Shown one piece after another: positions 1-64,000 of a DNA stretch of 64,000 nt. The translations under genes were made by a program, and so were the position numbers. The stretch's first letter is position 1. Each line of letters starts with the position of its first letter. The notes beneath the pieces were generated by a model. The model did not search any database and was not told the origin of the DNA. It saw only the letters and a list, made by a program, of their open reading frames with translations. This stretch comes from Thermoanaerobaculia bacterium (GTDB lineage: Bacteria; Acidobacteriota; Thermoanaerobaculia; Multivoradales; Multivoraceae): positions 1,237,116 through 1,301,115 of the forward strand of contig OZ243982.1 of assembly GCA_965214805.1 (NCBI GenBank), read 5' to 3'.

Positions 1-351
1 CTCCTCACAGAACGAGTAGCGCTTGTAACGATTCCTGCTGCCGCGTTCCTCCTGAACCCGGATGTGGGCTTTCAGGCTGTCCGGATCGAACCACAGCGAG
101 GACAGTGAACGCCGACCCAGCATCGCGGACTCGATGCGGATGCGCGCCGCCTCGGCCGGAAGCGAAGGGCCATCCCCGCAGTGGCCGGCGGCGGGCAGCG
201 CAGCGGCGGCATCGAACTCGACTGCGGCGTCGGCGGAGAGAAACAGCTTCCTGGCTCGAAACTCGAGTCGTTGCCATGGCGGCTCGCTGCCGACCGCCCC
301 GACCGGAAGCGCCGCCGCCAGGACGGCAACGACCGCGACGGCCGCTCTCAA
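1..351 (-). CDS. Hypothetical secreted protein, N-terminal 117 aa only (runs off window start); TTG start overlapping the amidase stop (TTGA)
   Basis: Manual translation of the minus strand in the coordinate-1-mod-3 frame from 351 downward gives LRAAVAVVAVLAAALPVGAVGSEPPWQRLEFRARKLFLSADAAVEF...SLWFDPDSLKAHIRVQEERGSRNRYKRYSFCEE with no stop before the window edge. Signal-peptide-like N-terminus; codon and amino-acid usage (K, Y, F, N) is unlike the R/A/G/P-rich shadow frames; not in the ORF track because it is partial. Confidence 0.4.
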   Translation of the reverse strand, partial: MRAAVAVVAVLAAALPVGAVGSEPPWQRLEFRARKLFLSADAAVEFDAAAALPAAGHCGDGPSLPAEAARIRIESAMLGRRSLSSLWFDPDSLKAHIRVQEERGSRNRYKRYSFCEE

Positions 352-1796
352 CCCCAGGCCGAACACGGTGGTCTGCGCAGGATCCAGGGTCGAGCCCGCT
401 CGAGCTGGCTGGCCAGCCGCAGCAACAGGCCCTCGCCTCCTGCCTGGGCGGCAATCTGGACGCCGATCGGCAGCCCCCCGTCGCCGCCGGTCCAGCAGAG
501 CGGCACGGACGCAGCCGGATTCCCTGCCACGTTCATCAGTTGCGTGAAGCCGATCGTCTGCAGCAGCGCAGGCAGGTAGTCATCGTCCCGATTGGCCAGC
601 GAGAGGATGCCGAGCTTCGCCGGCGGGGCCGCCATCGTAGGCGACAGGAGGATGTCGAAGCCGCCCGAGAAGAACGCGGCCACCTGCCGGCCGACGGCGT
701 GCACCGTTCGCGTCGCACGAACGTAGTCGGCAGCATCGCGCTCCGCCGCCGACGCGGCCATGGCCCAGGTCAACGGCTCCAGCTCGTCTTCCCGCGGTTG
801 GCGGCCGATCGCCTCCGAGCGTTCAGCCACGGTAGCGCGAACGTTCGCGCCCACGATCAGCCGAGTTGCGTTTCCCAGCGCCACGGCGTCGATTTCCGGC
901 CCGGCCTGCCTGACCTCGTGTCCCAGCTCGATCAGGAGGCGGGCGGTCTCTTCGGCAGCAGCAACGCAGGACGGATGAACTTCGGCGCCGTTGAACGCCC
1001 GTGTCGTGAGCGCGATCCGCAACCGGCCCGGTTCCCGCCCCACCTCGGCCAGGAAGGGGCGTTCCGGCGGCAGCGCAGCGTACGGATCGCCCGCCACCGG
1101 ACCGGCCACCGCATCGAGGAGCGCGGCGCTGTCGCGCACCGTGCGGCTCACGCAGTGCTGGATCGAAAGACCGGCCCAACCCTCGCCCGCATCAGGGGCC
1201 AGGGACACGCGGCCACGGCTCGGCTTGAGGCCGAACAGCCCGCAGCACGACGCCGGGATCCGGATCGACCCGCCGCCGTCGCTGGCATGGGCTGCCGGCA
1301 CGATGCCCGCGGCAACAGCGGCGGCCGCGCCACCGGACGAGCCGCCCGCGATGTGTTCCAGGTTCCAGGGATTCCTGGTCCGACCGAAGATCGCGGACTC
1401 GGTGCTGGTGGTGAGTCCGAACTCCGGCGAGGCGCTGCGGCCCGCGATCAGGAGGCCCGCCTGGCGATAGCGGCGAACCATCTCGGAGTCGTGGTCCGGC
1501 ACGTTGCCGGCGAACAGCCGACTGCCGTTCGTCATCGGCAGGCCTTCTGCCGCGGCGTAGAGGTCCTTCAGGAGGTAGGGGACGCCGGCGAACGGCCCAG
1601 CCGCCGCCACGGCATCCGGAGCCGCCGCCGCCGCGCGCTCGAAGTCCGCGTGGACGATCGCATTCAGGCTGCCGTTCAGCTCTGAGGCGATGCCCGCGGC
1701 GCACTCGACCGCCTCGGTCGGGGCCAGCTCGCCGGAACGCATCAGACGCGCCAGTTCCAGTCCGTCACTCTCGAGATACGTCTCTCTGAGACTCAC
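348..1796 (-). CDS. Amidase (amidase-signature family)
   Basis: 482 aa ORF with the GGSSGG motif and a K..S..S catalytic-region signature (LLKDL, GGSSGGAAAAVAAG, DGGGSIRIPAS); GTG start at 1796. Confidence 0.85.
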   Translation of the reverse strand: MSLRETYLESDGLELARLMRSGELAPTEAVECAAGIASELNGSLNAIVHADFERAAAAAPDAVAAAGPFAGVPYLLKDLYAAAEGLPMTNGSRLFAGNVPDHDSEMVRRYRQAGLLIAGRSASPEFGLTTSTESAIFGRTRNPWNLEHIAGGSSGGAAAAVAAGIVPAAHASDGGGSIRIPASCCGLFGLKPSRGRVSLAPDAGEGWAGLSIQHCVSRTVRDSAALLDAVAGPVAGDPYAALPPERPFLAEVGREPGRLRIALTTRAFNGAEVHPSCVAAAEETARLLIELGHEVRQAGPEIDAVALGNATRLIVGANVRATVAERSEAIGRQPREDELEPLTWAMAASAAERDAADYVRATRTVHAVGRQVAAFFSGGFDILLSPTMAAPPAKLGILSLANRDDDYLPALLQTIGFTQLMNVAGNPAASVPLCWTGGDGGLPIGVQIAAQAGGEGLLLRLASQLERARPWILRRPPCSAWG

Positions 1797-2019
1797 AGGT
1801 CTTCCCTTCCTGACGCCCTGCCGAGCAGCGCGTCGGACACGATCTTCAGCATGATCTCCAACGCCTCCAGACCGCGCGCCATGCCATGGAAGGCCTGGCC
1901 CCTGGCCTCCTTCCGACGCTTCGTGACCTTCTTCGGGTCCAGTCGTTGGCTGCGGGCAGGACTTCGTTGTCCGTGAATTCCCGTGCGATCCGCCCGAGCA
2001 TCTCGCGCTCCGGGGTCAT
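1796..2019 (-). pseudogene. Small gene upstream of the amidase that needs a frameshift to read through; stop overlaps the amidase GTG start (GTGA)
   Basis: One frame reads MTPEREMLGRIAREFTDNEVLPAANDW (ATG at 2019) and a different frame reads LDPKKVTKRRKEARGQAFHGMARGLEALEIMLKIVSDALLGRASGREDL to a TGA at 1795-1797. Both segments have coding-like GC3 and K/I/M content. The join near 1935 requires a 1-nt indel or a sequencing error. Confidence 0.3.
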
Positions 2020-2180
2020 GCAGCCGACGGTCTTCGGCGTTTCGTTCACGCCGAGGTCCACTGCCGGACCGGCGGAAAGGTCGTCCGGGTTCCCCCGCCG
2101 ACTCGACGCCGATCTCGCAGGCAACGCCGTGGACGTCCAGGTCCAGGCAACGCGGCCGCAGCGTCGGCCGAAGCGCGGCA

Positions 2181-2525
2181 TCAGGCCGCGGCCCGCTTGT
2201 CGCCGAGGAGCATCCTCGCCGCGTCGCCGTTCGTTCGGAAGCTCAGGACGAGAAGGTACATGGCAAGGAACGGCACACCAAGGAAGAAGGCGCCGAGGGC
2301 GAGAAGGAGACCGACCGGGGCGAATCCGTTGCGCCAGGCGACCCACAGCGCTGAGAGGGAGAGGAACCCGAGGAAGTCGAGGTTGAACTGGCCGTTCCAG
2401 GTCATCGCGGCGATGTCCCGGAAGAAGAGAACCAGGAAAGCCGGGCCGTGTTCGGCAATGACGAGGACGGTGTAGATGACGATCACGGCAAACAGCATGG
2501 CCATGAAAGCGCGAAAGGCACTCAT
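2181..2525 (-). CDS. Small integral membrane protein (three hydrophobic segments), function unknown
   Basis: 114 aa ORF MSAFRAFMAMLFAVIVIYTVLVIAEHGPAFLVLFF...GLLLALGAFFLGVPFLAMYLLVLSF; strongly hydrophobic, low Arg content, unlike the shadow ORFs on the other strand. Confidence 0.55.
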   Translation of the reverse strand: MSAFRAFMAMLFAVIVIYTVLVIAEHGPAFLVLFFRDIAAMTWNGQFNLDFLGFLSLSALWVAWRNGFAPVGLLLALGAFFLGVPFLAMYLLVLSFRTNGDAARMLLGDKRAAA

Positions 2526-2689
2526 TCGGAACTCTCCTCTCCGTGAGTCTCCCTGCGGGTCAGGTCGAGATCGGCGCCGACGCCCTCGAAGCGGATCGCT
2601 GGACGCCGGCGTCCGGCAGCAGCCGGGGGCGCGCCGTCCACTGCCGCCTGGTGCAGATGAGCGTGGTGCAGCCGAATTCGGAGGCCGTG

Positions 2690-2990
2690 CTCAAAGGTCG
2701 ACTTCAGCTTGCTGCAAGGCATCATCCGGTAATCGTACCGTGGCAGATGGACCGGCTCGGGCTGAACTGCGAGGTCATCCGCGAGCGCAACCCGCGCATC
2801 GTCCACGCGGCTTCGGCGACACACGGACAAGCGACAGTCCCAGCGCCGACTGGCCCGCGTTCGACATCGTGGCGCAGCAATGGACGGCTTCGCCCAGGTC
2901 AACGGCCCGGCCGGCGCCAACGGCTGCCCCGGCGCCGCCTCTGTCGACGACCTGTTGCCCGGCGCGCTGACGGCGCTCGGCGCGAGCAGC
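2690..2990 (+). pseudogene. Decayed fragment of a family III CoA-transferase (CaiB/BaiF-like), frameshifted and truncated at both ends
   Basis: Three consecutive plus-strand frames carry family-III motifs in the correct order: DRLGLNCEVIRERNPRIVHAASATHGQ (LGLgYEaL-NPRLvY-sisGfGqtGP region), then WPAFDIVAQQW (PGYDlvaQa), then MDGFAQVNGPAG. There is no intact ORF, the N-terminal ~80 aa is missing, and the C-terminal half is cut off by the porin gene at 3042. Confidence 0.45.
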
Positions 2991-3041
2991 AACGATTCCC
3001 GTGCCGCGGGATGCCGAGCCCGGAGCCGCAGGATGCCGCGT

Positions 3042-3623
3042 CTAGAACTGGTACGCCAGACCGGCCTGGGCGGTGGCGTAGGTGCTGGCGGCATCGATGT
3101 CCGCGTAGTGGCCCGACAATTCGATCACCACCGAGAGCCGCTTGTTGATCGGGAAGTCGCCGGATACGCCGAGCGTCAGACCGGGGCCCTCTTCCGACTC
3201 GACGCTGTTGGCAATCTCGTAGAGACCGAGCCCGAAGAACACGCCCGACTGGTAGTACAGCTCCTGGAAGCGGTACTCGCCGGCGATCGTGGCGTAGCGG
3301 AAGGTCGGACTCGCCAGGGAGCCCACCTGATCGCCGCTGAGACCGATGCTCCCGAGCCGAATCCCGACCGCGGTGCGCGGCTGCGTGCGCCAGGCGAACG
3401 CGGCCTGCACGCCGCTGCTGTCGGTGCCCGCGCTGAAACTGCCGCCGATCGAGGGGCTGAGCGTGACCGTGTAGCTGTACCGCTCCTGAGCCGTGGCAGC
3501 GCCCGCGCCGGCAAGGAGCAGCAGAGCCGCCGCCAGAAGGAACAGAACGACGGGTCGGGAGGCGGCTCGCGACGCCTCCTGGTGCGCGCGCCCGGGGCGG
3601 AACTGAGGATCCGATGCGGTCAA
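3042..3623 (-). CDS. Outer-membrane beta-barrel protein (OmpW/OmpA-like small porin)
   Basis: TTG start at 3623 preceded by AAGGAGA; signal peptide VVLFLLAAALLLLAGAGAATAQE; alternating amphipathic beta-strand pattern; C-terminal aromatic residue (LAYQF). The 530 aa track ORF is a shadow-extended version. Confidence 0.65.
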   Translation of the reverse strand: MTASDPQFRPGRAHQEASRAASRPVVLFLLAAALLLLAGAGAATAQERYSYTVTLSPSIGGSFSAGTDSSGVQAAFAWRTQPRTAVGIRLGSIGLSGDQVGSLASPTFRYATIAGEYRFQELYYQSGVFFGLGLYEIANSVESEEGPGLTLGVSGDFPINKRLSVVIELSGHYADIDAASTYATAQAGLAYQF

Positions 3624-3745
3624 GTGAATCTCCTTCTGGCGCGCCGGCACTCTAGCAGCCGGTACGCCGCAACACCCGGAGCCCCGAAGGTCCTGGGGTC
3701 CCGGAGTCCCGGGATCCACGGGTCGAATACGTCCTTGTCGGCAGG

Positions 3746-4502
3746 AATGACCGAGAACGGCCCACCCGCCGGAAGACTGCCTGCCTTGTTCTACGGAGGC
3801 CGGCGTCGAAACGTCGCAACCCGCCTCGGCTGGACCGCGATCAGGCGCCTGCGGCGCGTCGCCGCGCTGGCGATCGAGCTGCTCCTGCCCCGGGTCTGCC
3901 TCGCATGCTCCGCTCCGGCCGAGCGGGAACTCGGCCTGTGCGAGGAGTGCCGACGCCTGCTCGAGGCGCCGCCGCAGGGCCTCGCAGCCGGCGAAAAGCT
4001 CGATGGCTGCGACATCTTCTTCTGGCTCTGGAAGTACCGGCCGCCGATGGACAAGGTGATCCTGGCACTGAAGCACCATCGCCTCGACTATCTCGGACGC
4101 CACCTGGCGGCCGAAGCCGTGAACGCCCTGGAAGCGGAGTTGGGCCGCGCCGAGCTGATCGTCCCGATGCCCATGCACTGGCGCCGGCGCCTGGTCCGGG
4201 GCCGTAACCACGCCGAGTCGATCGCCCGGCCGCTGGCGGGGAAGCTCGGGCGCCCTCTGCGCGCCGCACTGCGACGGCGAACCCTGGGCCGACCCCAGGT
4301 CGGACGCGGTCGGCGCCAGCGGCTCGCCAACCCGACCGTCATGTTCCAGTGCACCCGGCCGGACGATGTCCGTGATCGCGTCGTGCTCCTGGTCGACGAT
4401 GTCGTCACCACGGGCGCCACGGCCGCTCGCGCAGCGCGCTGCCTGCGGGCCGCGGGTGCGGCCGAGATCATCGTGTTCGCACCCGCACGGACGCCGGGCT
4501 GA
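3746..4502 (+). CDS. comF: ComF family protein (phosphoribosyltransferase domain with an N-terminal zinc-finger-like CxxC...CxxC)
   Basis: LLLPRVCLACSAP...LCEECRRLL Cys pairs, then a PRTase motif VVLLVDDVVTTGATAARAARCLRAAGAAEIIVF at the C-terminus; ATG at 3746 chosen inside the 540 aa track ORF. Confidence 0.7.
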
Positions 4503-4536
4503 ACTTCCAGATCTTCCGCTATAGTGGTCAGCTGAA

Positions 4537-6591
4537 ATGTATGGCCGGAACCAACCCGGCGGCTCCCGGTCGACCGTGGCGCGCCCGCGCCTGCTCTCGG
4601 CGGGAGTTCTGGCGGTGGTCGCCGCGGGCGCCACGTCCGCCGTCGCGCCCGTCGGGGCGGGCGTTGACGTGCCCAGTCTCGGGGATCCGACCGCCGGGAG
4701 GCTGGTGGGGCGCGTTTACGCCGACAAGGCGCCGCTTCCTGCGGCACAGGTCTACGTCTGCGACATGGCCGACAACGGCAGGCTCCTGGCGACGACCGAT
4801 CGCTTCGGGCGTTACGCCTTCCAGCCCCTGTCTGCCGGCGTCTACAGGGTAGTCGCCCATCGGCCGGGTTACGTGCCCGCGGTAGCGGAACTCACTCGCA
4901 CAACGGGCGAATCGGTCCAGTCGCTCGACTTCGAGCTGGGAACCCGGGCGCATCGCTCCGGCAGTGACGGCAAGGACGACGACGGCGGCCAGGAGGACTT
5001 CTGGTCGATCCGCGCCCGCATCCCCAGCGACGTGCTCCGCCAGATCCAGGTCGCCGAGGCGATGGCGGATGATCAGGGCTGGGCTCTCGAGACGGCGATC
5101 CAGCGGGAGCGATTCGAAGCCGAACTCAGGACTCTTTCCGGCGTCGAAGAGGCCGGCGAGGCCGGCGCCCTGGTGCTGGGCAGCCAGCTCGATCTCCGCA
5201 GCCGATTCGGCGAAACGCAGCTTGCGCTCCGTTCCGATCTGCGCCAGTTCAGGCGTCAGGCCTTCCGTGCCGACGCGGCGCAGCAGCCGGTCGGCGACAG
5301 CCAGGCCTTTGCGCTGGACGTGAACCATCGGGGTTCGAACATCCGGTTCACGTCGCAGCGCCATCGCTTCCAGGGTCCACCGGTCGGGTCCTGGGACGAC
5401 CTGGACTCCGTGGCCGCCGGACTGGAGAGCTACGGCGTGCGCGTGGAGCAGGCCGCCGGCGACGGAGCTTCCCACTTCGAGGCCCGTTACACCGCGGACA
5501 ACAACTTCCACCACGGCTTCGGTGATCTCTATGCCGGCCCCAGCGGGGTCCACAGTCAGGCGCTGGCGGCGATCGATTCACCCATGTCGTCGACGACGCT
5601 CGAGTTCCGCGGCGCCTACGAACGGCAGATCACGGCGAGTACGTCCCTCGAGACCGGCATCAGTTACCGCGAGCGCCAGGCCTACGGCGACGGCCGGCTG
5701 TCGAGTTGGGGCGAGGATCCTCACCAACGTTTCGACGTGTTCGGTCAGGGCGACTGGGAGATCCAGCCCACCGTCATCCTCGAGTACGGCATGTTCAGCA
5801 CCCTGAGCGACGGCAGTCTCTCGTTCACGCCCCAGGCCGGCTTCGTGGTCGAACTCGGCCCACGCTGGCTGGCCAGGATCGCGGCGAGCCAGCGGGTCGA
5901 CTCCGAACAGCTCCTGTTTCGTGACTTCCTGCCCGTGCAGTATCAGGACGACGAAACCTGCAGCAGGAGCCACGAGCACTGCTACCGGGTCAAGCTCAGA
6001 CGGCTCGGCGCATCGGGCCAGAACCACGGTCTCGAGTTCGGCGTCAATCGGCGGCAGTTCGCGGACAACGTCCGGCTGTACTTCAGCCGCGACATCTTCG
6101 ACCGGCTGGAGAGCCTGCTGCTGGTTGACGGCGACCAGGTCGAGGAAATCCAGTTCGGTCTTCAGCAGCGCCTGGGCAAGAGGATCCTGACCCGCGTCAG
6201 CTCCTCCGCGGCCGTCGGCGGCGGCGGTCTGCTGCGCGCCAAGGACGGGAGCAGTCTCCGCAACGACGTCCGCTACCTGCTCGCAAGCGCCGACACCCGA
6301 TTCGAGCGCAGCTCGACCGGCGTTCTCATCGCCTACCGTTGGGTCGAGCAGGAACTTTCGCCCATCACCCACGAGGGCGCCGACTTCCGGCCCTTCCGTT
6401 CGGACACCGTGCTCGCCGTGGAACGCATCGAAGTGGTGCTGACCCAGGACCTCCCCTGGGCCACGGGCCTGCAGAACTGGGCCCTGCAACTCGAGATGCA
6501 GCTCAGCCGCGGACACGCCCCGATCGAGTCCGGCCACGATCCCGACCAGCTTCGCCGCCGCGTCGTGGCTGGCATCGCCGTCCGCTTCTAG
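4537..6591 (+). CDS. Outer-membrane protein with an N-terminal carboxypeptidase-regulatory-like (CarboxypepD_reg) domain and a C-terminal beta-barrel
   Basis: Signal peptide RLLSAGVLAVVAAGATSAVAP; GRLVGRVYADKAPLPAAQVYVCDMADNGRLLATTDRFGRYAFQPLSAGVYRVVAHRPGY matches the CarboxypepD_reg fold; long beta-strand-rich remainder ending in IAVRF. Confidence 0.6.
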   Translation: MYGRNQPGGSRSTVARPRLLSAGVLAVVAAGATSAVAPVGAGVDVPSLGDPTAGRLVGRVYADKAPLPAAQVYVCDMADNGRLLATTDRFGRYAFQPLSAGVYRVVAHRPGYVPAVAELTRTTGESVQSLDFELGTRAHRSGSDGKDDDGGQEDFWSIRARIPSDVLRQIQVAEAMADDQGWALETAIQRERFEAELRTLSGVEEAGEAGALVLGSQLDLRSRFGETQLALRSDLRQFRRQAFRADAAQQPVGDSQAFALDVNHRGSNIRFTSQRHRFQGPPVGSWDDLDSVAAGLESYGVRVEQAAGDGASHFEARYTADNNFHHGFGDLYAGPSGVHSQALAAIDSPMSSTTLEFRGAYERQITASTSLETGISYRERQAYGDGRLSSWGEDPHQRFDVFGQGDWEIQPTVILEYGMFSTLSDGSLSFTPQAGFVVELGPRWLARIAASQRVDSEQLLFRDFLPVQYQDDETCSRSHEHCYRVKLRRLGASGQNHGLEFGVNRRQFADNVRLYFSRDIFDRLESLLLVDGDQVEEIQFGLQQRLGKRILTRVSSSAAVGGGGLLRAKDGSSLRNDVRYLLASADTRFERSSTGVLIAYRWVEQELSPITHEGADFRPFRSDTVLAVERIEVVLTQDLPWATGLQNWALQLEMQLSRGHAPIESGHDPDQLRRRVVAGIAVRF

Positions 6592-6606
6592 CTGGCAGCC
6601 AGGAGC

Positions 6607-7821
6607 TTGCTGTCCCCCGAGGAAGCCTGGGCCGCCATCGCGGCGGAGGCAAGGACGCTCGAAGTCGAGCGAGTCTCCAGGGCGGACGCCGTGGGCAGGG
6701 TGCTGGCAGCAGGCCTGACGGCGACCGTCGACGTGCCCGCGCACGACGTCTCGGCGATGGATGGCTTCGCCCTCGGAGCCGATGTCGAACCGGGAGCCGT
6801 GCTGCCTGTCACGGGAATCGTCGCGGCAGGCGATCCGCCGGGAGCGGAGCTTCGATCCGGGGCGGCCATGCGGATCATGACTGGAGCGCCGACGCCCGCC
6901 GGGGCAGACCGGGTGGTCCCGATCGAACAGACCGAGTTCGAAGCCGCCGACGAAACAGGCGCTGCGCGAACTGTCCGCATCGTGGCGCCGGTGCCGGCGA
7001 ACCGCCACATCCGGCGGCAGGCCGAGGTCACCGCGACTGGCGGACCGCTGCTGGCCGCGGGAGAGATGTTGACACCCGGCGGTGCGGGCCTGCTGGCGAC
7101 CCACGGCATTCACGAGGCGCCGGTGCACCGCCGACCGACCGTTGCCACGCTCTCGACTGGCGACGAAGTCGTTCCGGCAGAGACAGAGCCGGGGCCGGGT
7201 CAGATCAGAGATTCGCACCGCGACTTCCTGCGGGCCGCCCTTTCGCAACTGGGCATCGAAGCGGTCGCGCTCGGCATCGCGCGGGACGATCCCGCCGAAC
7301 TCCAGGCGAAGGTCGAATGCGGCCTCGACTCGGACGTGCTCCTGATTTCCGGCGGTGTCTCCATGGGCGAGTTCGACTTCGTGGAACACGTGCTGGGCGA
7401 CGCAGGCCTCGGCTGCCGCATCCTGTTCGACACGGTCGCGATACAGCCCGGGAAGCCCCTGGTGGCCGCCCGCCACGACCGGGGCTGGGTGTTCGGCCTG
7501 CCCGGCAATCCGGCCTCGGCCATGGTCACGTACTGGCTGCTGGTGCGCCCCCTGCTGCGGCGCCTGACGGGCGCCGAAGACGGCTACTGGCAGGGCGCGC
7601 TTCGAGCCCGGCTCGAGGGCGACCTGCCGGGCGCGAAATGGCGCGACCGTTTCCTGCCCTGCCGGCTCCGGGTCGAGTCAGGGATGGTGCTCGCCGACCC
7701 GAGACCACCGCTGGGTTCCCACGACCTGGTCGCCTACGGCGCCGGCGCCGGACTGGTGCGGGTGTCGAAGTACAGTGAGCCCGCGGCTGCCGGCGATCCC
7801 TGCGACGTTCTGCCGCTATAG
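6607..7821 (+). CDS. moeA: Molybdopterin molybdenumtransferase MoeA
   Basis: 404 aa; MoeA N-terminal domain (VPAHDVSAMDGFAL), MoCF-biosynthesis domain (VLLISGGVSMGEFDFV) and C-terminal domain all in order. Confidence 0.9.
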   Translation: MLSPEEAWAAIAAEARTLEVERVSRADAVGRVLAAGLTATVDVPAHDVSAMDGFALGADVEPGAVLPVTGIVAAGDPPGAELRSGAAMRIMTGAPTPAGADRVVPIEQTEFEAADETGAARTVRIVAPVPANRHIRRQAEVTATGGPLLAAGEMLTPGGAGLLATHGIHEAPVHRRPTVATLSTGDEVVPAETEPGPGQIRDSHRDFLRAALSQLGIEAVALGIARDDPAELQAKVECGLDSDVLLISGGVSMGEFDFVEHVLGDAGLGCRILFDTVAIQPGKPLVAARHDRGWVFGLPGNPASAMVTYWLLVRPLLRRLTGAEDGYWQGALRARLEGDLPGAKWRDRFLPCRLRVESGMVLADPRPPLGSHDLVAYGAGAGLVRVSKYSEPAAAGDPCDVLPL

Positions 7822-8149
7822 GCGCGCCGCAACAGGCACGGCAGCCCCCGGACAGGGCGGCAAGGATCGTCCAGTGCAGATGGCCTACTGGCTCAGGGCC
7901 GCTCGCGGATCTCGAGATCGAGAGTGAATCGGGGGTCTCGGCGGGATGGACGTGACGCCTCCAAAGCCCTTGGGACCATCTGTCCCCGACTGTCACGCAA
8001 GGCGGCGTCGAAGTCGCGCGCTTCAAGCACCAGGCCGCAAGCCGCGGCCACGCCGATGACCGGCGCACGTGGCTCCACTGCCGCCGTCCGTGTGACGGAA
8101 CACAGCGGCGCGGCCGCCCTGGCTGCTACACTCACGCGTCGCCGACCAT

Positions 8150-8225
<76 letters not shown>

Positions 8226-8287
8226 TTCCGGTCGGCCTGAAACCGCGCGCCGCGGCGCTCGACGCCGCAAACACTCCTGGGGCCTGG

Positions 8288-8911
8288 CTAGCCGCCTGGA
8301 CGAGCGCTGTCGAGCATCGCCAGGAACGCCTGGCGCTGCTCCCGCATCGTGGACGCGGGGCCGACCGCGCGCAGGAACCAGGGGCCGCCGGGCGCTTCGA
8401 TCACTGCGCCGTACAGCGCGAAGTCCGGCTGGTCCGTGGTCGGGAAGCTGCCGACCGTGCTCGCCTTCACCATGCCCTCGAGCTCGATCCAGGTACGGCG
8501 GACGCCGTCGCTCTCGCGGCTCTGCGGCAGAGGCTCCGGAGCGCCGGCAGCGAGGACGACCTGGCTCTTCCAGCGTTCGATGTTGGCCGCCGCACCTCCG
8601 CCGCCACCGGGTCCGAAGTGGTACATCGACATCTCGCCCGGACCGCCGGAACCCGGAATCTCTGCCTCGAGCATCCGCATCGACGACCCGGGTTCGAGCC
8701 GGTTCCAGGCTGCCGGCAGCGCGATCGACACACCCCTGGCAGTCACCGGGGCCGACAGTTCGACTGTCCGGGCTGCTTCTTCGGCCTCCTCGGCCCCGGC
8801 GTTGCCCTGGGCCGGCGCATCCGGGCCGCAAGCCAGGAAAAGAAGGAGTGCCAGGCCGACCGCCGGTACGCCGGGCAGCGGGCCGGAGCGGCAGTGTCTT
8901 GGCATGGTCAT
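8288..8911 (-). CDS. Hypothetical lipoprotein
   Basis: 207 aa; signal peptide with lipobox LLLFLACG; Gly/Pro-rich secreted protein; no recognisable domain. Confidence 0.55.
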   Translation of the reverse strand: MTMPRHCRSGPLPGVPAVGLALLLFLACGPDAPAQGNAGAEEAEEAARTVELSAPVTARGVSIALPAAWNRLEPGSSMRMLEAEIPGSGGPGEMSMYHFGPGGGGGAAANIERWKSQVVLAAGAPEPLPQSRESDGVRRTWIELEGMVKASTVGSFPTTDQPDFALYGAVIEAPGGPWFLRAVGPASTMREQRQAFLAMLDSARPGG

Positions 8912-8977
8912 CGTCGGACTCCTCGTGCGGTCATGGATCCGGCCAACAGCCGGTGGTCAGAAGATATGCTGATCCGT

Positions 8978-9076
8978 GGAAGCGCTCGGGGGCTGGTGCC
9001 TTCCGCGGTCTTCAAAACCGTTGTCCGGGGCGTGATGCGTCACGGGGGTGGGTTCGATTCCCATGCGCTTCCGCCA
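8978..9076 (+). tRNA. selC: tRNA-Sec (selC), anticodon TCA
   Basis: 99 nt: 8-bp acceptor GGAAGCGC/GCGCTTCC, 6-bp D-stem GGGGGC/GCCTTC with a 4-nt loop TGGT, anticodon stem GCGGT/ACCGT with loop CTTCAAA (TCA reads UGA), long variable arm with CGTGA-TGCG-TCACG hairpin, T-arm GTGGG-TTCGATT-CCCAT, discriminator G, CCA. This 8/5 architecture plus the long extra arm is diagnostic for bacterial tRNA-Sec rather than tRNA-Ser. Confidence 0.85.
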
Positions 9077-9094
9077 CCGGCACACGCCGTGCAG

Positions 9095-9457
9095 CTACGA
9101 GGCCGTGGCGGCGGAACTCTCGCCCTTCGCGGAGGAGGCAGAAGCGCCCGCTTTCCTGCCCGAGTCCGAGGACGACTCCTTCGGCGTGGACTTGCCGTTG
9201 CTTCCCGAGCCGTCGCCAGTCGCCGCGGCGCCGCCGGACCCGGATTCCCCGGATTCCCCGGCCGCACTCCTGTCCTTGCGGGCGTAGTCGCTCACGTACC
9301 AGCCGCTGCCCTTGAACTGGAACGCGGGCGCGGAGAGCAGCTTCTTCAGGCTGCTCCGGCCGCATTCCGGACACTCCTCCAGGGGCGGCGAGGCGAACGC
9401 CTGTATCGCCTCCAGCGTGGTCTCGCATTCCGCGCAACGGTACTCGTAGAGAGGCAT
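9095..9457 (-). CDS. FmdB-family zinc-ribbon protein (putative regulatory protein) with a Ser/Gly-rich tail
   Basis: MPLYEYRCAECETTLEAIQ...ECPECGRSSLKKLLSAPAFQFKGSGWY is the canonical CxxC...CxxC FmdB zinc ribbon, followed by a low-complexity S/G/A tail. Confidence 0.85.
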   Translation of the reverse strand: MPLYEYRCAECETTLEAIQAFASPPLEECPECGRSSLKKLLSAPAFQFKGSGWYVSDYARKDRSAAGESGESGSGGAAATGDGSGSNGKSTPKESSSDSGRKAGASASSAKGESSAATAS

Positions 9458-9665
9458 GACGGCGGCGGATCATAGCAGGAGGCTGCAGTCTCGGTCCTGT
9501 CCGGTCTTGTCCCATGACAGATGAGCCTGAAGAAGCGCGGTCAATTCCACGAGAGACGCGCCTGAGCGAGCGTCAGGGATCCCCGAAGGATGGGTTCGCC
9601 GCCGCGGAAGAGCACGCGGCGGCGGTGTTCCCGGTTCCGGCTCGCAAGGACCGCCGGGACCCGCC

Positions 9666-11717
9666 TCACCTGTTCTGGCTGTCCAGCAGCAGCCGCGCGC
9701 GTGCCGCGATCGCCTCCGCGCTCAATCCCAGGTTCTCGACCAGGTCGCTGTACGGGGCGGAGGCGCCGAAACGGTCAAGACCGAGCACGTCGCCGTCGGA
9801 CCCGGTCCAGCGCTCCCAGCCCAGAGTCGCCGCGGCCTCGACGGCCAGCCGGCAGCGGACGCCCGGCGGCAGGACCTCGTCGCGGTAGGACTGCGGCTGG
9901 GCGGCGAAGGCTTCCCATGAAGGCATGCTGACGACGCGGACGCCGCGACCTTCGGCCGTGAGCTCGGCGGCCGCGCGGAGCGCAGGAGCGACCTCGGAGC
10001 CGGTGGCGATCACGATCAGGTCAGGCTCGGCGACACTGTCGGCCACGACGTAGGCCCCGCGCGCAACGCCCTCCAGAGCAGTGTCGACGGACGCTTCGAG
10101 CACGGGCAGCTTCTGACGGGTCAGGACCAGCGCACAGGGGCCCTGCGTCTCGAGCGCGAGAGCCCAGGCGGCGGCTGTCTCGTTGGCGTCGGCCGGGCGG
10201 ACGACGACCAGCCCCGGCACTGCGCGCAGGTGCGCAAGGTGCTCGATCGGCTGGTGGGTCGGCCCGTCCTCGCCCAGGAAGACGGAGTCGTGGGTGAAGA
10301 CGTAGATCGTCCGCAGCTCCATCAGCGCGGCCAGCCGCAGGCTCGGCTTCAGGTAGTCGAGAAAGCACAGGAAGGTGCCGCCGTAGGGTCGAAACAGGCC
10401 GGACAGGGCCAGGCCGTTCATCGCGGCGGCCATCGCGTGCTCACGCACGCCGAAGCGGAAGTGGCGTCTCGGGGCGCCGGCGGCGTAATCGCCTTCGCCT
10501 TCAAGCAGCGTGTTGTTCGAGCCGGTGAGGTCCGCTGAGCCGCCGGCGAGTTCGGGCATCAGGTCGTTCAGCGCGTTCAGGGTGACGCCGGAGGCGGAGC
10601 GGGTGGCGATCGGGCCGGAGGCGGGATCGAAGCGGGGCAGGGCGTCTCGCCAGCCGTCGGGCGGCGCCGCGGCCAGGCGGCGGTCGAGTTCAGCCGCCTT
10701 CTCGGGATACTCGCGGCGGTAGTCATCGAGCAGCCGGCGCCACGCGGCCGCGGCGTTCCGGCCGAAGTCGGCCGCCGGAGCGAACGCTTCGCGGGCCGCG
10801 TCAGGCACCCGGAACTCGGGATCGAGAGGCCAGCCCAGAGCCTTCTTGGTGGCGACCGTTTCGTCCGCGCCCAGAGGTGCGCCGTGGGAAGCCGCGCTGT
10901 CCTGCTTGTTCGGGCTGCCAAAACCGATGTGCGTGGCGACCTTGATCAAGGTCGGACGATCGGTCTCGGCCAGCGCACTCTCGTACGCTGCCGCAAGAGC
11001 CTCGACGTCGTTGCCGTCGTCCACCGACAGCGTGTGCCAGCCGTAGGCCTCGTAGCGGCCGAGCACGTCCTCGGTGAAGCAGAGGTCGGTCGAACCGTCG
11101 ATCGTGATCCGGTTCGCGTCGTAGAGGACGTTCAGCTTGCCGAGTCCGAGGTGGCCCGCCAGGGAGCAGGCCTCCGAGGCGACGCCCTCCATCAGGTCGC
11201 CGTCGCTGGCCAGCACCCAGGTCCGGTGGTCGAACAGGGTGAAGCCGGGCCGGTTGAAGCGGGCTGCGAGAAGTTGCTCGGAGATCGCGATGCCTACGGC
11301 TGCCGCGATGCCCTGGCCCAGCGGACCCGTAGTCACTTCGACGCCCGGAGTCAGCCCGTGCTCGGGGTGACCGGGAGTGAGCGAGCCGTACTGCCGGAAG
11401 TTCCGGATCTCGTCGAGGCCGAGGTCGTAACCGGCGAGATGAAGGAGACCGTAGATCAACGCCGAGGCGTGGCCGCAGGAGAGTACGAAGCGGTCCCGGT
11501 TCGGCCACCGGGGAGCCTGGGGCGCGAAGCGCAGGTACCGGGTCCACAGCAGGGCCGCCATCGGCGCCTGACCCATCGGCGCCCCAGGATGCCCGCTGTT
11601 CGCCCGTTCGACCATGTCGACGGCGAGGAAGCGCAGCGTGTCCGTCGCCGCGTCCAGCGGCTGTCGCTGCGGAGGCGGTCCGGCGTCGGACGTGCCGGAG
11701 GCCTCGGCCTCGTTCAT
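9666..11717 (-). CDS. tkt: Transketolase
   Basis: 683 aa; thiamine-diphosphate-binding N-terminus ([22 protein letters not shown]), pyrimidine-binding and C-terminal domains present. Confidence 0.95.
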
Positions 11718-12247
11718 CAGGGCCTCGAATCGAGGTAGCGGTCGACAGCGCCCTCGAGCGCCCGGTTGCCCAGGCCGTTCGCGCGGGCGCGCGCCCGTCC
11801 TTCCTCCCGGTCCACACCCCTGGCGGCGACCAGGTAGGCGTAGTACATGGCGCCGACCCGGTTGCCGGAAGCGCAGTGAACGAGCACCGGACCGTCGGCC
11901 TTCTTCATCGCTTCGATGAAGCGCTCGAAGGTGTCGGGCTGCTCCAGCCGGTCGCCGTCCACCGGCAGATTCAGGTAGGGCACGCCCAGGCGCCGGAGCG
12001 CCGCCGGCTCGTCGAAGCCGCGGTCCTCGCCCTCGGTGCGCAGATCGAGCACGAAGGACAGGCCGTCACCGGCCATCGCCTCGAGCTGGCCTTCGGTGGG
12101 CTGGCCGCCGAACACGAGGTTCGGCTCCGGGAACTTCGCGTTGCGCAGACCGTGGTCCTTCTCCTCGGCGCCGGCGACCGATGCTGCCAGGACCGCGGCC
12201 GCGGCCGACACCAGGATTGCATTCAGGAATCGTCTCGTCCTTCTCAT
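11717..12247 (-). CDS. DUF442/TIGR01244-type Cys-based phosphatase-like protein (CX5R motif) with a predicted signal peptide
   Basis: [20 protein letters not shown] carries the HCxxGxR P-loop; overall similar to the Blh N-terminal domain, a sulfur-metabolism-associated phosphatase/rhodanese-like fold; N-terminal [28 protein letters not shown] looks like a Sec/Tat signal; stop overlaps the tkt start. Confidence 0.7.
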
Positions 12248-12259
12248 CAGACTTTCTCC

Positions 12260-12613
12260 TCAGAAGAAACCCAGTTCGAGCCTGGCTGCTTCGCTCATCA
12301 TCGCCGGATTCCAGGTGGGATCCCAGACCACCTCGACCTCGGCTCCGCCGACACCCTCGACGCCGCGCACCTTCCGCTCGACATCGCCCGGCAGGGACTC
12401 CGCGACCGGGCAGTGCGGCGAGGTCAGGGTCATCTGCAGCTTGACGTGCGCGTTCTCATCGATCCGTACGTCGTAGATCAGGCCGAGTTCGTAGACGTCG
12501 ACCGGGATCTCCGGGTCGTAGACGGTCTTCAGCGCTTCGACGATCCGGGCCTCGAGATCCGTCGTGTCCCCTGGGCCAATGTCCAGAGCACCCCTGGCCG
12601 CCTCTTCGTCCAT
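12260..12613 (-). CDS. sufT: Fe-S cluster assembly protein SufT (DUF59/MIP18 family)
   Basis: 117 aa with the DUF59 core VYDPEIPVDVYELGLIYDV...TLTSPHCPVAESL. Confidence 0.85.
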   Translation of the reverse strand: MDEEAARGALDIGPGDTTDLEARIVEALKTVYDPEIPVDVYELGLIYDVRIDENAHVKLQMTLTSPHCPVAESLPGDVERKVRGVEGVGGAEVEVVWDPTWNPAMMSEAARLELGFF

Positions 12614-12658
12614 CGTCCACTTCTCCCGTTGCGGATGTCCGAGCTGTCGCAGCGGAGC

Positions 12659-13111
12659 CTACTCGGTGGATACCGCCTCCGCGTCGCCGCCTTCGAGTGC
12701 GGCACGGAGAGCATGCCACGCCAGGGTCGCGCACTTGATGCGAACCGGAAAGTCCCTGACGCCGCTCAGGACCTCGAGCTTGCCGAGCGGCACGCCGTTG
12801 CTTCCGTCGTTGTCCCCGGTCATCAGAGCCAGGAAGGCCGCCATCAGCGCTTCGGCCTCGGAGCGCTCGAGTCCCCGTACGGCCTCCGTCATCAGCGATG
12901 CCGAGGCGGTCGAGATCGCGCAGCCTACGCCCTCGAAGCTCACGCGATCGATCCTGGCGCCGGCAGCGCGAAGGTAGACCTTGATCCTGTCGCCGCAGAG
13001 CGGGTTGTGGCCCTCGATACAGACCGACGCCGGCTCCAGCGCACCGAAGTTCCGGGGCGAGCGGTAGTGGTCGAGGATGACCTGCTGGTAGAGATCGCGG
13101 AGGTCCGACAT
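12659..13111 (-). CDS. sufU: SUF Fe-S scaffold / sulfur acceptor SufU (NifU-like)
   Basis: 150 aa; conserved GHNPLCGDRIKVYL and GVGCAISTASASL Cys ligands, C-terminal CATLAW. Confidence 0.9.
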   Translation of the reverse strand: MSDLRDLYQQVILDHYRSPRNFGALEPASVCIEGHNPLCGDRIKVYLRAAGARIDRVSFEGVGCAISTASASLMTEAVRGLERSEAEALMAAFLALMTGDNDGSNGVPLGKLEVLSGVRDFPVRIKCATLAWHALRAALEGGDAEAVSTE

Positions 13112-13130
13112 GGCGACTGAAAGCCCGAGC

Positions 13131-14450
13131 CTACGTCCCGAAGCCGAAGATCCGGCGCACTTCGTGCAGACCGGAGGTCAGTCGGTCGACTTCTTCGACG
13201 GTGTTGTACATCCCGAACGAGGCCCGTACGGTGGCCGGTACACCGAGGCGATCCATCAATGGCTGCGCACAGTGGTGGCCCGCCCGGATCGCGATTCCCT
13301 GCTCGTCGAGGATGGTTGCCACATCGTGGGGGTGAGCGCCGTCGATCATGAACGACACGACGGCCGCCCTCACCGAACCGGCGCCGGACGCCTGATGCCC
13401 CAGCACCCGAACCCAGGGAAGATCGTCCAGTTGTTCCAGAGTGCGGGAAAGAAGCTGCTGCTCATGCAGCTCGATCCGCTCCAGGCCGACCGACTCCAGG
13501 AAATCGACCGCGGCGCCGAGCCCGATCGCCGGCGCAATGCTGGGCGTTCCGGCTTCGAAACGGTGAGGCGGCACGGTGTACTCCGAGCGTTCGAAAGTGA
13601 CCCGGGTGATCATCGCGCCGCCGCCCTGGAATGGCGGCATCGAGGCCAGCAACCCGGCGCGGCCCCACAGCCCGCCGATACCGCCGGGGCCGTACATCTT
13701 GTGGCCGGAGAAGGCGTAGAAGTCGCAGCCGAGCGCGGACACGTCAACCTCCATGTGTGGCACGGCCTGGGCGCCGTCGACGACGACGACGGCATCCGAG
13801 CGGTCCCGAACCAGCGCGACCACGGCGGCCACGTCGTTCACGGCGCCCAGAGCGTTCGAGACGTGGGCAAGCGCTACCACTCTGGTGCGTTCGCCGATCA
13901 TCTCGGCCATCGCGTCCAGGTCGAGGTCGCCGTCGTCGGTGATCGGCGCCGCCCGCACGCGGGCGCCGGTCTGCTCGCAGACGAGCTGCCACGGGACAAT
14001 GTTCGAGTGGTGCTCCATCTCGGTCAGCAGCACTTCGTCGCCGGGCCGGAGCTGCGTGCGGCCATGGCTCTGAGCGACCAGGTTCAGGCTCTCGGTGGCG
14101 CCGCGGGTGAAAACCAGCTCGGCGCTGCTGGCGGCGCCGATGAAGCGGGCGATCTTGCCGCGGGCCGTCTCGTAGGCGTCGGTCGACTGCTCGGACAGCG
14201 CGTGGACGCCGCGGTGAGCGTTCGCGTAATACGTGCGGTAGCAGTCGCTGACCGCGCTGATGACCGCCTCCGGGCGCTGGGCGCTGGCCGCGTTGTCCAG
14301 ATACACCAACCGGTGGCCGTGAACTTCCCGGTCGAGGATGGGGAACGAGTTGCGCAGACGGTCGACGTCGAGGGGCCTGACGTGGGGCACGGCGGAGCGC
14401 ACGACCGCCGCCGGCCGTTGCCGCTCAGCCATGGGCGCCGGAGCCGTCAT
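13131..14450 (-). CDS. sufS: Cysteine desulfurase SufS (PLP-dependent, class V)
   Basis: 439 aa; PLP-lysine region FYAFSGHKMYGPGGIGGLWG and the RAGHHCAQP active-site Cys loop. Confidence 0.95.
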   Translation of the reverse strand: MTAPAPMAERQRPAAVVRSAVPHVRPLDVDRLRNSFPILDREVHGHRLVYLDNAASAQRPEAVISAVSDCYRTYYANAHRGVHALSEQSTDAYETARGKIARFIGAASSAELVFTRGATESLNLVAQSHGRTQLRPGDEVLLTEMEHHSNIVPWQLVCEQTGARVRAAPITDDGDLDLDAMAEMIGERTRVVALAHVSNALGAVNDVAAVVALVRDRSDAVVVVDGAQAVPHMEVDVSALGCDFYAFSGHKMYGPGGIGGLWGRAGLLASMPPFQGGGAMITRVTFERSEYTVPPHRFEAGTPSIAPAIGLGAAVDFLESVGLERIELHEQQLLSRTLEQLDDLPWVRVLGHQASGAGSVRAAVVSFMIDGAHPHDVATILDEQGIAIRAGHHCAQPLMDRLGVPATVRASFGMYNTVEEVDRLTSGLHEVRRIFGFGT

Positions 14451-14454
14451 CGGC

Positions 14455-15822
14455 CTACCGGCTCCCGCCGGCCGGACCGCCGTTCAGGCTCGCTCGCAAC
14501 CGGCCTTCGAGGTCCTGCCTGAGGGGCTCGAAGGACGCCTTGTCGACCAGCTCGCGGGCAAACGCGTAGACGAGCATTCCGTGGGCTTCCTCGCGGGGAA
14601 GGCCGCGGGCCCTCAGGTAGAAGAGCGCGTCCTTGTCCAGCCGGCCGATCGTCGAACCGTGGGTGCAGCGCACGTCGTCGGCGAAGATCTCGAGCTGGGG
14701 GTTGCTGTTGGCGAGGGCCGACCTGGACAGCAGCAGGTTGCGGTTCGTCTGCTTGGCGTCCGTCTTCTGCGCCGCCTGATGCACATGGATGCGGCCGTTG
14801 AAGACGGAACGCGCCCGGTCGTCGAGGATCCCCTTGTAGAGCTGGTGGCTCGTCGTATGCGGCTGCCGGTGCTCGACGCGCATGTGGTTGTCCACGAACC
14901 GGGAACCGGCCACCACGTAGAGGCCGTCCAGGGTGCAGTCCGCCCCCTCGCCGTCAAGTAGCGCCACCGTGTCGTTGCGTACCAGGCCGCCCCCGAACGC
15001 CAGGGACAAGGAGTCGAAGACGGCCGATCGGTCGAGTTGCGCGTGTTGAAAACCAAGATGAATCGCGTCCCTGCCATCGGCCTGGAGCCGGGTGTGCCGG
15101 AGCACGGACCCTGGCCCGCAGACGAACTCGGCGGCGGGGCAGACGAAGTAACCCGAAGCATCCGGATCGGCCGCATAGGTTTCGACGATCGAAGCCTGGC
15201 TGTTCTCGCCGGCCACCACCAGCAGACGCGGAAAGCTGACCTCGCGCGGGGCGGGCGCACCGTCGCCGGCATTCCCGGGGCTCGACGCCGGCAAGCTCAG
15301 CCAGAGCACCTGAATCGGTCTGTCGATCACCGCCCCTTCCGGAATCACGATCGCCGCCCCGTCTTCGAACAGGGCGGTGTTGAGGGCCGCGAACGCATGC
15401 ACGCCGGCGTCCACGCTGCACGACGCGAGGCCGCAGACGGTCGCACCGAGATGTTCCACGATCGCGTCCGCGCTGTCGCCGGCAGCGGGCAGATCTGCCA
15501 GAGCCACCGCCCCAACCCGCTCCGGAGGCGAGGAGGCCTCCGGCACGCTGCGCCCGTTGACGAACACCATGCGGTGGCAGTCGGGATAGAGGAATGGCGC
15601 AGCTTCGTCCCGCAGCGCCTGCCGTGGGGCCCTCACCGGCGTCGTACGCAGCAGCGGGCCGAGGTTCGTCTGCCGCCACTCCTCGTTGCGGGAGGTCGGG
15701 AAGCCCGCGGCCTCGAAACGCTCGATCGCCTGTTGACGCCGAGCGCGCAGGAACCCGGCCTCCCCGGCGCGGCGGGAGTAGAAGTCCAGGAAGGGACGGG
15801 TGGAGTGACCGGCGGCGGTCAC
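14455..15822 (-). CDS. sufD: Fe-S cluster assembly protein SufD
   Basis: 455 aa SufB/SufD-fold protein lying between sufC and sufS; the C-terminal half aligns to the SufBD beta-helix. Confidence 0.9.
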   Translation of the reverse strand: MTAAGHSTRPFLDFYSRRAGEAGFLRARRQQAIERFEAAGFPTSRNEEWRQTNLGPLLRTTPVRAPRQALRDEAAPFLYPDCHRMVFVNGRSVPEASSPPERVGAVALADLPAAGDSADAIVEHLGATVCGLASCSVDAGVHAFAALNTALFEDGAAIVIPEGAVIDRPIQVLWLSLPASSPGNAGDGAPAPREVSFPRLLVVAGENSQASIVETYAADPDASGYFVCPAAEFVCGPGSVLRHTRLQADGRDAIHLGFQHAQLDRSAVFDSLSLAFGGGLVRNDTVALLDGEGADCTLDGLYVVAGSRFVDNHMRVEHRQPHTTSHQLYKGILDDRARSVFNGRIHVHQAAQKTDAKQTNRNLLLSRSALANSNPQLEIFADDVRCTHGSTIGRLDKDALFYLRARGLPREEAHGMLVYAFARELVDKASFEPLRQDLEGRLRASLNGGPAGGSR

Positions 15823-16583
15823 CCGATCCGATCCCTTCCGACGCCGTCGGTCAGACCGGAGTAGCCCTTCTCCTCGAGCTCGTGAGCGAGGCCGCTGCCG
15901 CCCGAGCGGACGATTCGCCCCTCGAGGAGAACATGGACGTGGTCCGGCACGATGTAGTTGAGAAGCCGCTGGTAGTGGGTGATCACCACGAAGGCCCGGT
16001 CCTCGCTTCGGAGCGCGTTGACTCCGGCAGCCACTGTCTTCAGGGCGTCGATGTCGAGCCCGGAATCCGTCTCGTCGAGCACCGCCAGCCGCGGCTCGAG
16101 CACCGCCATCTGGAGGATCTCGTTCCGCTTCTTCTCGCCGCCCGAGAAGCCCTCGTTGACGTGACGCCGCAGCAACGCCTCGTCCACGTCGACCAGCTTC
16201 GCGCGCTCGCGCAGCAACTTCAGAAAGTCCATCGCGTCGAGTTCCTGCTCCCCTCTCGCCTTGCGAATCGCGTTGAGCGCCGCCTTGAGGAAGTAGCTGT
16301 TACCGACGCCCGGGATCTCTACCGGGTACTGGAACGCCAGGAAGAGACCGGCGTGGGCTCGCTCTTCCGGGGCCATCTCCTGCAGGTCGCCGCCATCGAG
16401 TTCCAACGAACCCGTCGTGACCTCGTAGTCCTCGCGCCCCGCGAGCACCTGGGCCAACGTGCTCTTGCCGGAGCCGTTCGGACCCATCACGGCGTGGACT
16501 TCGCCGGCCCTGACTTCGAGGTCGACGCCGCGCAGGATTTCCTGTTCTCCGACCCTCGCGTGAAGGTCTCTCACACTCAGCAT
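15819..16583 (-). CDS. sufC: Fe-S cluster assembly ATPase SufC
   Basis: 254 aa from ATG at 16583 (MLSVRDLHARVGEQEILRGVDLEV...); Walker A GPNGSGKST, signature FSGGEKKR, Walker B LAVLDETDSGLD. The 532 aa track ORF is this gene plus a shadow N-terminal extension into sufB. Confidence 0.95.
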   Translation of the reverse strand: MLSVRDLHARVGEQEILRGVDLEVRAGEVHAVMGPNGSGKSTLAQVLAGREDYEVTTGSLELDGGDLQEMAPEERAHAGLFLAFQYPVEIPGVGNSYFLKAALNAIRKARGEQELDAMDFLKLLRERAKLVDVDEALLRRHVNEGFSGGEKKRNEILQMAVLEPRLAVLDETDSGLDIDALKTVAAGVNALRSEDRAFVVITHYQRLLNYIVPDHVHVLLEGRIVRSGGSGLAHELEEKGYSGLTDGVGRDRIG

Positions 16584-16684
16584 GTCCGGTTGTCTCCGGT
16601 TATCTCCGTGCGGCGCCTGAGCAGCCGCCAGCGGCTCCGCCAGCAACAGGCGCCCCCTTCGCGGGGGTCTGGCAGCCCGGGCTG

Positions 16685-18133
16685 CTAGCCGACGCTGCCC
16701 TCGAGACTGACCTCGAGCAGCTTCTGCGCCTCCACCGCGAACTCCATCGGCAGTTCGCGGAACACTTCCTTGCAGAACCCGTTGACGATCATGGAAACGG
16801 CATCCTCGGTCTCGATGCCCCGTTGATTGCAGTAGAAAATCTGGTCTTCGCCGATCTTCGAAGTCGACGCTTCGTGCTCCATCTGGGCGCTCGGATTGGC
16901 GACGTCGATGTAGGGGAAGGTATGCGCGCCGCAACGGTCCCCGATCAGCATCGAGTCGCACTGCGAGAAGTTCCTGGCGTCCTCCGCCGAACGCAGAATC
17001 CGCACCGCGCCGCGGTACGTGTTCTGGCCCTCGCCCGCCGAGATCCCCTTGGAGACGATCGTGCTGGACGTGCGCTTGCCGACGTGGATCATCTTGGTCC
17101 CGGTGTCGGCCTGCTGCCGGTTGTTGGACACCGCCACCGAGTAGAACTCGCCCACCGAGTCGTCGCCCTTCAGGATGCAGCTCGGGTACTTCCATGTCAC
17201 GGCCGAACCCGTCTCGACCTGCGTCCACGAGATCTTGCTGCGCCTGCCTTCGCACAGGCCCCGCTTGGTGACGAAGTTGTAGATGCCGCCCACGCCGTCC
17301 TCGTTGCCCGGATACCAGTTCTGGACAGTGGAGTACTTGATCCGCGCGTCCTCGTGCGCGACCAGTTCGACGACCGCCGCATGCAACTGGTTCTCGTCGC
17401 GCATCGGCGCGGTGCAACCTTCGAGGTAACTGACGTGGCTGCCCTCGTCGGCGATGATCAGCGTGCGCTCGAACTGGCCGGTGTTCATCGCGTTGATGCG
17501 GAAGTAGGTGGACAGCTCCATCGGGCAGCGCACGCCCTTGGGAACGTAGACGAAGGAACCGTCCGAGAACACGGCCGAGTTCAGGGCGGCGAAGAAGTTG
17601 TCCCGCCGCGGCACCACCTTGCCGAGGTACTTGCGCACCAGCTCGGGATGGTCCTGCACGGCCTCGGAGAACGAGCAGAAGATCACCCCGAGTTCCGCCA
17701 GCTTCTCGCGGAACGTGGTCGCCACGGAAACGCTGTCGAACACCGCGTCCACGGCGACGCCTGCCAGCATTTCCTGCTCCTTGAGCGGGATGCCGAGTTT
17801 CTCGTACGTGGCCAGAATCTCGGGATCGATCTCGTCGAGACTCCTGGGCCGATCACCGTCGCTCTTCGGCGCGGCGTAATAGCAGATGGACTGGTAATCG
17901 ATCGGCTCGTAGCGCACGTTCGCCCACTGCGGCTCGACCATCTTCAACCAGCCCCGGTAGGCGCGCAGCCGCCAGTCGAGCAGCCATTGCGGCTCGTTCT
18001 TCTTCGCCGAGATGAACGCGACGATTTCCTCGCTCAGGCCCGGCGGCGCCGTGTCCTGCTCGACGTCGGTGACGAAGCCGTACTCGTACTCGCGCTGCGC
18101 CAGGGCTTCGATGGTGTCCGTCGCGGTGGCCAT
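16685..18133 (-). CDS. sufB: Fe-S cluster assembly protein SufB
   Basis: 482 aa from ATG at 18133 ([20 protein letters not shown]...), preceded by GAGGAG; the track ORF start at 18328 would overlap the Rrf2 gene; the ATG shares its A with the upstream TGA (TGATG). Confidence 0.95.
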
Positions 18134-18594
18134 CAGGAACTGCTCCTCAGCGAAATCAGGGGGGATGCGTCGGCAACGGCGGCCCCGGCCATGAAGCTCG
18201 GTCGGGCCATGTCGGCGATCCTGATGTCCTCGAGCGCTCTCCGCACCGCCTGGTTGATCCGCCGCCAGTTCTCCCTTACGCGGCAGAACGCCTCGTAGGA
18301 ACACTCGAGGTCCGAGTATTCGCTGCACTCGGTCAGCGCGATGGGCCCGTCAAGGGCGACGATCACGTCGGCGACGCTGATCTCGGCAGCCGAGCGCGCC
18401 AGCTCATAGCCTCCCCGCACCCCGCGGTACGAGGTCAGCAACCCGGACTTCGCCAGCAGCTTGAGGATCTTGCTGACCATCGGCGCCGGCAGGTGCGTCT
18501 GCACCGCAAGTTCGGCGGCGGCTGCCTGGCCGGTCTGCGCGAGCTGGGTCACGAGCACGATGCCGTAATCGGCTTGCTTGGTCAGTCGGAACAT
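18133..18594 (-). CDS. Rrf2-family transcriptional regulator (IscR/SufR-like) heading the suf operon
   Basis: 153 aa; w[30 protein letters not shown] and three C-terminal-half Cys (C..C....C) typical of Fe-S-sensing Rrf2 proteins. Confidence 0.85.
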
Positions 18595-18922
18595 GACGGC
18601 GTATCGTCCATGCGTCGTGAAGTAGTGCGGCTGGCAGGGCCAGGGCGTCTCTCGTCGAGTCTTCCGACCGAGTCACGGAGTCTGACGCCGGCGAACCGGA
18701 ACCCGCACAGTCCCGATTTCGAGATTAGCACGGGGTGGTCCTGTGTCAATCCGGAACGTGTCGATCAGGAGTCGGGTCACGCCCGTCAGGAGCCTGTGTG
18801 CAGAGGCGTCAGGCAGGAGAAGCTTGTGTCAGGCAGGAGAAGACGGCATTCTCTCGTCTCCTGCTTCCACCGGCCTGAGCCGCTTCCCTAGCCTGAACTC
18901 TCGACCGTTCCAGTCTGTTCCC

Positions 18923-19669
18923 ATGTCCTGGTTCACTCCCGCTGCGCTTGTATGGTGCGCGCTCGCCTTTCCGGTGTTCGCCATCAGCCTCAAAGGAAGG
19001 GACCCGACCGGACGGTTCGGCGGCCGCGCCTGGGGACCCGCCATGGACACGCGGTGGGGCTGGTTCCTCATGGAACTGTCCGCCCTGACCGTGTTCCCGG
19101 CCGTCTATCTCGCGGCCGGCGAGCGTCACGCGGTCGGCGATGTCCTGGTTGCGCTGTGGCTTGCCCACTACGTCCACCGCACACTGGTGTGGCCATGGCT
19201 CGTCCAGCGCCAGGCGAGACCGTTCCCCGCCATCACCGCCGTCGCCGGCTTCTGCTTCAACGTCGTCAACGGCGTGTTCCTGGGCTGGTTCATGGCCCGG
19301 ATCGCCGACTATCCGGGTGACTGGCTCACCGACGCACGGTTCCTGGCGGGCGCCGCCCTGTTCGTCGCCGGCGCCGCCCTGAACATCTCCTCCGATTATC
19401 GCCTGTCGTGGCTGCGGGCGAAAGCGGCAGGAGGCGCCGTAATGCCGCGAGGCGGAGGCTTCGATCTCGTTTCCTGCCCCAACCTGGCCGGGGAGATCGT
19501 CGAGTGGACCGGCTTCGCCCTGATGAGCTGGTCGCTGCCCGGGCTCGCGTTCGCCATGTGGACCGCCGCGAATCTCGTGCCGCGGGCGCTCTGGCGGCAC
19601 CGGTGGTACCGGGAGAGATGCCCCGACTACCCACCAACCCGGAGCGCCTTGATTCCCTGGGTGTTGTGA
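18923..19669 (+). CDS. 3-oxo-5-alpha-steroid 4-dehydrogenase (steroid 5-alpha-reductase / DUF1295) family membrane protein
   Basis: ATG at 18923 (MSWFTPAAL...), multi-pass membrane protein with the C-terminal family signature GGGFDLVSCPNLAGEIVEWTGFALMSW...LVPRALWRHRWYRERCPDYPPTRSALIPWV. Transcribed divergently from the suf regulator. Confidence 0.75.
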   Translation: MSWFTPAALVWCALAFPVFAISLKGRDPTGRFGGRAWGPAMDTRWGWFLMELSALTVFPAVYLAAGERHAVGDVLVALWLAHYVHRTLVWPWLVQRQARPFPAITAVAGFCFNVVNGVFLGWFMARIADYPGDWLTDARFLAGAALFVAGAALNISSDYRLSWLRAKAAGGAVMPRGGGFDLVSCPNLAGEIVEWTGFALMSWSLPGLAFAMWTAANLVPRALWRHRWYRERCPDYPPTRSALIPWVL

Positions 19670-19773
19670 TCCCCGGAGCGCCCGTGTGCTGCGGCCGGGG
19701 GCTACCGTGATCCCGGGGTTACCGTGATCCTTGGCCAACCCTGAGCGCCCGTCGCGGCCGGGCGCCCATCGCG

Positions 19774-20979
19774 CTACTCTTCCTTCTCCCCGGCGGCCGC
19801 TGGCGCCGGACGCTCTGCCCTGCTGTCGCCGAGCAGAACGGCGACCCAGCGAAACTCCTCCGTGTTCTCGAGCATGATCTTGAGCACCATGGTCAGCGGC
19901 ACTGCCAGCAGCATCCCGATCGGGCCCCAGACCCAGCCCCAGAAGACCAGGGACAGAACGACGACCAGGGTGGAGAGGCCCAGGCGGCGGCCCATGAGGT
20001 GCGGCTCGATGAGGTTGCCGATGACCATGTTCACGACAAGGTAGCCGAACGCCACCAGGAGTCCGCGGCCGACACCGATCTGAACCATCGCCAGCAGGGT
20101 GGCCGGTACGGCGGCGATGATCGAGCCCAGGTTCGGGATGAAATTCAGGACGAAGGCGACCAGGCCCCAGAAGATCGCGAAGTCGACGCCGAGAGCACCG
20201 ACCCAGACCCCGATCAGCAGGCCGGTGGCCGAGCTGACCACGGTCTTGATGCCGATGTAGTGCTGAATCTCGTGCATGACGCGAAAGAACCGTTCCCCTG
20301 CATCGTCGGCGGTGAAGGCCATCCGCACCTTGGCGCGAAAGGTCGCGGCCTCGAACAGCATGAAGATCACGATGAAGGAGATGATCAGCAACGACGAGAA
20401 TGCGGTCGCCGTGTAGCGCAGCGCCTGGTTGGCGAAATCGAAGAGCAGGCTGGAATCCAGGCGTGACAGCAGACCCGGTTGTCGCGCCGCTTCGCCGGCA
20501 GCGTCCGGGCCGTCCGGAGTCGATTGGCCGTCCGCAGCGGCATCCGCGCCGCCCCTGCCGAACTCCGTATCCGCGGCGGCGTTGTTCACATCCGGCGAAG
20601 CGAGCCACTCGGGCTGCAGGCCGCGTTCCTCCAGCCAGGCGACACCGTCGTCAAGCAGTTCCGTCAAGCTGACCTGGTACTTGTCCATGTCGCCAGCGAG
20701 CTGATTGACGGTCGTCGCGACCAGGGAACCGGCCGCCGCCAGAACGGCGACGTCCAGCAGTATCGTGCCGACCACCGCCAGCATCGTCGGCAGGCGCCGC
20801 TCGAGCCAGAACAGCACCGGCAGACTGAGCGTGACGACGAATAGCGCGATCAGGAAGGGTTCGATGACCGATGACGCGGCCCGGAGACCCGCCACCAGAA
20901 CGACCACGCAGGCGGAGACGACCAGGACACGGACCGGCGTCCCGGAATCGCGGAGCGGTTCGCCTGAGTTCCCTGCCAT
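19774..20979 (-). CDS. AI-2E family transporter (PerM/UPF0118)
   Basis: Multi-pass membrane protein with the conserved C-terminal AI-2E core FIPNLGSIIAAVPATLLAMVQ...GNLIEPHLMGRRLGLSTLVVVLSLVFWGWVWGPIGMLLAVPLT; internal ATG at 20979 chosen. Confidence 0.85.
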   Translation of the reverse strand: MAGNSGEPLRDSGTPVRVLVVSACVVVLVAGLRAASSVIEPFLIALFVVTLSLPVLFWLERRLPTMLAVVGTILLDVAVLAAAGSLVATTVNQLAGDMDKYQVSLTELLDDGVAWLEERGLQPEWLASPDVNNAAADTEFGRGGADAAADGQSTPDGPDAAGEAARQPGLLSRLDSSLLFDFANQALRYTATAFSSLLIISFIVIFMLFEAATFRAKVRMAFTADDAGERFFRVMHEIQHYIGIKTVVSSATGLLIGVWVGALGVDFAIFWGLVAFVLNFIPNLGSIIAAVPATLLAMVQIGVGRGLLVAFGYLVVNMVIGNLIEPHLMGRRLGLSTLVVVLSLVFWGWVWGPIGMLLAVPLTMVLKIMLENTEEFRWVAVLLGDSRAERPAPAAAGEKEE

Positions 20980-21239
20980 GGTCCGACTCCGAGTGTAGCC
21001 GCCGGACCGGCGGGGCGTGCCGACTCCACAGCCCGCGCTCGATGGCCTCATGCCGACCTTCGGCCAAGGAGAATCGCTGCCACTATCGCGGTCGCTCTAC
21101 CTGCAAGACCTGCGCTCGATGACAGACACGCAGGCCTGCGGCCCGATGATCCTCCATGCTCTCTCCGCCGCCGCCGGCGAGGCGCACGCTCCCGTGCGGA
21201 GCCGTTGCCGCGGACGGCGCGAAAGCGCGCAACCGGGGT

Positions 21240-23183
<1,944 letters not shown>

Positions 23184-23240
23184 CCGTTTCTCCTTGCGGA
23201 CTGCCTGGCCTCCTTGCGGACTGCCTGGGCTGGAAGCCGG

Positions 23241-24833
<1,593 letters not shown>

Positions 24834-24888
24834 CTCACGCGATCCGGCGCGCGAGGCTATCGCACGTCACCGTCACAGCCGCGAACCA

Positions 24889-24963
24889 TGGCTCCTCGGG
24901 AGGGATTCGAACCCCCAACATTTCGGTTAACAGCCGAACGCTCTACCGTTGAGCTACCGAGGA
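24889..24963 (-). tRNA. tRNA-Asn (GTT)
   Basis: Reverse complement TCCTCGGTAGCTCAACGGTAGAGCGTTCGGCTGTTAACCGAAATGTTGGGGGTTCGAATCCCTCCCGAGGAGCCA; perfect 7-bp acceptor, anticodon loop CTGTTAA, T-loop TTCGAAT, CCA encoded. Confidence 0.9.
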
Positions 24964-25041
24964 AGAAGTCGCCGGCTCCGGGCAACATCGGCGGGCGACA
25001 TGGCGGTGAGCTTAGCAGCAGTCCGTGGCAGCAGTCCGCGG

Positions 25042-26766
<1,725 letters not shown>

Positions 26767-26775
26767 GCCGCGCCC

Positions 26776-28575
26776 TCAGGTCCCTGGCTGCCCGTACAGG
26801 GCAGGGCCGAGCTCCTGCTTCTCTTCGATCCTGCGCCGCAGGGCATCCATGTCGCCCTCGCGCTCGGCGCGTCTGATCTCCCGAGCGAGCAGGTGGAGCC
26901 GCTGTCTGGCGAAGCGCCGACCCAGCTCGGCGAGACTGATGCGGAGTTCCTGTGCAGAGAAGGCAGACGGCCGTTGTAGCAAAAGGCCGGCGATGCGGTC
27001 AACCGGGTTGCCGGTCTCGTTCCGGCCGCCGGCCCGCCGCCCAAGCGCCCCGACCAGCTCCGTCGAGTCGATGGCCTCGACACCCGCCTCGGCCTGTTCC
27101 CTGACGGCAAGATAGATGGCGCGCAGGACCGGATCGAAGAAGGCGTCGGCATCCGGCCAATCCAGACCGCGAAGCGACGGAGCAGTGATGATCAGCCGCA
27201 GCACCTGCTCTTCGATCGAAGCCGTGACCGGAGGCCGCCGCCCCGCCGGCCTTTCTTCCGCGCCGGCGCTCCGAGGACGCTGCGTGACCCTGGCCGACTC
27301 GCGCAGCAGCACCTCCACCCTGACTCCCAACCGCTCGGCGGCGTACTCCAGGTACCCCCCGCGTGCAATCGGATCCCTGACCCGGTCGATCAGCAGCCGG
27401 ACCCGCGCGGCTTCCCGCGCCCTCACCCTGGGGTCGAGTTCGCCGCGATTCGGCAGCTCGTCGATTTCCAGCGCCACCGCGTCCCGGGCCTCGTCGACGA
27501 CGCTGCGGACCGCCTCGGGCCCTTCGTCAAGTCGCAGCGAATCGGGATCCTGGCCGGCCGGGAAGCGGGCGCGTCGGACCGAGAGGCCGGCCTCGAGCAT
27601 CAGCGACGCTGCCTTGCGCGCCGCCTCGATTCCGGCCCTGTCGCCGTCGTAGCCCAGCACCACTTCGTCCGTGTAGCGGGACAGCAACCGTACCTGTTGC
27701 GCCGTCAACGCCGTGCCCATGCTCGCCACCGCCCAGTCGATGCCGGACGCGACCGCGCCGATCACGTCGAAGTAGCCTTCCACGAGCAGCGCCCGGCCCT
27801 GCTCCCGGATGCCGCGGCGGGCCGCATCGAGACCGTAGAGCAGAGAGCCCTTGCGAAACCGGTCGGTCTCGTTCGTGTTGACGTACTTCGCCTTGTCGTT
27901 GCCCAGCGTTCGGCCGCCGAAGGCGAGCAGACGGCCCGACGGCGACCGGATGGGGAACATGAGCCGATTGCGGAACCGGTCGTAGGGGCGCTCCGGGTTC
28001 GCGGGACTGCGCGCGACCAGCCCCGCAGCCTCCAGGTCGGGCAGCGTCAGGCGGCGGCCCAGGTCCTGAACCAGGGCCTGCCAGCTGTCCGGCGCAAAGC
28101 CGACACCGAACCGGGCGATCAGTTCCGACGGCACCTTGCGCCGGCGCAGGTAGTCCTGCGGCGCCGCCTCGGTGCGCAGTTTGCCGCGAAAGAAGGTGCA
28201 AGCCGCATCAAGGGCGGCCTGAATCTTCGCCGACCGGTCGGCCCGCCCATCCGCGCCAGGGCCCGGCGCCGTCCGCGCCAGCGGGATCCCGTAGCGGTCG
28301 GCCATGTGTTCGACCGCCGCGGCGAAGTCGTCTCCCGTCAACTCCATGTGCAGGCCAAGGGCGTCGCCGCCGGCGCCGCAGCCGAAGCAGTAGTACAGCT
28401 TCCGTTCCGGATCGAGCGACAGGGACGGGGTCTTTTCCTTGTGGAACGGACAGAGCGCCACGAAGCGCTGGCCCCGGCGCTCGACCTTCGTGTGTTCGCT
28501 CGCGATGTCGACGATGTCGATCGCCTCGCGCACGGCATCCACCGCCCCGTCGGTCAGCCGCGAACGCCCTGGCAC
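26776..28575 (-). CDS. dnaG: DNA primase DnaG
   Basis: 599 aa; zinc ribbon CPFHKEKTPSLSL...YYCFGCGAGGD, TOPRIM domain (VLLVEGYFDVI, DGDRAGIEAA). Confidence 0.95.
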   Translation of the reverse strand: MPGRSRLTDGAVDAVREAIDIVDIASEHTKVERRGQRFVALCPFHKEKTPSLSLDPERKLYYCFGCGAGGDALGLHMELTGDDFAAAVEHMADRYGIPLARTAPGPGADGRADRSAKIQAALDAACTFFRGKLRTEAAPQDYLRRRKVPSELIARFGVGFAPDSWQALVQDLGRRLTLPDLEAAGLVARSPANPERPYDRFRNRLMFPIRSPSGRLLAFGGRTLGNDKAKYVNTNETDRFRKGSLLYGLDAARRGIREQGRALLVEGYFDVIGAVASGIDWAVASMGTALTAQQVRLLSRYTDEVVLGYDGDRAGIEAARKAASLMLEAGLSVRRARFPAGQDPDSLRLDEGPEAVRSVVDEARDAVALEIDELPNRGELDPRVRAREAARVRLLIDRVRDPIARGGYLEYAAERLGVRVEVLLRESARVTQRPRSAGAEERPAGRRPPVTASIEEQVLRLIITAPSLRGLDWPDADAFFDPVLRAIYLAVREQAEAGVEAIDSTELVGALGRRAGGRNETGNPVDRIAGLLLQRPSAFSAQELRISLAELGRRFARQRLHLLAREIRRAEREGDMDALRRRIEEKQELGPALYGQPGT

Positions 28576-28688
28576 GATCAGTCATGCTACTGCGGACAGC
28601 GGCGGCCCCGGAAGGACTCCCGAAGCAGAACGACGAAGAACACCGGCCTTCTGTTCCTCTCCTGACCTCATGCTCGACAACCCCTGAC

Positions 28689-31211
28689 CTAACGCAGCAC
28701 GACTTCGGTCGAGCCGTCGCCGCCCGCCGAGGGCGGCGACGGATTGAAACCGGCCACTGCCGGATGCCTGCGCAGATGCTCGCGGACGGCCCGACGCAGC
28801 CGGCCGCTGCCATGACCGTGGATCACGCGCACCCGCTCCCGGCCCGAAGCCAGGGCCCGGTCGAGATAGGCGTCCAGGGAGTCGAGCGCTGGATCGACCT
28901 TCTGGCCGATCAGCATCAGCTCCGGCTCGACGGCCGGTGCCGGGAATGCCTGGAACCGTACCCGAGGCGAAGCGACCTGCTCCACCGGCGGCGCCGCCTC
29001 CAGTGCCGAGCGTGCCGCCTGCACCCGTTTTCCCAGCACCAGGACCGTGGCCCGATCGCCACTCAGTTGCTGGAGCTTGCCGACCCAACCGAGCGAGCGG
29101 TGGCGCACCGGAGCGCCGATCACGAGGGGGCGCCTCCGCTCCGGCACCGCAGCGGATTCCGAATCTCGTTCGCCGGGGGCCACGGCACCCCCGGAAACGC
29201 CCGAACTGCCGGCCTCGGCGGCTGCACGTTCGCGCGCGGCGGCCGCTTCGCGGGAAAGTTCGCGGTGCAGGTCGCCGGCAGCGCGGGCAAACGCGCGCTT
29301 GCCCGGACGGGGTTGCGCCGCCAACTCGGCCAGGGCCTGATCCAACCTGCCGCGGTTCCCCCGGCGCAAGGCATCCACTTCGCGCCGCACTGCCTGGTCC
29401 AGCCGCTTCCGAGCCGCCAGCAGCGACGCCTGGCGGATCTGGAAGCGACCCCGCTCGGCCTCCGTCTCGGCGGTCAGTCGGGCGAGCGCCGCTTCCCGTT
29501 CGAGCAGTCGTTCCCGGAGCCGCTCGTTACGCTCCAGCACACGTCTCAACTGCCGGTGCTCCGAGCCGAGAAAGTGCTCCGCACGCTCCAGCCACGCCGC
29601 CGGCAGCCCCAGGCGCCGGGCCAGAGCGAGCGCACGGCTGCCGCCGGGCGGCCCGATCACCAGCCGGTAGGTCGGCAGACCGCCATGCGGGTCGAAACTC
29701 ATCGCGGCGCAGGCCGCTGACCGAGACTCGAGAGCGGCGGCGGCAAGCTGGGTCAGGTGCGTGGTGAGGATTCCCAGCGAGGCGCTCTCGACCAGACCCT
29801 CGAGCAGGGCGATCCCGAGCGCCGCGCCTTCTTCGGGATTCGTTCCGGCTCCGACCTCGTCGAGCAGCACCAGCGTCCGCGGTCCGGCGCGACGCCAGAC
29901 TTCCTGCAGACGCAGCAGCCTCGCGCTGAAGGTCGACTGTTCGTCGAGCACGCTCTGGTCGTCGCCGACCACCGCCACGAGGTGATCGAAGATCGGAAAC
30001 CGGCTGTCGGACGCCGCCGGCACCGGCATGCCCGCCTGGGTCATCAGGCACAGCAGTCCGACGGTCTTGAGCGCCACCGTCTTGCCGCCGGCATTGGGAC
30101 CGGTCAGAACCAGGGTCCGTTGATCGGCCAGCAGCGCCAGATCGAGCGGCACCACTTCGCCGCGGTTGCCTGCGGCGCCGAGAGTCCGCTCCCGGTGCTC
30201 GGCCAGAAGCGGGTCGAGCAGCGGATGGCGGGCGCCGCGCAGCTCGAGCGCCGCTGCCGAACCGTCCGGCGACGGCGGCGCGATGCCGGCCAGCCCGGCG
30301 CCGACTTCGGCGCCGAACCGCGCCACTGCCTGCAGCGCGTCGACGGCGGCAAGAAAATCGATCCTGGCAAGGATCGCCGGCGCCAGATCCAGCGCCTGCC
30401 GTACCAGCTCGGCGAGGATACGGGCCCGCTCGACCTCCTTGTCGGCGGCGATCCGCTCGAGCTCGTCGTTGCCTTCCACCACTTCCGAGGGCTCGAAGTG
30501 GAAGCTGCGGCCCGAGGCGGAGCGCCCCCTGACGAGGCCGGAAAGACGGCCGCGACTGCCGGAGGGCAGCAACACGGAAAAGCGGCCGCCGCGCATCGGT
30601 GTCGAATGGTCGGCGAGCCGGTGACCATGCTCTCGGACGTACGCCTGTACCTTTGCCTCCACGGACGCCAGGTTGCTGCGCGATTCCCGCGCCAGTCTTC
30701 TCAGTCGCGGCGATGCGTCGTCCCGCACGGCGCCGTGACGATCCAGGCTGCGGCGGAGCCGCGCCGCCAGGGCGGCGCAACCGATCGACTCCCCGGATCC
30801 GTCGCCGCTTGCACCGCCAGCCTCCAGCGCCCGCAGCGACTCGACTTCCGTCGCAAGCCGCGGGGTCTCTTCCCGGTCGCCCAGCCGCTCGAGGACTTCC
30901 TCGCCGGCCTCGATCACCGCCGCCAGGCCCTGGAGAGCGGCGCCGCCCAGCCGGCGCCCGCCGGTCTCCAGCCGGCGCCGCAGTTCCAGGAGCTCCTGGT
31001 CGAGCACCGGCACGAGAACGCCCCCGCCCTCCAGCTCCCGGGCCACTTCGGCGTAGCGCGTCCGTCGAAGCCCGATCTCGTCAGGGTCCGTGTGCGGCGA
31101 GACGGAACAAACGAGTCTTCGGCCTGCGTCCGTCGCCGCAAACCCGGCAACGACCGATAGCAGCGCCGGAAACTCCAGCGCCTCGGAAGTCGCGCTGCTG
31201 CAGCAACTCAT
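28689..31211 (-). CDS. mutS2: Endonuclease MutS2 (MutS domain V ATPase plus C-terminal Smr domain)
   Basis: Walker A LVLTGPNAGGKTVALKTVGL and a C-terminal Smr nuclease (LDSLDAYLDRALASGRERVRVIHGHGSGRLRRAVREHL); the internal ATG at 31211 (MSCCSSATSEALEFPALLSV) gives 840 aa; the track ORF is extended upstream by shadow sequence. Confidence 0.88.
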   Translation of the reverse strand: MSCCSSATSEALEFPALLSVVAGFAATDAGRRLVCSVSPHTDPDEIGLRRTRYAEVARELEGGGVLVPVLDQELLELRRRLETGGRRLGGAALQGLAAVIEAGEEVLERLGDREETPRLATEVESLRALEAGGASGDGSGESIGCAALAARLRRSLDRHGAVRDDASPRLRRLARESRSNLASVEAKVQAYVREHGHRLADHSTPMRGGRFSVLLPSGSRGRLSGLVRGRSASGRSFHFEPSEVVEGNDELERIAADKEVERARILAELVRQALDLAPAILARIDFLAAVDALQAVARFGAEVGAGLAGIAPPSPDGSAAALELRGARHPLLDPLLAEHRERTLGAAGNRGEVVPLDLALLADQRTLVLTGPNAGGKTVALKTVGLLCLMTQAGMPVPAASDSRFPIFDHLVAVVGDDQSVLDEQSTFSARLLRLQEVWRRAGPRTLVLLDEVGAGTNPEEGAALGIALLEGLVESASLGILTTHLTQLAAAALESRSAACAAMSFDPHGGLPTYRLVIGPPGGSRALALARRLGLPAAWLERAEHFLGSEHRQLRRVLERNERLRERLLEREAALARLTAETEAERGRFQIRQASLLAARKRLDQAVRREVDALRRGNRGRLDQALAELAAQPRPGKRAFARAAGDLHRELSREAAAARERAAAEAGSSGVSGGAVAPGERDSESAAVPERRRPLVIGAPVRHRSLGWVGKLQQLSGDRATVLVLGKRVQAARSALEAAPPVEQVASPRVRFQAFPAPAVEPELMLIGQKVDPALDSLDAYLDRALASGRERVRVIHGHGSGRLRRAVREHLRRHPAVAGFNPSPPSAGGDGSTEVVLR

Positions 31212-31309
31212 CTTCGTTGCCGATCCGCGAGCGGATCCGGTGGGCGCGTGTGACCTCGCCCGAGCTCGCCCTGCAGTTGCTCCTGCTCCGCGCCGGTGCG
31301 CGGTGCGGA

Positions 31310-31519
31310 TCAGGCCAATCCGGCGCGACGCTCCTCGGCCAGCTTGCGCAGCATCTTCTTGCGCGCCTGCATCACCTTCCGCTTGCGCTTGACTGACGGC
31401 TTCTCGAAGTGCTGGCGCTTCTTGAGCTCCGTCAGAATGCCCTCTTTCTCGCACTTTCGCTTGAAGCGGCGAAGGGCATTCTCGAAGCTCTCGTGTTCGC
31501 GTACCTGGACTATCGGCAT
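31310..31519 (-). CDS. rpsU: 30S ribosomal protein S21
   Basis: [48 protein letters not shown]; the ATG at 31519 is preceded by GGAGGA. Confidence 0.9.
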
Positions 31520-31736
31520 AGCCTGGACTCGTCCTCCGTTCATGAGCCAGGCTCGGGGCCGACCCGACTCACCCTCGTCGCCCGTGGCCTGTCACCTGTG
31601 GTCGCCGACACACGACAAACCCACAGAATGTCGGGCATTATGGACCAGCCGACGTACCGTCGTCAACAAGCCCGTGTCCGCCCCCCGTGCGCAGGCAGGG
31701 TCTGGCCACCCGAACGGGGCGGCTCTCCCGAGGCCG

Positions 31737-32537
31737 CTACTCTTCCTCGTCTTCCTCGTCCTGCCCCTCGACCGCGTTGAAATCGGTACGGTACACCTTG
31801 CGATCGTTCTCCTGGAAGAACACGCCAACGGCAGCGCTCCTGCCGTGCTGCTCGGGATCCTTGGGATAGAACCAGGCAAACACGTTGTCTTCAGCGAAGT
31901 TCCGCACGTAGCTGTGGAAGACCTTGCCCAGGACAGCCTCCACCTCGGCCTCGGTCATGCCCAGCTTCACTTCCGCAAACCGTTCAGCCGAAACGTAGCG
32001 GTCTGCCTCGTACCGGGCGATCATCGCCGCGAGGTCGGGGTTGTCCGGATCGTTCGTCTGAGCCCGCCGCAGAATATCGATCGCCTCCCGGTAGTCGCCG
32101 CCCTTGACCACGTACTCCTGGGCCAGGTACATGTCCTCGCTGGACTTCATCGCGAAGACCGCACGCTGCTCGTCGTTCCTCTCGTCGTCGGGGTTCCACC
32201 CGGCTTCGTTGATGTAGTTGACCAGCTTCTGCATGAAGGCATCGGCGTCGGTGCCGATCTCCTCGTCCAGGGCGTCCGCCTGGGCGGCGAGAGCCTCGGC
32301 GTCCTCGCCCTCGGCTGGCGCGGCGGCCTGCGCGCGCAGCTGCTCCAGTTCGGCCCGCCTGTCCTGCAAGGCGGCCTGAGCTTCCTCCAGTTCGCCCCAT
32401 GCCTCCGCCCGTGCGGCTGTCGCCCGCTCCTCTTCGGAAGGACCGCACGCGGCCAGAAGGGCGAACAGAAGAAAAACAGCGCCGGCGGCTGCTGAAACTG
32501 CCCGCCCCGGCCGCCCGACAGGAGTGAATCTCGACAT
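31737..32537 (-). CDS. Hypothetical lipoprotein (Ala/Glu-rich coiled-coil N-terminus, acidic C-terminal tail)
   Basis: 266 aa; lipobox LLAACG; composition includes Y, N, K and F (YVVKGGDYREAIDILRRAQTNDPDNPD), unlike the shadow frames. Confidence 0.6.
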   Translation of the reverse strand: MSRFTPVGRPGRAVSAAAGAVFLLFALLAACGPSEEERATAARAEAWGELEEAQAALQDRRAELEQLRAQAAAPAEGEDAEALAAQADALDEEIGTDADAFMQKLVNYINEAGWNPDDERNDEQRAVFAMKSSEDMYLAQEYVVKGGDYREAIDILRRAQTNDPDNPDLAAMIARYEADRYVSAERFAEVKLGMTEAEVEAVLGKVFHSYVRNFAEDNVFAWFYPKDPEQHGRSAAVGVFFQENDRKVYRTDFNAVEGQDEEDEEE

Positions 32538-32718
32538 TCAGGCACCCTCCCTGGATCACGGTTCGCGTGCCAGCCACTATACCCCAAAGGGGAGGCCGTA
32601 CTCCGGAAGGGACCGTCGATGAAGACCGGAAGCCTGCGCCCCGCAGAACACCGCGAGCGGGTGCTGCAGGAACCGCGCCGCCGCCCAGGACCGGCCGCCC
32701 AGGACTCCGAGGCGAGAC

Positions 32719-32768
32719 CGGACGATCCGGGCTGCCGGACGATCCGGGCTGCCGGACGATCCTGGGGC
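32719..32768 (+). repeat. Tandem direct repeat, 17-bp unit gacgatccgggctgccg in about 2.8 copies, 30 bp upstream of tRNA-Met
   Basis: Perfect copies at 32721-32737 and 32738-32754, degenerate third copy to 32768. Confidence 0.6.
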
Positions 32769-32799
32769 TATACTGCTGCCCGGCGTTCCGGGGCCCGAA

Positions 32800-32872
32800 G
32801 GGTCCATAGCTCAGCGGTCAGAGCATCCGGCTCATAACCGGCAGGTCCCTGGTTCGAATCCAGGTGGACCCA
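32800..32872 (+). tRNA. tRNA-Met elongator type (CAT anticodon; tRNA-Ile2 with lysidine cannot be excluded); CCA not encoded
   Basis: GGGTCCATAGCTCAGCGGTCAGAGCATCCGGCTCATAACCGGCAGGTCCCTGGTTCGAATCCAGGTGGACCCA; perfect 7-bp acceptor, G1:C72 paired (so not an initiator), anticodon loop CTCATAA, T-loop TTCGAAT. Confidence 0.85.
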
Positions 32873-32936
32873 TACCGTGAAGCGCCGGCTCCTGCGCATG
32901 CCAACTCCCTGCAACCCTCTCACAGAACGATGCTTC

Positions 32937-32975
32937 GCCGATGGACTGAACCAGGCCGATGGACTGAACCGGACC
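32937..32975 (+). repeat. Direct repeat gccgatggactgaacc x2 (18-bp register) plus a partial third unit, between tRNA-Met and the zinc-ribbon gene
   Basis: Perfect 16-mers at 32937-32952 and 32955-32970, then ggac; about 55 bp upstream of the ATG at 33024. Confidence 0.55.
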
Positions 32976-33023
32976 GGCAGGTCAACATCGCGGGTCAGGC
33001 CGTGGCGCTTCGGGACGGATTGA

Positions 33024-33764
33024 ATGGAAAGAGTCCTTGACACGATCGTAGAGCTGCAGGAGGCAAGCGTGGAACTCGCGCGCAGTCTCGCCCTGCTCGA
33101 CGGGGTTCCCGAGTCGATGCAGGAACTTCACCGCGAACACGAAAGCAGGCGCAGCGAGATCGAAGAGCTGGAGCAGGAACAACAGCAGGCGGAGCTCGAG
33201 CGCCGCGCCGCCGAAATCGAGTCGGCAGCCGGCAAGGACAGCATCAGGAACTATCAGGAGCAGATTTCCCGCGTCACCACGCAGCGCGAGTACAGCGCGC
33301 TGCTGAGCGAGATCGACACCGTACGCGCGCAGATGCGGGAAGCCGACGAGAAGGCTCTTCTGGCTCTCGAACGTCAGGATCAGGCGTCGGCGCTCCTCGA
33401 CGAACTCCGCGGAGCCTTCGAGAGCCTGGACCTGCAGTACCGGGAGGCGCTGGCCGGCTGGGAAGAGCAGAAGCCCGCCATGAGGCAGCGGGTCGACGTG
33501 CTGAAGGGTCGGATCGAGGTCTTTCGCGAACGGCTGCCCCCCGCGACCCTGAACCAGTACGAACGGCTGTTCCAGCGTCACCGCGGCAGCCCGCTGGCGG
33601 TCATCCGGATGATCGAGAGCGCCAGGGCTCCGATCCGGCACTGTTCGTTCTGCAACTACCGGATCCGTCCCCAGGTAGTGCTCCAGATCCAGGCCCGGGG
33701 CGCCCTGGTTCCCTGTGACTCCTGCCAACGGATCCTGTATCTGGACGACGGAGAGAACGGCTGA
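33024..33764 (+). CDS. Coiled-coil protein with a C-terminal C4 zinc ribbon (zf-RING_7/DUF164, COG1579-like)
   Basis: 246 aa; long heptad-repeat N-terminus (EIEELEQEQQQAELERRAAEIE) and C-terminal HCSFCNYRIRPQV...PCDSCQRILY. Confidence 0.7.
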   Translation: MERVLDTIVELQEASVELARSLALLDGVPESMQELHREHESRRSEIEELEQEQQQAELERRAAEIESAAGKDSIRNYQEQISRVTTQREYSALLSEIDTVRAQMREADEKALLALERQDQASALLDELRGAFESLDLQYREALAGWEEQKPAMRQRVDVLKGRIEVFRERLPPATLNQYERLFQRHRGSPLAVIRMIESARAPIRHCSFCNYRIRPQVVLQIQARGALVPCDSCQRILYLDDGENG

Positions 33765-33805
33765 GCAGGACGCCCGATACGACAACCGCCGAGCGCCACA
33801 CGGAC

Positions 33806-34507
33806 TTGACGGAGCGGCTGTCGGAGGCCTGCCGGCGCGCCGGACGAGCTGCGCACGAGGTTGTCCTGGTCGGCGCCTGCAAGCGCCAGCCCCTGCAGCG
33901 CATCCTGGAGGCCGTGGACGCCGGCCTCCGTGTCCTGGGCGAGAACCAGGTCCAGGAGGGCCAGGCGCATCGCGCGGCGCTCCTCGAGGCCGGCTACGAC
34001 CACGTCGAGTGGCGCCTGATCGGGCCTCTGCAGACGAACAAGGCGCCGCGGGCATGCAGCGTCTTCGACGTGTTCGAGGCGGTCGACCGGGTCAAGGTCG
34101 CGCAGCGACTCGACCGCGTGCTGCGGAGCCGGCAGAGCGGGCAGCGGACCTGCCTGCTCGAAGTCAACATCGGCCGCGAGCCCAGCAAGCACGGGTTCCT
34201 GCCAGAGGAGGCAGACACCATGCTGGGCCTGGCCGAACTGAGCCACCTGTCCGTTCGCGGGCTGATGGCGATCCCGCCGCGACGCGCAGACCCGCGGGAG
34301 TCCCGCAGCGACTTCGCGGCCCTGCGCCGCCTGCGCGACGACCTGGGTCGGCGCGGCCTGTTCGGCGACCACGAGGGGTGGCTGTCGATGGGGATGAGCG
34401 CGGACTTCGAGACCGCCGTGCTCGAAGGCGCTACCCACGTACGGATCGGTTCGGCCCTGTTCGGGCCGCGCGCGCAGCGCCGAGACCGCAACGCCGCGGG
34501 CTGGTAG
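33806..34507 (+). CDS. yggS: YggS-family pyridoxal-phosphate homeostasis protein
   Basis: 233 aa alanine-racemase-N-terminal-fold protein; LVGACKRQP PLP-lysine region, GENQVQE, HLIGPLQTNK-like LIGPLQTNKAP, and C-terminal HVRIGSALFG. Confidence 0.9.
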   Translation: MTERLSEACRRAGRAAHEVVLVGACKRQPLQRILEAVDAGLRVLGENQVQEGQAHRAALLEAGYDHVEWRLIGPLQTNKAPRACSVFDVFEAVDRVKVAQRLDRVLRSRQSGQRTCLLEVNIGREPSKHGFLPEEADTMLGLAELSHLSVRGLMAIPPRRADPRESRSDFAALRRLRDDLGRRGLFGDHEGWLSMGMSADFETAVLEGATHVRIGSALFGPRAQRRDRNAAGW

Positions 34508-34517
34508 CGTTCCACCC

Positions 34518-36290
34518 TTGGAAACCCTCTCCGACCTGCTCTTCCGCGTCGCGGAACGCTACGGCGAACGCGAGGACCTGCTCTCCATCCGGCGGCATCG
34601 CCGGACCGAGCGGCTTTCCGCAGCCCGGTTCGTCGACGAGGTCCGCCGGACCGCAACGGCGCTCGAATCACACGGAGTGGTCAAGGGCGACCGCATTGCG
34701 CTCTTCTCGACCAACCGCCCCGAATGGCATGTGGTCGACTTCGCATGCCACCTCCTGGGAGCAGTGCCGGTACCGATCTACCCCACCCTGACCGCAGCCC
34801 AGGTGGCCTACATCCTTCTCGACAGCGGCGCCGGATGGATCTTCTACGACAACGCTGCGAAGCGGGATCTGCTCACGGGCCTGGTGACTCCCCAGGACGC
34901 GGACGAAGACGCGCGGCAGCAGGGCCTGCGTCTCGTCGCGCTCGAAGTGAACGCAACCGCGGACGGCGGAACGAACCTCGAGGCGCTGATCGACGGCGCA
35001 ACGCCGTCAGCCGATGATGGCCTCGAGCGCTTCCGGGGGCGGGTCCGACGCGACGACACGGCAAGCATCATCTACACCTCCGGTACCACCGGCGACCCCA
35101 AGGGCGTCGTCCTGTCGCACTGGAACTTCGTCTCGAACATCCTCGCGTGCCAGAAGCTCTATCCCTTGGGCGAGGAAGACAGGGCGCTCTCCTTCCTGCC
35201 CCTCTCGCATGTCTTCGAGCGCACGGTCGACTACCTGTTCTTCCACCGCGGCGTATCGATCCACTATTCCCCGGCAATCGAGCGAGTGGCCGGGCTCATG
35301 CCGAAGGTCCGGCCCACCGTCCTGTGCTCCGTACCCAGGCTCTACGAGAGCGCCTACATGCGCATCCAGGCCAACTTCGCAACGCAGCCGCGGACCCGTC
35401 GCCGCCTGATCGACTGGGCGCTCAAGGTCGGCCGGCGGCGAGCGGAGCGCGGCGGCGCGGCGCTCCGAGGCCAGATCGCCGACCGCCTGGTGTTCCGGAA
35501 GATCAAGGAACGTTTCGGCGGCTGCCTGCGCTTCACGATATCGGGCGGCGCCCCGATCGCCGACGAAGTCGGAGCGTTCTTCGACGCCATCGGCATCCGG
35601 CTCTACCAGGGTTACGGCCTGACCGAGACGGCGCCGGTGCTGGCCGTGGAGTACCCCGGCGCGGCGCGGCGCGGATCGGTCGGCACGGCGGCGCCCGGGG
35701 TCGAACTCCGCATCGACGACGACGGCGAGATTCTGGCCCGCACCGAAGGCCTGATGCAGGGCTACTGGAACCAGCCCGAGGCGACAGCCGAGGCGATCGA
35801 CCCGGACGGCTGGTTCCACACCGGCGACATCGGCAGGATCGACGACGACGGCTATCTCTACATCACAGACCGCAAGAAGGATCTGCTGGTCACGAGCGGC
35901 GGCAAGAACGTGGCGCCCCAGCCGATCGAGCAGATGATGGTGACCCACCCGGCCGTGGCGCAGGTGGTCGTGGTCGGCGACGGCTATCCGTACCTCAACG
36001 CCCTCGTGGTCCCTAACTACGCGGCCCCGCCGCCGCCGTTCGCGGGTTTGGCCGCGGACGAGCTGCGACGGGATCCGCGCCTTCAGGACACCATTCAGCG
36101 ACTGCTGGACAAGGTGAACGAACGCCTGCCCGCCCATGAACGAGTGCGCCGTTTCCGGCTTCTGGAGCGCGAACTCACGATTCAGGACGGTGAGATCACA
36201 CCCACCCTGAAGGTGCGCAGGAAGATCGTCAACGAGCGCTATCGCGACGTGATCGCCTCGATGTACCTCAAGAGCCAGCGAGTGGGTTGA
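34518..36290 (+). CDS. fadD: Long-chain-fatty-acid-CoA ligase (AMP-dependent synthetase)
   Basis: 590 aa; AMP-binding motifs IIYTSGTTGDPKGVVLSH, YGLTET, DGWFHTGDIG and TGDLKIKRR-like TPTLKVRRKIV. Confidence 0.9.
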   Translation: METLSDLLFRVAERYGEREDLLSIRRHRRTERLSAARFVDEVRRTATALESHGVVKGDRIALFSTNRPEWHVVDFACHLLGAVPVPIYPTLTAAQVAYILLDSGAGWIFYDNAAKRDLLTGLVTPQDADEDARQQGLRLVALEVNATADGGTNLEALIDGATPSADDGLERFRGRVRRDDTASIIYTSGTTGDPKGVVLSHWNFVSNILACQKLYPLGEEDRALSFLPLSHVFERTVDYLFFHRGVSIHYSPAIERVAGLMPKVRPTVLCSVPRLYESAYMRIQANFATQPRTRRRLIDWALKVGRRRAERGGAALRGQIADRLVFRKIKERFGGCLRFTISGGAPIADEVGAFFDAIGIRLYQGYGLTETAPVLAVEYPGAARRGSVGTAAPGVELRIDDDGEILARTEGLMQGYWNQPEATAEAIDPDGWFHTGDIGRIDDDGYLYITDRKKDLLVTSGGKNVAPQPIEQMMVTHPAVAQVVVVGDGYPYLNALVVPNYAAPPPPFAGLAADELRRDPRLQDTIQRLLDKVNERLPAHERVRRFRLLERELTIQDGEITPTLKVRRKIVNERYRDVIASMYLKSQRVG

Positions 36291-36389
36291 GTTCGGTCGC
36301 CGGACGAGGCGACGAGCCCGTGACCAGCCGGCCGGCTGCGCGGCATGGAGCCCCTGACGCAGCGCGCGGATCGGGCGGAGGCCAGGGAG

Positions 36390-36704
36390 CTAGTTCACGC
36401 GGCCCGACAGATCGGTGGGGTCGGGCGCCTCCTCGATGACGCCGTGGACATCCTCGTAGCGCCGGAGGTTGGCGCCCAGCGCCCTGATGATTCGCTTCAG
36501 GTGACCGGGGCTGGTCACGATGCGGGCGCTGACGATGCCCTGCGGCGGCACCACGTTGATGAAGTCGAGGATGAACTCCTCGCGCGTATGCGTGATGCGC
36601 AAGAGGTTGGAGTAGGCCCCCTTGAGCTCGGCATCGCCGATCTTGACGTTGATCGACGATGACGACTCCACGTCGCCCTGTTCTTCCCTGGATCGCTTGC
36701 TCAT
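36390..36704 (-). CDS. DUF3467 domain protein
   Basis: 104 aa (MSKRSREEQGDVESSSSINVKIGDAELKGAYSNLLRITHTREEFILDFINVVPPQGIVSARIVTSPGHLKRIIRALGANLRRYEDVHG); ATG at 36704 preceded by GGAGGA and overlapping the wzt stop by 4 nt. Confidence 0.7.
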   Translation of the reverse strand: MSKRSREEQGDVESSSSINVKIGDAELKGAYSNLLRITHTREEFILDFINVVPPQGIVSARIVTSPGHLKRIIRALGANLRRYEDVHGVIEEAPDPTDLSGRVN

Positions 36705-38113
36705 TCCATCCTCCGTGCGTCTGTCGCGCCGACGCGAAGCGGGGGCGCGCTGTCCGAATGGGCAGGCGAACGCCAATCGATCGCCGCTTGCAGGTCGGCA
36801 GCACCGCCATCGCCGCCGGCCAGCGCCTCGACATGCCACTCGTGGCAAGGCAGGTAGAGACCGATGCTCCGCAACGCGGAACTCTCGGCCACCGTGAACC
36901 GCAGCGCCTGGCGACGATAATCGTAAGCCCTGCCGTCGCGGGCGTGAACCGCGACATCGACCGTGTACTCGCCCGGCGCCAGCCGCAGTTCCGGACACGC
37001 CAGTCGCACCCGGACGGGGCCGCGCAGCAGGCGCGTTTCGTACCCGGCGAGATCGGTGTTGGTGCCCCAGCAGTCCACGCCGCGCGGCGTCTTGACCCCG
37101 ACCCCGAAGACGAAGTCGTCCAGTTCTTCCCGCGGCTCGACCTCGAGCTCAAACACCGCCGCCTCGCCGCAGTGCAGGTGATAACGCTCCTCGCAGGCGG
37201 CGCCGGCCAGGAGACGAGCGCCAGTGATCCGGGCCTGGCCGGACCCCCAGCGCAGAACTTCCTCCTCCGCGTCCGGCGGCGGCGCTGTCCCTGTTTCCTC
37301 CGGCCGCGATCTGCGGCGCTCTGCGGCCGCCGCCCGGCGACGGTCGTGAGCCTCGCCCTCGCGCGCGGCCACGGCCTCCAGATAGGCGTCGATCACCCGC
37401 CGCGTCGCACCGATCTCCCGTAGCCGCCCGCGGTCGAGCCAGACCGCCCGGTCGCAGAGTTCGTCGATCAACCCCATCGAATGGCTGACCACGAGCAGCG
37501 TCCCGCCCCGGGAAAGGTGCTCCTCGATGCGGGCGATGCAGCGGTGAACGAACTCCTCGTCGCCGACCGCCAGCACTTCGTCGACCAGGAGAATCTCGGG
37601 GTCGGTGTGGACGGCGACCGAGAAGCCGAGCCGCACGTACATGCCCGAGGAGTAGTTCTTGATCGGTTCCTCGATGAAGTCGCCCAGTCCGGCGAACTCC
37701 ACGATGTCGTCGTAGCGCTCCTCGATGCGGCGGCGGCTCAGACCGAAGAGTGCACCGTTGATGAAGATGTTCTCCCGGCCCGAGATCTCGGGATGAAAGC
37801 CCGCTCCCAGCTCGATCAGGGCGGCGATGCGGCCGTTGACCGTCAATTCGCCGGCCGTCGGCCGCAGCAGGCCCGCGACCAGCTTGATCAGCGTCGATTT
37901 CCCGGAACCGTTGCCGCCGATGATGCCCACCGCCTCCCCCGCGGCGACTTCGAAGCTGACATCCGTGAGCGCTTCGACCGCGTCGGCGGCAGCGAGTCCG
38001 CTGGTCAGGCTGCGCCCGAGGAGGGCGCTCTTCAGCGTTCGCAGGCGATAGCCGCCCGCGGCGCGGCGGTAGCGCTTGCCCACGCCGCGCAGGGCTACCG
38101 CCTGCCGACTCAA
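36701..38113 (-). CDS. wzt: Polysaccharide/O-antigen ABC transporter ATP-binding protein Wzt with a C-terminal Wzt_C carbohydrate-binding domain
   Basis: 470 aa; N-terminal nucleotide-binding domain (GIIGGNGSGKSTL, YSSGMYVRLGFSVA, LLVDEVLAVGDEEF) plus a ~200 aa C-terminal extension with a GVGVKTPRGVDCWGTNT-type motif characteristic of Wzt C-terminal glycan-recognition beta-sandwiches. Confidence 0.85.
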   Translation of the reverse strand: MSRQAVALRGVGKRYRRAAGGYRLRTLKSALLGRSLTSGLAAADAVEALTDVSFEVAAGEAVGIIGGNGSGKSTLIKLVAGLLRPTAGELTVNGRIAALIELGAGFHPEISGRENIFINGALFGLSRRRIEERYDDIVEFAGLGDFIEEPIKNYSSGMYVRLGFSVAVHTDPEILLVDEVLAVGDEEFVHRCIARIEEHLSRGGTLLVVSHSMGLIDELCDRAVWLDRGRLREIGATRRVIDAYLEAVAAREGEAHDRRRAAAAERRRSRPEETGTAPPPDAEEEVLRWGSGQARITGARLLAGAACEERYHLHCGEAAVFELEVEPREELDDFVFGVGVKTPRGVDCWGTNTDLAGYETRLLRGPVRVRLACPELRLAPGEYTVDVAVHARDGRAYDYRRQALRFTVAESSALRSIGLYLPCHEWHVEALAGGDGGAADLQAAIDWRSPAHSDSAPPLRVGATDARRME

Positions 38114-38114
38114 C

Positions 38115-38915
38115 TCAGACCGCCTCTGCCAACGTGTCGCTCAGCCGCGAGAACAGGCCGGCGCCCGCCGCCCAGGAAACCGCCGCGATCGCAGCCATGG
38201 CAGCCCACACCCGCGGCGCCGGCAGGCGTCCGTGAAACAGCAGATCCTGGATCGCCACGGTGAACGAGGTCATCGGGTTCAGTTGCACCAGTCGGGCAAG
38301 CTCGGACGGGATGTCGCCCAGGGTATAGATGATCGGCGCCAGGAAAAACAGCAGAACGAGCACGTTGCCGAGCAGATCCCGCACGTCCTTGAAATGGACG
38401 CCCAACGCCGACAATCCGAACGCGAGGCCCGCGATCATCACCGTCTCGATCACCAGCACGAGCGGCAACAGCACGCAGGTCCAGCCGGCGATGGGATAGC
38501 CGAGCAGCCTGCCGGCGACCAGGGCCAGAGCCACGATCGGCAACGCGAGCAGAAAGTGCAGAAGGTTGGACACCACAGCGACCGCCGGCAGCACCTCGAC
38601 CGGGAGCACCGCCTTGCGGATCAACCCGCTGTTGCCGGTCAGCGACGAACAGCCTTCGAGCAGCGAGGTCGAGAACCAGATCCAGGGGAAGAGACCCGTG
38701 ACGAGGAAGACGCCGTAGGGCTCGACATCAACCAGTTCCCCCCGCTTCAGGATCGCGCCGAAGACGAACGAGTAGACGGCCAGGAGCAGCAGGGGGTTCA
38801 GCAGAGACCAGAAGAAACCGAGCACGGTACCCCGATAGCGCGCCCGCAACTCCCGCTGGACCAGGGTCCACAGCAGGCCGCGGCAGCGAACGAGACATCG
38901 GGCGACCTCCAGCAT
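38115..38915 (-). CDS. wzm: ABC-2 type polysaccharide export permease Wzm
   Basis: 266 aa, six transmembrane segments, ABC-2 family profile (YRGTVLGFFWSLLNPLLLLAVYSFVFG); 1-nt spacing to wzt. Confidence 0.85.
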   Translation of the reverse strand: MLEVARCLVRCRGLLWTLVQRELRARYRGTVLGFFWSLLNPLLLLAVYSFVFGAILKRGELVDVEPYGVFLVTGLFPWIWFSTSLLEGCSSLTGNSGLIRKAVLPVEVLPAVAVVSNLLHFLLALPIVALALVAGRLLGYPIAGWTCVLLPLVLVIETVMIAGLAFGLSALGVHFKDVRDLLGNVLVLLFFLAPIIYTLGDIPSELARLVQLNPMTSFTVAIQDLLFHGRLPAPRVWAAMAAIAAVSWAAGAGLFSRLSDTLAEAV

Positions 38916-38924
38916 GAGCAGCAG

Positions 38925-41108
38925 TCATCTTACGCCCCGGACAGTCTTCTGCTCGATCTCGAGGTAGACGGGAGCGGGACCGAGCTGCACCGGTCCGGAA
39001 GGCAGCACCACGCCATCCCGGTCGCGTGCGGCGCGCACGCCGATCCGGGGACGGCAGGCCCGGCCGCGGCGGTCCAGCGCCCATTGCACCTGGACCTCGC
39101 GGCTCGGCGTCGTTGCCCGATAGCCGCGCACACCCGCCGGCAACGGGAGGCGTTCCACCCGGGCGCCGGCCAACTCGCGCTGGAGCTGACGCAGGGCGCG
39201 GTAGGCCGGCCGCCGTCGCAAGGAACCGCCTCGGGGGTCGACAAGCCCGTAGCCAGCCGCCGACAACTGCCACCAGTAGACGCGCTCGACGAGACCGGTC
39301 CCCAGAGCCTCGAGGCAGTAGCGAACGAGGTAGCTGGCCTGGGTGTCCTCGTCCACCGCGACATCTCGTCCGGCGGGCGCGTGAGGCCCTTCCCTGAGCG
39401 GCCAGTTGAACTCGGTGATCCAGCTCCGATCCGACGCACAGTCCGGAGCCCGACGGGCAAGCGCCCGCAGCAAGGCCAGCTTGCCCGCGAGGTCGAAACC
39501 GAGTTGAGGGTTCTCGGGCGCCCCTCGCCGGTCGACGTAGAGCTGACTGGCAAGGATGTCGAAGCGATGCTCCGGCAAACCCGAATGAACCAGACCGGCC
39601 GTTGCGTGGGGCTCGAAGTCGATCACCGCCGGAGCGAGGACGCGCGCATCCGGATTCGCCGCCCGCACGGCTTCGCCGGCAGCAGCCAGCAGATTCCAGT
39701 ACTCGTCCGGGCGCCACACGCCCCACTTGCTGCGGTTGGGCGCCTGACCGATGAGGAACGTGCTGCCCAGGGGCGAAAGGGCGGCGACGGCCTCCTCCAC
39801 GCGCCGCAGCCAGAGTCCGTTGTCCCGGACCAGCGATCGGTCCTGAGCAAGATGGAACACGAGATCGGCCGGCTGCAGCGCCCTCCGGGCGAGGATCTCC
39901 GCCAATCGCAGCAGATCCCTGTCCAGACCCTGCCAGAGATGGAAGCGCAGCAGAACGCTCTCCACCCCGAGATCGTCGAGCGCCTCGACCAGAGCGCCGA
40001 CCGGCGCCGAGTCCGGACCCACCGCCACGCCAAGTCCGCGAAAGGGGACTCTGTCCGGTGCTCGTTCGATTCTCCGGCGGAGGCGCTTCCCCTCGACGAT
40101 CGTTGCGAGCAGCGGCCCGGCGGCGCGAAGCAGGGGCCGGGCGTGGCGGGCGGCGTCACGCAGGCGAACTCCGAGGCGCTGGCCGCGTGTCGCCTGCTGG
40201 TGCGGCTGGTCAGTGAGCGGATCCCAGACCGCCCGCTCCTGGGGCTTCGCTCCGCGGTCGGAGGCCGGAATGTGGGGATGGGCGCGGCGGCGCGGCAGCA
40301 GCAGATCGGCGAGGCGTCGCAGCCCGCGGCGAGCGCCGTCCTTGGTCCGGATCCTGAGACGGAAGCCGTGGTGACAGACCCCGAACCAGAGCCGCTCCAA
40401 CCGGGACAACCCGCCGGAGCGATAGCCGCGCAGGTACTCCGACCGGTCCGCAGACCGCAACACCGGCATCCTGCCCAGGTCCCGCAGGCGCTGACTCGCC
40501 GACAGCCGGCGCCGGAAGCGGGCCCGGTTGAGATCCACGAGGTACAGCTCCGCATCCGTGGTCGGGGCCGCCAGCAGCACGTTGCCCGAGGTCAGGTCCC
40601 GAAACCAGATGCCGTGACGATGCAACTCCGCGGCCAGAGCGCCGACCCGCCGCAGCAGCGCCGGCCCGTCGATTCCCGGAAAACGCGCCGCGCCCTCTCC
40701 CGCATTCAACGCCCTGAGCACATGCCGCAACTCCGTGGCCTCCGGCACCAGCCGGCACACGAACCACGCAGGACCCTCCAGGGCCTTCGACTCGGCATAG
40801 AGAATCGGTTCCGGCGTCGCGATGCCCAGCTTCCCGAGCCGGCGCGCGGCATCGAAGCTCAGGCGCGCCCGCGTGCCTCGGCGGCGCCGGCGGAGTCTGG
40901 CGTGCAGGTCGTCATGGCGGAACTGCTTCACGACCACGGCGACATCGCCCTCGTTCCGGCTGCCATGCCATGCCGTTTCGTACAGGTAGTTCCTGCCCCA
41001 ATGCAGGCTGCGGGTGGCCTTGGCCGGATCGAGGAGGCGCCTGAGCGCGGCCTCGAAGTTCGCGTCCAGGTCGCCGGGGACGGCCTCCGGCGCCACGGCG
41101 CCGCGCAA
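38925..41108 (-). CDS. Fusion protein: N-terminal lipopolysaccharide-kinase-like domain (Kdo/WaaP family, PF06293-like) plus C-terminal glycoside-hydrolase-like TIM-barrel domain
   Basis: Single open frame with no stops from just after the rng stop to 38925. Residues NYLYETAWHGSRNEGDVAVVVKQF...LHRHGIWFRDLTSGNVLL...LYLVDLNRARF match the Kdo/WaaP LPS-kinase fold. About 450 aa downstream follow with (beta/alpha)8-like periodicity and a WITEFNWP...VYWWQL motif resembling the nucleophile strand of clan GH-A hydrolases (GH5/GH39-like). Start uncertain: TTG at 41108 or GTG at 41096; an upstream ATG would overlap rng by about 200 nt. The 1610 aa track ORF is this gene plus a shadow running through rng and rodA in a different frame. 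Confidence 0.6.
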   Translation of the reverse strand: MRGAVAPEAVPGDLDANFEAALRRLLDPAKATRSLHWGRNYLYETAWHGSRNEGDVAVVVKQFRHDDLHARLRRRRRGTRARLSFDAARRLGKLGIATPEPILYAESKALEGPAWFVCRLVPEATELRHVLRALNAGEGAARFPGIDGPALLRRVGALAAELHRHGIWFRDLTSGNVLLAAPTTDAELYLVDLNRARFRRRLSASQRLRDLGRMPVLRSADRSEYLRGYRSGGLSRLERLWFGVCHHGFRLRIRTKDGARRGLRRLADLLLPRRRAHPHIPASDRGAKPQERAVWDPLTDQPHQQATRGQRLGVRLRDAARHARPLLRAAGPLLATIVEGKRLRRRIERAPDRVPFRGLGVAVGPDSAPVGALVEALDDLGVESVLLRFHLWQGLDRDLLRLAEILARRALQPADLVFHLAQDRSLVRDNGLWLRRVEEAVAALSPLGSTFLIGQAPNRSKWGVWRPDEYWNLLAAAGEAVRAANPDARVLAPAVIDFEPHATAGLVHSGLPEHRFDILASQLYVDRRGAPENPQLGFDLAGKLALLRALARRAPDCASDRSWITEFNWPLREGPHAPAGRDVAVDEDTQASYLVRYCLEALGTGLVERVYWWQLSAAGYGLVDPRGGSLRRRPAYRALRQLQRELAGARVERLPLPAGVRGYRATTPSREVQVQWALDRRGRACRPRIGVRAARDRDGVVLPSGPVQLGPAPVYLEIEQKTVRGVR

Positions 41109-41149
41109 GCCGTCGAGTTCGAACCGGCGCTCCGGTCTCGACTCGGCGG

Positions 41150-42655
41150 TCAGATCCGCCCCCCGGTTTCGGCGTCGACGACAACGAAACGCTCGCGATG
41201 CAATTCCGGGTCCGCCTGAACCAGGATCGGCGCCGCGAACGCCCCCTGCAGGCCGTCCAGCACCGCCGACTCGGCGCCGCGCAGACCATCCAGCACCTCC
41301 GGATGGACCCGCACCGCCAACTGACGAACGCCTCTCCCGGCGCGCGCAAGGCATGTCCGCCGCAGTTCCAGGCAGATCGTCGCGACCGACTTGATGCGGC
41401 CTGCGCCTCCACAGGTCGGGCAGTCCCGGGTCAGCAGCTTCTCCAGGTTCGTGTGGCTGCGGCGACGAGTCAGCTGGACCAAGCCGAACTCCGAGATATC
41501 GAGCACCCTGTGCCTGGCGCGGTCCTTCTCCAGCTCCCGTTCCAGGCGGGCGAACACCTTCTCGCGGTGATCTTCGCGCCCCATGTCGATCAGATCGATG
41601 ACAAGGATGCCGGACAAGTCGCGCAGCCGGATCTGACGCACCGCCTCGACGACCGCTTCCAGGTTGGTCCGCAAGACGGTCTCGTCGAAGTCCGCGGCAC
41701 CGACGTCGCGGCCGCTGTTGACGTCGATGGCCACCAGGGCCTCCGTCTGGTTGATGACCAGATAGCCGCCTGACGGAAGCGGGGCGCGGTCCCGCAGCGC
41801 GGCTTCGACCGCGTCGTCGATCCGATAGCGCTCGAACAGACCCCTCCGGGTCCGCTCCACCCGTTCCCGGAGTTCCGGCTGCATCCGCCCGACGTAGCCG
41901 GCGATGCGGCGGTAGGCATCGGCGCCGTCCACCAGCAGCGAGTCGAAATCCGCGGAGAAGAGGTCCCGGATGACGCGCACATCCAGTTCGTCCTCGCGGC
42001 AGATCAGAGCCGGCGCTGTCGTGGCCGCCGTCCGTTCCTCGATCCGTCGCCAGGCGGCGGCCAGCGCCTCGTACTCCGCCTGGATGCGCTCTTCCGCCGC
42101 TCCTGCCGCGGCAGTGCGCACGATGCAACCCGGCAGAGCAACGGCGTCGTCGCGCCTGGCCTGGACCAGCCCCTTCAGGCGATTTCGTTCGTCCGCGTCC
42201 TCGATGCGCCTCGAAACGCCCACGCGGCCGCTGGTCGGCGTCAGCACCAGGAGCCGACCGGGAAGCGTGATCCGGGCGGTGATGCGCGCCCCCTTCGCCG
42301 CCATCCCGTCCCTGATGACCTGCACGATGAGATCCTGGCCCCGCCGCAGCACGTGATCGATCGCCGGCGCCGCTTCCCTGCTCGGCGCCCCGCGGCAAGC
42401 GCTCTCGGCGACCGGTGCTGCCGACCCCCCTTCGACCGCGTCGTCCGCCCAGAGGTAGCCGTCGCGCGCCAGTCCGAGATCCACGAAGGCGGCTCGCATG
42501 CCAGGCAGCACCCTTCGCACCCGTCCCTTGTAGAGGTTGCCGACCAGGCTCCGGCGTCCGCGGCGCTCGACGAGAAGCTCGACCAACCGGCCGGACTCGA
42601 CCACGGCTGCCCGCGTCTGGAGCGAATCGCTCTCGACCAGGAGCTCCCTGTCCAT
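41150..42655 (-). CDS. rng: Ribonuclease G (RNase E/G family)
   Basis: 501 aa; S1 domain (VGNLYKGRVRRVLPGMRAAFVDLG) and the RNase E/G catalytic core including DLIDM and the CPTCGGAGRIKS zinc link. Confidence 0.9.
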   Translation of the reverse strand: MDRELLVESDSLQTRAAVVESGRLVELLVERRGRRSLVGNLYKGRVRRVLPGMRAAFVDLGLARDGYLWADDAVEGGSAAPVAESACRGAPSREAAPAIDHVLRRGQDLIVQVIRDGMAAKGARITARITLPGRLLVLTPTSGRVGVSRRIEDADERNRLKGLVQARRDDAVALPGCIVRTAAAGAAEERIQAEYEALAAAWRRIEERTAATTAPALICREDELDVRVIRDLFSADFDSLLVDGADAYRRIAGYVGRMQPELRERVERTRRGLFERYRIDDAVEAALRDRAPLPSGGYLVINQTEALVAIDVNSGRDVGAADFDETVLRTNLEAVVEAVRQIRLRDLSGILVIDLIDMGREDHREKVFARLERELEKDRARHRVLDISEFGLVQLTRRRSHTNLEKLLTRDCPTCGGAGRIKSVATICLELRRTCLARAGRGVRQLAVRVHPEVLDGLRGAESAVLDGLQGAFAAPILVQADPELHRERFVVVDAETGGRI

Positions 42656-42697
42656 GCGTTGCGGGCGACCGATCCTGTCCGTGCCGGCGCAGGCCGA

Positions 42698-43816
42698 TCA
42701 GGCGTTGACGAACCGCCGCAGGTCCAGGCCGACGATCAGTCCGGTGGCCGCGCAGCAGAAAAGCATGAAGGAGCCGCCGTAGCTCAGGAAGGGCAACGGA
42801 ACGCCGGTGATCGGCAGCAGCCCGACCACCATGGCCGTATTGTAGAGAACGTGGCCGGCGATGAAGGCCAGGAGTCCGACCACGAGCAGCAGACCCGCAG
42901 GATCCCGCGCCGCCAGTGCCACACGGACGCCGTTCCCCAGGTAGAGGAGGAACAGGGCCATGGCGAGGATGACGCCGGCAAACCCGTACTCTTCTGCCAG
43001 CACCGCGAACACGAAGTCGGTGTGAGCAACCGGCAGGAAGCGCAGGCTGGATTGCGTCCCCTCGCCGAGTCCCTTTCCGAAAGCCTGACCCGAACCGACG
43101 GCGATCCTGCTCTGACGGACCTGGTAGCCCGCCCCCAGTGGATCCGCCTGGGGGCGGAGGTAGCTCAGGACACGTTCCTTCTGGTAGTCCCGCAAGGTGA
43201 AGGTCCAGAGCGCTCCAGCCAGTGCCACTGCGACTGCGGCGGCTGCGAGCGCCGAGCGGCCGCTGACACCGGTAGTGGCCGCCATGGCGGCGAGCACGAG
43301 CACGAACATCAGGGCGCCGCCCATGTCCGGCTGCAGCGCGATGAGCAGCACCGGAACCGCCGCGATCGCCGCGGCTGCCCACAGCCCGCCGCGAGGAGGA
43401 ACCGGGCGCCGATAGCGGGCGAAGCGTCGGGCCAGCAGCAGAACGGTGGCGATCTTGCAGAAGTCCGACGGCTGGCCCCCGAACCCCCCGATGCCGATCC
43501 AGCTGCGGGCGCCGCCTGCCTCGTGGCCGAAGAACGTGACCGCCGCCACCGCCGCCACCGCCGCCAGGTAGATCCAGACGGCGTGCCGAAGCAGCACGGA
43601 ATGGTCGATCAGAGCCGCGGCCACCAGGACCAGCACACCCAGGACGATCCACACCGACTGGCGCGAAACGTAGTTCGTCGGCAGCTCGGCGGAAGCGCTC
43701 GAGATCACGAACAGACCGATCACCGACAGACCGAGCGCCGAACCGACGATCTGCCACGTGATGGAACGGGCCTGGTTCGCCAGGGTCCGCGGATCAGGTC
43801 TGAACGGCAGGATCAA
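42698..43816 (-). CDS. rodA: Rod-shape-determining protein RodA (SEDS family)
   Basis: 372 aa SEDS polytopic membrane protein (HTDFVFAVLAEEYGFAGV, LPFLSYGGSFML); TTG start at 43816 overlaps the mrdA stop by 23 nt. Confidence 0.9.
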   Translation of the reverse strand: MILPFRPDPRTLANQARSITWQIVGSALGLSVIGLFVISSASAELPTNYVSRQSVWIVLGVLVLVAAALIDHSVLLRHAVWIYLAAVAAVAAVTFFGHEAGGARSWIGIGGFGGQPSDFCKIATVLLLARRFARYRRPVPPRGGLWAAAAIAAVPVLLIALQPDMGGALMFVLVLAAMAATTGVSGRSALAAAAVAVALAGALWTFTLRDYQKERVLSYLRPQADPLGAGYQVRQSRIAVGSGQAFGKGLGEGTQSSLRFLPVAHTDFVFAVLAEEYGFAGVILAMALFLLYLGNGVRVALAARDPAGLLLVVGLLAFIAGHVLYNTAMVVGLLPITGVPLPFLSYGGSFMLFCCAATGLIVGLDLRRFVNA

Positions 43817-45545
43817 AGTACGTCTCGTGCAAACGCTTCGCCAGCGGCGCGGCGGCTTCGGAGCCTCGTCCTCCGTGTTCCACGAGCACGACGACGACCA
43901 GCTCCGGCATCTCGACCGGCGCGTAGGAAGTGAACCACGCGTGATCTCCGTGCTCGGGCGGGAGGTCCTCGGACCGCGTCCACGTCGCCTGAGCGACGAC
44001 CTGGGCAGTGCCTGTCTTGCCCGCGATCGGAACGACCCGCGTGCTGGCGCGGCGCCCGGTCCCGTTCGCGACCACGTTCGCCAACGCCTCCCCGACGAAG
44101 GCCATCACGTCGCCATCCACGGCAATCGACGCCGGCGGCTGCGCTCCGCCCTGCAGCACGTGGGGCCTAACCCGGAATCCCCCGTTCGCCACCGCCGCGG
44201 TCATTGCGGCAACCTGAAGCGGCGAAGCGAGCACCGGCCCTTGGCCGATCGCCACCGAAATCGTCTCGCCCGGGTACCAGGGGAAACCCCGGCTCTCCCG
44301 ACTCCAATCGGGATCCGGCACCAGCCCCTCGCGTTCGGCGGGAAATTCGATGCCTGTTCGCCGACCGAGGCCCAGCAAACGGGCGTACCGGGCGATCCTG
44401 TCGATTCCCATCCTGCGGCCCTGCAGGTAGAAGTAGATGTCGCAGGAATGCTGCAGGGCGCCTCGGAGATCGAGGCGGCCGTGCCCCCTGGACTGCCAGC
44501 AACGCCAGCGGCGGCCGTACACACGGGTCGTGCCGCCGCAGTGGACTCGCTCGGCCGGATCGATCAGTCCGTCGGACAGCGCGGCCACGGCCATCACGAT
44601 CTTGAACACGGATCCCGGCGGGTAGGTGTTGTGGATGGTCCGGTTCTGAAGCGGTCCGGCCGGGGCTCCGACGATCCGCTCCCACTCCTCCTGGTCGAGG
44701 CGGCCTGCAAAGCCGTTCGGATCGAAGGACGGCGAGGAGACCATGGCCCGAACCGCGCCGTCCCGCGGGTCGAGGGCAACGATCGCTCCAGCCTTGCCTT
44801 CGAGCAGTTTCTGCGCTTCCTGCTGCAGTGCAAGATCGATGGTCAGAGTGACCGACTCGCCCGGCAGCGCATCGGTTCGCTTGACGTCCTCGCTCGACAC
44901 GATGCGGCCGCGGCTGTCGACGATCACGGTTCGCGCGCCGGCGGTCCCGCGCAACTCCTGGTCCCGCAACCCCTCCACGCCGCTGCGGCCGATCAGGTCG
45001 CCGGCAACGAGGGTCGGGTCGCTGTCCCGTTCGGCCGGCGTCGGCTCGCTCAGGTAGCCCAGAAGATGCGCGGTCTGCTCGCCGTACCGGTACAGGCGGC
45101 GCCACGTGGCCGCGATCTCGAACTCCGGGTGCTCCGAGATGTCGCCAGCGACCTCGAACCGCGCGACCTGGTTGAACTCGAGTTCCTCGGCCAGGAGCAC
45201 GGGCACATCCCGAGGCACGCCGCGGTATCGCTCGAGCACTTTCTCCAGTTCGGTTTCGTCGCGACCCAGGACGTTGGCTGCAAAGGCCAGGCTGGCTTCC
45301 GGATCGGCACTCCGCAGGCGATCGAAAAAGAGCCGGAACGTGGGAACGTTCTCGGCCAGAAGGTGACCGGAGCGGTCGTATATGGGACCCCGAAGCGCTT
45401 CCAGGCGGAGCACCCGCAGCCGGTTGTTCTCTGCAAGCTCCAGATAGTGCTCGGAACGAACGATCTGGACATGCCAATAGGAACTCAGAACAACGAGGAA
45501 CGCCGCCGCGAGCGATGACGCGAGTCTTCTCAGGCGGGTCGCCAT
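43794..45545 (-). CDS. mrdA: Penicillin-binding protein 2 (elongasome transpeptidase)
   Basis: Internal ATG at 45545 (MATRLRRLASSLAAAFLVVLSSYWHVQIV); dimerisation domain plus transpeptidase with SVFK (SxxK), SDG-like and KTGT motifs. Confidence 0.9.
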   Translation of the reverse strand: MATRLRRLASSLAAAFLVVLSSYWHVQIVRSEHYLELAENNRLRVLRLEALRGPIYDRSGHLLAENVPTFRLFFDRLRSADPEASLAFAANVLGRDETELEKVLERYRGVPRDVPVLLAEELEFNQVARFEVAGDISEHPEFEIAATWRRLYRYGEQTAHLLGYLSEPTPAERDSDPTLVAGDLIGRSGVEGLRDQELRGTAGARTVIVDSRGRIVSSEDVKRTDALPGESVTLTIDLALQQEAQKLLEGKAGAIVALDPRDGAVRAMVSSPSFDPNGFAGRLDQEEWERIVGAPAGPLQNRTIHNTYPPGSVFKIVMAVAALSDGLIDPAERVHCGGTTRVYGRRWRCWQSRGHGRLDLRGALQHSCDIYFYLQGRRMGIDRIARYARLLGLGRRTGIEFPAEREGLVPDPDWSRESRGFPWYPGETISVAIGQGPVLASPLQVAAMTAAVANGGFRVRPHVLQGGAQPPASIAVDGDVMAFVGEALANVVANGTGRRASTRVVPIAGKTGTAQVVAQATWTRSEDLPPEHGDHAWFTSYAPVEMPELVVVVLVEHGGRGSEAAAPLAKRLHETYFDPAVQT

Positions 45546-45616
45546 CAGGAGCACCACGCCGTCGGCGCTGCGCTCGCGGCCAGGAGCTTCCAGGTTCACC
45601 TTCCAGACACCCCTGC

Positions 45617-46153
45617 TCAGCGAAGACGCAGCTGCCGGCGTGTCAGTGCACGCCGCTTCGTCCGGCTCTCCCTGCGGCCTCGCATCCGATCCTTCACCCA
45701 GAGAACGACCAGGCCCACCGCTGTCGTCAATACCACGCGCAGCAGCACGGCGCCCGCGCCCGGTCTGAACTGTGCAAGCTCGAGCATCGCGAACAGGCCG
45801 ATCACGACTGCCTGATGAACCAGCACCCCGATCGCGATCAGCGTCAGGGTCACCAGCCGCTCGGTAGCGAGAACCCGCTGCGAGACGCGCGCAGCGCCAT
45901 AGCCGACCACACAGCACGCCACACCGTGCAAACCGGGAACCGACGACGTGACGAGGTCCTGGACCAGGCCTGCGGCCAGTCCGCCTGCCAGACCTCGAAG
46001 GGAATCGCCCGGAACGCTGTTCAGGACAACCAGCAGCACGAAGAGGTCGACGGTTTCGGCGGCCTTCGAGGAGATCGCGCCGAACAGCATGTCGACCAGG
46101 GCAACTGCCGCCAGGACGCCGACGAACCTGGCAGCCCTACCGGCTGCTGCCAT
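45617..46153 (-). CDS. mreD: Rod-shape-determining protein MreD
   Basis: Small polytopic membrane protein immediately after mreC; start ambiguous (ATG at 46153 overlapping mreC by 17 nt, or at 46090). Confidence 0.65.
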   Translation of the reverse strand: MAAAGRAARFVGVLAAVALVDMLFGAISSKAAETVDLFVLLVVLNSVPGDSLRGLAGGLAAGLVQDLVTSSVPGLHGVACCVVGYGAARVSQRVLATERLVTLTLIAIGVLVHQAVVIGLFAMLELAQFRPGAGAVLLRVVLTTAVGLVVLWVKDRMRGRRESRTKRRALTRRQLRLR

Positions 46154-46976
46154 CCGCGCCGTCCATGCCGACTTCGGGCAGGGGTTCGCGGCGCCACACG
46201 AAGGCATGGCTCAGCGAACCGAGATCCACGCTCGGGACGATTCGTATGTCGTGGAACAGATCGCCCTTCGACTCCACGGACGTGATCGTGCCGATCGGAA
46301 CGCCGCGGGGGAACACGCCGTCGATTCCGGCAGTGACGACCCGATCGCCAGGTCGGACATCGACCCGAAGCGGCAGGAACATGAGGGACAGAGCGCCTGC
46401 GTCGGCCGTGCCCCGGACGATGCCCTGCCGGCGCGTGCGCTCGACCATCGCGGCCACCGAAGACGCCCGGTCCGTGACCAGGAGTACCCGCGCGTACTTG
46501 CCGCTGGCCGAGACGACACGGCCCAAGAGGCCGTCCGTCGTGGTCACCGGACGCCGCGCCCAGTCTTCCCGGTCTCGGCCGCCAGGCAGGTGCAGGATCG
46601 CCGTTCGCCGCCGCGAGCGGTGATCGACATGGACGATGTCGGCCCGCTGCAGATCAGCGCGCGGCGCCGGCTCGAAGCGCAGCGGCGCCGAAGCGAGATC
46701 TGCTTCCAGCCGCGCACCCACCGCGGCCGCATGGGCGGATTCCAGGTCACGCAGCCGATTCCGCAGCTCCTCGTTCTTCCGCTCCAGCTCGGCCCTCGTG
46801 GAACGGTCCTCCCTGTAGCGGTCCACAGCCCGGCCAACAGCCGCGACGAACCTCTTGACCGGTCCGTCGAGCCGCAACGCGACGTTGTCTGCCTGCTCGG
46901 GCGCCCGAAGCGTCAGCAGCGACAGGAGGACAGCCACGACAACCGCGAACAGGACCGCTATCCAACGTTCGCTCAT
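46137..46976 (-). CDS. mreC: Rod-shape-determining protein MreC
   Basis: 279 aa; N-terminal TM helix, coiled coil (LERKNEELRNRLRDLE), C-terminal beta-barrel domains (GDRVVTAGIDGVFPRGVPIGTI). Confidence 0.85.
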   Translation of the reverse strand: MSERWIAVLFAVVVAVLLSLLTLRAPEQADNVALRLDGPVKRFVAAVGRAVDRYREDRSTRAELERKNEELRNRLRDLESAHAAAVGARLEADLASAPLRFEPAPRADLQRADIVHVDHRSRRRTAILHLPGGRDREDWARRPVTTTDGLLGRVVSASGKYARVLLVTDRASSVAAMVERTRRQGIVRGTADAGALSLMFLPLRVDVRPGDRVVTAGIDGVFPRGVPIGTITSVESKGDLFHDIRIVPSVDLGSLSHAFVWRREPLPEVGMDGADGSSR

Positions 46977-47089
46977 GGATGGCCGTTCTCTTCGTTCAGG
47001 AACCTGCGAAACGTCCGGCTGTGGCGGCGGCTACAGCAGCCCGCGGCGAAAGTCCCGCTGCATTCGACACGGACGGCGCCCACGGGCCG

Positions 47090-48106
47090 CTAGCGAACGG
47101 AGACCCTTCGCAGCAGATCGATGTCCCGCAGTACCTGGCCCGCTCCGAGCGCGACGCAGGCGAGCGGATCCTCGGCGGCGAAGGCCGGCAGTCCCGTGGC
47201 CTCACGCAGACGCTGGTCCAGCGAGCGAAGCAGCGCTCCGCCGCCGGTGAGCACGATGCCCTTGTCCATCACGTCGGCCGAGAGTTCCGGCGGCATCCGT
47301 TCCAGGGCCTGAAGCACCGAATCGACAATCGACTTCACCGGCTCCGCGAGCGCTTCCCTGATTTCTCCGTCGGAGATCCTCAGACCGCGCGGCACGCCCG
47401 CGACGAGGTCGCGGCCCTTGATGTCCATCTGCAGCGTCTTCTGGAGCGGGAAGGCAGACCCCAGTTCGATCTTGATCGCCTCCGCGGTCCGCTCGCCGAT
47501 CAGCATGTTGTGCTTGCGCTTGAGGTGCTGGGCGATCGCTTCGTCCATGGCGTTGCCCGCCACCCGCAGCGAGCGGCTGTAGACCGTGCCGGCAAGCGAG
47601 ATGACGGCGACGTCCGTTGTACCGCCGCCGATATCGACGATCATGTTGCCGGTCGGTTCGGTGATCGGCAGACTGGCCCCGATCGCTGCCATCATTGCCT
47701 GCTCGACCAGGAACACCTCCGAGGCGCCGGCGCTCATTGCCGATTCCCGGACCGCGCGTTTCTCGACCGGAGTGATCTCGGACGGCACGCCGATCACGAT
47801 TCGGGGGCGGGCAAAGCGCCGGCCGTGGTGGGCCCTGCGGATGAAGTGCTTGAGCATCTGCTCGGTCATGTCGAAGTCGGCGATGACCCCGTCCCTCATC
47901 GGCCGCACGAGCGCCAGGATGCCCGGCGTACGGCCCAGCATCTCCTTGGCCTCGGAACCGACTGCCTCGATGCGGTTGGTCTGGTTGTTCACGACCACCA
48001 CCGACGGCTCGTGAACGACGATGCCGTTCTCCTGGTTGAACACCAGGGTATTCGCGGTCCCCAGGTCGATTGCCAGGTCGCTCGAGAACCAGGGCAGCAT
48101 GCGCAA
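47090..48106 (-). CDS. mreB: Rod-shape-determining actin homologue MreB
   Basis: 338 aa; DLAIDLGTANTLVF phosphate-1 motif, VIGVPSEIT, DIGGGTTDVAVISL. Confidence 0.95.
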   Translation of the reverse strand: MRMLPWFSSDLAIDLGTANTLVFNQENGIVVHEPSVVVVNNQTNRIEAVGSEAKEMLGRTPGILALVRPMRDGVIADFDMTEQMLKHFIRRAHHGRRFARPRIVIGVPSEITPVEKRAVRESAMSAGASEVFLVEQAMMAAIGASLPITEPTGNMIVDIGGGTTDVAVISLAGTVYSRSLRVAGNAMDEAIAQHLKRKHNMLIGERTAEAIKIELGSAFPLQKTLQMDIKGRDLVAGVPRGLRISDGEIREALAEPVKSIVDSVLQALERMPPELSADVMDKGIVLTGGGALLRSLDQRLREATGLPAFAAEDPLACVALGAGQVLRDIDLLRRVSVR

Positions 48107-48408
48107 TGGACCGAACCTCCTAGGAAGCGGCGCGGTGCGCGCCGCGTGCTGCCGGGCTTCGGGTTGTCGCCGGCGCCGGCGCGCCTTTCGTCAACAAGGT
48201 CGGATTCCCGCCACAGGAAGCGGGCAAACGTGCTTGAAGATAACACAGGCAGGCGCATCGACTGTCGCGGGAAGATCCCGTGTTCGGAACGGGTTTCGGC
48301 GAATGACGGCGCGGCTGCGGCCGACGGCGGCGACGCCCGGCCGACGGGAGGCGCGCCAGTCCTGCTACCATCGGCGGCGCCGTCGCGCACCCGTCAGGAA
48401 CCGCTTCC

Positions 48409-50361
48409 ATGCTGAACGTCATCCGCAAGAACATCAAGAGCTTCTATCCGCTGGCGATCGGACTTGCGGGCGTGTTCGTGCTCCTGGTCTTCACCGACTT
48501 TCAGGCACTGGACGGCACCCAGGCCAACCCGGTTGCGGCCAGGGTGGGCCGGGAGGACATCTCGTTCGCCGAGTTCGAGCGCAGCTACAGGAACGCCGAG
48601 AGCCGCTACCGGGAGATCTACGGCGACGCGTTCACCGCGGATCTGGCCGATCAACTGCAACTTCCCGTTCAGGCCCTGGAAGCCCTGATCAACGACCGCC
48701 TCCTCACCCGGGAGGCCGAGCGCATGGGGCTGACGGTCAGCAGGGAAGAATTGCAGGAGGAGATTCTCTCCATACCCGGCCTGACCGACGCCGCCGGCAA
48801 TTTCATCGGCACGCGCGCGTACCAGGATCTGTTGCGCGCCAACCGCTACACGGTGGAAGAGTTCGAGGCCCAGCTGCGCACCTCTCTGCTGGTGGCCAAG
48901 CTGCAGAACGCACTGAGCGAGGTGGCGCACGTCTCCGACGCCGAGGTGGAGAAGCGCGCCCGCATCGCGGCCGAGCGGGCGGCCATCCGGTACATCCAGG
49001 TCCCGGCCAACCGGTACGCTGCCGAGGCCGAACCCTCGAGCGACGAGACGGCCGCCTTCTTCCAGACCAACCGCGCCGACTTCCGGCTGCCCGAACGCAG
49101 GCGGGTCGGCTACCTCCTGGTCAACACGAACACGGTCCGCGCCGACCTCGAAGTGACCGACGACGAAGTCCAGGAGTACTACGACGACAACAGCGCACAG
49201 TTCGAGATACCGGAACAGGTGCGGGCCAGCCACATCCTCCTGCTCGAGACCGGCAGCCGCAGCGGCGAGCAGGCGCGGGCCGAGTTGAACGACCTCCGCC
49301 GCCGCATCGAGAACGGCGAGGATTTCGCCGCGCTCGCCTCCGAGTACTCGGAAGACGAGGCGACCGCCGCGTCCGGCGGCGACCTGGGCTACTTCGGCCG
49401 CGGCGCCATGACACGGCAGTTCGAGGAGGCGGTCTTCGCGGCCGGCACGGGCGACCTTGTCGGCCCGGTCGAGAATCAACTCGGACCCCGTACCGGACAT
49501 CACCTGATCCGCGTCCAGGACCGTCGCGAAGGCGGCCGGCAGACGCTTGACGAGGTGAGCAACCTGATCCGCGTCCAGCTCCTTGCCACGAAGGCGGAGG
49601 AGGAAGGCCGGCGCCGCATCGACGCCGTCGCGGAAAGACTGGGCGACCAGCCGTTCGAGGGCGAGACCGAAGCCCGGGAGCTGGCGGCTGCCGAGGGCCT
49701 CGCCTTCGAGGTCACGGAGCCGTTCGGCCAGGACGACACGGTTCCCGGCGTAGGCCGCAACTTCAACTTCTCCGCCGAGACGTTCGGCCTCGAAACCGGC
49801 GCCTGGTCGCAGCCGGTCCGCATCGCGGCGGGGTGGGCCCTGCTCGCGCTGCTGGACGTTCTGCCGCCCCGCGACGCCGAGTTCGCAGAGGTCGAGGCCG
49901 ACGTGCGCGAGGCCTTGCGCCAGCAGAAGGAAAGTGAACTTCTGACTGCCGCGCTCTCCGAAGCGAGGACGCGGCTGGACGATGGACTCAGCCTGGACGA
50001 CGCAGCGAACGAGTTCGACGCCGTGGTCGAAGAAAGCGGCAGCTTCGGTCTGCGCCAGGCGATCGGCGCCCTGGGCGCCGTGCCGGAGCTCTCCCGGGAA
50101 GTCTTCGCGCTCTCCGCGGGCGAGTTTGGCGGCCCGGTTCACACCCCGTTCGGCGGGGTCCTGTTCGAGGTCACGGCGCGGGAGTCCTTCGACCCGGCCC
50201 GGTTCGACCCGGAAACCACCCGGAGTCAACTGCTCTCCGAGCGTACGCTGACGTTGCTTCAATCCGTGCTGGGGCGCCTGCGCGAAGAGCTTGGCGTCAG
50301 CTACACGAAGGACTTCATCGAGAACTTCGGTCTCGGCGAGACCGAAGCGGCCGGAGCCTGA
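48409..50361 (+). CDS. ppiD: Periplasmic chaperone / peptidyl-prolyl isomerase, PpiD/SurA-like
   Basis: 650 aa; N-terminal membrane anchor (YPLAIGLAGVFVLLVF), SurA-N-like chaperone region, central parvulin PPIase domain (VRASHILL...GGDLGYFGRGAMTRQFEEAVFA). Confidence 0.8.
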   Translation: MLNVIRKNIKSFYPLAIGLAGVFVLLVFTDFQALDGTQANPVAARVGREDISFAEFERSYRNAESRYREIYGDAFTADLADQLQLPVQALEALINDRLLTREAERMGLTVSREELQEEILSIPGLTDAAGNFIGTRAYQDLLRANRYTVEEFEAQLRTSLLVAKLQNALSEVAHVSDAEVEKRARIAAERAAIRYIQVPANRYAAEAEPSSDETAAFFQTNRADFRLPERRRVGYLLVNTNTVRADLEVTDDEVQEYYDDNSAQFEIPEQVRASHILLLETGSRSGEQARAELNDLRRRIENGEDFAALASEYSEDEATAASGGDLGYFGRGAMTRQFEEAVFAAGTGDLVGPVENQLGPRTGHHLIRVQDRREGGRQTLDEVSNLIRVQLLATKAEEEGRRRIDAVAERLGDQPFEGETEARELAAAEGLAFEVTEPFGQDDTVPGVGRNFNFSAETFGLETGAWSQPVRIAAGWALLALLDVLPPRDAEFAEVEADVREALRQQKESELLTAALSEARTRLDDGLSLDDAANEFDAVVEESGSFGLRQAIGALGAVPELSREVFALSAGEFGGPVHTPFGGVLFEVTARESFDPARFDPETTRSQLLSERTLTLLQSVLGRLREELGVSYTKDFIENFGLGETEAAGA

Positions 50362-50386
50362 CCGGCGCCGGGCGCCCGACACTCTG

Positions 50387-51004
50387 TTGATCGGCTATCT
50401 GCGCGGCCGTCGACAGGCCCTGGGGCCCGAGCTTCTGGTTCTCGACGTGGGCGGCGTCGGCTACTCGGTGCGGATCCCGTTCTCGACCTACTGCGAGCTG
50501 GACCGGCTTGATGCGGAAACCGAGCTCGGCCTCTTCATCCATACCCACGTTCGCGCCGACGCCATCGAACTCTTCGGCTTCTGGAGCGAAGCGGAGCGGA
50601 CCCTGTTCGAACATTGCCTCGGCGTGAGCGGCGTCGGGCCCCGTCTGGCCCAGGTCATCCTCTCCGGCGGGTCGACCGATGAGCTGCTGACGGCGATTGC
50701 CGGCGGCAACATCGCCGTTCTGATCCGGATCCCGGGTATCGGGCGCAAGACCGCCGAACGGATGGTGCTGGAGCTGAAGGACAAGGCGAAGACGCTGCTG
50801 GAGGAATCCGGCGGCGCACGGCCGCCGAAACAGCCGGCGCCGAAGCCCGAGGACGAGCAGGAGCAGGTCATCGGCGCCCTGCTCAACCTCGGCTACCGCT
50901 CGCAGGAAGCCCGGCGCGCCGTCTCCCGTGTTCTCGTCGAACACCCCGGGACCGACTTCCAGGAACTCCTGCGCCTGAGCCTGCGCCAGCTGTCCCGGCT
51001 GTAG
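50387..51004 (+). CDS. ruvA: Holliday junction branch-migration complex subunit RuvA
   Basis: TTG start (M)[27 protein letters not shown]; helix-hairpin-helix pair ([30 protein letters not shown]) and a C-terminal RuvB-binding domain. The track ORF begins 96 nt upstream inside ppiD. Confidence 0.9.
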
Positions 51005-51011
51005 GGATCAG

Positions 51012-52073
51012 GTGTCCGAAGGAGGCGATAGCATCCGCCCCATGGCCCAGACAGGCGGGACCGACGGTGATCCCAACGTCCTCTCGGCGGCCCAGGACGC
51101 GGACGATCGCCGCGTCGAACCGTCGCTCAGGCCGCACCGTCTGAGCGACTACCTGGGACAGAAGAAGATCGTCGATCTGCTCGACATCTACATGCAGGCG
51201 GCGCGCCGGCGGGGCGAGGCCCTGGATCACGTCCTCCTGTTCGGGCCTCCGGGGCTGGGAAAGACCACGCTGGCTCACATCATCGCCCGCGAAATGAAGT
51301 CCGTCCTGCGATCCACTTCGGGTCCGGTCCTGGAACGGGCGGGCGATCTGGCGGCGATCCTGACCAATCTCGAACCCGGGGATGTCCTCTTCATCGACGA
51401 GATCCACCGACTGGGCCCGACGGTCGAGGAGATCCTCTATCCGGCGCTGGAGGACTTCCAGCTCGACCTGGTGATCGGCTCCGGTCCCATGGCGAAGACA
51501 GTGCGGATCGACCTGCCGCGCTTCACGCTGGTCGGGGCCACGACTCGCGCCGGTCTGATCACGCCGCCGCTCCAGGCGCGGTTCGGGATCGTCCACCGCC
51601 TCGACTTCTACAGCCCCGACGTGCTGAGCGTGATCATCCAGCGCTCGGCCGCGCTGCTCGACGTGCCGCTCGGCCAGGGAGGCGCCAACGAGATCGCCTG
51701 TCGCAGCCGCGGCACGCCCCGGATCGCCAACCGGCTGCTGCGCCGGGTGCGCGACTATGCGCAGATCGAGGCGGATGGGCGAGTGGACCGCGCCACCGCG
51801 AAGCAGGCACTGGCTCAACTCGAAGTCGACGAGTACGGCCTGGACGAAATCGACCGCAAGATCATGAGCCTGCTGATCGAGCAGTACGGGGGCGGGCCGG
51901 CCGGCATCAAGGCCCTGGCGGCGTCGGTCGGCGAGGACCGGGGCACCATCGAGGACATCTACGAGCCGTATCTGATCCAGGAGGGATTCCTGCAGCGCAC
52001 CAGCCGAGGCCGGGTAGCCACCAGGAGGGCCTTCGAACACCTTGGTCTGCCGATTCGAGGCACGCTGTTCTGA
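51012..52073 (+). CDS. ruvB: Holliday junction branch-migration ATPase RuvB
   Basis: 353 aa AAA+; Walker [12 protein letters not shown], Walker [11 protein letters not shown], sensor-2 and winged-helix C-terminus. Confidence 0.95.
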
Positions 52074-52258
52074 ACCCGGGGAACGCGCCCGGCGCCGGGG
52101 CCGCCTTGCAGCCACGGCGCCTGTCTCCCATCTGCCGAGCCTCCGTGCGGCGTGGCGCCAACCGTCGGCGGCGTATACGCTCTGCGGCCATATCGGCGGC
52201 CATGGCGCCCATGAGCAGCCATGGCGCGATCGAGACGTGACTGCTCCCGTACCCCGCC

Positions 52259-54802
52259 ATGATCGTTCTGAAGTTCGGCGGCTCCTCCGTGGCCGATGCA
52301 TCCCGTCTCCTGGCCGCCGCCGGCATCGTGCGGCGGCGAGTCGGAGGCTCCGCGGCGAACGGCGCGGTGGTGGTTTCCGCCCTTGGCGGCGTCACGGACC
52401 GGCTGCTGCGGATGGCAGCCATTGCCCTGGATGGAGGGCATCCGGCTGAAGCGGCGCGCGAGTCGGCGGCACTGCGCGCACACCATCTGGACATCGCAGC
52501 ACAGGTAGCGGCCGAGGACGATCGACCGGCCCTGGCGGCCACGGTCGAGTCCCTCTGCGACGATCTTGCCGCGGCGGTGCGCAACTGCGCACCCGGCGCG
52601 GACAAGGAGGTCCGCTCGAAGGAGGCCCTGGTCGACCGGGTCGTCTGCCACGGCGAGCTCCTTTCGACCCAACTCCTGGCGGCCGCCCTGCGCACCGCCG
52701 GACTGCCCGCCGAGGCCTGCGACGCGCGTCCCCTGGTGTCGACGGACCGCTCGTTCCAGGCAGCAACGGTCGATCTGGAACCGACCCTGGACGCGATCGC
52801 CGTTCATTTCGGGAACCTCGGGCCCGAGGCTCCGCTGCAGGTCGTGACCGGCTTCCTGGGCAGCAGTCCGGACGGTCAGACCACGACCCTGGGGCGCAGC
52901 GGATCCGACCTCACCGCCTCGCTCGTCGGCGCAGCGGTCGATGCCGAGCGCATCGAGATCTGGACCGACGTTCCGGGGGTCATGACGGCCGACCCCCGAC
53001 GCGTGGAGGACGCGCTGCCGATACCGCGACTGAGCTACGAGGAGATGCTCGAACTCTCGCACTTCGGCGCCAAGGTGGTCTATCCGCCGACGGTGACGCC
53101 GGCGCGCCGCAGAGGCATTCCGCTGCTGATCCGCAACACTCTCGATCCCGAACACCCCGGAACCGTCATCGACGCCGGCGGCGAGATGAGGAAGCGAGCC
53201 CGCGGCACGGCAGTCACGGGCATCTCCTCGATCGACGACGTCCATCTGATGCTCCTGGTCGGCGACAATCTGGTCGGCACGCCGGGAGTCGCCGCGCGCC
53301 TCTTCGACGCCCTGGCCGCCTGCAGCGCCAGCGCGATCCTGATCTCCCAGGCCTCGAGCGAACACTCGATCTGCTTCGCGGTGGCGCCAGGCGTGTCCGA
53401 GGCGGTACGGCATGCCGTCGACGCCGAGTTCCAGGCCGAGATCGCGGCCGGGTCGGTGCGACCCCTGAGGGTCGAGCGGAACCAGTCGATCCTGGCCGTC
53501 GTCGGCGACGGCATGCGCGATCGGCCCGGCATCGCCGGTCGCGTCTTCGGCATCCTGGGCCGGCGCAGCGTCAACGTGAGGGCGGTAGCCCAGGGATCGT
53601 CGGAACGGAACATCTCGATGGTCGTGGCCCGAGCCGACGAGGGCCGGGCGGTGCGCTGGATCCACCGGGAGTTCTTTCATCGCGCCGCCTCCGGCCGGCT
53701 CGCCGTTTACGTGCTCGGCGTCGGCGGCGTAGGGTCGGCTCTCCTCCGGCAACTCGACGCCGAACGGGACGCGCTTGCGCGCCAGGGAGTCGATCTCCAG
53801 TTGCGGGGCCTGGCCAGTTCTCGCCACATGCGCCTCCAGGCCCGCCGCGGCAGGAGCCTCGATCCCGGCGGCGCCCGGGATCCCGAGGGTTGGCGGTCCA
53901 CGCTCGAGCGGAACGGCGAAACGGCGGACGTCGACCGACTGCTGGAACACCTCGGCGAAACCGCGGCCGGCGGCGGCCGTACCGTACTCGTCGACGTCAC
54001 GGCAAACGACTCCATGGGCGCCCTCTACCACCGCGTCCTCGCCGCCGGCGCCGCTGTCGCCAGTGCGAACAAGCTTCCCTTCGCCGGGCCGATCGCGGAC
54101 TTTCGCGCCTTCCGCCCGCCGGGCGCTCGGCACGTCTTCCACGAGGCGACCGTCGGCGCCGGCCTGCCGGTGCTCCACACCGCCGACATGCTGCTCGGCG
54201 CCGGCGACCGCATCGAACAGATATACGGCGTGTTCTCGGGCACGCTTGCCTATCTGACCGGGAAGCTCGGCGCCGGCAGCGTGTGGAGCGAAGCTGTCCG
54301 GGAGGCCCACAGCCTCGGCTACACGGAACCCGACCCCCGGGACGACTTGGGCGGCCTGGACGTGGCCCGCAAGCTGCTGATCCTGGCCCGGATCTGCGGC
54401 TGCGATCTCGATCTGGGCGACGTCGAGGTCGAGCCCATGCTCGACCGGCCCGACCTCGCCGGCCTGCCGCTGGACGCCTGGTGGGAGCGGCTTGCCGAAG
54501 CCGACGACGATATGGCGTCCCGTTTCGCCGAAGCCGCGTCGGAGGGGCTCGAACTCGTCTACCTGGCCGAACTGGATACCTCCGGCGAGACGGCCGCCGC
54601 CCGCGTCGGACTGCGCGCCGTGCGCTTTGACCATCCGGTCGCGGGGATGCAGGCTTCGGACAACATGTTCGTCTTTCGCAGTCGGCGCTATCGGGAGCGC
54701 CCTCTGGTGGTCCAGGGGCCGGGCGCCGGCGCCGAACTGACCGCGGGAGGCGTGTTCGCCGACATCCTCCGCGCCTGGACGGAGAGGGGATTCGCCCAAT
54801 GA
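52259..54802 (+). CDS. thrA: Bifunctional aspartokinase / homoserine dehydrogenase
   Basis: 847 aa; aspartokinase N-terminus (MIVLKFGGSSVAD), two ACT domains, C-terminal homoserine dehydrogenase (VYVLGVGGVGSALL NAD-binding site). Confidence 0.95.
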   Translation: MIVLKFGGSSVADASRLLAAAGIVRRRVGGSAANGAVVVSALGGVTDRLLRMAAIALDGGHPAEAARESAALRAHHLDIAAQVAAEDDRPALAATVESLCDDLAAAVRNCAPGADKEVRSKEALVDRVVCHGELLSTQLLAAALRTAGLPAEACDARPLVSTDRSFQAATVDLEPTLDAIAVHFGNLGPEAPLQVVTGFLGSSPDGQTTTLGRSGSDLTASLVGAAVDAERIEIWTDVPGVMTADPRRVEDALPIPRLSYEEMLELSHFGAKVVYPPTVTPARRRGIPLLIRNTLDPEHPGTVIDAGGEMRKRARGTAVTGISSIDDVHLMLLVGDNLVGTPGVAARLFDALAACSASAILISQASSEHSICFAVAPGVSEAVRHAVDAEFQAEIAAGSVRPLRVERNQSILAVVGDGMRDRPGIAGRVFGILGRRSVNVRAVAQGSSERNISMVVARADEGRAVRWIHREFFHRAASGRLAVYVLGVGGVGSALLRQLDAERDALARQGVDLQLRGLASSRHMRLQARRGRSLDPGGARDPEGWRSTLERNGETADVDRLLEHLGETAAGGGRTVLVDVTANDSMGALYHRVLAAGAAVASANKLPFAGPIADFRAFRPPGARHVFHEATVGAGLPVLHTADMLLGAGDRIEQIYGVFSGTLAYLTGKLGAGSVWSEAVREAHSLGYTEPDPRDDLGGLDVARKLLILARICGCDLDLGDVEVEPMLDRPDLAGLPLDAWWERLAEADDDMASRFAEAASEGLELVYLAELDTSGETAAARVGLRAVRFDHPVAGMQASDNMFVFRSRRYRERPLVVQGPGAGAELTAGGVFADILRAWTERGFAQ

Positions 54803-54899
54803 CCCTTGCCTGTCGAGCCGCCGTGGAACCTGTCGGACGATGCCTGCGCAGAGCGAACTGGACGGGCCACGGTGTCGACCGCAAGCCGCGCGCGCAGCC

Positions 54900-55973
54900 A
54901 TGACGACTCGAAGCGAGCTCCTGAGCGCCGCCGTGCTCGGCGCGACCGGCACCGTGGGCCAGCGGTTCGTCACCTTGCTGACCGGGCATCCCTGGTTCGA
55001 GTTGACCGCGCTGGCCGCATCCGAGCGTTCGGCGGGGAAGGCCTACCGCGACTCGGTCACCTGGATTCAGACCCGGCCGCTCGACGAACGGGTCGCGGCG
55101 CTGCCGGTGCACACGATCAACGAGCTGGCGGACCGCGACTTCGACGTCGTCTTCTCGGCCCTGGACGCCAGCGTGGCGAAGGACATCGAACCCGAGTTCG
55201 CCCGCCGCTGCCTGGTGGTCACGAACGCCAGCGCCCACCGCATGGACGAAGGCGTCCCGCTGCTCGTGCCCGAAGTGAATCCGGATCACCTCGCGCTGCT
55301 GCCCCCGGCCCGGGACGGCGCCGACCTGCCCAGCGGCATCATCGCCAACCCGAACTGTTCGACGATCGGGCTGGTGCTGGCGCTCAAGCCCCTGGCCGCC
55401 GCGTTCGGCTTCGACCGCATCTCCGTGGTCACCCTGCAGGCGGTATCCGGCGCCGGCCTGCCCGGCATCTCGAGCTACCAGATCCTGGACAACGTCATTC
55501 CCTGGATACCGAGCGAGGAGGAGAAGCTCGAGATCGAGACCGGGAAGATCCTGGGCCGCCTGAGAGGCGGCACGATCGAGCCGAGCCGGCTCGCGGTATC
55601 GGCCCAGTGCAACCGGATCCCCGTGGTCGACGGACACACCCTCTGCGTCTCGGTCGATCTGAAGGGTGAACCGACGCTCGAAGATGTCCGGGAGGCGTGG
55701 AGGTCGTTCCGCTCCGTGCCGCAGGAACTCGGCCTGCCGTCGGCGCCGGCGCAACCGATCGTGTATCTCGGCGACGACACCCCGCCGCAGGCGCGTCTGC
55801 ACCGTGACCTCGGCCAGGGCATGACGACTTCCATCGGACGGTTGCGCGAGTGCCCCATCCTCGGCTACCGCTTCGTAGCCCTGTCGCACAACACCCTGAG
55901 GGGCGCTGCGGGCGGGGCGCTGCTGGCCGCGGAACTCGCTGTCGCCCGTTGCGCCAGGCAGAGCGCCGAATGA
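54900..55973 (+). CDS. asd: Aspartate-semialdehyde dehydrogenase
   Basis: ATG at 54900 (MTTRSELLSAAVLGATGTVGQRF); active-site Cys in NPNCSTIGL. Confidence 0.9.
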   Translation: MTTRSELLSAAVLGATGTVGQRFVTLLTGHPWFELTALAASERSAGKAYRDSVTWIQTRPLDERVAALPVHTINELADRDFDVVFSALDASVAKDIEPEFARRCLVVTNASAHRMDEGVPLLVPEVNPDHLALLPPARDGADLPSGIIANPNCSTIGLVLALKPLAAAFGFDRISVVTLQAVSGAGLPGISSYQILDNVIPWIPSEEEKLEIETGKILGRLRGGTIEPSRLAVSAQCNRIPVVDGHTLCVSVDLKGEPTLEDVREAWRSFRSVPQELGLPSAPAQPIVYLGDDTPPQARLHRDLGQGMTTSIGRLRECPILGYRFVALSHNTLRGAAGGALLAAELAVARCARQSAE

Positions 55974-56965
55974 GCCGCTCGGCGAAGGCCTGGGCCCCGG
56001 CCTCGGTTTCGAACATCGCCTGCGGCTTCGACATCCTGGGATTCGCCCTGCAGTCGGGGAGCACCTGTACTTCCGGTCCGGGGGACGTGGTCACGGCGAC
56101 CGAACGCGAGGACGCGGAAGGCTGCCGCCCGGTCCGCATCACGGCCATTGCAGGCGACGACGGGCGGCTGCCGCTGCAGCCGAAGCGCAACACCGCCGCG
56201 GTCGCCGCCGCGGCGCTGATCGAGGCCGAAGCGCCTGGCGCCATCGTCGACCTGAAGCTGGAGAAACGCATGCCTCTCGAGAGCGGCCTCGGTTCGAGCG
56301 CCGCCAGCGCGGTGGCCGCAGTCGTCGCGGTCGACGCGCTGCTGGGCCTTGCCCTGCCGCCGGCGGCTCTGCTTCGGTACGCGCTTGCCGGGGAGATTCT
56401 GGCCAGCGGCGGCGCCCACGCGGACAACCTGGCCCCCTCCCTCCTTGGCGGCATCGTCCTGGTCCGTTCGCTGGACCCGAAACCGGATGTGGTCACGCTG
56501 CCAGTGCCCGAAGGTCTGACCTGCGCGCTTGCCCGCCCCCATACCCGGGTCAATACCTGCGAATCGCGCGCCCGGCTCGGCCGCCATCTGCCGCTTGGGC
56601 GCGCGGTGACCCAGTGGGGAAACGCCGCGGCTCTGGTGGCGTCTCTCTACCGCAACGACCTGGAGCTGCTTTCACGTTCCCTTGTCGACGTGGTCGCCGA
56701 GCCTGTCCGGGGACCGTACGTGGCCGGATTCCACGAAGCGAAGAGGGCTGCGATCGAATCCGGCGCCCTCGGTTGCAGTCTGTCCGGCAGCGGCCCGGCC
56801 CTGTTCGCTCTCTGCGACGGCAGGGACCGCGGCCGGGAGGTCGCGACGGCGATGGCGACGGCCATCGAGAAAGCGGCCGGGGTCGAATGCGACCGGCTCG
56901 TGTCGCCGCTCCCAGCCCCGGGGGCCCGGTTCATCGACGACCGCGACGAGGAAGAACGGTCCTGA
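55970..56965 (+). CDS. thrB: Homoserine kinase (GHMP family)
   Basis: ATG at 55970 overlapping the asd stop (ATGA); GHMP motif PLESGLGSSAASAVAAV. Confidence 0.85.
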   Translation: MSRSAKAWAPASVSNIACGFDILGFALQSGSTCTSGPGDVVTATEREDAEGCRPVRITAIAGDDGRLPLQPKRNTAAVAAAALIEAEAPGAIVDLKLEKRMPLESGLGSSAASAVAAVVAVDALLGLALPPAALLRYALAGEILASGGAHADNLAPSLLGGIVLVRSLDPKPDVVTLPVPEGLTCALARPHTRVNTCESRARLGRHLPLGRAVTQWGNAAALVASLYRNDLELLSRSLVDVVAEPVRGPYVAGFHEAKRAAIESGALGCSLSGSGPALFALCDGRDRGREVATAMATAIEKAAGVECDRLVSPLPAPGARFIDDRDEEERS

Positions 56966-56967
56966 GC

Positions 56968-58299
56968 GTGCGATTCGTGAGCACCGGCGGGCAGGCGCCG
57001 GCGGCCACGCTGGGCCAGGCGCTGCTCGAGGGCCCGGCCCCGGACGGGGGCCTGTACGTGCCCGCGCGCCTGAAGGCACTGACGGCAGAACAGATGGACC
57101 AGCTGAAGTCCATGCCCCTGATCGGCATCGCGAGCATCCTCGGCGGCCGCCTGTTCGGCGCCGAGGTACCGGAAGACGAACTCGCCGCACTGGTCGAAGA
57201 CGCCCTCGACTTTCCCATCCCCCTCATCGAGATCGAACCGGACATCTTCTGCCTGGAGCTGTTCCACGGACCGACGCTGGCATTCAAGGACATAGCTGCG
57301 CGGGTCATGGCTCGGCTCATGTCGCGCCTGGTCGAGGCCGACGACGCGGCCGGCGGCCCGCCCATCACCGTCGTCGCGGCGACCAGCGGCGACACCGGCA
57401 GCGCGGTAGCCCATGCATTCAGCGGCGTCGCCGGCTTCCGGGTCTGCGTGCTCTACCCGCGGGGACTCGTGACCGAAGCCCAGCGTCGACTGTTCACGAC
57501 CCTCGGCGGCAACGTGACCGCGGTCGCCGTCGCGGGGACATTCGACGACTGCCAGCGGCTCGCCCGGGCCGCGTTCGCGGACCGGGCGCTGCGGCAACTG
57601 CGGCCTCTCGCTTCCGCCAACTCGCTCAACGTCGGCCGGCTGCTGCCGCAGGTCTTCTACTACTTTCACGCTTGGGCGCAGCTGCCCCCGGCGCCATCCG
57701 CCGACTCGGCCACCCCGCTGGTCTTCTCGATCCCCAGCGGCAACTTCGGCAATCTGACTGCCGGCCTCGTCGCCAGACGGATCGGTCTTCCCGTTTCCCG
57801 CTTCGTCGCGGCCACCAACATCAACGACGTGGTGCCCGCGTACCTGCAAAGCGGCCTCTACGCGCCCCGCGCTTCGGCCGCCACGATCTCGAACGCGATG
57901 GACGTGGGCGATCCGAGCAACTTCGCCCGCATTCGTCATCTGTACTCGGACCGAGGCGATCCCCTGGAAGCCCTTCGCCGCGACCTGGCGGGCCGCTCTT
58001 TCGACGATCGGACCACACGGCGCGCGATGCGCGGCATGCGGGAGAACCACGGCTACCTCATGGACCCGCACACGGCGGTCGGCTACCTCGGCCTGAAGCA
58101 GGAACTCGACGCCCTGGGCGGCGGCATCGGAGTCGTGCTGGCAACGGCGCATCCGGCAAAGTTCGACGACGTGATCCGTGACGTCATCGGCATCGCGCCG
58201 CCTGTTCCAACCGCGCTCGAGCGCTGCGCCGACCTGCCCGAGCGGATCATCGAGATTCCGGCAGCGGATCAGGCTCTGCGAGAGGTTCTGCTCGCGTAG
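56968..58299 (+). CDS. thrC: Threonine synthase (PLP-dependent)
   Basis: GTG at 56968, 3 nt after the thrB stop (VRFVSTGGQAPAATLGQALLEGPAPDGGLYVP); PLP-lysine context FHGPTLAFKD. Confidence 0.9.
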   Translation: MRFVSTGGQAPAATLGQALLEGPAPDGGLYVPARLKALTAEQMDQLKSMPLIGIASILGGRLFGAEVPEDELAALVEDALDFPIPLIEIEPDIFCLELFHGPTLAFKDIAARVMARLMSRLVEADDAAGGPPITVVAATSGDTGSAVAHAFSGVAGFRVCVLYPRGLVTEAQRRLFTTLGGNVTAVAVAGTFDDCQRLARAAFADRALRQLRPLASANSLNVGRLLPQVFYYFHAWAQLPPAPSADSATPLVFSIPSGNFGNLTAGLVARRIGLPVSRFVAATNINDVVPAYLQSGLYAPRASAATISNAMDVGDPSNFARIRHLYSDRGDPLEALRRDLAGRSFDDRTTRRAMRGMRENHGYLMDPHTAVGYLGLKQELDALGGGIGVVLATAHPAKFDDVIRDVIGIAPPVPTALERCADLPERIIEIPAADQALREVLLA

Positions 58300-58399
58300 T
58301 CGGCGTCTGTCGTGGACCCAGGGCGCCGCCGGTTTCGCTCGCCGACCTGGAGGGGAGCGGCAGGTCTTCCTGTGCTCCGGGTCTTCGGTCCCGCAGCCG

Positions 58400-59488
58400 T
58401 CAGCCCGGTGACCGGGACCTGGCACGACCGGGATCCAGGGGCGTGCAGACGAACCCGGTCCGTTCTCGAGAGCGGCTGACGGAGCCGCGGTCCCGGTCCG
58501 ACGGAGTGACGAGCTGACCCTCCACCTCCAACCCTGACGGCACATGAACCCCTGGCGCCACGACGGTCTCCCGCAGACAGGCCGCCGCACCCACCCGAGC
58601 GCCAGGCATCAGTACACTCCGCTCCACCAGCGCACCAGCGCCCAGGCGGCAGCCGCTTTCGACCACGCTGTGTTCGATGACCGCGCCGCGCTCCGCCGCC
58701 ACACCCGGCGCCAGGTAGCGGCGGCGCCTTCTGCGGCCGCCGGCGCTGCGGCCCCAGTCGAGCGCCCCGTCCAGGTAGCGGCGCGGGGTGCCCAGGTCGT
58801 GCCAGCGGCGACGGCAGCCAAAGCCGACGATCCGGGCCCCTGATTCCAGCAGGGGCTGGTAGAGACCCTCGACGATGTCGCTGGAGGCCAGGCGCCCGGG
58901 AATGGCGTCGAGGAGGACCCGGCGCGACAGGACGTGCAGACCCTGAAAGGTCCGCTTGCGGCCGCGAACAGAGCCGATCCCAAGGTCGCGGAGCCCGGTG
59001 ACGATCCCCCGGCTGTCGACCTCCACGCCGCCGCCAAGACGCCGGTTCGGTGCATCGCGGCCAAGCTGCAGGGTCACGTCGGCGCCGCTTCGCCGGTGGC
59101 GGGCCAGCGCGTCGAGGATCGGCCAGCGGCACAGCGAGTCGCCGTTGACCAGGACGATGTCGTCGCCTTCGACCAGGAAGTCGCGCAGATTGACGACCGC
59201 TCCCAGGGTTCCCAGCAACTCCGGCTCGACGGCGAAGGTCAGCTCGATTCCCCGTTCACCGGCCTCGGCCTCCAGGGCACGCCTCACAGACCCTGCCAGA
59301 TGGTGCAGGTTGACCGCCGTCTCGCAGCCGGCACGATGGAGGATGTCGATCGTGCGCATGGCCACCGGGCGGCCGGCAACGGGGAGAAGCGGCTTGGCCA
59401 GCAAGTCGGTCAGAGGCCGCAGACGCTCGCCCCGCCCGGCGCAGAGCACGAGCGCCCGCACCCGCGAACCACTCCGAACGCCCGTCAT
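58400..59488 (-). CDS. Sugar-phosphate nucleotidyltransferase (NTP_transferase domain plus C-terminal left-handed beta-helix; mannose-1-P guanylyltransferase / GlmU-N-like)
   Basis: 362 aa from ATG at 59488; ALVLCAGRGERLRPLTDLLAKPLLPV is the G-x-G-T/E-R-L nucleotide-binding signature; hexapeptide-repeat C-terminus. Confidence 0.8.
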   Translation of the reverse strand: MTGVRSGSRVRALVLCAGRGERLRPLTDLLAKPLLPVAGRPVAMRTIDILHRAGCETAVNLHHLAGSVRRALEAEAGERGIELTFAVEPELLGTLGAVVNLRDFLVEGDDIVLVNGDSLCRWPILDALARHRRSGADVTLQLGRDAPNRRLGGGVEVDSRGIVTGLRDLGIGSVRGRKRTFQGLHVLSRRVLLDAIPGRLASSDIVEGLYQPLLESGARIVGFGCRRRWHDLGTPRRYLDGALDWGRSAGGRRRRRRYLAPGVAAERGAVIEHSVVESGCRLGAGALVERSVLMPGARVGAAACLRETVVAPGVHVPSGLEVEGQLVTPSDRDRGSVSRSRERTGFVCTPLDPGRARSRSPG

Positions 59489-60081
59489 CAGCCGCCCCGA
59501 GGAAAGACCATGTCCCGCGGCAGATCGGGCCACATCTTCCTGCGGGCGCGATAGAGAGCCAGGTAGTCCTCCGGCACGGAACGCTCGACGTCGAGGCCGC
59601 AGCGCCTGCAGACATCCCTGATCCCCTCCCCGACCCGGTCGGCCGGCAATTCGCCTCCGAGTTCCTCCACCTCGACGAAGCGGCCCACGGGCGTCGTGTC
59701 GAGAGACACCTCGCAGCCAAGCAGACGCCAAGTCTCCCGCACCTTCTCGTACCGCACCGCGACCCCGTACCCCAGTGACTCCAGCAGCAGCCGTGCGGCG
59801 TCCAGGTCGTCCACCGCGATCTCGTGTTCCAGCCGCTCCTTCACGCCGTCCACGAAGCGAGGGGCCGACTTGAAGGTCAGCCGGTTTCCGGCGCCGTCGG
59901 AACGCAGGCGCAACAGCTCGCTGCGGGAGCGAAGACGTTGCTCCACAGGCGCGTCGACCAGGTCGAACACCAGGTTCGACTCGAGACTTGCAGGCCGTTG
60001 CAGATCTGCTCCCGCACGCCGCAGCCGTTCCCGGACGGCATCCAGGTCGGCGACCGGGATCTTGACTTCGCGCTCGTTCAA
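59488..60081 (-). CDS. CYTH-domain protein (CyaB/thiamine-triphosphatase-like triphosphate tunnel metalloenzyme)
   Basis: 197 aa; N-terminal EVKIPV (ExExK-type), the beta-barrel tunnel pattern with conserved acidic/basic residues, and LEHEIAV; its stop shares its A with the downstream ATG (TGATG) and its start overlaps the M20 stop. Confidence 0.75.
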   Translation of the reverse strand: MNEREVKIPVADLDAVRERLRRAGADLQRPASLESNLVFDLVDAPVEQRLRSRSELLRLRSDGAGNRLTFKSAPRFVDGVKERLEHEIAVDDLDAARLLLESLGYGVAVRYEKVRETWRLLGCEVSLDTTPVGRFVEVEELGGELPADRVGEGIRDVCRRCGLDVERSVPEDYLALYRARRKMWPDLPRDMVFPRGG

Positions 60082-61493
60082 GCGCCGGAGCGGACGGGGC
60101 TCTCCCCGCAGTCCCCGAGGCGATCGAGGACCCGGACCACGGTGCGAATGCCCTGGTGGAAATTGACCAGGTCCATCTTCTCGTTCGGCGCGTGCAAGCG
60201 GTCGTCCGAGAGCCCGAACCCGACCAGCAGGACCGGCGCTGCGAGTACCTCCGACAACGTCGAGACGATCGGAATCGAACCCCCCTCCCGGACCCGGACC
60301 GGCGCCCGGCCCCAGGCCTCCCGGATGCCCTCGAGAGCCGCATCGACGAGCGGTCCTTCAAGGTCCACGAGCACCGGCGGCGCGCCGTTCAGATTCTCCA
60401 CCTCCACCTCGATGCCGGGAGGCGCCAGCGAACGCATGTACGCCGCGAAGGCGGAAAACAGCCTCTCCGGTTCCTGGTCGGGCACGAGCCGCATGGACAC
60501 CTTGGCGCCGGCGCGGTTGGCGATCACGGTCTTGGCTCCCGGACCCTGGTAGCCGCCCCACATCCCGTTCACGTCGCAGGTCGGACGCGCCCAGACCCTC
60601 TCCAGGGTCGTGTAGCCCGCCTCGCCCCACAGGGCGGTCGCACCGATCTCGTCGCCGTACTTCTCTTCGTCGAAGGGCAGTGCGGCGAAGGCGTCACGTT
60701 CTTCGGCGCCCAAAGGCCGCACGTCGTCGTAGAAGCCGGGGATCAGAATCCGCCCGTCCACCGGATCGCGCAGCGCCGCCAGCATCGTTCCCAGGACATT
60801 CAGCGGATTCGCCACGGCGCCGCCGAAGGTGCCGGAGTGAAGGTCCCGTCCCGCCCCGCGCACCCTGACCTCGGTGTAGAGCAGTCCTTTCAGGCCGTAG
60901 AGAACGGACGGCTGGCCGGGTCCGTACATCGACGTATCGGAGACCAACGCCAGGTCGCAGACGAGCCGCTCGTGTGCCGGACTCCTCACGTACGCCTCGA
61001 TCGCTTCGCCGCCGCACTCCTCCTCGCCCTCGATGAGGAACTTCACGTTGACCGGCAGGCTGCCGGTCTCCGTCATCAAGGCCTCGACCGCCTTGATGTG
61101 GGTGAACGACTGGCCCTTGTCGTCCGTGGCGCCGCGGGCCACGATCCGCTCGCCGCGCTCGCCGGTCTCGATGGTCGGCTCGAACGGATCGTTGCGCCAT
61201 TCGTTCAGGGGGTCTACCGGCTGCACGTCGTAGTGGCCGTAGAAGAGAACGGTCGGCCGCCCAGGCGCCCCGAGCCACTCGCCGTAGACCAGAGGATGGC
61301 CTGCGGTCTCGATGATCTCGGCGTCCAGCCCCGCGGTCCGGAGCCGCTCCCGCACGAACTCGGCGCAGCGCCGCACATCTCCGGCGTACGCGGGATCCGT
61401 CGACACGGAGGGGATCCGCAGGTACTCCTTCAACTGTTCGACGCTGGCCCCGGACTCCCGGTCCACGCGCTCCAGAACAGCATCGATACTCAC
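60078..61493 (-). CDS. M20-family metallopeptidase (dipeptidase/ArgE/DapE/CPG2-like)
   Basis: 471 aa; metal-ligand motifs GHYDVQP, ARGATDDKG and EGEEECGG, plus the dimerisation-domain insert. Confidence 0.9.
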   Translation of the reverse strand: MSIDAVLERVDRESGASVEQLKEYLRIPSVSTDPAYAGDVRRCAEFVRERLRTAGLDAEIIETAGHPLVYGEWLGAPGRPTVLFYGHYDVQPVDPLNEWRNDPFEPTIETGERGERIVARGATDDKGQSFTHIKAVEALMTETGSLPVNVKFLIEGEEECGGEAIEAYVRSPAHERLVCDLALVSDTSMYGPGQPSVLYGLKGLLYTEVRVRGAGRDLHSGTFGGAVANPLNVLGTMLAALRDPVDGRILIPGFYDDVRPLGAEERDAFAALPFDEEKYGDEIGATALWGEAGYTTLERVWARPTCDVNGMWGGYQGPGAKTVIANRAGAKVSMRLVPDQEPERLFSAFAAYMRSLAPPGIEVEVENLNGAPPVLVDLEGPLVDAALEGIREAWGRAPVRVREGGSIPIVSTLSEVLAAPVLLVGFGLSDDRLHAPNEKMDLVNFHQGIRTVVRVLDRLGDCGESPVRSGA

Positions 61494-61511
61494 GGGACGG
61501 TCCTGTTGCGG

Positions 61512-62168
61512 TCAGTCATCGAAGCTGCGGCCTGTCTTCTCCCAGTCCGACAGGAACCGGTTCAGTCCGCTGTCCGTCAAGGGATGCCGATAGAGCTGGC
61601 TCAGGATCCTGAACGGCAGGGTGATGACGTCCGCGCCCATCTCCGCCGACAGCACGACGTGCACAGGATGGCGCGCGGAAGCAACCAGGATCTCGGTCTC
61701 GAAATCGTACTGCGAGTAGATCGCAACGACCTGCCGGATCAGACCCATGCCGTCCTGGGCGATGTCGTCGAGCCGACCGACGAAGGGGGATACGTAGGCA
61801 GCCCCCGCCTTCGCCGCCAGCAGAGCCTGCGACGGCGAGAAGCAGAGCGTCACGTTGCAGCGGATGCCTTCGGCGGCAAGACGCTGCACGGCCGTCAGTC
61901 CGGGCGGGCCGAGCGGCACCTTGACCACCACGTTGTCGGCGAGCCCGGCGAGCCGGCGCCCCTGGTCGAGCATGCCTTCGAGATCGACGGCGAGAACCTC
62001 ACCGCTCACCGGGCCGGGCGTCAGTTCGGCGATTTCGCGAACCGTCGGCAGGTACGGCTTGCCCTGCTTCGCGATCAGGCTCGGGTTGGTCGTGACGCCG
62101 TCGACCATGCCCCATTCGAGGCCGGTCTCGATCTCCCCGATGTCAGCGGTGTCAAGAAAGAACTTCAT
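61512..62168 (-). CDS. fsa: Fructose-6-phosphate aldolase / transaldolase (Fsa/TalC subfamily)
   Basis: 218 aa; MKFFLDTADIGEI and the Schiff-base lysine in VVVKVPLGP; short-type Tal/Fsa length. Confidence 0.88.
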   Translation of the reverse strand: MKFFLDTADIGEIETGLEWGMVDGVTTNPSLIAKQGKPYLPTVREIAELTPGPVSGEVLAVDLEGMLDQGRRLAGLADNVVVKVPLGPPGLTAVQRLAAEGIRCNVTLCFSPSQALLAAKAGAAYVSPFVGRLDDIAQDGMGLIRQVVAIYSQYDFETEILVASARHPVHVVLSAEMGADVITLPFRILSQLYRHPLTDSGLNRFLSDWEKTGRSFDD

Positions 62169-62189
62169 GCCGCTCCCGGTTGATCCGCC

Positions 62190-64000
62190 TCAATTGATCG
62201 GCTCCGAGTTTGCAACCGTCGCCGCCTCGGCCCCGGAGGCGCCGTTCTCATCATCCTCCTCGCCACGATCCGGTATCCGGGCCAGGGCGACGATACGGTC
62301 GCCGTCCTCGAGGTCCATCACCTTGACGCCCTGGGTTGCGCGCCCGATACGGGACACGCTGCCAGCGCTGATGCGGATGATCTTCCCCTGGTGCGTGATC
62401 AGCATCAGACCCGTGTCATCCGTCACCTCGCGCACACCTACCACGGCTCCGGTCCGATCGGACACCTTGAGGTTGATGATGCCCAGGCCTCCCCGGGACT
62501 GGCGGCGGTACTCCCCGAGCGATGTCCGCTTGCCGAAGCCGTTCTCGCTGACCGTAAGCAGAGTCGTCACCGGCGACCGAGGTTCGTCGGCCTCGACCGT
62601 CGAGGGCAGCAGACACTCCATCGACACGACCCGGTCGCCGCGGCGAAGACCGATCCCGCGCACACCCCGGGTGACCCGGCCGAGAGAGCGCAGGTCGCTC
62701 TCGGGGAACCGGACCGAATAGCCCATTCGTGTCGCCAGCACCAGGTCACTGCCGCCGTCCGTGACCTTGACCGCAAGCAGATGATCGCCTTCGTCGATTC
62801 GGACCGCGATTATTCCTCCGGCACGGGAGCGCGAGTAGTGGGCCAGGGATGTCTTCTTCACCACGCCGGCTTCCGTGGCGAAGGTCAGGAACCGGTCTTC
62901 CGGGAACTCCCGCACGGCGGCCGTGGCGGCGACCGTTTCGCCGCTTTCGAGCTGCAGCAGATTGACGATCGCCTTGCCCCGGGCCGCCGGACCCATCTGG
63001 GGGATCTGGTGCGCCTTGAGCCAGTAGCAGTGGCCCCGGTCGGTGAACACGAGGACGTGGCTGTGGGCGGAAGCGACGTGGAGCTGCTCCACGAAGTCGC
63101 CGTCCCTGGTCGCCATGCCGGTTCTGCCCTTGCCGCCGCGATGCTGGGCCCGGTACAGGCTGAGCGGCGAGCGCTTGACGTAGCCCGACCGCGTCACGGT
63201 GATGACCATCTCCTCGTCCGCGATCATGTCCTCGATCGTGATGTCCGAGGAGTGATCCACGATCTCGGTGCGGCGCGGATCGCTGTAACGCTTCTCGATG
63301 GCGTCGAGCTCGCCCCGGATCTCGGCCAGCAGCAGTGCGTCCGACCCCAGAATGGCGCGCAGCCGGCCAATCTCGGCGATCAGGTCCGCGTACTCGGCCT
63401 CTATCTTCTCGCGCTCCAGTCCGGTCAACCGCTGCAGGCGCATGTCGAGGATCGCCCGCGCCTGGGGTTCGGTCAGGGCGAAGTCCTCGATCAGCCGCAT
63501 CCGGGCCTCCGGCGGTGTCTGGCTGGCGCGGATCGCTGCGATCACCTCGTCGATGTGATCGAGAGCGATGAGCAGACCCTCGAGCACATGGGCGCGCTGC
63601 TCCGCACGCGCCAACTCGTAGCGGCAGCGCCGGATGACGACCGTGCGGCGGTGGTCCAGGAAGTGGCGCAGCAGGTCGTGCAGCGTCAGCACCTGGGGCT
63701 GGTTGTCGACGATCGCCAGCATGTTCATGCCGTAGGTGACCTGGAGCCTGGTCATCTTGTAGAGCATGTTCAGGATGACCTCGGCCACCTCGCCCCGCTT
63801 CAGGTCGATCACGATGCGGATACCGTCGCGATCGGATTCGTCGCGCAGATCGCGGATACCTCCGAGCTTCTTTTCGCGGACCAGTTCGGCGATCCGTTCG
63901 ATCAGCCGCGCCTTGTTCACCTGGTAGGGAACCTCGGAAACGATGATCGACTGGGAGTCCGAACTTCTGTCCTCGATGTCGGCGCGGGCACGCACCTGGA
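62190..64000 (-). CDS. gyrA: DNA gyrase subunit A, C-terminal ~600 aa (gene continues past the window end)
   Basis: Tower/coiled-coil region and C-terminal beta-pinwheel blades with a GyrA-box-like AQHRGGKGRTG (QRRGGKG) that distinguishes GyrA from ParC; no stop before coordinate 64000 in this frame. Confidence 0.88.
   Translation of the reverse strand, partial: QVRARADIEDRSSDSQSIIVSEVPYQVNKARLIERIAELVREKKLGGIRDLRDESDRDGIRIVIDLKRGEVAEVILNMLYKMTRLQVTYGMNMLAIVDNQPQVLTLHDLLRHFLDHRRTVVIRRCRYELARAEQRAHVLEGLLIALDHIDEVIAAIRASQTPPEARMRLIEDFALTEPQARAILDMRLQRLTGLEREKIEAEYADLIAEIGRLRAILGSDALLLAEIRGELDAIEKRYSDPRRTEIVDHSSDITIEDMIADEEMVITVTRSGYVKRSPLSLYRAQHRGGKGRTGMATRDGDFVEQLHVASAHSHVLVFTDRGHCYWLKAHQIPQMGPAARGKAIVNLLQLESGETVAATAAVREFPEDRFLTFATEAGVVKKTSLAHYSRSRAGGIIAVRIDEGDHLLAVKVTDGGSDLVLATRMGYSVRFPESDLRSLGRVTRGVRGIGLRRGDRVVSMECLLPSTVEADEPRSPVTTLLTVSENGFGKRTSLGEYRRQSRGGLGIINLKVSDRTGAVVGVREVTDDTGLMLITHQGKIIRISAGSVSRIGRATQGVKVMDLEDGDRIVALARIPDRGEEDDENGASGAEAATVANSEPIN

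Follow-up and report, generated by a model that had tools for sequence, protein, structure and literature searches.

The question raised by this locus is whether a 99-nt element in the genome of an uncultured bacterium is a working gene for the selenocysteine tRNA (selC), in a region where no other gene for the use of selenocysteine (Sec) is found. We will call the window the whole stretch of DNA which has been analysed, 64,000 nucleotides long. A preliminary description of it had recognised a selenocysteine tRNA by an 8-bp acceptor, a 6-bp D-stem, a long extra arm and a TCA anticodon. All four of them are seen in the 99-nt sequence. The gene and its neighbours are presented in Table 1.

Table 1. 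Position of selC, its sequence elements and the neighbouring genes in the window
Feature	Position	Strand	Description	Evidence
moeA (molybdopterin molybdenumtransferase)	6607..7821	+		Pfam MoeA_N, MoCF_biosynth, MoeA_C
tRNA-Ala(GGC)	8150..8225	+		ARAGORN, Rfam
Lipoprotein gene	8288..8911	-	Divergent upstream neighbour	Signal peptide, lipobox-like LFLAC
Putative -10 hexamer TATGCT	8965..8970	+	Ends 7 nt upstream of the mature 5' end	
selC	8978..9076	+	tRNA-Sec(UCA), 8/5 bacterial type, 3' CCA encoded	ARAGORN, RF01852, cloverleaf, covariation
Anticodon TCA (reads UGA)	9012..9014	+	In loop CTTCAAA	
FmdB-family zinc-ribbon gene	9095..9457	-	Convergent downstream neighbour	Pfam Zn_ribbon_8, 1.1e-14

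We will start with the identity of the gene. ARAGORN calls a tRNA-SeC(tca) with exactly the same span of 99 nt. The Rfam model of the bacterial tRNA-Sec, RF01852, matches positions 8978–9072 from end to end (model positions 1–91 of 91) with 69.3 bits and E = 4.4e-12; its gathering score is 47. Within the tRNA clan CL00001 it is the match kept at this place, scoring above the general tRNA model RF00005. The identity proposed in the preliminary description is thus upheld by both checks.

The anatomy of the molecule can be followed arm by arm. The acceptor stem, read directly from the sequence, has 8 bp, GGAAGCGC/GCGCUUCC, and a linker of 2 nt comes after it. The D stem has 6 bp, GGGGGC/GCCUUC, two of them G.U pairs, and its loop is the tetranucleotide UGGU. 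The anticodon stem contains 5 bp, Watson-Crick or wobble, with a C.U juxtaposition at the position of a possible sixth pair; it carries the 7-nt loop CUUCAAA. The extra-arm region of 26 nt forms a 9-bp interrupted stem. The T stem has 5 bp, GUGGG/CCCAU, and opens with a G.U pair. In this way the acceptor branch reaches 13 bp in the 8/5 configuration. At the 3' end we find the discriminator G73, followed by the encoded CCA. The energy of this explicit cloverleaf is -45.1 kcal/mol, only 0.8 kcal/mol from the unconstrained MFE of -45.9. The MFE fold is different from the cloverleaf, and it is unexceptional when compared with shuffled sequences (z = -1.33). Since this value is so small, the case for selC rests on the score of the covariance model and on the comparative evidence.

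Most of these features are those of the bacterial tRNA-Sec represented by RF01852, which includes the molecules of E. coli and Aquifex aeolicus: the 8/5 branch, the 6-bp D stem with a 4-nt loop, the UCA anticodon, the long extra arm, G73, the encoded CCA and the G.U pair which opens the T stem. A 13-bp acceptor branch of the 8/5 type is a criterion for tRNA-Sec (PMC5389517), and the 6-bp D stem with a 4-nt D loop is the determinant recognised by SelA (PMC7609411). The differences from the bacterial tRNA-Sec which have been studied are small: the extra-arm region is somewhat longer in the window, with a species-specific 1x1 internal loop, the anticodon stem has the additional C.U juxtaposition, and the lineage is an uncultured one of Thermoanaerobaculia.

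Comparison with homologs gives a more precise view of the structure. We scanned metagenomes with a pattern built only from the acceptor stem and the T-arm core of selC; at least 120 loci were returned. The loop CTTCAAA is present in every tRNA of the 120 metagenomic loci listed. An alignment was built from the window and the first 80 loci; it contains 69 unique tRNA-Sec sequences, in which both this loop and G73 are invariant. The cloverleaf of the window fits the 69 homologs with 94.1% of the cells occupied by standard pairs, vs 44.7–56.1% in controls with slid 3' partners. For covariation the score reaches 0.426, and in the slid controls it does not exceed 0.151. Double-sided changes among the 69 homologs are found in five of the six pairs of the D stem, in four of the five pairs of the anticodon stem and in all nine pairs of the extra arm. 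The acceptor stem and three G-C pairs of the T stem are uninformative in this respect, since they are set by the search pattern. The other two T-stem pairs were left free in the pattern: the one adjoining the fifth pair appears as U-A, C-G, A-U or G-C in different homologs; the fifth, the G.U which opens the T stem, is kept in 68 of the 69.

The bacterium which carries this gene can be placed from the rest of the window, which has 69% G+C. Pfam searches identify many core genes: rpoD, dnaG, mutS2, mreBCD, pbp2, rodA, rng, ruvAB and gyrA; also thrA, asd, thrB, thrC, the SUF operon, tkt, pckA and acs. The tkt gene is found some 600 bp from selC, and the closest relatives of its product among the matches listed are from 'Candidatus Multivorans sp.' (89% identity in amino acids) and from a Thermoanaerobaculia MAG (87%), both of them Acidobacteriota. 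The host is an uncultured soil member of Thermoanaerobaculia, in the Acidobacteriota. We found no literature on selenocysteine in Thermoanaerobaculia, nor on Ca. Multivorans.

A second genome of the same species was found through a homolog of the lipoprotein gene which precedes selC. It is a closed contig of 4,202,391 bp (L201; ENA ERZ25070786, ctg150442c), in which the lipoprotein is 98% identical. The two sequences are collinear over 18.5 kb, with 97.5% identity in DNA, and L201 has an identical selC in the same place. Six more distant relatives (L202–L207) were chosen by lipoprotein homology, from 83% down to 46% identity. Their selC is 88–96% identical to the copy in the window. The flanks of the gene in these six relatives behave in a completely different way: only 18–33 of the 45 nt upstream and 15–21 of the 30 nt downstream are identical, near the level of unrelated sequences. 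The substitutions in selC are mostly found in the extra arm, or else they are exchanges of G.U for G-C in the D stem. Compared with L202 and L203, a base pair of the extra arm has been lost in the species of the window and L201, to which the 1x1 internal loop of this arm is specific. The gene is intact in all eight genomes. These sequence comparisons indicate that selC is under purifying selection and is not a relic, because it is conserved while its flanks diverge until they are nearly random.

One short element upstream is an exception to this divergence. A hexamer TAnnnT is found 7–9 nt before the 5' end of the tRNA in seven of the eight loci of the clade, the other upstream DNA having diverged. 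A simple consensus scan detected neither a sigma-70 promoter nor an intrinsic terminator at selC. From its conservation, the hexamer TATGCT of the window is likely to be the -10 element of a promoter which belongs to selC itself.

Taken with the score of the covariance model, these observations make it highly probable that we are dealing with the functional selC of an uncultured Thermoanaerobaculia bacterium (Acidobacteriota). It is an ordinary, canonical and well conserved gene, which stands alone and belongs to a thoroughly known kind.

We should now ask where the rest of the Sec machinery is found. The preliminary description had seen no selA, selB, selD or formate dehydrogenase gene in the window, and this is also the result of Pfam searches on essentially all genes of the 64 kb. 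It had also reported that no ORF has the appearance of a selenoprotein gene. Our scans agree: no ORF of the window has an in-frame TGA with a coding signal on both sides, save for gene junctions and one antisense artefact, located in moeA. Two scans were carried out: the first asked for at least 40 codons before and after the TGA, and the second accepted a Sec codon as near as 10 codons to the start. A third-position G+C of the coding type was demanded on both sides of the TGA. Pairs of ORFs in the same frame separated by a single stop were considered as possible selenoproteins, and all of them are ordinary gene junctions with a ribosome binding site and a start codon. A TAG stop is found in three of the six real same-frame junctions which were inspected (6589–6591, 12659–12661 and 23241–23243). 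Another TAG, at 9285–9287, is in a frame which runs antisense to fmdB; it does not close a real gene.

One gene had the size of a candidate for selB, about 700 aa (38925–41100, minus strand), and it proved to be a kinase fusion of the Kdo/WaaP family. It extends from 38925 to about 41100 and combines the LPS kinase domain with a large C-terminal region which has no Pfam match. The gene adjoins those of a Wzm/Wzt O-antigen ABC transporter and is masked by a long antisense ORF. A strong spike of AT skew (0.267 at 38–40 kb) coincides with it.

The absence of Sec genes extends to the surroundings of selC in the relatives. No sel or selenoprotein gene is found within 10 kb on either side of selC, about 20 kb in all, in the seven relatives L201–L207. 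Among all the loci retrieved, a GTPase motif of SelB appears only in one unrelated Bacillota locus. We also looked for SelA proteins: the 120 matches listed contain none from the closed genomes of the clade. This negative carries little weight, since about 8,000 clusters share a plateau of 58–70% identity and only 120 matches are listed. The lipoprotein homologs and the SelA matches come from different MAGs, as their nearest NCBI accessions are about 27,000 apart.

One could conclude from this absence that selC is an orphan, which has lost selA, selB and selD or never had them, and which survives as a decaying relic, an attachment site or a regulatory RNA. We consider this unlikely. The lack of any Sec gene in the 64 kb of the window and in the surroundings of the gene in seven relatives agrees with an orphan, as does the lack of SelA from the closed genomes of the clade among the matches listed. 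The lipoprotein gene also occupies the position which selA has beside the most similar tRNA-Sec genes listed. The conservation of selC is against it: a relic would decay as fast as its flanks, which are saturated with changes, and those found in selC preserve its structure. The absence of SelA is uninformative for the reasons given above. Finally, a selC or a selA which stands alone is nothing abnormal. In E. coli selC stands alone, away from selAB and from selD, an arrangement similar to that of the window. In a Thermoanaerobaculia MAG (L208) it is selA which stands alone, so that scattered sel genes are normal in this class and their lack near selC is not alarming.

Other observations speak for the use of Sec. 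The metagenomic loci listed whose tRNA-Sec is most similar to that of the window are L084 and L132 (94 of 99 positions each) and L145 (92 of 99). In all three of them selA is directly adjacent to selC, in divergent orientation; this is also the case in L106. SelA proteins labelled as Thermoanaerobaculia by NCBI exist, and for Acidobacteria there is a report of selenoproteins (PMC1794560). The purifying selection on selC and the presence of selA beside the most similar tRNA-Sec genes listed both give indirect support to the use of Sec. Very probably selA, selB, selD and the genes for selenoproteins are located elsewhere in the genome of the host, and the organism makes selenoproteins. This lineage of Thermoanaerobaculia is thereby marked as a probable user of selenocysteine. 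Annotators of its genomes should expect genes interrupted by UGA, which would otherwise be called truncated or split ORFs.

Another reading is a tRNA which only resembles tRNA-Sec and acts as an opal suppressor, inserting serine or cysteine at UGA: either an allo-tRNA, with an 8/4 or 9/3 branch, or a tRNA-Cys(UCA) of the selC* type. That the gene of the window is one of them appears very improbable to us. Such tRNAs do score well on the covariance model of tRNA-Sec, and allo-tRNAs are common among Acidobacteria (PMC5389517). Those described in this phylum by Mukai et al. 2017 (PMC5389517) have a D arm similar to that of tRNA-Sec and a long extra arm, as in our case. However, their acceptor branch has 12 bp, either 8/4 or 9/3, and their anticodons are varied, whereas selC in the window has 13 bp (8 + 5) and UCA. 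The fifth T-stem pair is the G.U kept in nearly all homologs, and the pair adjacent to it covaries. The tRNA-Cys(UCA/GCA) encoded by selC* are found in Deltaproteobacteria and other anaerobes (PMC5389517); they also have the shape of tRNA-Sec and sometimes the anticodon UCA. They differ by U73 instead of G73, by a modified 8/4 fold instead of 8/5, and often by the presence of selB* or cysS* downstream. Neither gene is found in the window, where fmdB and tkt are the genes which follow. Furthermore, it is a genuine selA that accompanies the closest homologs among the loci listed.

There is practically no chance that the element is a mis-called tRNA-Ser or a pseudo-tRNA, the outcome which according to the preliminary description would count against selC. 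It is true that tRNA-Ser shares with tRNA-Sec the long extra arm and G73, and that the MFE fold is not the cloverleaf. But tRNA-Ser has a serine anticodon, a 7/5 branch with 7 bp in the acceptor, and a large D loop on a short D stem of 4 bp, none of which is found in selC with its 8-bp acceptor, 6-bp D stem, 4-nt loop and UCA (PMC7609411). RF01852 beats RF00005, all eight genomes have conserved the gene in an intact form, and ARAGORN, the explicit cloverleaf and the covariation in 69 homologs all agree with tRNA-Sec.

If the gene is the functional selC which we propose, its use in the cell would follow the known bacterial Sec pathway (PMC1794560, PMC7609411). A promoter of its own, immediately before the gene, probably drives the transcription of the tRNA. 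SerRS would charge it with serine, guided by the long extra arm and G73. The Ser-tRNA would then be converted into Sec-tRNA-Sec by SelA, which would recognise the 6-bp D stem and the 4-nt D loop; the selenophosphate required by SelA would be provided by SelD. SelB would then carry the product to those in-frame UGA codons which precede a SECIS hairpin. For SelB the main determinant would be the 8-bp acceptor stem, which would also be the reason for a poor binding to EF-Tu. The features of tRNA-Sec which SerRS, SelA and SelB read have been described (PMC7609411, PMC5389517), and all the structural determinants named for the three proteins are present in the sequence of selC. We infer the enzymatic steps from this established knowledge; what the analysis itself has shown is the gene together with its structure, conservation and context.

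The neighbourhood of selC has a definite organization. In the preliminary description selC was said to lie on the plus strand between two genes of the minus strand, for a lipoprotein and for an FmdB zinc-ribbon protein. This was confirmed by the signal peptide and lipobox of the first one and by the Pfam match of the second one, a protein with a CxxC...CxxC zinc ribbon and a low-complexity tail. The lipoprotein has no Pfam match. Its AlphaFold2 model is a confident one, with a pLDDT of 86.9, and the top matches of a Foldseek search against the PDB are PsbP proteins, the best one with E = 2.2e-6 (e.g. 2xb3, 2vu4). Lower matches are Tsi3, proteins of the EagT6/DUF1795 type and MTC28. According to this model, the lipoprotein is predicted to be a periplasmic scaffold similar to PsbP/Mog1.

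These neighbours are found again around selC in other genomes. The lipoprotein gene adjoins selC in all seven loci with a homolog (L201–L207, 46–98% identity) and is present in nine of the 120 metagenomic selC loci listed. A homolog of fmdB is found at a distance of up to about 1 kb from selC in about 26 of the 120 metagenomic loci listed. The gene moeA is near selC in five of these 120 (L107, L127, L093, L135 and L173) and also in L201, L202, L205, L206 and L207. The tRNA-Ala(GGC) is near selC in L201–L205. The recurrence of the lipoprotein, fmdB, moeA and tRNA-Ala around selC in the relatives indicates that selC is no recent arrival and belongs to a linkage group of old date (moeA, tRNA-Ala, PsbP-like lipoprotein, selC, fmdB). 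A frequent variant has the order selC, PatA_N/DUF4388 gene, FmdB zinc-ribbon gene (L098, L099, L112, L124, L146, L160, L206, L207 and others). In contigs from soil and sediment it often continues with genes for a sensor and regulator of the PilS/PilR type and for a T2SSE ATPase.

Two genomes of the Ca. Multivorans type (L001 and L002), the closest ones among the matches listed, share synteny with the window only on the side of tkt, a PTPase gene and the SUF operon. The sole break is found at the 3' end of tkt, at 9458–9680 in the window and at about 12040 in L001/L002. The genes which the window has on the side of selC are either elsewhere or absent in these two genomes. The SUF operon (12260–18594, minus strand), about 3 kb from selC, contains an Rrf2 regulator, sufB, sufC, sufD, sufS, sufU and a SufT-like FeS_assembly_P gene. 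Enzymes of the SufS type can act on selenocysteine as well; the operon shows no sign of a link to selC.

The strict pairing of selC with the gene of a PsbP-fold lipoprotein is mildly unusual, the only feature of the locus which is so. In the loci listed with the closest tRNA-Sec (L084, L132 and L145) the place of the lipoprotein gene is taken by selA. The pairing might mean that the lipoprotein handles selenium, for instance by periplasmic binding or uptake. Alternatively, the clade might keep a conserved tRNA-Sec without a canonical SelA. We give little credit to either. We know of no connection of the PsbP/Mog1-like scaffold with selenium, and this fold is a generic scaffold which lends no support to a functional link. 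A conserved gene order together with dispersed sel genes is a far simpler explanation. In all other respects selC is a routine housekeeping RNA gene, which raises no new question.

We will finally discuss selC as a site of integration. Genomic islands which target this gene are well known: LEE and PAI-I are found at selC in E. coli. Several of the loci related to the window have similar features. In L088, L091, L107, L140 and L174 a second copy of the final 20 nt of selC is found 1.4–8.5 kb downstream on the same strand, as an att-like direct repeat. Integrases of the tyrosine-recombinase type abut selC in L157 (4719–5825) and in L204, where the enzyme is of the phage type and lies on the 5' side of selC (8094–9077). 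In the latter locus selC is intact, and three additional tandem copies of its last ~22 nt come after it, with a period of 134 nt (9263–9730). The locus has the appearance of an integration site which was left scarred or was used repeatedly. The 3' side of selC also bears cargo of the defence type: a TIR protein in L107 (547–2082), a PRTase-CE together with an ORC/Cdc6-like gene in L144 (2832–4612), and the R subunit of a type I restriction system with a Schlafen domain in L135 (3410–7102). From these sequences we conclude that selC is an island hotspot in related soil bacteria, with repeats, integrases and defence-type cargo. The window differs from them. The 27 nt at the 3' end of its selC are present as a single copy in the 64 kb, even when up to three mismatches are allowed, and no integrase is found by Pfam among its genes, so that the site is unoccupied. 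The selC of the window can therefore be used as a clean reference for the site which bears defence islands in related soil bacteria.

Follow-up and report, generated by a model that had tools for sequence, protein, structure and literature searches.

The four-gene block at positions 36390-41108 of the 64,000-nucleotide stretch of DNA analysed here (the window, from whose first letter all positions are counted) joins two envelope modules that appear to be conserved separately, and the odd kinase-glycosidase-like fusion encoded at its head is a lineage-wide envelope enzyme of the Acidobacteriota. The reading to which we give about an even chance is that of a kinase of the LPS inner core that has the barrel as its partner, placed secondarily beside a cap-dependent O-polysaccharide exporter.

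All four minus-strand ORFs of the block (fusion, wzm, wzt and the DUF3467 gene) were recovered by ORF calling. The domains recognized in them by the first-pass annotation (a Kdo/WaaP-like kinase, a GH-like barrel, Wzm, Wzt with a glycan-binding domain, and DUF3467) were correctly called, except that the accession of DUF3467 is PF11950 and not PF11953. The genes and their upstream neighbors are the following:

42698..48190, minus strand: ORFs of rodA, pbp2, mreD, mreC and mreB, with Pfam matches for MreB and MreC
41150..42655, minus strand: ORF of rng (RNase G), RNase_E_G in homologous loci, the conserved upstream neighbor of the fusion
38925..41108, minus strand: fusion gene, 727 aa from a TTG at 41108, WaaP/Kdo-family kinase plus GH39-like barrel module
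38115..38915, minus strand: wzm, 266 aa, ABC-2 type permease (PF01061, E 7e-19)
36701..38113, minus strand: wzt, TTG start, 470 aa, ABC ATPase with a C-terminal Wzt_C domain
36857-37255, minus strand: predicted glycan-cap-binding domain Wzt_C (PF14524), aa 287-419 of Wzt
36390..36704, minus strand: DUF3467 gene, 104 aa, small soluble ββββα protein

The tight coupling claimed for these genes can be read in the sequence, given that the TGA of the fusion (38927-38925) is separated from the wzm ATG at 38915 by 9 nt, and the wzm TGA (38117-38115) from the wzt TTG at 38113 by 1 nt, while the ATGA at 36704-36701 is shared by the wzt stop and the DUF3467 start, a 4-nt overlap. The genes of the block are probably co-transcribed. 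The rng stop at 41150 lies 41 nt upstream of the fusion start, and the block forms the tail of a co-directional cluster of ten genes, mreB-mreC-mreD-pbp2-rodA-rng-fusion-wzm-wzt-DUF3467. The fusion ORF runs through uninterrupted, a point on which its interpretation had been made to depend, and an alternative in-frame GTG start at 41096 would yield a protein of 723 aa, which is the length of a 98%-identical homolog (P0001). The source lineage is Thermoanaerobaculia (Acidobacteriota), close to Candidatus Multivorans.

At least 569 acidobacterial species, counted by representative genomes, carry the fusion, with more than 327 full-length homologs, and in 68 of 75 species loci rng is its immediate upstream neighbor. 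The earlier description of the block as accessory and "like an insertion" thus does not hold, as its base composition does not deviate (GC 0.66-0.73, like the flanks) and no rng-fadD junction devoid of the fusion, an adjacency proposed for comparison elsewhere, occurs in 80 species loci; the flank-like GC and the absence of an empty site in these 80 loci argue against an inserted or horizontally acquired island.

Nor is it supported that the four genes form one evolutionary unit, since Wzm-Wzt-DUF3467 abuts the fusion only in a clade of at least 69% identity (26 loci), where the ten-gene order is identical in 26/26 close species representatives (L001, L002 and L004 reproduce the order of the window from mre to the block). 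Wzm-Wzt lies 0.45-7.6 kb from the fusion in seven deeper loci and is absent within the 10-kb downstream flank in 30 of 63 acidobacterial loci, in which the rng-fusion pair is kept. The DUF3467 gene accompanies Wzm/Wzt in Acidobacteriota. In deeper branches, a Zn-ribbon gene of ~100 aa, with or without a YfhO-like GT-C gene, stands between the fusion and wzm, and the window lacks this Zn-ribbon spacer. The 9-nt coupling of the fusion to wzm in 26 species, together with the looser synteny in seven loci, would also fit a direct link with the exporter.

The kinase half of the fusion belongs to the WaaP/Kdo family. The Kdo profile (PF06293) matches aa 69-214 with 44.5 bits against a cutoff of 21.3, as the first-pass annotation would have it, and it is matched by 42/42 fusion homologs (best E 1e-14). 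A profile of the kinase searched against the PDB has WaaP (6DFL) as its closest solved relative (E 4.4e-12), with alignment of the HRD and DL(N/H)RA motifs, including the Mg-binding Asp motif, whereas a single-sequence phmmer search with the kinase returned zero PDB matches. The Bud32 and Pkinase profiles match weakly, and profile searches of the fusion and all 42 homologs detected no methyltransferase domain. The kinase-fold catalytic set (K61, D171, N176 and D192) is complete:

40254..41036, minus strand: kinase domain, ~aa 25-285 (PF06293, E 1.6e-11)
40926-40928, minus strand: invariant K61 (β3 Lys), invariant column in 42 homologs
40596-40601, minus strand: R170-D171 (catalytic loop, HRD), invariant column in 42 homologs
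40581-40583, minus strand: N176 (catalytic-loop Asn), invariant column in 42 homologs
40533-40535, minus strand: D192 (metal-binding Asp), invariant column in 42 homologs

The C-terminal half appears as a barrel in the AF2 model of the fusion (pLDDT 89), in accordance with the first-pass call, and is a member of an undescribed clan-GH-A-like (GH39-like) family:

38928..40241, minus strand: barrel module, aa 290-727, with WDxLSDQP strands, a helical arm, a (β/α)8 barrel and a C-terminal β-sandwich
39732..39737, minus strand: N458-R459 of N-R-x-K-W, after barrel strand β4 by strand order in the model, invariant in all architectures
39411..39413, minus strand: E566 of W-I-T-E-x-N-W-P, where barrel strand β7 ends, corresponding by strand order to the GH-A nucleophile

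The (β/α)8 barrel with an accessory β-sandwich is that of the GH39 fold. Its sequence has zero matches in the PDB, while zero Pfam families were found at E<=10 for the barrel half of 42 fusions, or at E<=0.01 for seven stand-alone barrels and the truncated P0325. Judged by strand order and motif, without superposition, the Asn-Glu (acid/base) position of clan GH-A is occupied by an invariant Asn-Arg, so that an invariant Arg/Lys pair is held at the acid/base Glu site, and the Glu of the nucleophile position is kept as the invariant E566. Every architecture has N-R-x-K-W, D-F-E, L-Y-V-D-R-x-G-x-P-E and E-x-N-W-P in invariant or almost invariant form, and ~25 rim residues of the barrel do not vary between phyla or architectures, among them the nucleophile-position Glu, the β6 Tyr, and the D-F-E and D-R-R motifs. 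The fusion has no TM-like segment, with a maximum 19-residue hydropathy of 1.22, and is predicted to be a soluble, cytoplasmic protein.

Relatives from other phyla (32-44% identity for the barrel and ~25% for the kinase) present the same two parts in other arrangements, given that the barrel also occurs alone, in a reversed barrel-kinase fusion (P0290), and in a GT4-kinase-barrel fusion next to a GT2 gene (P0317). The parts may also be split between adjacent genes, such as a barrel followed by a 243-aa kinase homolog (L092; hhalign 98.4%, E 6.7e-15), a 269-aa kinase homolog followed by a barrel (L094; 98.7%), or an ICMT/PEMT-Kdo-kinase followed by a barrel (L095). The L092 cluster contains LpxL-like, two GT9, GT4, GT90, barrel, kinase, GmhA, HldE, HldD, GmhB and WaaA genes, and genes for AnmK and an M23 peptidase are found close to the L094 pair. 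Among the 80 metagenomic loci in which the barrel stands alone, 59 contain heptose-pathway or GT9 genes, 30 of these 59 having a GT9 gene directly downstream. Where the flank was long enough (37 loci), 28 have a Kdo-like kinase within 3.5 kb of the barrel. The LPS-core assignment draws on these relatives because no heptosyltransferase or ADP-heptose genes are found within 10 kb of the fusion in Acidobacteriota. Since the fusion is lineage-wide and the homologs of its halves lie in LPS inner-core clusters, it largely corresponds to the ubiquitous core LPS module that the first-pass annotation had set against its own proposal.

The exporter gene set is complete, comprising a permease of the ABC-2 type and an ABC ATPase that carries Wzt_C. 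The Wzm product matches ABC2_membrane with 68.6 bits in Pfam, with the NCBIfam galactan/KpsM-type permease profiles falling below cutoff, and the Wzt product matches ABC_tran (PF00005) with 75.7 bits and Wzt_C (PF14524) with 87.3 bits against a cutoff of 30.4 (E 1.2e-24). The DUF3467 match (66 bits, cutoff 25) spans profile positions 6-91 out of 92. A Wzt with a C-terminal binding module normally exports only capped chains (PMC11231755), and the first-pass annotation, which had made the same statement, agrees here with the literature. Likewise in agreement with it, no glycosyltransferase domain was found by Pfam among the ~40 window ORFs scanned, and this domain scan revealed no polysaccharide biosynthetic genes for the exporter in the window.

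The first module is an enzyme of two parts, predicted to be soluble and cytoplasmic, in which a putative sugar kinase of the WaaP/Kdo family is joined to the undescribed GH39-like barrel. Given that the same two parts are paired in the LPS inner-core (heptose) clusters of other phyla, it would act on lipid A-core from the cytoplasmic side of the inner membrane, and LPS core would, by analogy, be its substrate. The kinase half would phosphorylate a core sugar. The same glycan, anionic through phosphate or Kdo, may be bound by the barrel, and is probably also processed by it in a non-canonical way. The second module is a standard Wzm/Wzt exporter, in which Wzt_C is expected to let a polysaccharide through only if it is capped; this polymer would be undecaprenyl-linked and made by enzymes presumably encoded elsewhere. 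In the Multivoraceae-like clade, the spacer gene would have been lost, which left the two modules directly adjacent.

The function first proposed for the fusion, that of an enzyme devoted to terminating or remodelling chains in the Wzm/Wzt pathway, is unlikely, although it retains some weight. The kinase would add a phosphate to the non-reducing end of a polysaccharide carried on undecaprenyl, the barrel would hold or trim the glycan, and Wzt_C would recognize the phosphate cap, as for WbdD of E. coli O9a. This would accord with the 9-nt gap to wzm kept in 26 species representatives, the same-strand synteny with the exporter in the seven deeper loci and in L086, the capped substrate required by Wzt_C-type exporters, and the status of the fusion as the sole enzyme encoded in the block, as well as with P0317, which joins a GT4 to the kinase-barrel beside a GT2 gene. 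Known cappers include kinase-methyltransferases, one with an extra carbohydrate-binding module (PMC11231755, PMC3482155), but the methyltransferase is missing here, the nearest solved kinase relative is the core kinase WaaP, almost half of the acidobacterial loci (30/63) retain the rng-fusion pair with no Wzm/Wzt in the downstream flank, and the stand-alone barrel and kinase are paired in heptose/inner-core clusters and not beside Wzt_C transporters. The domains, the coupling and the lack of glycosyltransferases in the original interpretation therefore stand, whereas the insertion and the single unit do not, and the dedicated terminator is weakened.

Somewhat less probable still is a barrel that is a dead pseudo-glycosidase, serving only as a glycan/phosphate-binding partner or sensor, with a kinase that might act on protein and not on sugar, in a regulatory role connected with cell elongation. 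Every member has Arg in place of the canonical acid/base Glu, the pseudo-enzyme β-Klotho is among the structural neighbors of the barrel, the gene is translationally close to the mre-pbp2-rodA-rng cluster in 68/75 loci, and there are the weak Bud32 and Pkinase matches. However, the ~25 invariant rim residues exceed the usual needs of binding alone, the LPS-cluster context indicates a sugar substrate, and CmGH1, a GH39-fold enzyme, is active without either canonical Glu (PMC6933502). We hold it very improbable that the fusion is an enzyme of peptidoglycan turnover, in which the barrel, as a glycosidase, would cut a muropeptide or disaccharide for the kinase to phosphorylate the freed sugar, in the manner of NagZ and sugar kinases. 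This would explain its place directly after mreBCD-pbp2-rodA-rng in most species, and would suit a soluble, cytoplasmic protein and the AnmK and M23 peptidase near the split pair of L094, but the kinase is of the Kdo/WaaP family and not of the known MurNAc/GlcNAc kinase families, and 59/80 stand-alone loci are heptose/LPS clusters. To our knowledge, the hexosaminidases of recycling pathways are GH3, GH20 or GH84, and not GH39-like.

With regard to known systems, the inner-core kinase with its partner barrel is closest to WaaP (RfaP, LPS core heptose(I) kinase, 6DFL), with which it shares the eukaryotic-protein-kinase-like fold, the HRD loop and DL(N/H)RA at low identity, as well as a cytoplasmic location (predicted for the fusion), and the relatives of its kinase, like waaP, are located in heptose/core clusters. 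Unlike WaaP, which has no barrel, this kinase is always paired or fused with the GH-A-like barrel, and the acidobacterial gene follows rng, outside any waa-type cluster. Compared with the GH39 members PslG (4ZN2), GH39wh2 (5JVK) and XynB1 (1W91), the barrel falls outside the family at the sequence level. The GH39 acid/base (XynB Glu160, after β4) is replaced by the Arg of N-R-x-K-W, and the nucleophile (XynB Glu277, after β7) has E566 as its counterpart, both placed without superposition. PslG and the xylosidases are secreted, periplasmic or catabolic, whereas the barrel protein is kinase-linked and predicted to be cytoplasmic.

WbdD (E. coli O9a) and ORF6-O7 (K. pneumoniae O7), like the fusion, place a kinase-fold module beside Wzm/Wzt with a cap-binding ATPase, and the ORF6-O7 chain terminator carries an additional carbohydrate-binding module (PMC3482155, PMC11231755). 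WbdD builds a methyl-phosphate cap by its kinase and methyltransferase, the latter lacking in the fusion, which, unlike both proteins, has no recognized coiled-coil ruler or glycosyltransferase-binding region, has a kinase from another family, and appears, within the 10-kb flank, to be conserved independently of the exporter. The exporter itself resembles the Wzm-Wzt of Aquifex aeolicus (7K2T, 8DKU, 6AMX), with the same ABC-2 permease pairing; 8DKU/7K2T is the best PDB sequence match of Wzt (E 4e-73, over the nucleotide-binding domain), and a second stretch of this match, together with Pfam Wzt_C, covers the C-terminal domain. The window differs in that biosynthetic glycosyltransferases are not nearby, Wzt has a charged linker of ~27 residues and a C-terminal tail of ~50 residues, and a translationally coupled gene lies downstream, encoding the DUF3467 protein, for which the closest known fold is the PUR-alpha repeat/Whirly (PDB 3N8B, 8CHW, 3N1H).

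The four genes lie on the minus strand of the window. As read from the DNA, 9 nt separate the fusion from wzm and 1 nt separates wzm from wzt, while wzt and the DUF3467 gene overlap by an ATGA:

38925-41108, minus strand: fusion of a WaaP/Kdo-family kinase and a GH-A-like barrel, 727 aa, TTG start
38115-38915, minus strand: wzm, 266 aa, Pfam ABC2_membrane
36701-38113, minus strand: wzt, 470 aa, Pfam ABC_tran and Wzt_C
36390-36704, minus strand: DUF3467 gene, 104 aa, Pfam PF11950

The first-pass annotation had described this block, its domains and its spacing in the same terms, all of which were confirmed, with the mistyped Pfam accession of DUF3467 corrected to PF11950. An in-frame GTG at 41096 gives a 723-aa fusion, which is the length of the database protein P0001 (98% identical). 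A frameshifted or interrupted fusion was considered and rejected, given that the ORF is intact and that more than 327 full-length homologs are known, of 45-98% identity. The stop codon of rng is found 41 nt upstream of the fusion, and rng itself is located downstream of rodA, pbp2, mreD, mreC and mreB, all on one strand, so that the four genes are the last of ten in a co-directional cluster. A scan of 36200-48400 for consensus promoters and terminators performed at chance level and is uninformative on the operon boundaries, and no glycosyltransferase was found among the approximately 40 window ORFs scanned.

Some features of the surrounding DNA may also be recorded here. Convergent to the block, window 33024-36290 (plus strand) encodes a CT398-like zinc-ribbon protein, YggS (Ala_racemase_N) and a FadD-like AMP-binding enzyme, a set that keeps its synteny with the exporter over deep branches of the Acidobacteriota (loci L001, L004, L086 and L088); DivIVA sits among these genes in some loci and is absent there in the window. 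A tRNA-Met gene (anticodon CAT; 32800-32872, plus strand) is flanked by a 266-aa ORF with no Pfam match (31737-32537) and by the Zn_ribbon_9/CT398-like gene (33024-33764). Four further ORFs of appreciable size, 3042-4715 (minus), 8288-8956 (minus), 56647-58608 (minus) and 58844-59554 (plus), show coding-like GC3 and match no Pfam family at E<=1e-4, and some of these may be shadow ORFs of opposite-strand genes.

With each GTDB species represented by one genome, a relative of the fusion is encoded in at least 569 species, and the synteny counts refer to the 80 species loci kept from these, nearly all of which are labelled Acidobacteriota (Thermoanaerobaculia, Candidatus Multivorans and Holophagae). 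In 68 of the 75 loci with enough flank, rng is directly upstream of the fusion on the same strand, and in four examined exceptions (L040, L053, L059 and L076) a T2SSE/PilB-type ATPase gene is found upstream instead. In each of these four, lepA precedes the ATPase gene (at about 7400-9900), as a second conserved placement of the fusion, and L076 has a DUF374 gene downstream. The annotation had read the block as accessory and insertion-like, a reading which was not borne out, since the block is conserved, its composition is that of its flanks (the G+C of the window is about 68-70%, with the block the same), and no empty site was found. As none of the 80 loci has a junction of rng and fadD without the fusion, the block is not an insertion; it is a lineage-conserved envelope cluster, and not a mobile accessory glycan operon. 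The interpretation as a whole is partly supported.

The association of the fusion with the exporter is more restricted. Among the 63 loci with at least 3 kb of downstream sequence, wzm-wzt is directly adjacent to the fusion in 26, all in the clade that is at least 69% identical to the window; a spacer of 0.45-1.3 kb separates the fusion from wzm in five, the exporter lies 5-7.6 kb off in two, and no exporter is found within the downstream flank of the remaining 30. The tight packing of the fusion and wzm is a derived state of one clade. The spacer holds a gene of about 100 aa for a zinc-ribbon protein (CPxCG motif) on the opposite strand, and in other loci also a YfhO-like GT-C gene of about 780 aa and a periplasmic binding protein gene, none of the three being present in the window. 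In deeper acidobacterial branches, the zinc-ribbon gene is seen between the fusion and wzm (L086:1456-4167, L088:1665-4332 and L001:12277-12573; also L033, L035, L039, L043 and L050), often accompanied by the YfhO-like membrane protein, which could transfer or ligate the exported glycan in the periplasm.

The closest match of the window Wzt is the O-antigen Wzt of Aquifex aeolicus, for which the full-length structure has been solved (E 4e-73). The exporter beside the fusion is a canonical Wzm/Wzt pair whose ATPase carries a cap-binding domain. The wzm, wzt and DUF3467 genes co-occur wherever they are seen, with two exceptions, which make the pairing of wzt and DUF3467 strong but not absolute: in Ca. 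Multivorans thiocomprendens (L018:13774-14248) wzt is present and DUF3467 is missing, and in L087 (7571-8282) wzt is cut to a 75-aa Wzt_C fragment beside an intact DUF3467. Within this phylum DUF3467 keeps a fixed position behind wzt, which hints at a possible auxiliary function in export. The literature searched contained one passing mention of DUF3467, with nothing relevant to its function, and nothing relevant on Wzt in Acidobacteria, on the LPS of Thermoanaerobaculia or on the combination of WaaP with a TIM barrel.

Outer-membrane stability rests on the phosphorylation of the LPS core by WaaP-type kinases, and WaaP is essential in Pseudomonas aeruginosa. In the fusion, PF06293 (Kdo/WaaP kinase) matches residues 69-214, and the kinase profile aligns its catalytic motifs with those of WaaP, with K61 (the β3 Lys), R170-D171 (catalytic loop), N176 and D192 (metal-binding) kept in 42 of 42 sequences. 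WaaP is reached by the profile only, a single-sequence phmmer search of the kinase half against the PDB having returned no match. The catalytic loop (residues 169-171; window 40596-40604, minus strand) reads F-R-D in the window protein versus H-R-D in most homologs, which probably leaves the kinase activity unaffected, because the Arg and Asp are invariant.

The AlphaFold model of the fusion (42 homologs) is confident (pLDDT 89, pTM 0.83) and bears out the two-domain architecture that had been proposed, with four parts: the kinase domain, two long helices, an eight-stranded β/α barrel and a C-terminal β-sandwich. Residues of about 290-727 have no Pfam, NCBIfam or PDB sequence match in either the window sequence or 41 homologs; no Pfam family was found for the barrel half of the 42 fusion homologs at E<=10, nor for seven stand-alone barrels and the truncated homolog P0325 at E<=0.01. 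A phmmer search of the barrel against PDB sequences gave only a chance adenylate kinase match (E 1.2), and tblastn against 72,556 plasmids returned nothing. In clan GH-A, an Asn followed by the acid/base Glu comes after strand β4 and the nucleophile Glu ends β7, as with Glu160 and Glu277 of the GH39 enzyme XynB (PMC6933502). Counting strands in the model, G-Q-A-x-N458-R459-S-K-W comes after β4 and W-I-T-E566-x-N-W-P closes β7 of the barrel, which, by topology and motif resemblance, would thus keep the nucleophile, with an Arg at the putative acid/base position. Throughout the architectures of the barrel family, N-R-x-K-W and E-x-N-W-P do not vary at all and D-F-E and L-Y-V-D-R-x-G-x-P-E hardly vary, so the Arg at this site is not the product of decay. 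The pocket is GH-A-like, intact and highly constrained, with Arg/Lys at the putative acid/base site.

This family extends well beyond the lineage. When the barrel module alone served as the query, a full HMMER search of 1.84 billion cluster representatives matched at least 551 clusters at 50% identity (E<=1e-3), and at the 90% identity level a profile of the stand-alone form matched at least 2,683 clusters. Some members are fusions of about 730 aa, and others stand alone, with a length of 410-475 aa and in some cases a hydrophobic N-terminus; there are also a reversed barrel-kinase fusion (P0290) and a GT4-kinase-barrel fusion beside a GT2 gene (P0317). They are named "hypothetical protein" or, generically, "glycosyl hydrolase", without family annotation, and the few labels include Cocleimonas, Endozoicomonadaceae, Campylobacterota, Aminicenantia and Schekmanbacteria; Campylobacterota, Gammaproteobacteria, Acidobacteriota and candidate phyla are among the labelled groups.

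In some other genomes, the kinase and the barrel are neighbouring genes. Locus L092, for example, has the order LpxL-like, two GT9 heptosyltransferases, GT4, GT90, barrel, a 243-aa homolog of the fusion's kinase half (hhalign 98.4%, E 6.7e-15), GmhA, HldE, HldD, GmhB and WaaA, and in L094 a 269-aa kinase homolog ends 3 nt before the barrel. In L095 (candidate division CSSED10-310), a GT9 gene is followed by a fusion of an ICMT/PEMT methyltransferase and a Kdo kinase (6496-8001), which overlaps the barrel gene (8001-9287); this pairing of a kinase with a membrane methyltransferase suggests a methyl-phosphate modification of the LPS, which would resemble that of Leptospira LmtA or the WbdD cap. 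Among 80 metagenomic loci retrieved with the stand-alone profile, with a median length of only 7.8 kb, 59 carry genes for GT9 enzymes or for the ADP-heptose pathway, in 30 the gene that immediately follows the barrel is a GT9 gene, and a Kdo-like kinase lies within 3.5 kb of the barrel in 28 of the 37 with enough upstream flank. The fusions in both orders and the conserved adjacency argue strongly for a joint function of kinase and barrel, which the neighbourhood places in LPS inner-core assembly. No LPS heptose genes were found within 10 kb of the acidobacterial fusions, for which the link to the LPS core thus comes by homology to other phyla only.

The reading that we favour, with about an even chance of being correct, is an LPS-core kinase coupled to a barrel, with a separate exporter of a capped glycan next door. 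On the inner face of the membrane, the kinase would phosphorylate one of the core sugars of lipid A-core, and the barrel would bind the anionic glycan so produced and probably split off or transfer a glycosyl unit without a general acid, which could be dispensable if the leaving or neighbouring group is a phosphate or carboxylate, while the exporter would move a capped polyprenol-linked polysaccharide built by enzymes encoded elsewhere. The intact WaaP-like kinase, the cytoplasmic location, the genetic coupling of kinase and barrel and the LPS-core context in other phyla support this reading. The first-pass annotation had proposed the fusion as a plausible chain-terminating or remodelling enzyme of the Wzm/Wzt pathway. 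Exporters of this type do need a cap, and kinase-containing cappers exist (PMC3482155, PMC11231755); however, the fusion is conserved without a nearby exporter in about half of the loci, has no methyltransferase and has relatives in LPS-core clusters, all of which make this role unlikely.

A non-catalytic barrel or a regulatory kinase would be consistent with the lost acid/base residue, although it clashes with the breadth of the invariant pocket residues and is quite improbable. A function in peptidoglycan recycling, for which the position of the gene behind the elongasome genes is the sole fit, is very improbable indeed. The LPS-core reading may also be taken further, to an unrecognised two-component inner-core enzyme found across many phyla, in which a GH-A barrel with its acid/base Glu exchanged for Arg/Lys acts on the sugar just phosphorylated by its partner. 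The phosphate could then serve as leaving group, recognition element or catalytic base in the cleavage or transfer of a glycosyl unit. The enzyme would, in Thermoanaerobaculia, be expressed together with the elongasome and a cap-dependent exporter that has DUF3467 as a new accessory subunit. This extended proposal is speculative and unlikely.

For annotation, the cluster brings together genes for cell elongation, for an LPS-type modifying enzyme and for the export of an O-polysaccharide. The fusion itself is best classified as a new WaaP-family kinase joined to the first representative of a GH-A-like barrel family not described before, which is large and has a glycosidase fold with a fixed but non-canonical catalytic-site signature. 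This family and its tie to LPS core genes are the part worth pursuing. Its genetic association with WaaP-type kinases and heptosyltransferase genes suggests that the core undergoes an assembly or editing step which is missing from the E. coli and Pseudomonas model systems.

Follow-up and report, generated by a model that had tools for sequence, protein, structure and literature searches.

A Wzt-type export ATPase of Thermoanaerobaculia with a predicted carbohydrate-binding domain for modified glycan ends

Gene organization of the wzm-wzt locus

The window analyzed here, a 64 kb stretch of DNA from a genome of the class Thermoanaerobaculia, carries on its minus strand a run of genes in the order mreBCD-pbp2-rodA-rng-kinase fusion-wzm-wzt-DUF3467:

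47090-48190, minus strand: mreB
46137-46976, minus strand: mreC
45617-46207, minus strand: mreD
43794-45917, minus strand: pbp2
42698-43816, minus strand: rodA
41150-42655, minus strand: rng
38925-41108, minus strand: kinase fusion of 727 aa, with a WaaP/Kdo-family kinase (residues ~1-235), helices (236-349), a (beta/alpha)8 barrel (359-612) and a beta-sandwich (650-718)
38115-38915, minus strand: wzm, a 266-aa ABC-2 permease (PF01061, E=7e-19), with sub-threshold NCBIfam similarity to galactan Wzm and KpsM
36701-38113, minus strand: wzt, the 470-aa ATPase subunit of an ABC-2 polysaccharide exporter, with a TTG start codon
36390-36704, minus strand: gene for a DUF3467 protein of 104 aa (PF11950)

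From rodA onward, successive genes are separated by 42, 41, 9, 1, and -4 nt. The TTG start codon of wzt is located 1 nt past the wzm stop codon, and the ATG of the DUF3467 gene overlaps the stop codon of wzt (ATGA). A scan for promoters and terminators from mreB to the DUF3467 gene stayed at background level and showed no site in the gaps from rodA onward. Co-transcription of the kinase fusion gene with wzm-wzt is likely in this clade. The frame of the wzt ORF was identified as coding by codon-position GC, and a homolog with 98% identity to Wzt (P0001) has likewise been called at 470 aa. A 1610-aa ORF (38925-43757) was rejected as a gene, as its upstream part runs out of frame over rng and rodA according to codon-position GC.

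The remainder of the window was occupied by housekeeping genes, including those for the SUF system, transketolase, PEP carboxykinase, rpoD, dnaG, mutS2, ruvAB, and gyrA, and an Rfam search returned tRNAs only. In a screen of about 48 ORFs from the window, outside stretches such as ~14.5-16.7 kb and 57-58.8 kb, there was no gene for a glycosyltransferase, a methyltransferase or nucleotide-sugar metabolism and none resembling a Kdo transferase. The flanks of five related loci (L001, L002, L004, L005, L006) were likewise composed of housekeeping genes. The wzm-wzt locus is thus not a canonical ABC-transporter-dependent O-antigen cluster. A look-up of the exact Wzt sequence gave no match, and close homologs were used in its place. 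Homologs of Wzt were found in Acidobacteriota, mostly in metagenome-assembled genomes of Thermoanaerobaculia and Holophagales, and the closest named genome was that of Candidatus Multivorans thiocomprendens (class Thermoanaerobaculia; 82% identity).

The C-terminal extension of Wzt

Wzt belongs to the known class of Wzt ATPases with a carbohydrate-binding domain, and its best solved relative is the full-length Wzt protein of A. aeolicus (8dku, E=3.8e-73). Our analysis focused on the interval 36701-37420, which encodes residues 232-470 of Wzt plus the stop codon. The protein was divided into the following parts:

37355-38113, minus strand: nucleotide-binding domain with the first part of the hinge helix (residues 1-253)
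37256-37354, minus strand: end of the hinge helix and linker (residues 254-286); the linker is of low confidence and poorly conserved
36857-37255, minus strand: predicted Wzt_C carbohydrate-binding domain (residues 287-419; PF14524)
37055-37069, minus strand: WGTNT motif (residues 349-353)
36704-36856, minus strand: C-terminal tail of about 50 aa (residues 420-470) with two short predicted strands

The Pfam ABC_tran domain corresponds to residues 49-180, and the alignment with the ATPase domain of A. aeolicus Wzt spans residues 49-253. An earlier note made from the DNA sequence had placed the end of the nucleotide-binding domain near residue 250 and the length of the extension at about 200 aa. 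Both values were correct, as the A. aeolicus alignment stops at residue 253 and the protein ends at residue 470. The two sequence strings that the note had quoted from the extension are present in the translation, VLRWGSGQARITGARLL at residues 286-302 and GVGVKTPRGVDCWGTNT at residues 337-353.

The proposal that this extension is a Wzt_C domain was borne out by a search against PF14524. Residues 287-419 matched the profile over positions 3-140 of 143 with E=1.2e-24 and 87.3 bits, compared to a gathering cutoff of 30.4 bits. The 239-aa fragment encoded by the interval, searched alone, matched PF14524 with E=3.5e-25, far beyond chance. In sequence searches, the same fragment matched the carbohydrate-binding domains of A. 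aeolicus Wzt (8dky/6o14, E=8e-9), R. terrigena Wzt (5hno, E=2.8e-4), and E. coli O9a Wzt (2r5o, E=1.5e-3), so that all three solved Wzt carbohydrate-binding domains were recognized at the sequence level. The two structure-search lists obtained for Wzt were filled by matches to the ATPase domain. The domain is fused C-terminally to an ABC ATPase of the Wzt/TagH type, and the gene for an ABC-2 permease, wzm, adjoins. Judged by these matches, the extension qualifies as a genuine Wzt_C domain. This assignment in itself is routine, since homologs are already labeled PF14524 in public databases.

An AF2 model built on 64 homologs reached a mean pLDDT of 84, with values of about 90 across most of the ATPase domain and lower ones at residues 21-40 and 101-110. 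The hinge helix comprised residues 237-268 and was followed by a linker (residues 269-286) in which the pLDDT fell below 50 at positions 275-284 and identity to distant family members was 25%. Residues 294-409 were predicted to be all-beta, with nine strands over Wzt_C and a pLDDT mostly above 90 within this block. Identity to distant clade members was 60% for the Wzt_C domain and 72% for the ATPase domain. The C-terminal tail contains the conserved residues Y420, P422, and W426. Known Wzt carbohydrate-binding domains swap their C-terminal strand between the subunits of the dimer (PMC9445017), and by analogy residues 420-470 may include the strand exchanged in a domain dimer.

The predicted sugar pocket

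In A. aeolicus, the capped sugar is 3-O-methyl-mannose, which is oriented by Asn313, His350, and the backbone of Ile299; the methyl group is held in a pocket that is formed by Leu300, Thr346, Ala348, and Trp362 and covered by a trap loop, residues 352-356 (PMC9445017). These positions, apart from Trp362, were mapped onto Wzt by one pairwise HMMER alignment covering residues 313-395, taking into account that the numbering of the PDB chain equals the native numbering plus one:

A. aeolicus Asn313: Asn352 here, the N of WGTNT
A. aeolicus Ala348: Ala388 here
A. aeolicus His350: His390 here
A. aeolicus Ile299: Val338 here
A. aeolicus Leu300: Gly339 here (methyl pocket, changed)
A. aeolicus Thr346: Asp386 here (methyl pocket, changed)
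A. aeolicus trap loop 352-356: RDGRA (392-396) here

The GTNT-type motif, which had been read as a hallmark of Wzt_C domains, proved genuine in that Asn352 of WGTNT aligned with the cap-binding Asn313 of the A. aeolicus protein. Asn352, Asp386, Ala388, and His390 were invariant in 64 Wzt homologs, and the same holds true for W349, G350, R344, Y383, Y397, D398, and Y399. An initial pairing of A. aeolicus Tyr233 with Tyr244 of Wzt was dropped, because the alignment sets Tyr233 opposite Leu245.

The alignment thus points to a site in which the residues that orient the sugar, namely the Asn and the His, are kept and the methyl pocket is rebuilt. Since Gly339 and Asp386 replace residues of the methyl pocket, the cap recognized by Wzt would differ from a 3-O-methyl sugar.

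DUF3467 as the constant partner of wzt

The product of the gene following wzt matched PF11950 with E=3.2e-18 and 66 bits (cutoff 25). It is a small protein with about 40 invariant positions, in which neither a signal peptide nor a membrane segment was seen. A DUF3467 gene was present after wzt in every related locus that could be tested. In most of them it was located directly 3' of wzt (L001, L002, L004, L005, L006, L088, L089, L091, L113, L123, L144, L169), and in L168 one gene lay in between. Two loci were left out of this count: in L008 a rearrangement or misassembly cuts Wzt short, and L138 runs to the end of its contig. Of the genes around wzt, DUF3467 alone was a constant partner. Among the matches listed in a homolog search with the DUF3467 protein, close relatives alone appeared. 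A profile search against the PDB gave nothing significant (best E=0.029), NCBIfam gave no match, and no relevant literature on DUF3467 was found. In Wzt loci of other phyla (L009-L087), which served as a negative control and were collected by a genome scan that was seeded with ATPase-domain motifs of the Wzt alignment and that contained L008 as the sole close relative, neither DUF3467 nor the kinase fusion was found beside Wzt. Our results single out DUF3467, to which no function has been assigned, as the invariable companion of this Wzt.

The constant company of DUF3467, a small cytoplasmic protein and possible partner, also bears on the question of whether Wzt_C reads a cap at all. The domain might be kept for structural or regulatory reasons, be it stabilization of the dimer, modulation of the ATPase, or docking of DUF3467, and the A. 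aeolicus cap-pocket residues Leu300 and Thr346 are indeed not conserved in it. However, the sugar-contacting Asn and His and the aromatic residues W349, Y383, Y397, and Y399 are invariant in the 64 homologs, and characterized systems require the domain to export their capped chains (PMC9445017). We therefore consider a purely structural or regulatory role very improbable.

The kinase fusion upstream of wzm

The kinase fusion starts with a TTG codon that aligns with the Met of its homologs. The family comprises proteins of 700-800 aa, and all named matches were from Acidobacteriota (Thermoanaerobaculia, Holophagales). A Pfam search of the protein returned only PF06293 (E=2e-11, 44.2 bits, cutoff 21.3), and a methyltransferase domain was not found in this search. 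A profile of the kinase family matched WaaP (6dfl) with E=1.3e-12. WbdD was absent from the best 60 profile matches and from the best 50 Foldseek matches. Residues K61, D171, N176, and D192 were invariant in 53 homologs, and their positions in the kinase motifs suggest that they are the catalytic residues. In the AF2 model (pLDDT 89, pTM 0.83), the segment that joins the kinase to the barrel contains two long helices (236-270 and 308-349). Foldseek related the barrel to GH30, GH39, and GH51 of clan GH-A (E ~1e-11) and the kinase domain to WaaP (2e-9). Enzymes of clan GH-A carry an acid/base Glu after strand 4 (N-E motif) and a nucleophile Glu after strand 7. By motif, barrel strand 7 appears to keep the invariant Glu566 (ITEFNW), and the N-E motif of strand 4 reads invariant Asn458-Arg459. 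Neither a signal peptide nor a membrane segment was seen, and the protein is therefore predicted to be cytoplasmic.

The genomic context of the kinase fusion was dominated by rng. Of 80 metagenome loci that were scanned, about 48 extended far enough upstream, and in 37 of these rng immediately preceded the kinase fusion gene. In five loci (L001, L002, L005, L006, L007) the kinase fusion gene starts at or overlaps the stop codon of rng. A wzm-wzt pair followed downstream in 6 of the 27 loci with at least 6 kb of downstream sequence and was missing in the other 21. Locus L007 contains the kinase fusion gene without a transporter. Conversely, wzm-wzt-DUF3467 occurs with no kinase fusion gene within the 10 kb shown on either side in L004 and within the 8 kb shown in L168. 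Kinase fusion and transporter cassette thus form separable units that are adjacent in this clade only, and the kinase fusion is a neighbor of the transporter and no more than a possible member of its system.

These data bear on the earlier proposal that the kinase fusion is the prime candidate for the capping activity. In such a scheme, the kinase would phosphorylate the terminal sugar, as WbdD does in E. coli O9a, and the phosphate, perhaps after processing by the barrel, would be the cap read by Wzt_C. WbdD is the precedent for a cap made by a kinase and likewise for a phosphate-based cap (PMC3482155). Several features of the protein fit: a gap of just 9 nt separates its gene from wzm within a compact run of same-strand genes, adjacency or near-adjacency recurs in related loci (L001, L002, L005, L006, L008, L088, L089, L091, L113, L123, L138, L144, L169), it belongs to a sugar-kinase family with invariant residues that read as catalytic, and it would be cytoplasmic like the known terminators. 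On the other hand, its constant neighbor is rng and not wzm-wzt, the kinase occurs without the transporter in L007 and the transporter without the kinase in the sequence shown of L004 and L168, it is closer to WaaP than to WbdD, it lacks the methyltransferase domain, and the invariant Asp at the position equivalent to Thr346 would not suggest binding of an anionic cap. Phosphorylation by this kinase as the origin of the cap is thus unlikely. On these data, the kinase fusion is not the prime candidate. A role as a possible capping enzyme was retained, since adjacency is not needed for function and the protein, cytoplasmic by prediction and similar to sugar kinases, is likely co-transcribed with wzm-wzt here. 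This example cautions against naming a neighboring kinase as the chain terminator from adjacency alone.

Proposed mechanism and the nature of the substrate

The interval 36701-37420 encodes the C-terminal half of Wzt, and we consider it probable that its predicted jelly-roll domain reads a modified glycan end and that this terminus is conserved throughout the class. All characterized Wzt proteins with a Wzt_C domain recognize a modified chain end (PMC9445017), and that the substrate of this Wzt is likewise a capped polymer, as the earlier note had assumed, is a fair inference by analogy. The identity of about 60% within the domain across Thermoanaerobaculia, together with a housekeeping setting in which no glycosyltransferase was found among the ORFs screened, argues for a conserved class-wide terminus and against a strain-variable O antigen. 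Based on homology to the systems of A. aeolicus, E. coli O9a, and R. terrigena, a lipid-linked polysaccharide would be built at the cytoplasmic face of the membrane, a dimer of Wzt_C domains would bind the modified non-reducing end of the chain, and the chain would be passed to the Wzm channel and exported at the expense of ATP hydrolysis. The genes for the synthesis enzymes and for the actual capping enzyme probably lie at other sites. According to this mechanism, a polysaccharide marked in a conserved way at its non-reducing end would be exported in an uncultured class of acidobacteria. A literature search on Thermoanaerobaculia and lipopolysaccharide retrieved nothing relevant.

The polymer whose terminus is read need not be an O antigen. 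It might be a teichoic-acid-like polymer or another conserved envelope glycopolymer that is made in step with cell elongation, a proposal that concerns the identity of the substrate and is compatible with the mechanism described above. The NCBIfam scores of Wzt were similar for TagH (204 bits) and galactan Wzt (212 bits), both below the cutoffs. In many lineages the cassette directly follows the mreBCD-pbp2-rodA-rng operon, and two loci with a similar domain (L009, L010) have a small cytidylyltransferase-like gene after wzt. In addition, the Wzt_C domain is far more conserved than expected for a variable O antigen, the expectation being drawn from enterobacterial Wzt proteins. However, all solved Wzt_C domains are from O-antigen systems. 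Acidobacteria are diderms that are expected to make LPS. Moreover, the linkage to the mre genes is broken in L004 and L168 and may reflect nothing but an inherited gene order. Export of a polymer other than an O antigen is therefore possible, but on balance doubtful.

A more far-reaching scheme would combine these elements into a class-wide housekeeping module, Wzm-Wzt(Wzt_C)-DUF3467, for export of a conserved capped envelope glycan. DUF3467 would serve as a cytoplasmic accessory of the transporter that had escaped notice, and the rng-linked kinase-barrel protein, with Arg at the position expected for the acid/base Glu, would be a new chain-end modifier that couples completion of the glycan to the cell-elongation operon. 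As a whole, this combination is improbable. The preferred explanation remains recognition of a conserved, modified chain end by the Wzt_C domain.

Comparison with known systems

The closest characterized system is WzmWzt of A. aeolicus (7k2t, 8dku, 8dky, 6o14), a full-length transporter with a carbohydrate-binding domain whose Wzt shares 31% overall identity with the protein described here. The two differ in the pocket, with Gly339 and Asp386 in place of Leu300 and Thr346 and RDGRA as trap loop, and in the longer linker and the extra tail of about 50 aa of the Thermoanaerobaculia protein. In E. coli O9a Wzt (2r5o), Wzt_C is fused to the ATPase in the same way, with a match of E=1.5e-3. The Wzt protein of R. 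terrigena and K. pneumoniae O12 (5hno), which recognizes terminal Kdo, shares the Wzt_C domain but is distant in sequence.

With respect to the kinase, WbdD is encoded in the O-antigen cluster and contains, besides its eukaryote-like kinase, a methyltransferase and a coiled coil (PMC3482155). The extended coiled coil of terminators of this type acts as a ruler of chain length. The kinase described here resembles WaaP, lacks a methyltransferase domain, continues into a GH-A-like barrel, and has its gene linked to rng and not to wzt. Its closest solved relative is WaaP of P. aeruginosa (6dfl), a kinase of LPS core heptose. With about 260 aa, WaaP is not fused to other domains, whereas the kinase domain in the present case is extended by the long helices, the barrel, and the beta-sandwich.

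Compared to the best-understood systems of this class, those of A. aeolicus, E. coli O9a/O8, and K. pneumoniae O12, linked synthesis genes were not found at this locus, and the predicted pocket of the Thermoanaerobaculia Wzt is lined in part by different residues. Its binding domain is highly conserved across the whole class, and its gene is constantly accompanied by that for DUF3467.

Organization and reading frame of the kinase fusion gene

The gene between rng and wzm encodes a kinase fusion, which the earlier note had put forward as a candidate capping enzyme.

Window 38925-41108, - strand: kinase fusion, 727 aa

An open frame of 1610 codons (window 38925-43757, - strand) was considered as a single gene and rejected as a high-GC artefact. 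Only its final 727 codons are coding, and the upstream portion covers rng and rodA, both of which are read in a different frame. In related loci, the kinase fusion gene is nearly always preceded by rng of the mreBCD-pbp2-rodA operon. This linkage is not universal, however, because rng is missing upstream in a sub-group of kinase fusions with about 42-44% identity (L093, L097, L101, L102, L105, L109, L111, L112, L120, L147, L153, and L167).

In this fusion protein, a WaaP-like kinase is joined through long helices to a (beta/alpha)8 barrel resembling glycoside hydrolase clan GH-A, which is followed by a beta-sandwich. Placed by motif position, the invariant Glu566 lies in strand 7 of the barrel and the likewise invariant Arg459 occupies the position of the GH-A acid/base Glu. 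As an alternative to capping, the kinase fusion might have a role in LPS-core or cell-wall sugar metabolism.

Other features of the window

A selenocysteine tRNA is located at 8978-9072 on the + strand (Rfam RF01852, 69 bits), and ordinary tRNAs at 8150-8222, 24892-24963, and 32800-32872. An ORF with a PF02544 domain of the steroid 5-alpha-reductase/polyprenol-reductase type (E=1e-44; 18686-19666, + strand) adjoins an Rrf2-SUF cluster.

The gene following wzt

Window 36390-36704, - strand: DUF3467 gene, 104 aa

The start codon of this gene overlaps the wzt stop codon (ATGA), and DUF3467 is found directly or nearly 3' of wzt in all testable related Thermoanaerobaculia loci. A profile search against the PDB revealed no solved relative. 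In Ca. Multivorans thiocomprendens (L008:10001-11995), DUF3467 is absent and the Wzt frame departs past approximately residue 420, continuing into antisense sequence of an AMP-ligase gene, which reflects either a deletion or a misassembly. At L168:4437-8285, wzt is in pieces, with a 114-aa fragment carrying ABC_tran and one of 71 aa carrying Wzt_C, and one glycerate-kinase-like gene separates wzt from DUF3467; here, either long-read frameshift errors or a decayed copy would account for the split.

In Wzt loci of other phyla, DUF3467 was not found after wzt. None of the five neighboring ORFs tested at each of L009 and L010, two loci of different lineages whose Wzt carries a related Wzt_C domain, encoded a glycosyltransferase. 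At both, a small cytidylyltransferase-like gene (PF01467) takes the place of DUF3467 after wzm-wzt:

L009:11302-11826: PF01467 gene
L010:11250-11720: PF01467 gene

Follow-up and report, generated by a model that had tools for sequence, protein, structure and literature searches.

A predicted WaaP-type kinase joined to a glycosidase-like barrel in Acidobacteriota: a candidate two-module enzyme of lipopolysaccharide assembly

One open reading frame on the minus strand of a Thermoanaerobaculia genome (positions 38925–41108 of the 64,000-nucleotide stretch analysed here, hereafter the window) seems to join a kinase of the lipopolysaccharide (LPS) type to a glycosidase-like barrel. Is this a genuine fusion, and if so, what could a single protein do with both modules? 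Below we address the reading frame, then each half in turn, and finally the company that the barrel keeps in other genomes.

The frame is an intact and authentic gene, encoding one protein composed of an LPS-type sugar kinase and a glycosidase-like barrel. Counted from a TTG at 41108 it specifies 727 amino acids, with the stop codon at 38925–38927. It lies in a frame that stays unbroken for 1610 codons; since the DNA is about 69% G+C, such openness by itself is no proof of coding. The G+C content by codon position has a coding-like signature (0.77/0.53/0.83 from 41153 down to 38925) and switches to 0.83/0.74/0.46 above the stop codon of the upstream gene, rng. The motifs from which an earlier note had deduced a two-domain polypeptide all fall, as it held, in this single uninterrupted minus-strand frame: VAVVVKQF (40943–40920), HRHGIWFRDLTSGNVLL (40622–40572), VDLN (40538–40527), APNRSKWG (39743–39720) and WITEFNW (39422–39402). 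The note also advised checking the domain junction (around 39800–40300) for an assembly error. The junction contains neither frameshift nor stop. The homologues found at E ≤ 1e-3 number 327; among the matches listed, they are 44–98% identical to the window protein and, at 690–830 residues, nearly all full length. A relative is encoded by 405 GTDB species genomes, all of those listed being Acidobacteriota. Because both halves stay joined in more than 300 full-length protein clusters and across all these genomes, closed chromosomes included, assembly did not create the fusion, and the idea of two genes merged by a sequencing or assembly error can practically be dismissed. The protein has no signal peptide and no membrane helix (maximal Kyte–Doolittle score over 19 residues of 1.22), and is predicted to be cytoplasmic and soluble.

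For the start codon, TTG 41108 and GTG 41096 had been put forward. Both remain candidates; the list was incomplete, as CTG 41153 has to be added as a third. This codon overlaps the stop of rng (ATCTGA), and a GGGGGG run lies 5 nt upstream of it. It would add a candidate N-terminal extension of 15 codons, LTAESRPERRFELDG (41109–41153, minus strand), whose GC3 is coding-like. The extension peptide PERRFE[FL]D[GD] is kept in 38 close relatives, and its equivalent in distant homologues, F-x-[FL]-x-G-x-x-G-E-V, is internal to the protein. At the position of CTG 41153 about 20 relatives have TTG, one (L019) has GTG, and the window's own group has CTG. A counter-example is provided by L009, which has an ATG at the position equivalent to 41108 and no start upstream of it.

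The N-terminal half (residues 1–270; 40299–41108, minus strand) was said to have an LPS-kinase fold. This agrees with its match to the Kdo/WaaP family (PF06293: 44.5 bits against a cut-off of 21.3, E 1.6e-11, residues 69–214) and with its structural matches, which point to a protein-kinase-like fold closest to WaaP; the NCBIfam models found with the full-length protein are kinase models only. The lysine strand VAVVVKQF, the HRD-like segment and the DLN segment recognised in the note are all preserved. They contain the β3 lysine K61 (40926–40928, minus strand), the catalytic loop HRHGIWFRDLTSGNVLL with D171 and N176, and the DFG-equivalent VDLN with D192 (loop and VDLN together spanning 40527–40622, minus strand). 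These four residues are invariant in a set of 32 sequences and in a set of 87, and FRD and VDLNRA of the window kinase align with HRD and IDLHRA of WaaP. In sequence and in fold, this half belongs to the Kdo/WaaP kinases, and its catalytic residues are intact.

It is nevertheless not a WaaP orthologue, because it scores 31.5 bits with the WaaP equivalog NF011703, far under the cut-off of 170; the KdkA model gives 28.3 bits against a cut-off of 142. WaaP (RfaP; P. aeruginosa structure 6DFL), the LPS core heptose(I) kinase, shares PF06293 and the same catalytic Lys, Asp, Asn and Asp, whereas the 440-residue barrel module is present in the window protein only. Maltokinase ranks ninth among the structural matches of the kinase half, after WaaP.

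What, then, does the kinase carry at its C-terminus? The second module opens with a β-hairpin bearing the invariant VWDxL(S/T)DQPHQ and a 42-residue helix (residues 290–349; 40062–40241, minus strand). Since stand-alone barrels also have the W-D-x-x-S-x-Q-P hairpin and the long helix, both are part of the barrel module and more than a simple linker. A clan GH-A-like (β/α)8 barrel follows (residues 350–647; 39168–40061, minus strand), and finally, according to secondary structure, a β-sandwich (residues 648–727; 38928–39167, minus strand) of a type known in GH39, GH30 and GH51 enzymes, with a marginal sequence match to the sandwich of 5jvk. The succession of barrel and sandwich is that of clan GH-A and GH39. 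Among the 60 best structural matches of the barrel, the top ones belong to GH39, GH30, GH5, GH79 and GH51; PslG is second-best, at 23% identity, and no GH13 structure appears. Sequence models say less: with the barrels of 20 members, Pfam at E ≤ 10 returned no glycoside hydrolase family (PF01229, PF00150 etc.) and noise only, and the best match of the family profile to PDB sequences has an E-value of only 0.21. HHalign, comparing profiles, relates the module to a canonical secreted clan GH-A family with 99.3% probability and, across barrel and sandwich, a consensus identity of 27%. By modelled fold and by this profile homology, the half described earlier as a hydrolase-like barrel is assigned to clan GH-A, as GH39/PslG-like.

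Strand β7, WITEFNW (39402–39422, minus strand), had been singled out as the candidate nucleophile strand. Profile–profile alignment indeed puts its E566 on the invariant nucleophile Glu of WITE(M/L)GWP in the canonical family, and the residue is kept in 106 out of 106 sequences. The acid/base Glu has no such equivalent. The N-E-P motif maps to Q455-A456-P457, at the end of strand β4 and the start of the next loop (IGQAPNRSKWGVW, residues 453–465; 39714–39752, minus strand); A456 is the first letter of APNRSKWG, the segment that the note had named as closest to an absent NEP. Here N458, R459, W462 and G463 are invariant, S460 and K461 nearly so, and none of the 106 sequences has an Asp or Glu at positions 454–467. 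In 153 representatives of the wider family, the commonest pairs at the N-E position are HA (59), QA (26) and NA (24), and 21 give no motif match.

The register of this alignment is provisional, as AlphaFold2 pLDDT drops to 61 exactly in the β4 loop. An ungapped alignment to a second canonical relative (L084) places N458-R459-S460 on N-E-P instead. R459 as the replacement of the acid/base is disfavoured relative to A456 by the profile–profile alignment and by the N-A variants, and neither register gives a Glu. From these alignments, the barrel has most likely kept its nucleophile and replaced its acid/base Glu, N-E-P having turned into Q/H/N-A-x. The loop after β6, YVDRRGAPE (39513–39539, minus strand), has Y524 and E532 in common with the canonical relatives; R527-R528 is an invariant basic insertion specific to the family. 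Five acidic residues, D497, E499, D526, E532 and E573, are invariant on loops round the barrel pocket.

The GH39 enzymes PslG (P. aeruginosa, 4ZN2) and 5JVK of Bacteroides cellulosilyticus have the nucleophile Glu on β7, the Tyr on β6 and the Trp on β8 in common with the window barrel. The acid/base Glu of PslG is E165 (PMC4928890); it is without counterpart in the window protein. The latter further differs from GH39 by matching neither PF01229 nor any other glycoside hydrolase model, by being cytoplasmic, and by its extra invariant basic loops, N-terminal W-D-x-x-S-D-Q-P hairpin and long helix. The nearest sequence relative is the secreted clan GH-A family, encoded in betaproteobacterial exopolysaccharide clusters (L083 and L084; P0121–P0168), which shares the WITExxWP strand. 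It differs in having canonical VGNEPHN and WITEMGWP motifs and a signal peptide, and in lacking a kinase.

Retaining glycosidases without the acid/base carboxylate do exist, examples being plant myrosinase (GH1, with Gln instead) and the GH3 beta-N-acetylglucosaminide phosphorylases. Their substrates carry good anionic leaving groups, or an anion such as phosphate acts as the nucleophile. They belong to other families and are comparable to the window barrel in that the nucleophile is kept and the acid/base is missing. The caution voiced earlier left room for a transglycosylase, a diverged enzyme or a module that binds, and this is exactly the range that the evidence permits.

The window protein is one member of a much larger set. 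An exhaustive search for the barrel yielded at least 550 clusters, which make up a large family, so far without a name, of clan GH-A barrels of the GH39/PslG-like kind. These barrels come on their own, fused to the kinase (before or after it), or in a glycosyltransferase–kinase–barrel fusion. Among the fusion representatives, 61 have the kinase before the barrel, two (from Candidatus Schekmanbacteria) have the reverse order, and one carries a GT4 glycosyltransferase as well. A stand-alone barrel gene can also be abutted by a separate gene for a Kdo-family kinase, and the barrel/kinase pair is found across several bacterial phyla. The barrel is an evolutionary partner of the kinase. Three of the 16 aligned stand-alone barrels have an N-terminal membrane anchor, and one of these three lies beside ArnT-like GT-C genes, so part of the family probably functions in the periplasm with no kinase involved.

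Our literature search found no described kinase/barrel pair like this one, and in this sense the architecture seems new, in line with the earlier note, which did not recognise it as a described one. In the broader sense it has a precedent: TreS:Pep2 fusions, known from about 100 species, combine modules that act on consecutive steps (PMC6509496). There too, a GH-family TIM barrel with a C-terminal β-sandwich is joined to a protein-kinase-like sugar kinase. The likeness is architectural only. The barrel of TreS:Pep2 belongs to GH13, has its complete catalytic residues and precedes the kinase; the product is maltose-1-phosphate for alpha-glucan synthesis, with no link to LPS.

The gene contexts of the barrel in other phyla point mostly towards the LPS core. 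GT9 heptosyltransferases are encoded at four of eight such loci, Wzy_C/WaaL-like proteins at two, LpxL-like lipid A acyltransferases at two, and GmhA with HldE at one; two of the eight (L086 and L089) have no core genes. Neither the 64-kb window nor the surroundings of the acidobacterial homologues contain LPS-core or glycosyltransferase genes, and the link to the core is carried over from these eight contexts, whose barrels are 30–42% identical. Downstream of distant acidobacterial homologues we observed M16 peptidases and an HtrA-like protease, in a convergent or variable arrangement that makes them uninformative.

We now propose, with a probability of roughly 0.5, that the fusion is a cytoplasmic two-module enzyme of LPS assembly, consisting of an active WaaP-type kinase and a barrel devoid of its acid/base. 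By analogy with WaaP, the kinase module (1–270) would work at the cytoplasmic membrane, on its inner face, and phosphorylate a hydroxyl group on a sugar of a lipid-linked glycan; its most likely substrate would be an inner-core heptose or a neighbouring sugar. The barrel module (290–727) appears to retain the sugar-binding landmarks and the nucleophile E566, with Ala in place of the acid/base Glu, and to have gained the invariant basic loops N458-R459-S460-K461 and R527-R528. It may bind the very anionic core oligosaccharide on which the kinase acts. A catalytic barrel would carry out glycosyl transfer, with phosphate as leaving group or acceptor and no base-activated water; ordinary hydrolysis would not be expected. 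The barrel could also be a non-catalytic, lectin-like module. In the window, the fusion gene would head an operon and be co-transcribed with the O-polysaccharide exporter Wzm-Wzt.

The immediate neighbours of the gene suggest two other roles. Only 9 bp downstream lies wzm, an ABC-2 permease gene (38115–38915, minus strand; PF01061, E 7e-19), followed after 1 bp by wzt, for an ABC ATPase with a C-terminal glycan-binding Wzt_C domain (36701–38113, minus strand; PF00005 and PF14524, the latter with E 1.2e-24). Such tight packing would suit a WbdD-like chain terminator of the ABC-transporter pathway of O-polysaccharide, whose kinase caps the non-reducing end with phosphate, whose barrel presents the chain end, and whose cap is read by the neighbouring Wzt_C. 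The arrangement recurs: of the 82 loci compared, 45 have wzm downstream at a distance of up to about 10 kb, most of them directly downstream, and wzm-wzt follows even homologues that are only 44–50% identical (L041, L042, L045, L050, L067). WbdD-type terminators are likewise cytoplasmic kinases acting on a lipid-linked glycan and linked to Wzm and a carbohydrate-binding Wzt, and the kinases of known terminators have varied folds, one of them with a putative carbohydrate-binding module (PMC11231755, PMC3482155). WbdD itself, however, contains a methyltransferase and a long coiled-coil ruler besides its kinase, has no glycosidase-like domain, and is not a close structural match, being absent from the top 60 of the kinase half. 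The window protein shows just two helices, of 35 and 42 residues, and seemingly no extended ruler; no methyltransferase is found in it or in the 64-kb window, nor a polymerase glycosyltransferase gene nearby. Moreover, wzm-wzt lies within 10 kb in only about 7 of 36 distant loci, and the barrels of other phyla sit in core clusters and not in O-polysaccharide clusters. In view of these family-wide contexts we consider chain termination unlikely. On the other side, rng (RNase G; 41150–42655, minus strand) is immediately upstream, as the last recognisable gene of a mreB-mreC-pbp2-rodA-rng cluster. A function in cell-wall elongation, for example in peptidoglycan sugar salvage or in freeing undecaprenyl phosphate from lipid-linked glycans that have stalled, would account for the position of the fusion as the last gene of the mreBCD-pbp2-rodA-rng operon. 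The synteny extends across the class: rng precedes the fusion in 74 of 79 informative loci, with rng-rodA-pbp2 directly upstream on the same strand and gaps from 0 bp (L001) to 41 bp (the window). A promoter and terminator scan of 36000–48500 gave counts at chance level, hence no above-chance terminator-like signal between the genes. The synteny is nonetheless limited to one phylum, with LPS-core neighbours in others, and the structural matches of neither domain resemble known peptidoglycan-recycling enzymes. It is also widespread for mre operons to end with rng, a habit of gene order that has no known functional link. A cell-wall role appears highly improbable.

Two further explanations concern the chemistry of the barrel. 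It might be a true PslG-like glycoside hydrolase that trims polysaccharide, with its acid/base moved to another strand and the kinase fusion incidental. The rank of PslG among the structural matches fits this, as do the exopolysaccharide clusters that encode the nearest canonical relatives and the invariant acidic residues round the pocket, yet relocation of the acid/base is not known in clan GH-A. Throughout the family, with its at least 550 clusters, the nucleophile persists but the acid/base Glu has been replaced, the fusion protein is cytoplasmic where its canonical relatives bear signal peptides, and exopolysaccharide genes were not found near the fusion gene; we hold this explanation to be improbable. 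The second would make the two-module LPS enzyme more specific: the barrel would be a natural retaining glycosidase without acid/base that uses phosphate in place of water. The kinase would first phosphorylate a core sugar. By way of a glycosyl-enzyme on E566 and its Arg/Lys loops, the barrel would then move a sugar onto or off this phosphate, or alternatively take it from a glycosyl or polyprenyl phosphate donor, so that a sugar-1-phosphodiester in LPS is made or removed. This precise chemistry is quite unlikely as it stands. If true, it would define a new class of non-Leloir enzymes in LPS-core assembly, in several phyla.

Phosphorylation of the LPS core governs the stability of the outer membrane and LPS export. 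WaaP is essential in Pseudomonas (PMC3147165). The barrel would be a second conserved module, one that accompanies kinases of the WaaP type in several phyla, and no description of it was found in the libraries and literature searched; outside model organisms it may mark a step of LPS assembly, or a factor that gives it specificity, still missing from the picture. The family would also be a large natural case of a clan GH-A acid/base changed to Ala while the nucleophile stays invariant. Chemists make the same mutation to convert glycosidases into ligases, and the chemistry of the barrel could reveal new transglycosylation or phosphorolysis. As for annotation, hundreds of proteins now called 'InaA family kinase', 'Bud32' or 'hypothetical' could receive a two-module description.

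The fusion gene occupies 38925-41108 on the minus strand, and all motifs quoted in the earlier note lie where that note had placed them, in the single frame ending at 38925. From 41153 to 38925, GC at the three codon positions is 0.77/0.53/0.83; immediately above the rng stop codon (41150-41152) the pattern inverts to 0.83/0.74/0.46. The homologue search gave 327 matches at E ≤ 1e-3; those listed are 44-98% identical, nearly all 690-830 aa long, and span both halves. Relatives are encoded in 405 species-representative genomes, the listed ones all Acidobacteriota (Thermoanaerobaculia, Holophagae, 'Candidatus Multivorans') and several of them closed chromosomes. The GC pattern, the full-length homologues and the 405 genomes together show that the stretch is truly protein-coding; the latter two also rule out an assembly error as the origin of the fusion, and the note's claim of a single polypeptide holds. 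The frame stays open for 1610 codons (38925-43757, minus strand), crossing rng and rodA in a frame different from theirs; this openness is an artefact of high GC (~69% G+C) and no proof of a gene of that size.

For the start codon, TTG 41108 and GTG 41096 had been proposed. The former is viable, because ATG stands at the equivalent position in four relatives (loci L009, L019, L033 and L034); the latter would drop conserved [LM]-x-G-A residues. The peptide PERRFELDG, encoded just upstream of 41108, is conserved in 38 close relatives, and its equivalent lies within the protein in all distant homologues. CTG 41153, the only in-frame start candidate upstream, overlaps the rng stop, follows a G-rich, Shine-Dalgarno-like run and corresponds to TTG in about 20 relatives and to GTG in one. 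Set against each other, the ATG codons and the conserved upstream peptide leave CTG 41153 and TTG 41108 as candidate starts.

Numbering from TTG 41108, the kinase half (residues 1-270, minus strand) scores 44.5 bits with Pfam PF06293 (Kdo/WaaP; cut-off 21.3), and the family profile matches P. aeruginosa WaaP (6DFL) at E 7.5e-11. Residues K61, D171, N176 and D192 are invariant across the alignments, so the domain should be active. By the NCBI equivalog thresholds it is an orthologue of neither WaaP nor KdkA; this half is an unremarkable member of an established family.

No curated sequence model matches the barrel half (residues 290-727, minus strand). The confident structural model of residues 265-727 (pLDDT 91.2, pTM 0.92) comprises a beta-hairpin that bears the invariant motif VWDxLSDQPHQ, a helix of 42 residues, a (beta/alpha) barrel of eight strands and a C-terminal beta-sandwich. 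Weak tblastn matches against plasmids led to two hypothetical, secreted proteins encoded in exopolysaccharide clusters and bearing the canonical motifs VGNEPHN or IWNEP plus WITE(M/L)GWP. In the profile-profile check called for by the earlier note, the barrel family matched a canonical clan GH-A profile, built from 31 homologues of one of these, with 99.3% probability (E 2.6e-20, 349 aligned columns). E566 aligns with the invariant nucleophile Glu of the canonical family and is kept in 106/106 members, which bears out WITEFNW as the candidate nucleophile strand; Y524 and E532 also fall on invariant residues.

The NEP acid/base motif, reported as missing, is indeed absent: I-G-Q455-A456-P457 aligns with V-G-N-E-P, aligning the second relative by hand without gaps sets N458-R459-S460 on N-E-P, and neither register offers a carboxylate. 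Positions 454-467 are free of Asp and Glu in all 106 members. The A456 register is supported by 24 representatives that keep the Asn of N-E, followed by Ala. Family-specific invariants include the basic residues R459 and K461 and the inserted R527-R528, as well as N458, D497 and E499. As a clan GH-A relative without the family-defining acid/base, the barrel should not be filed as GH39. AlphaFold2 confidence is lowest on the two most conserved barrel loops, residues 455-464 (39717-39746, minus strand; pLDDT 61) and 575-584 (39357-39386, minus strand; pLDDT 72), and exceeds 90 elsewhere, which would suit loops that stay disordered until a ligand binds.

The secreted clan GH-A family with canonical NEP and TE motifs (L083 3071-4543, L084 2840-4507 and proteins P0121-P0168) sits in betaproteobacterial exopolysaccharide clusters. 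Its members, most without a Pfam match and 'hypothetical' in almost every source, are probably PslG-like glycan-trimming hydrolases.

The barrel family is much wider than the kinase fusion. An exhaustive phmmer search with the barrel against 1.84 billion representatives gave 550 clusters at E ≤ 1e-3, of which 190 reached E ≤ 1e-30. When 153 retrieved sequences were sorted by HMMs for the two domains, the kinase preceded the barrel in 61 (one of them, 1113 aa long, a GT4 glycosyltransferase-kinase-barrel fusion) and followed it in two, from Candidatus Schekmanbacteria; 90 had a barrel only, near-complete in 54. Common to the aligned members are the motifs G-[HQN]-A-x-N-R-x-K-W-G, VIDFE, LLYVDRRGAPE and WITExNWP as well as the W-D-x-x-S-x-Q-P hairpin; NEP is absent from all of them. 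Some stand-alone barrels (P0191, P0202, P0246 and L089 7001-8422) carry an N-terminal membrane anchor, and one anchored barrel adjoins ArnT-like PMT_2 (GT-C) genes, which suggests a periplasmic branch acting without a kinase.

In the window, the minus-strand order is mreB, mreC, ..., pbp2, rodA, rng, fusion gene, wzm, wzt, DUF3467, with gaps of 41 bp to rng, 9 bp to wzm and 1 bp between wzm and wzt, whose product carries a Wzt_C glycan-binding domain. The cell-elongation cluster directly upstream (mreB, mreC, pbp2, rodA, rng; 41150-48106, minus strand) is complete; the rest of the 64 kb is housekeeping, with no glycosyltransferase genes. The mreB-mreC-pbp2-rodA-rng order holds in almost all related acidobacterial genomes. 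Among 82 acidobacterial loci, rng precedes the fusion gene in 74/79 informative ones. Downstream, wzm-wzt follows in 40/40 close relatives (L003-L042) and in only about 7 of roughly 36 distant ones; the L044 sequence ends just after the fusion gene. The four-gene module ending in the DUF3467 gene (36390-36698, minus strand) occurs in 32 loci, including distant L041 and L067.

In other phyla, the barrel stands beside a GT9 heptosyltransferase and WaaL-like Wzy_C (L085); GT9 and a methyltransferase-Kdo-kinase fusion (L087); an abutting Kdo-family kinase (L088); LpxL-like, GT2, GT4, four GT9 and Wzy_C genes (L090); and LpxL-like, GT9, GT4 and GT90 genes, with GT9, GmhA and HldE further on (L092). 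In L091, GT2 precedes the GT4-kinase-barrel triple fusion. Core genes are absent from L086 and from L089, where ArnT-like GT-C genes accompany the membrane-anchored barrel. Fusions in both orders and adjoining split genes are classic evidence for joint action of kinase and barrel. The genes that recur nearby (GT9, WaaL, LpxL, heptose pathway) point towards the inner core of LPS.

The two modules are genetically coupled and linked to LPS genes. The fusion protein has no signal peptide or membrane helix, which places it in the cytoplasm. In the most probable mechanism, the kinase would act on the membrane's inner face, phosphorylating a sugar of LPS core that is still lipid-linked, and the barrel, a sugar-binding clan GH-A pocket that has kept the nucleophile, lost the acid/base and gained basic loops, would engage the same anionic glycan. 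Were it catalytic, the lost general acid/base argues against plain hydrolysis and for phosphate as leaving group or acceptor. Such chemistry without an acid/base is known from engineered acid/base mutants, myrosinase and GH3 phosphorylases. A purely lectin-like barrel is equally compatible.

The main rival to this inner-core reading is a WbdD-like capping role in this genome, where the fusion gene shares an operon with Wzm-Wzt. In L087 (candidate-division CSSED10-310), a membrane methyltransferase (PEMT/ICMT) fused to a Kdo-family kinase (5496-7001), encoded between the GT9 heptosyltransferase and the stand-alone barrel, recalls the WbdD methyl-phosphate capping enzymes. A cell-elongation role, favoured by the mre-rng synteny, is the weaker rival.

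The earlier note took a kinase-glycoside hydrolase fusion to be an undescribed architecture. Broadly it has a precedent in TreS:Pep2 (PMC6509496), where a barrel of glycoside-hydrolase fold is joined to a sugar kinase, although other families are involved there. Our literature search found no paper on the barrel family or its pairing with WaaP-type kinases, and we found no name and no Pfam or NCBIfam model for the family. As a lead, the kinase-barrel pair is well delimited, moderately surprising and open to direct testing.
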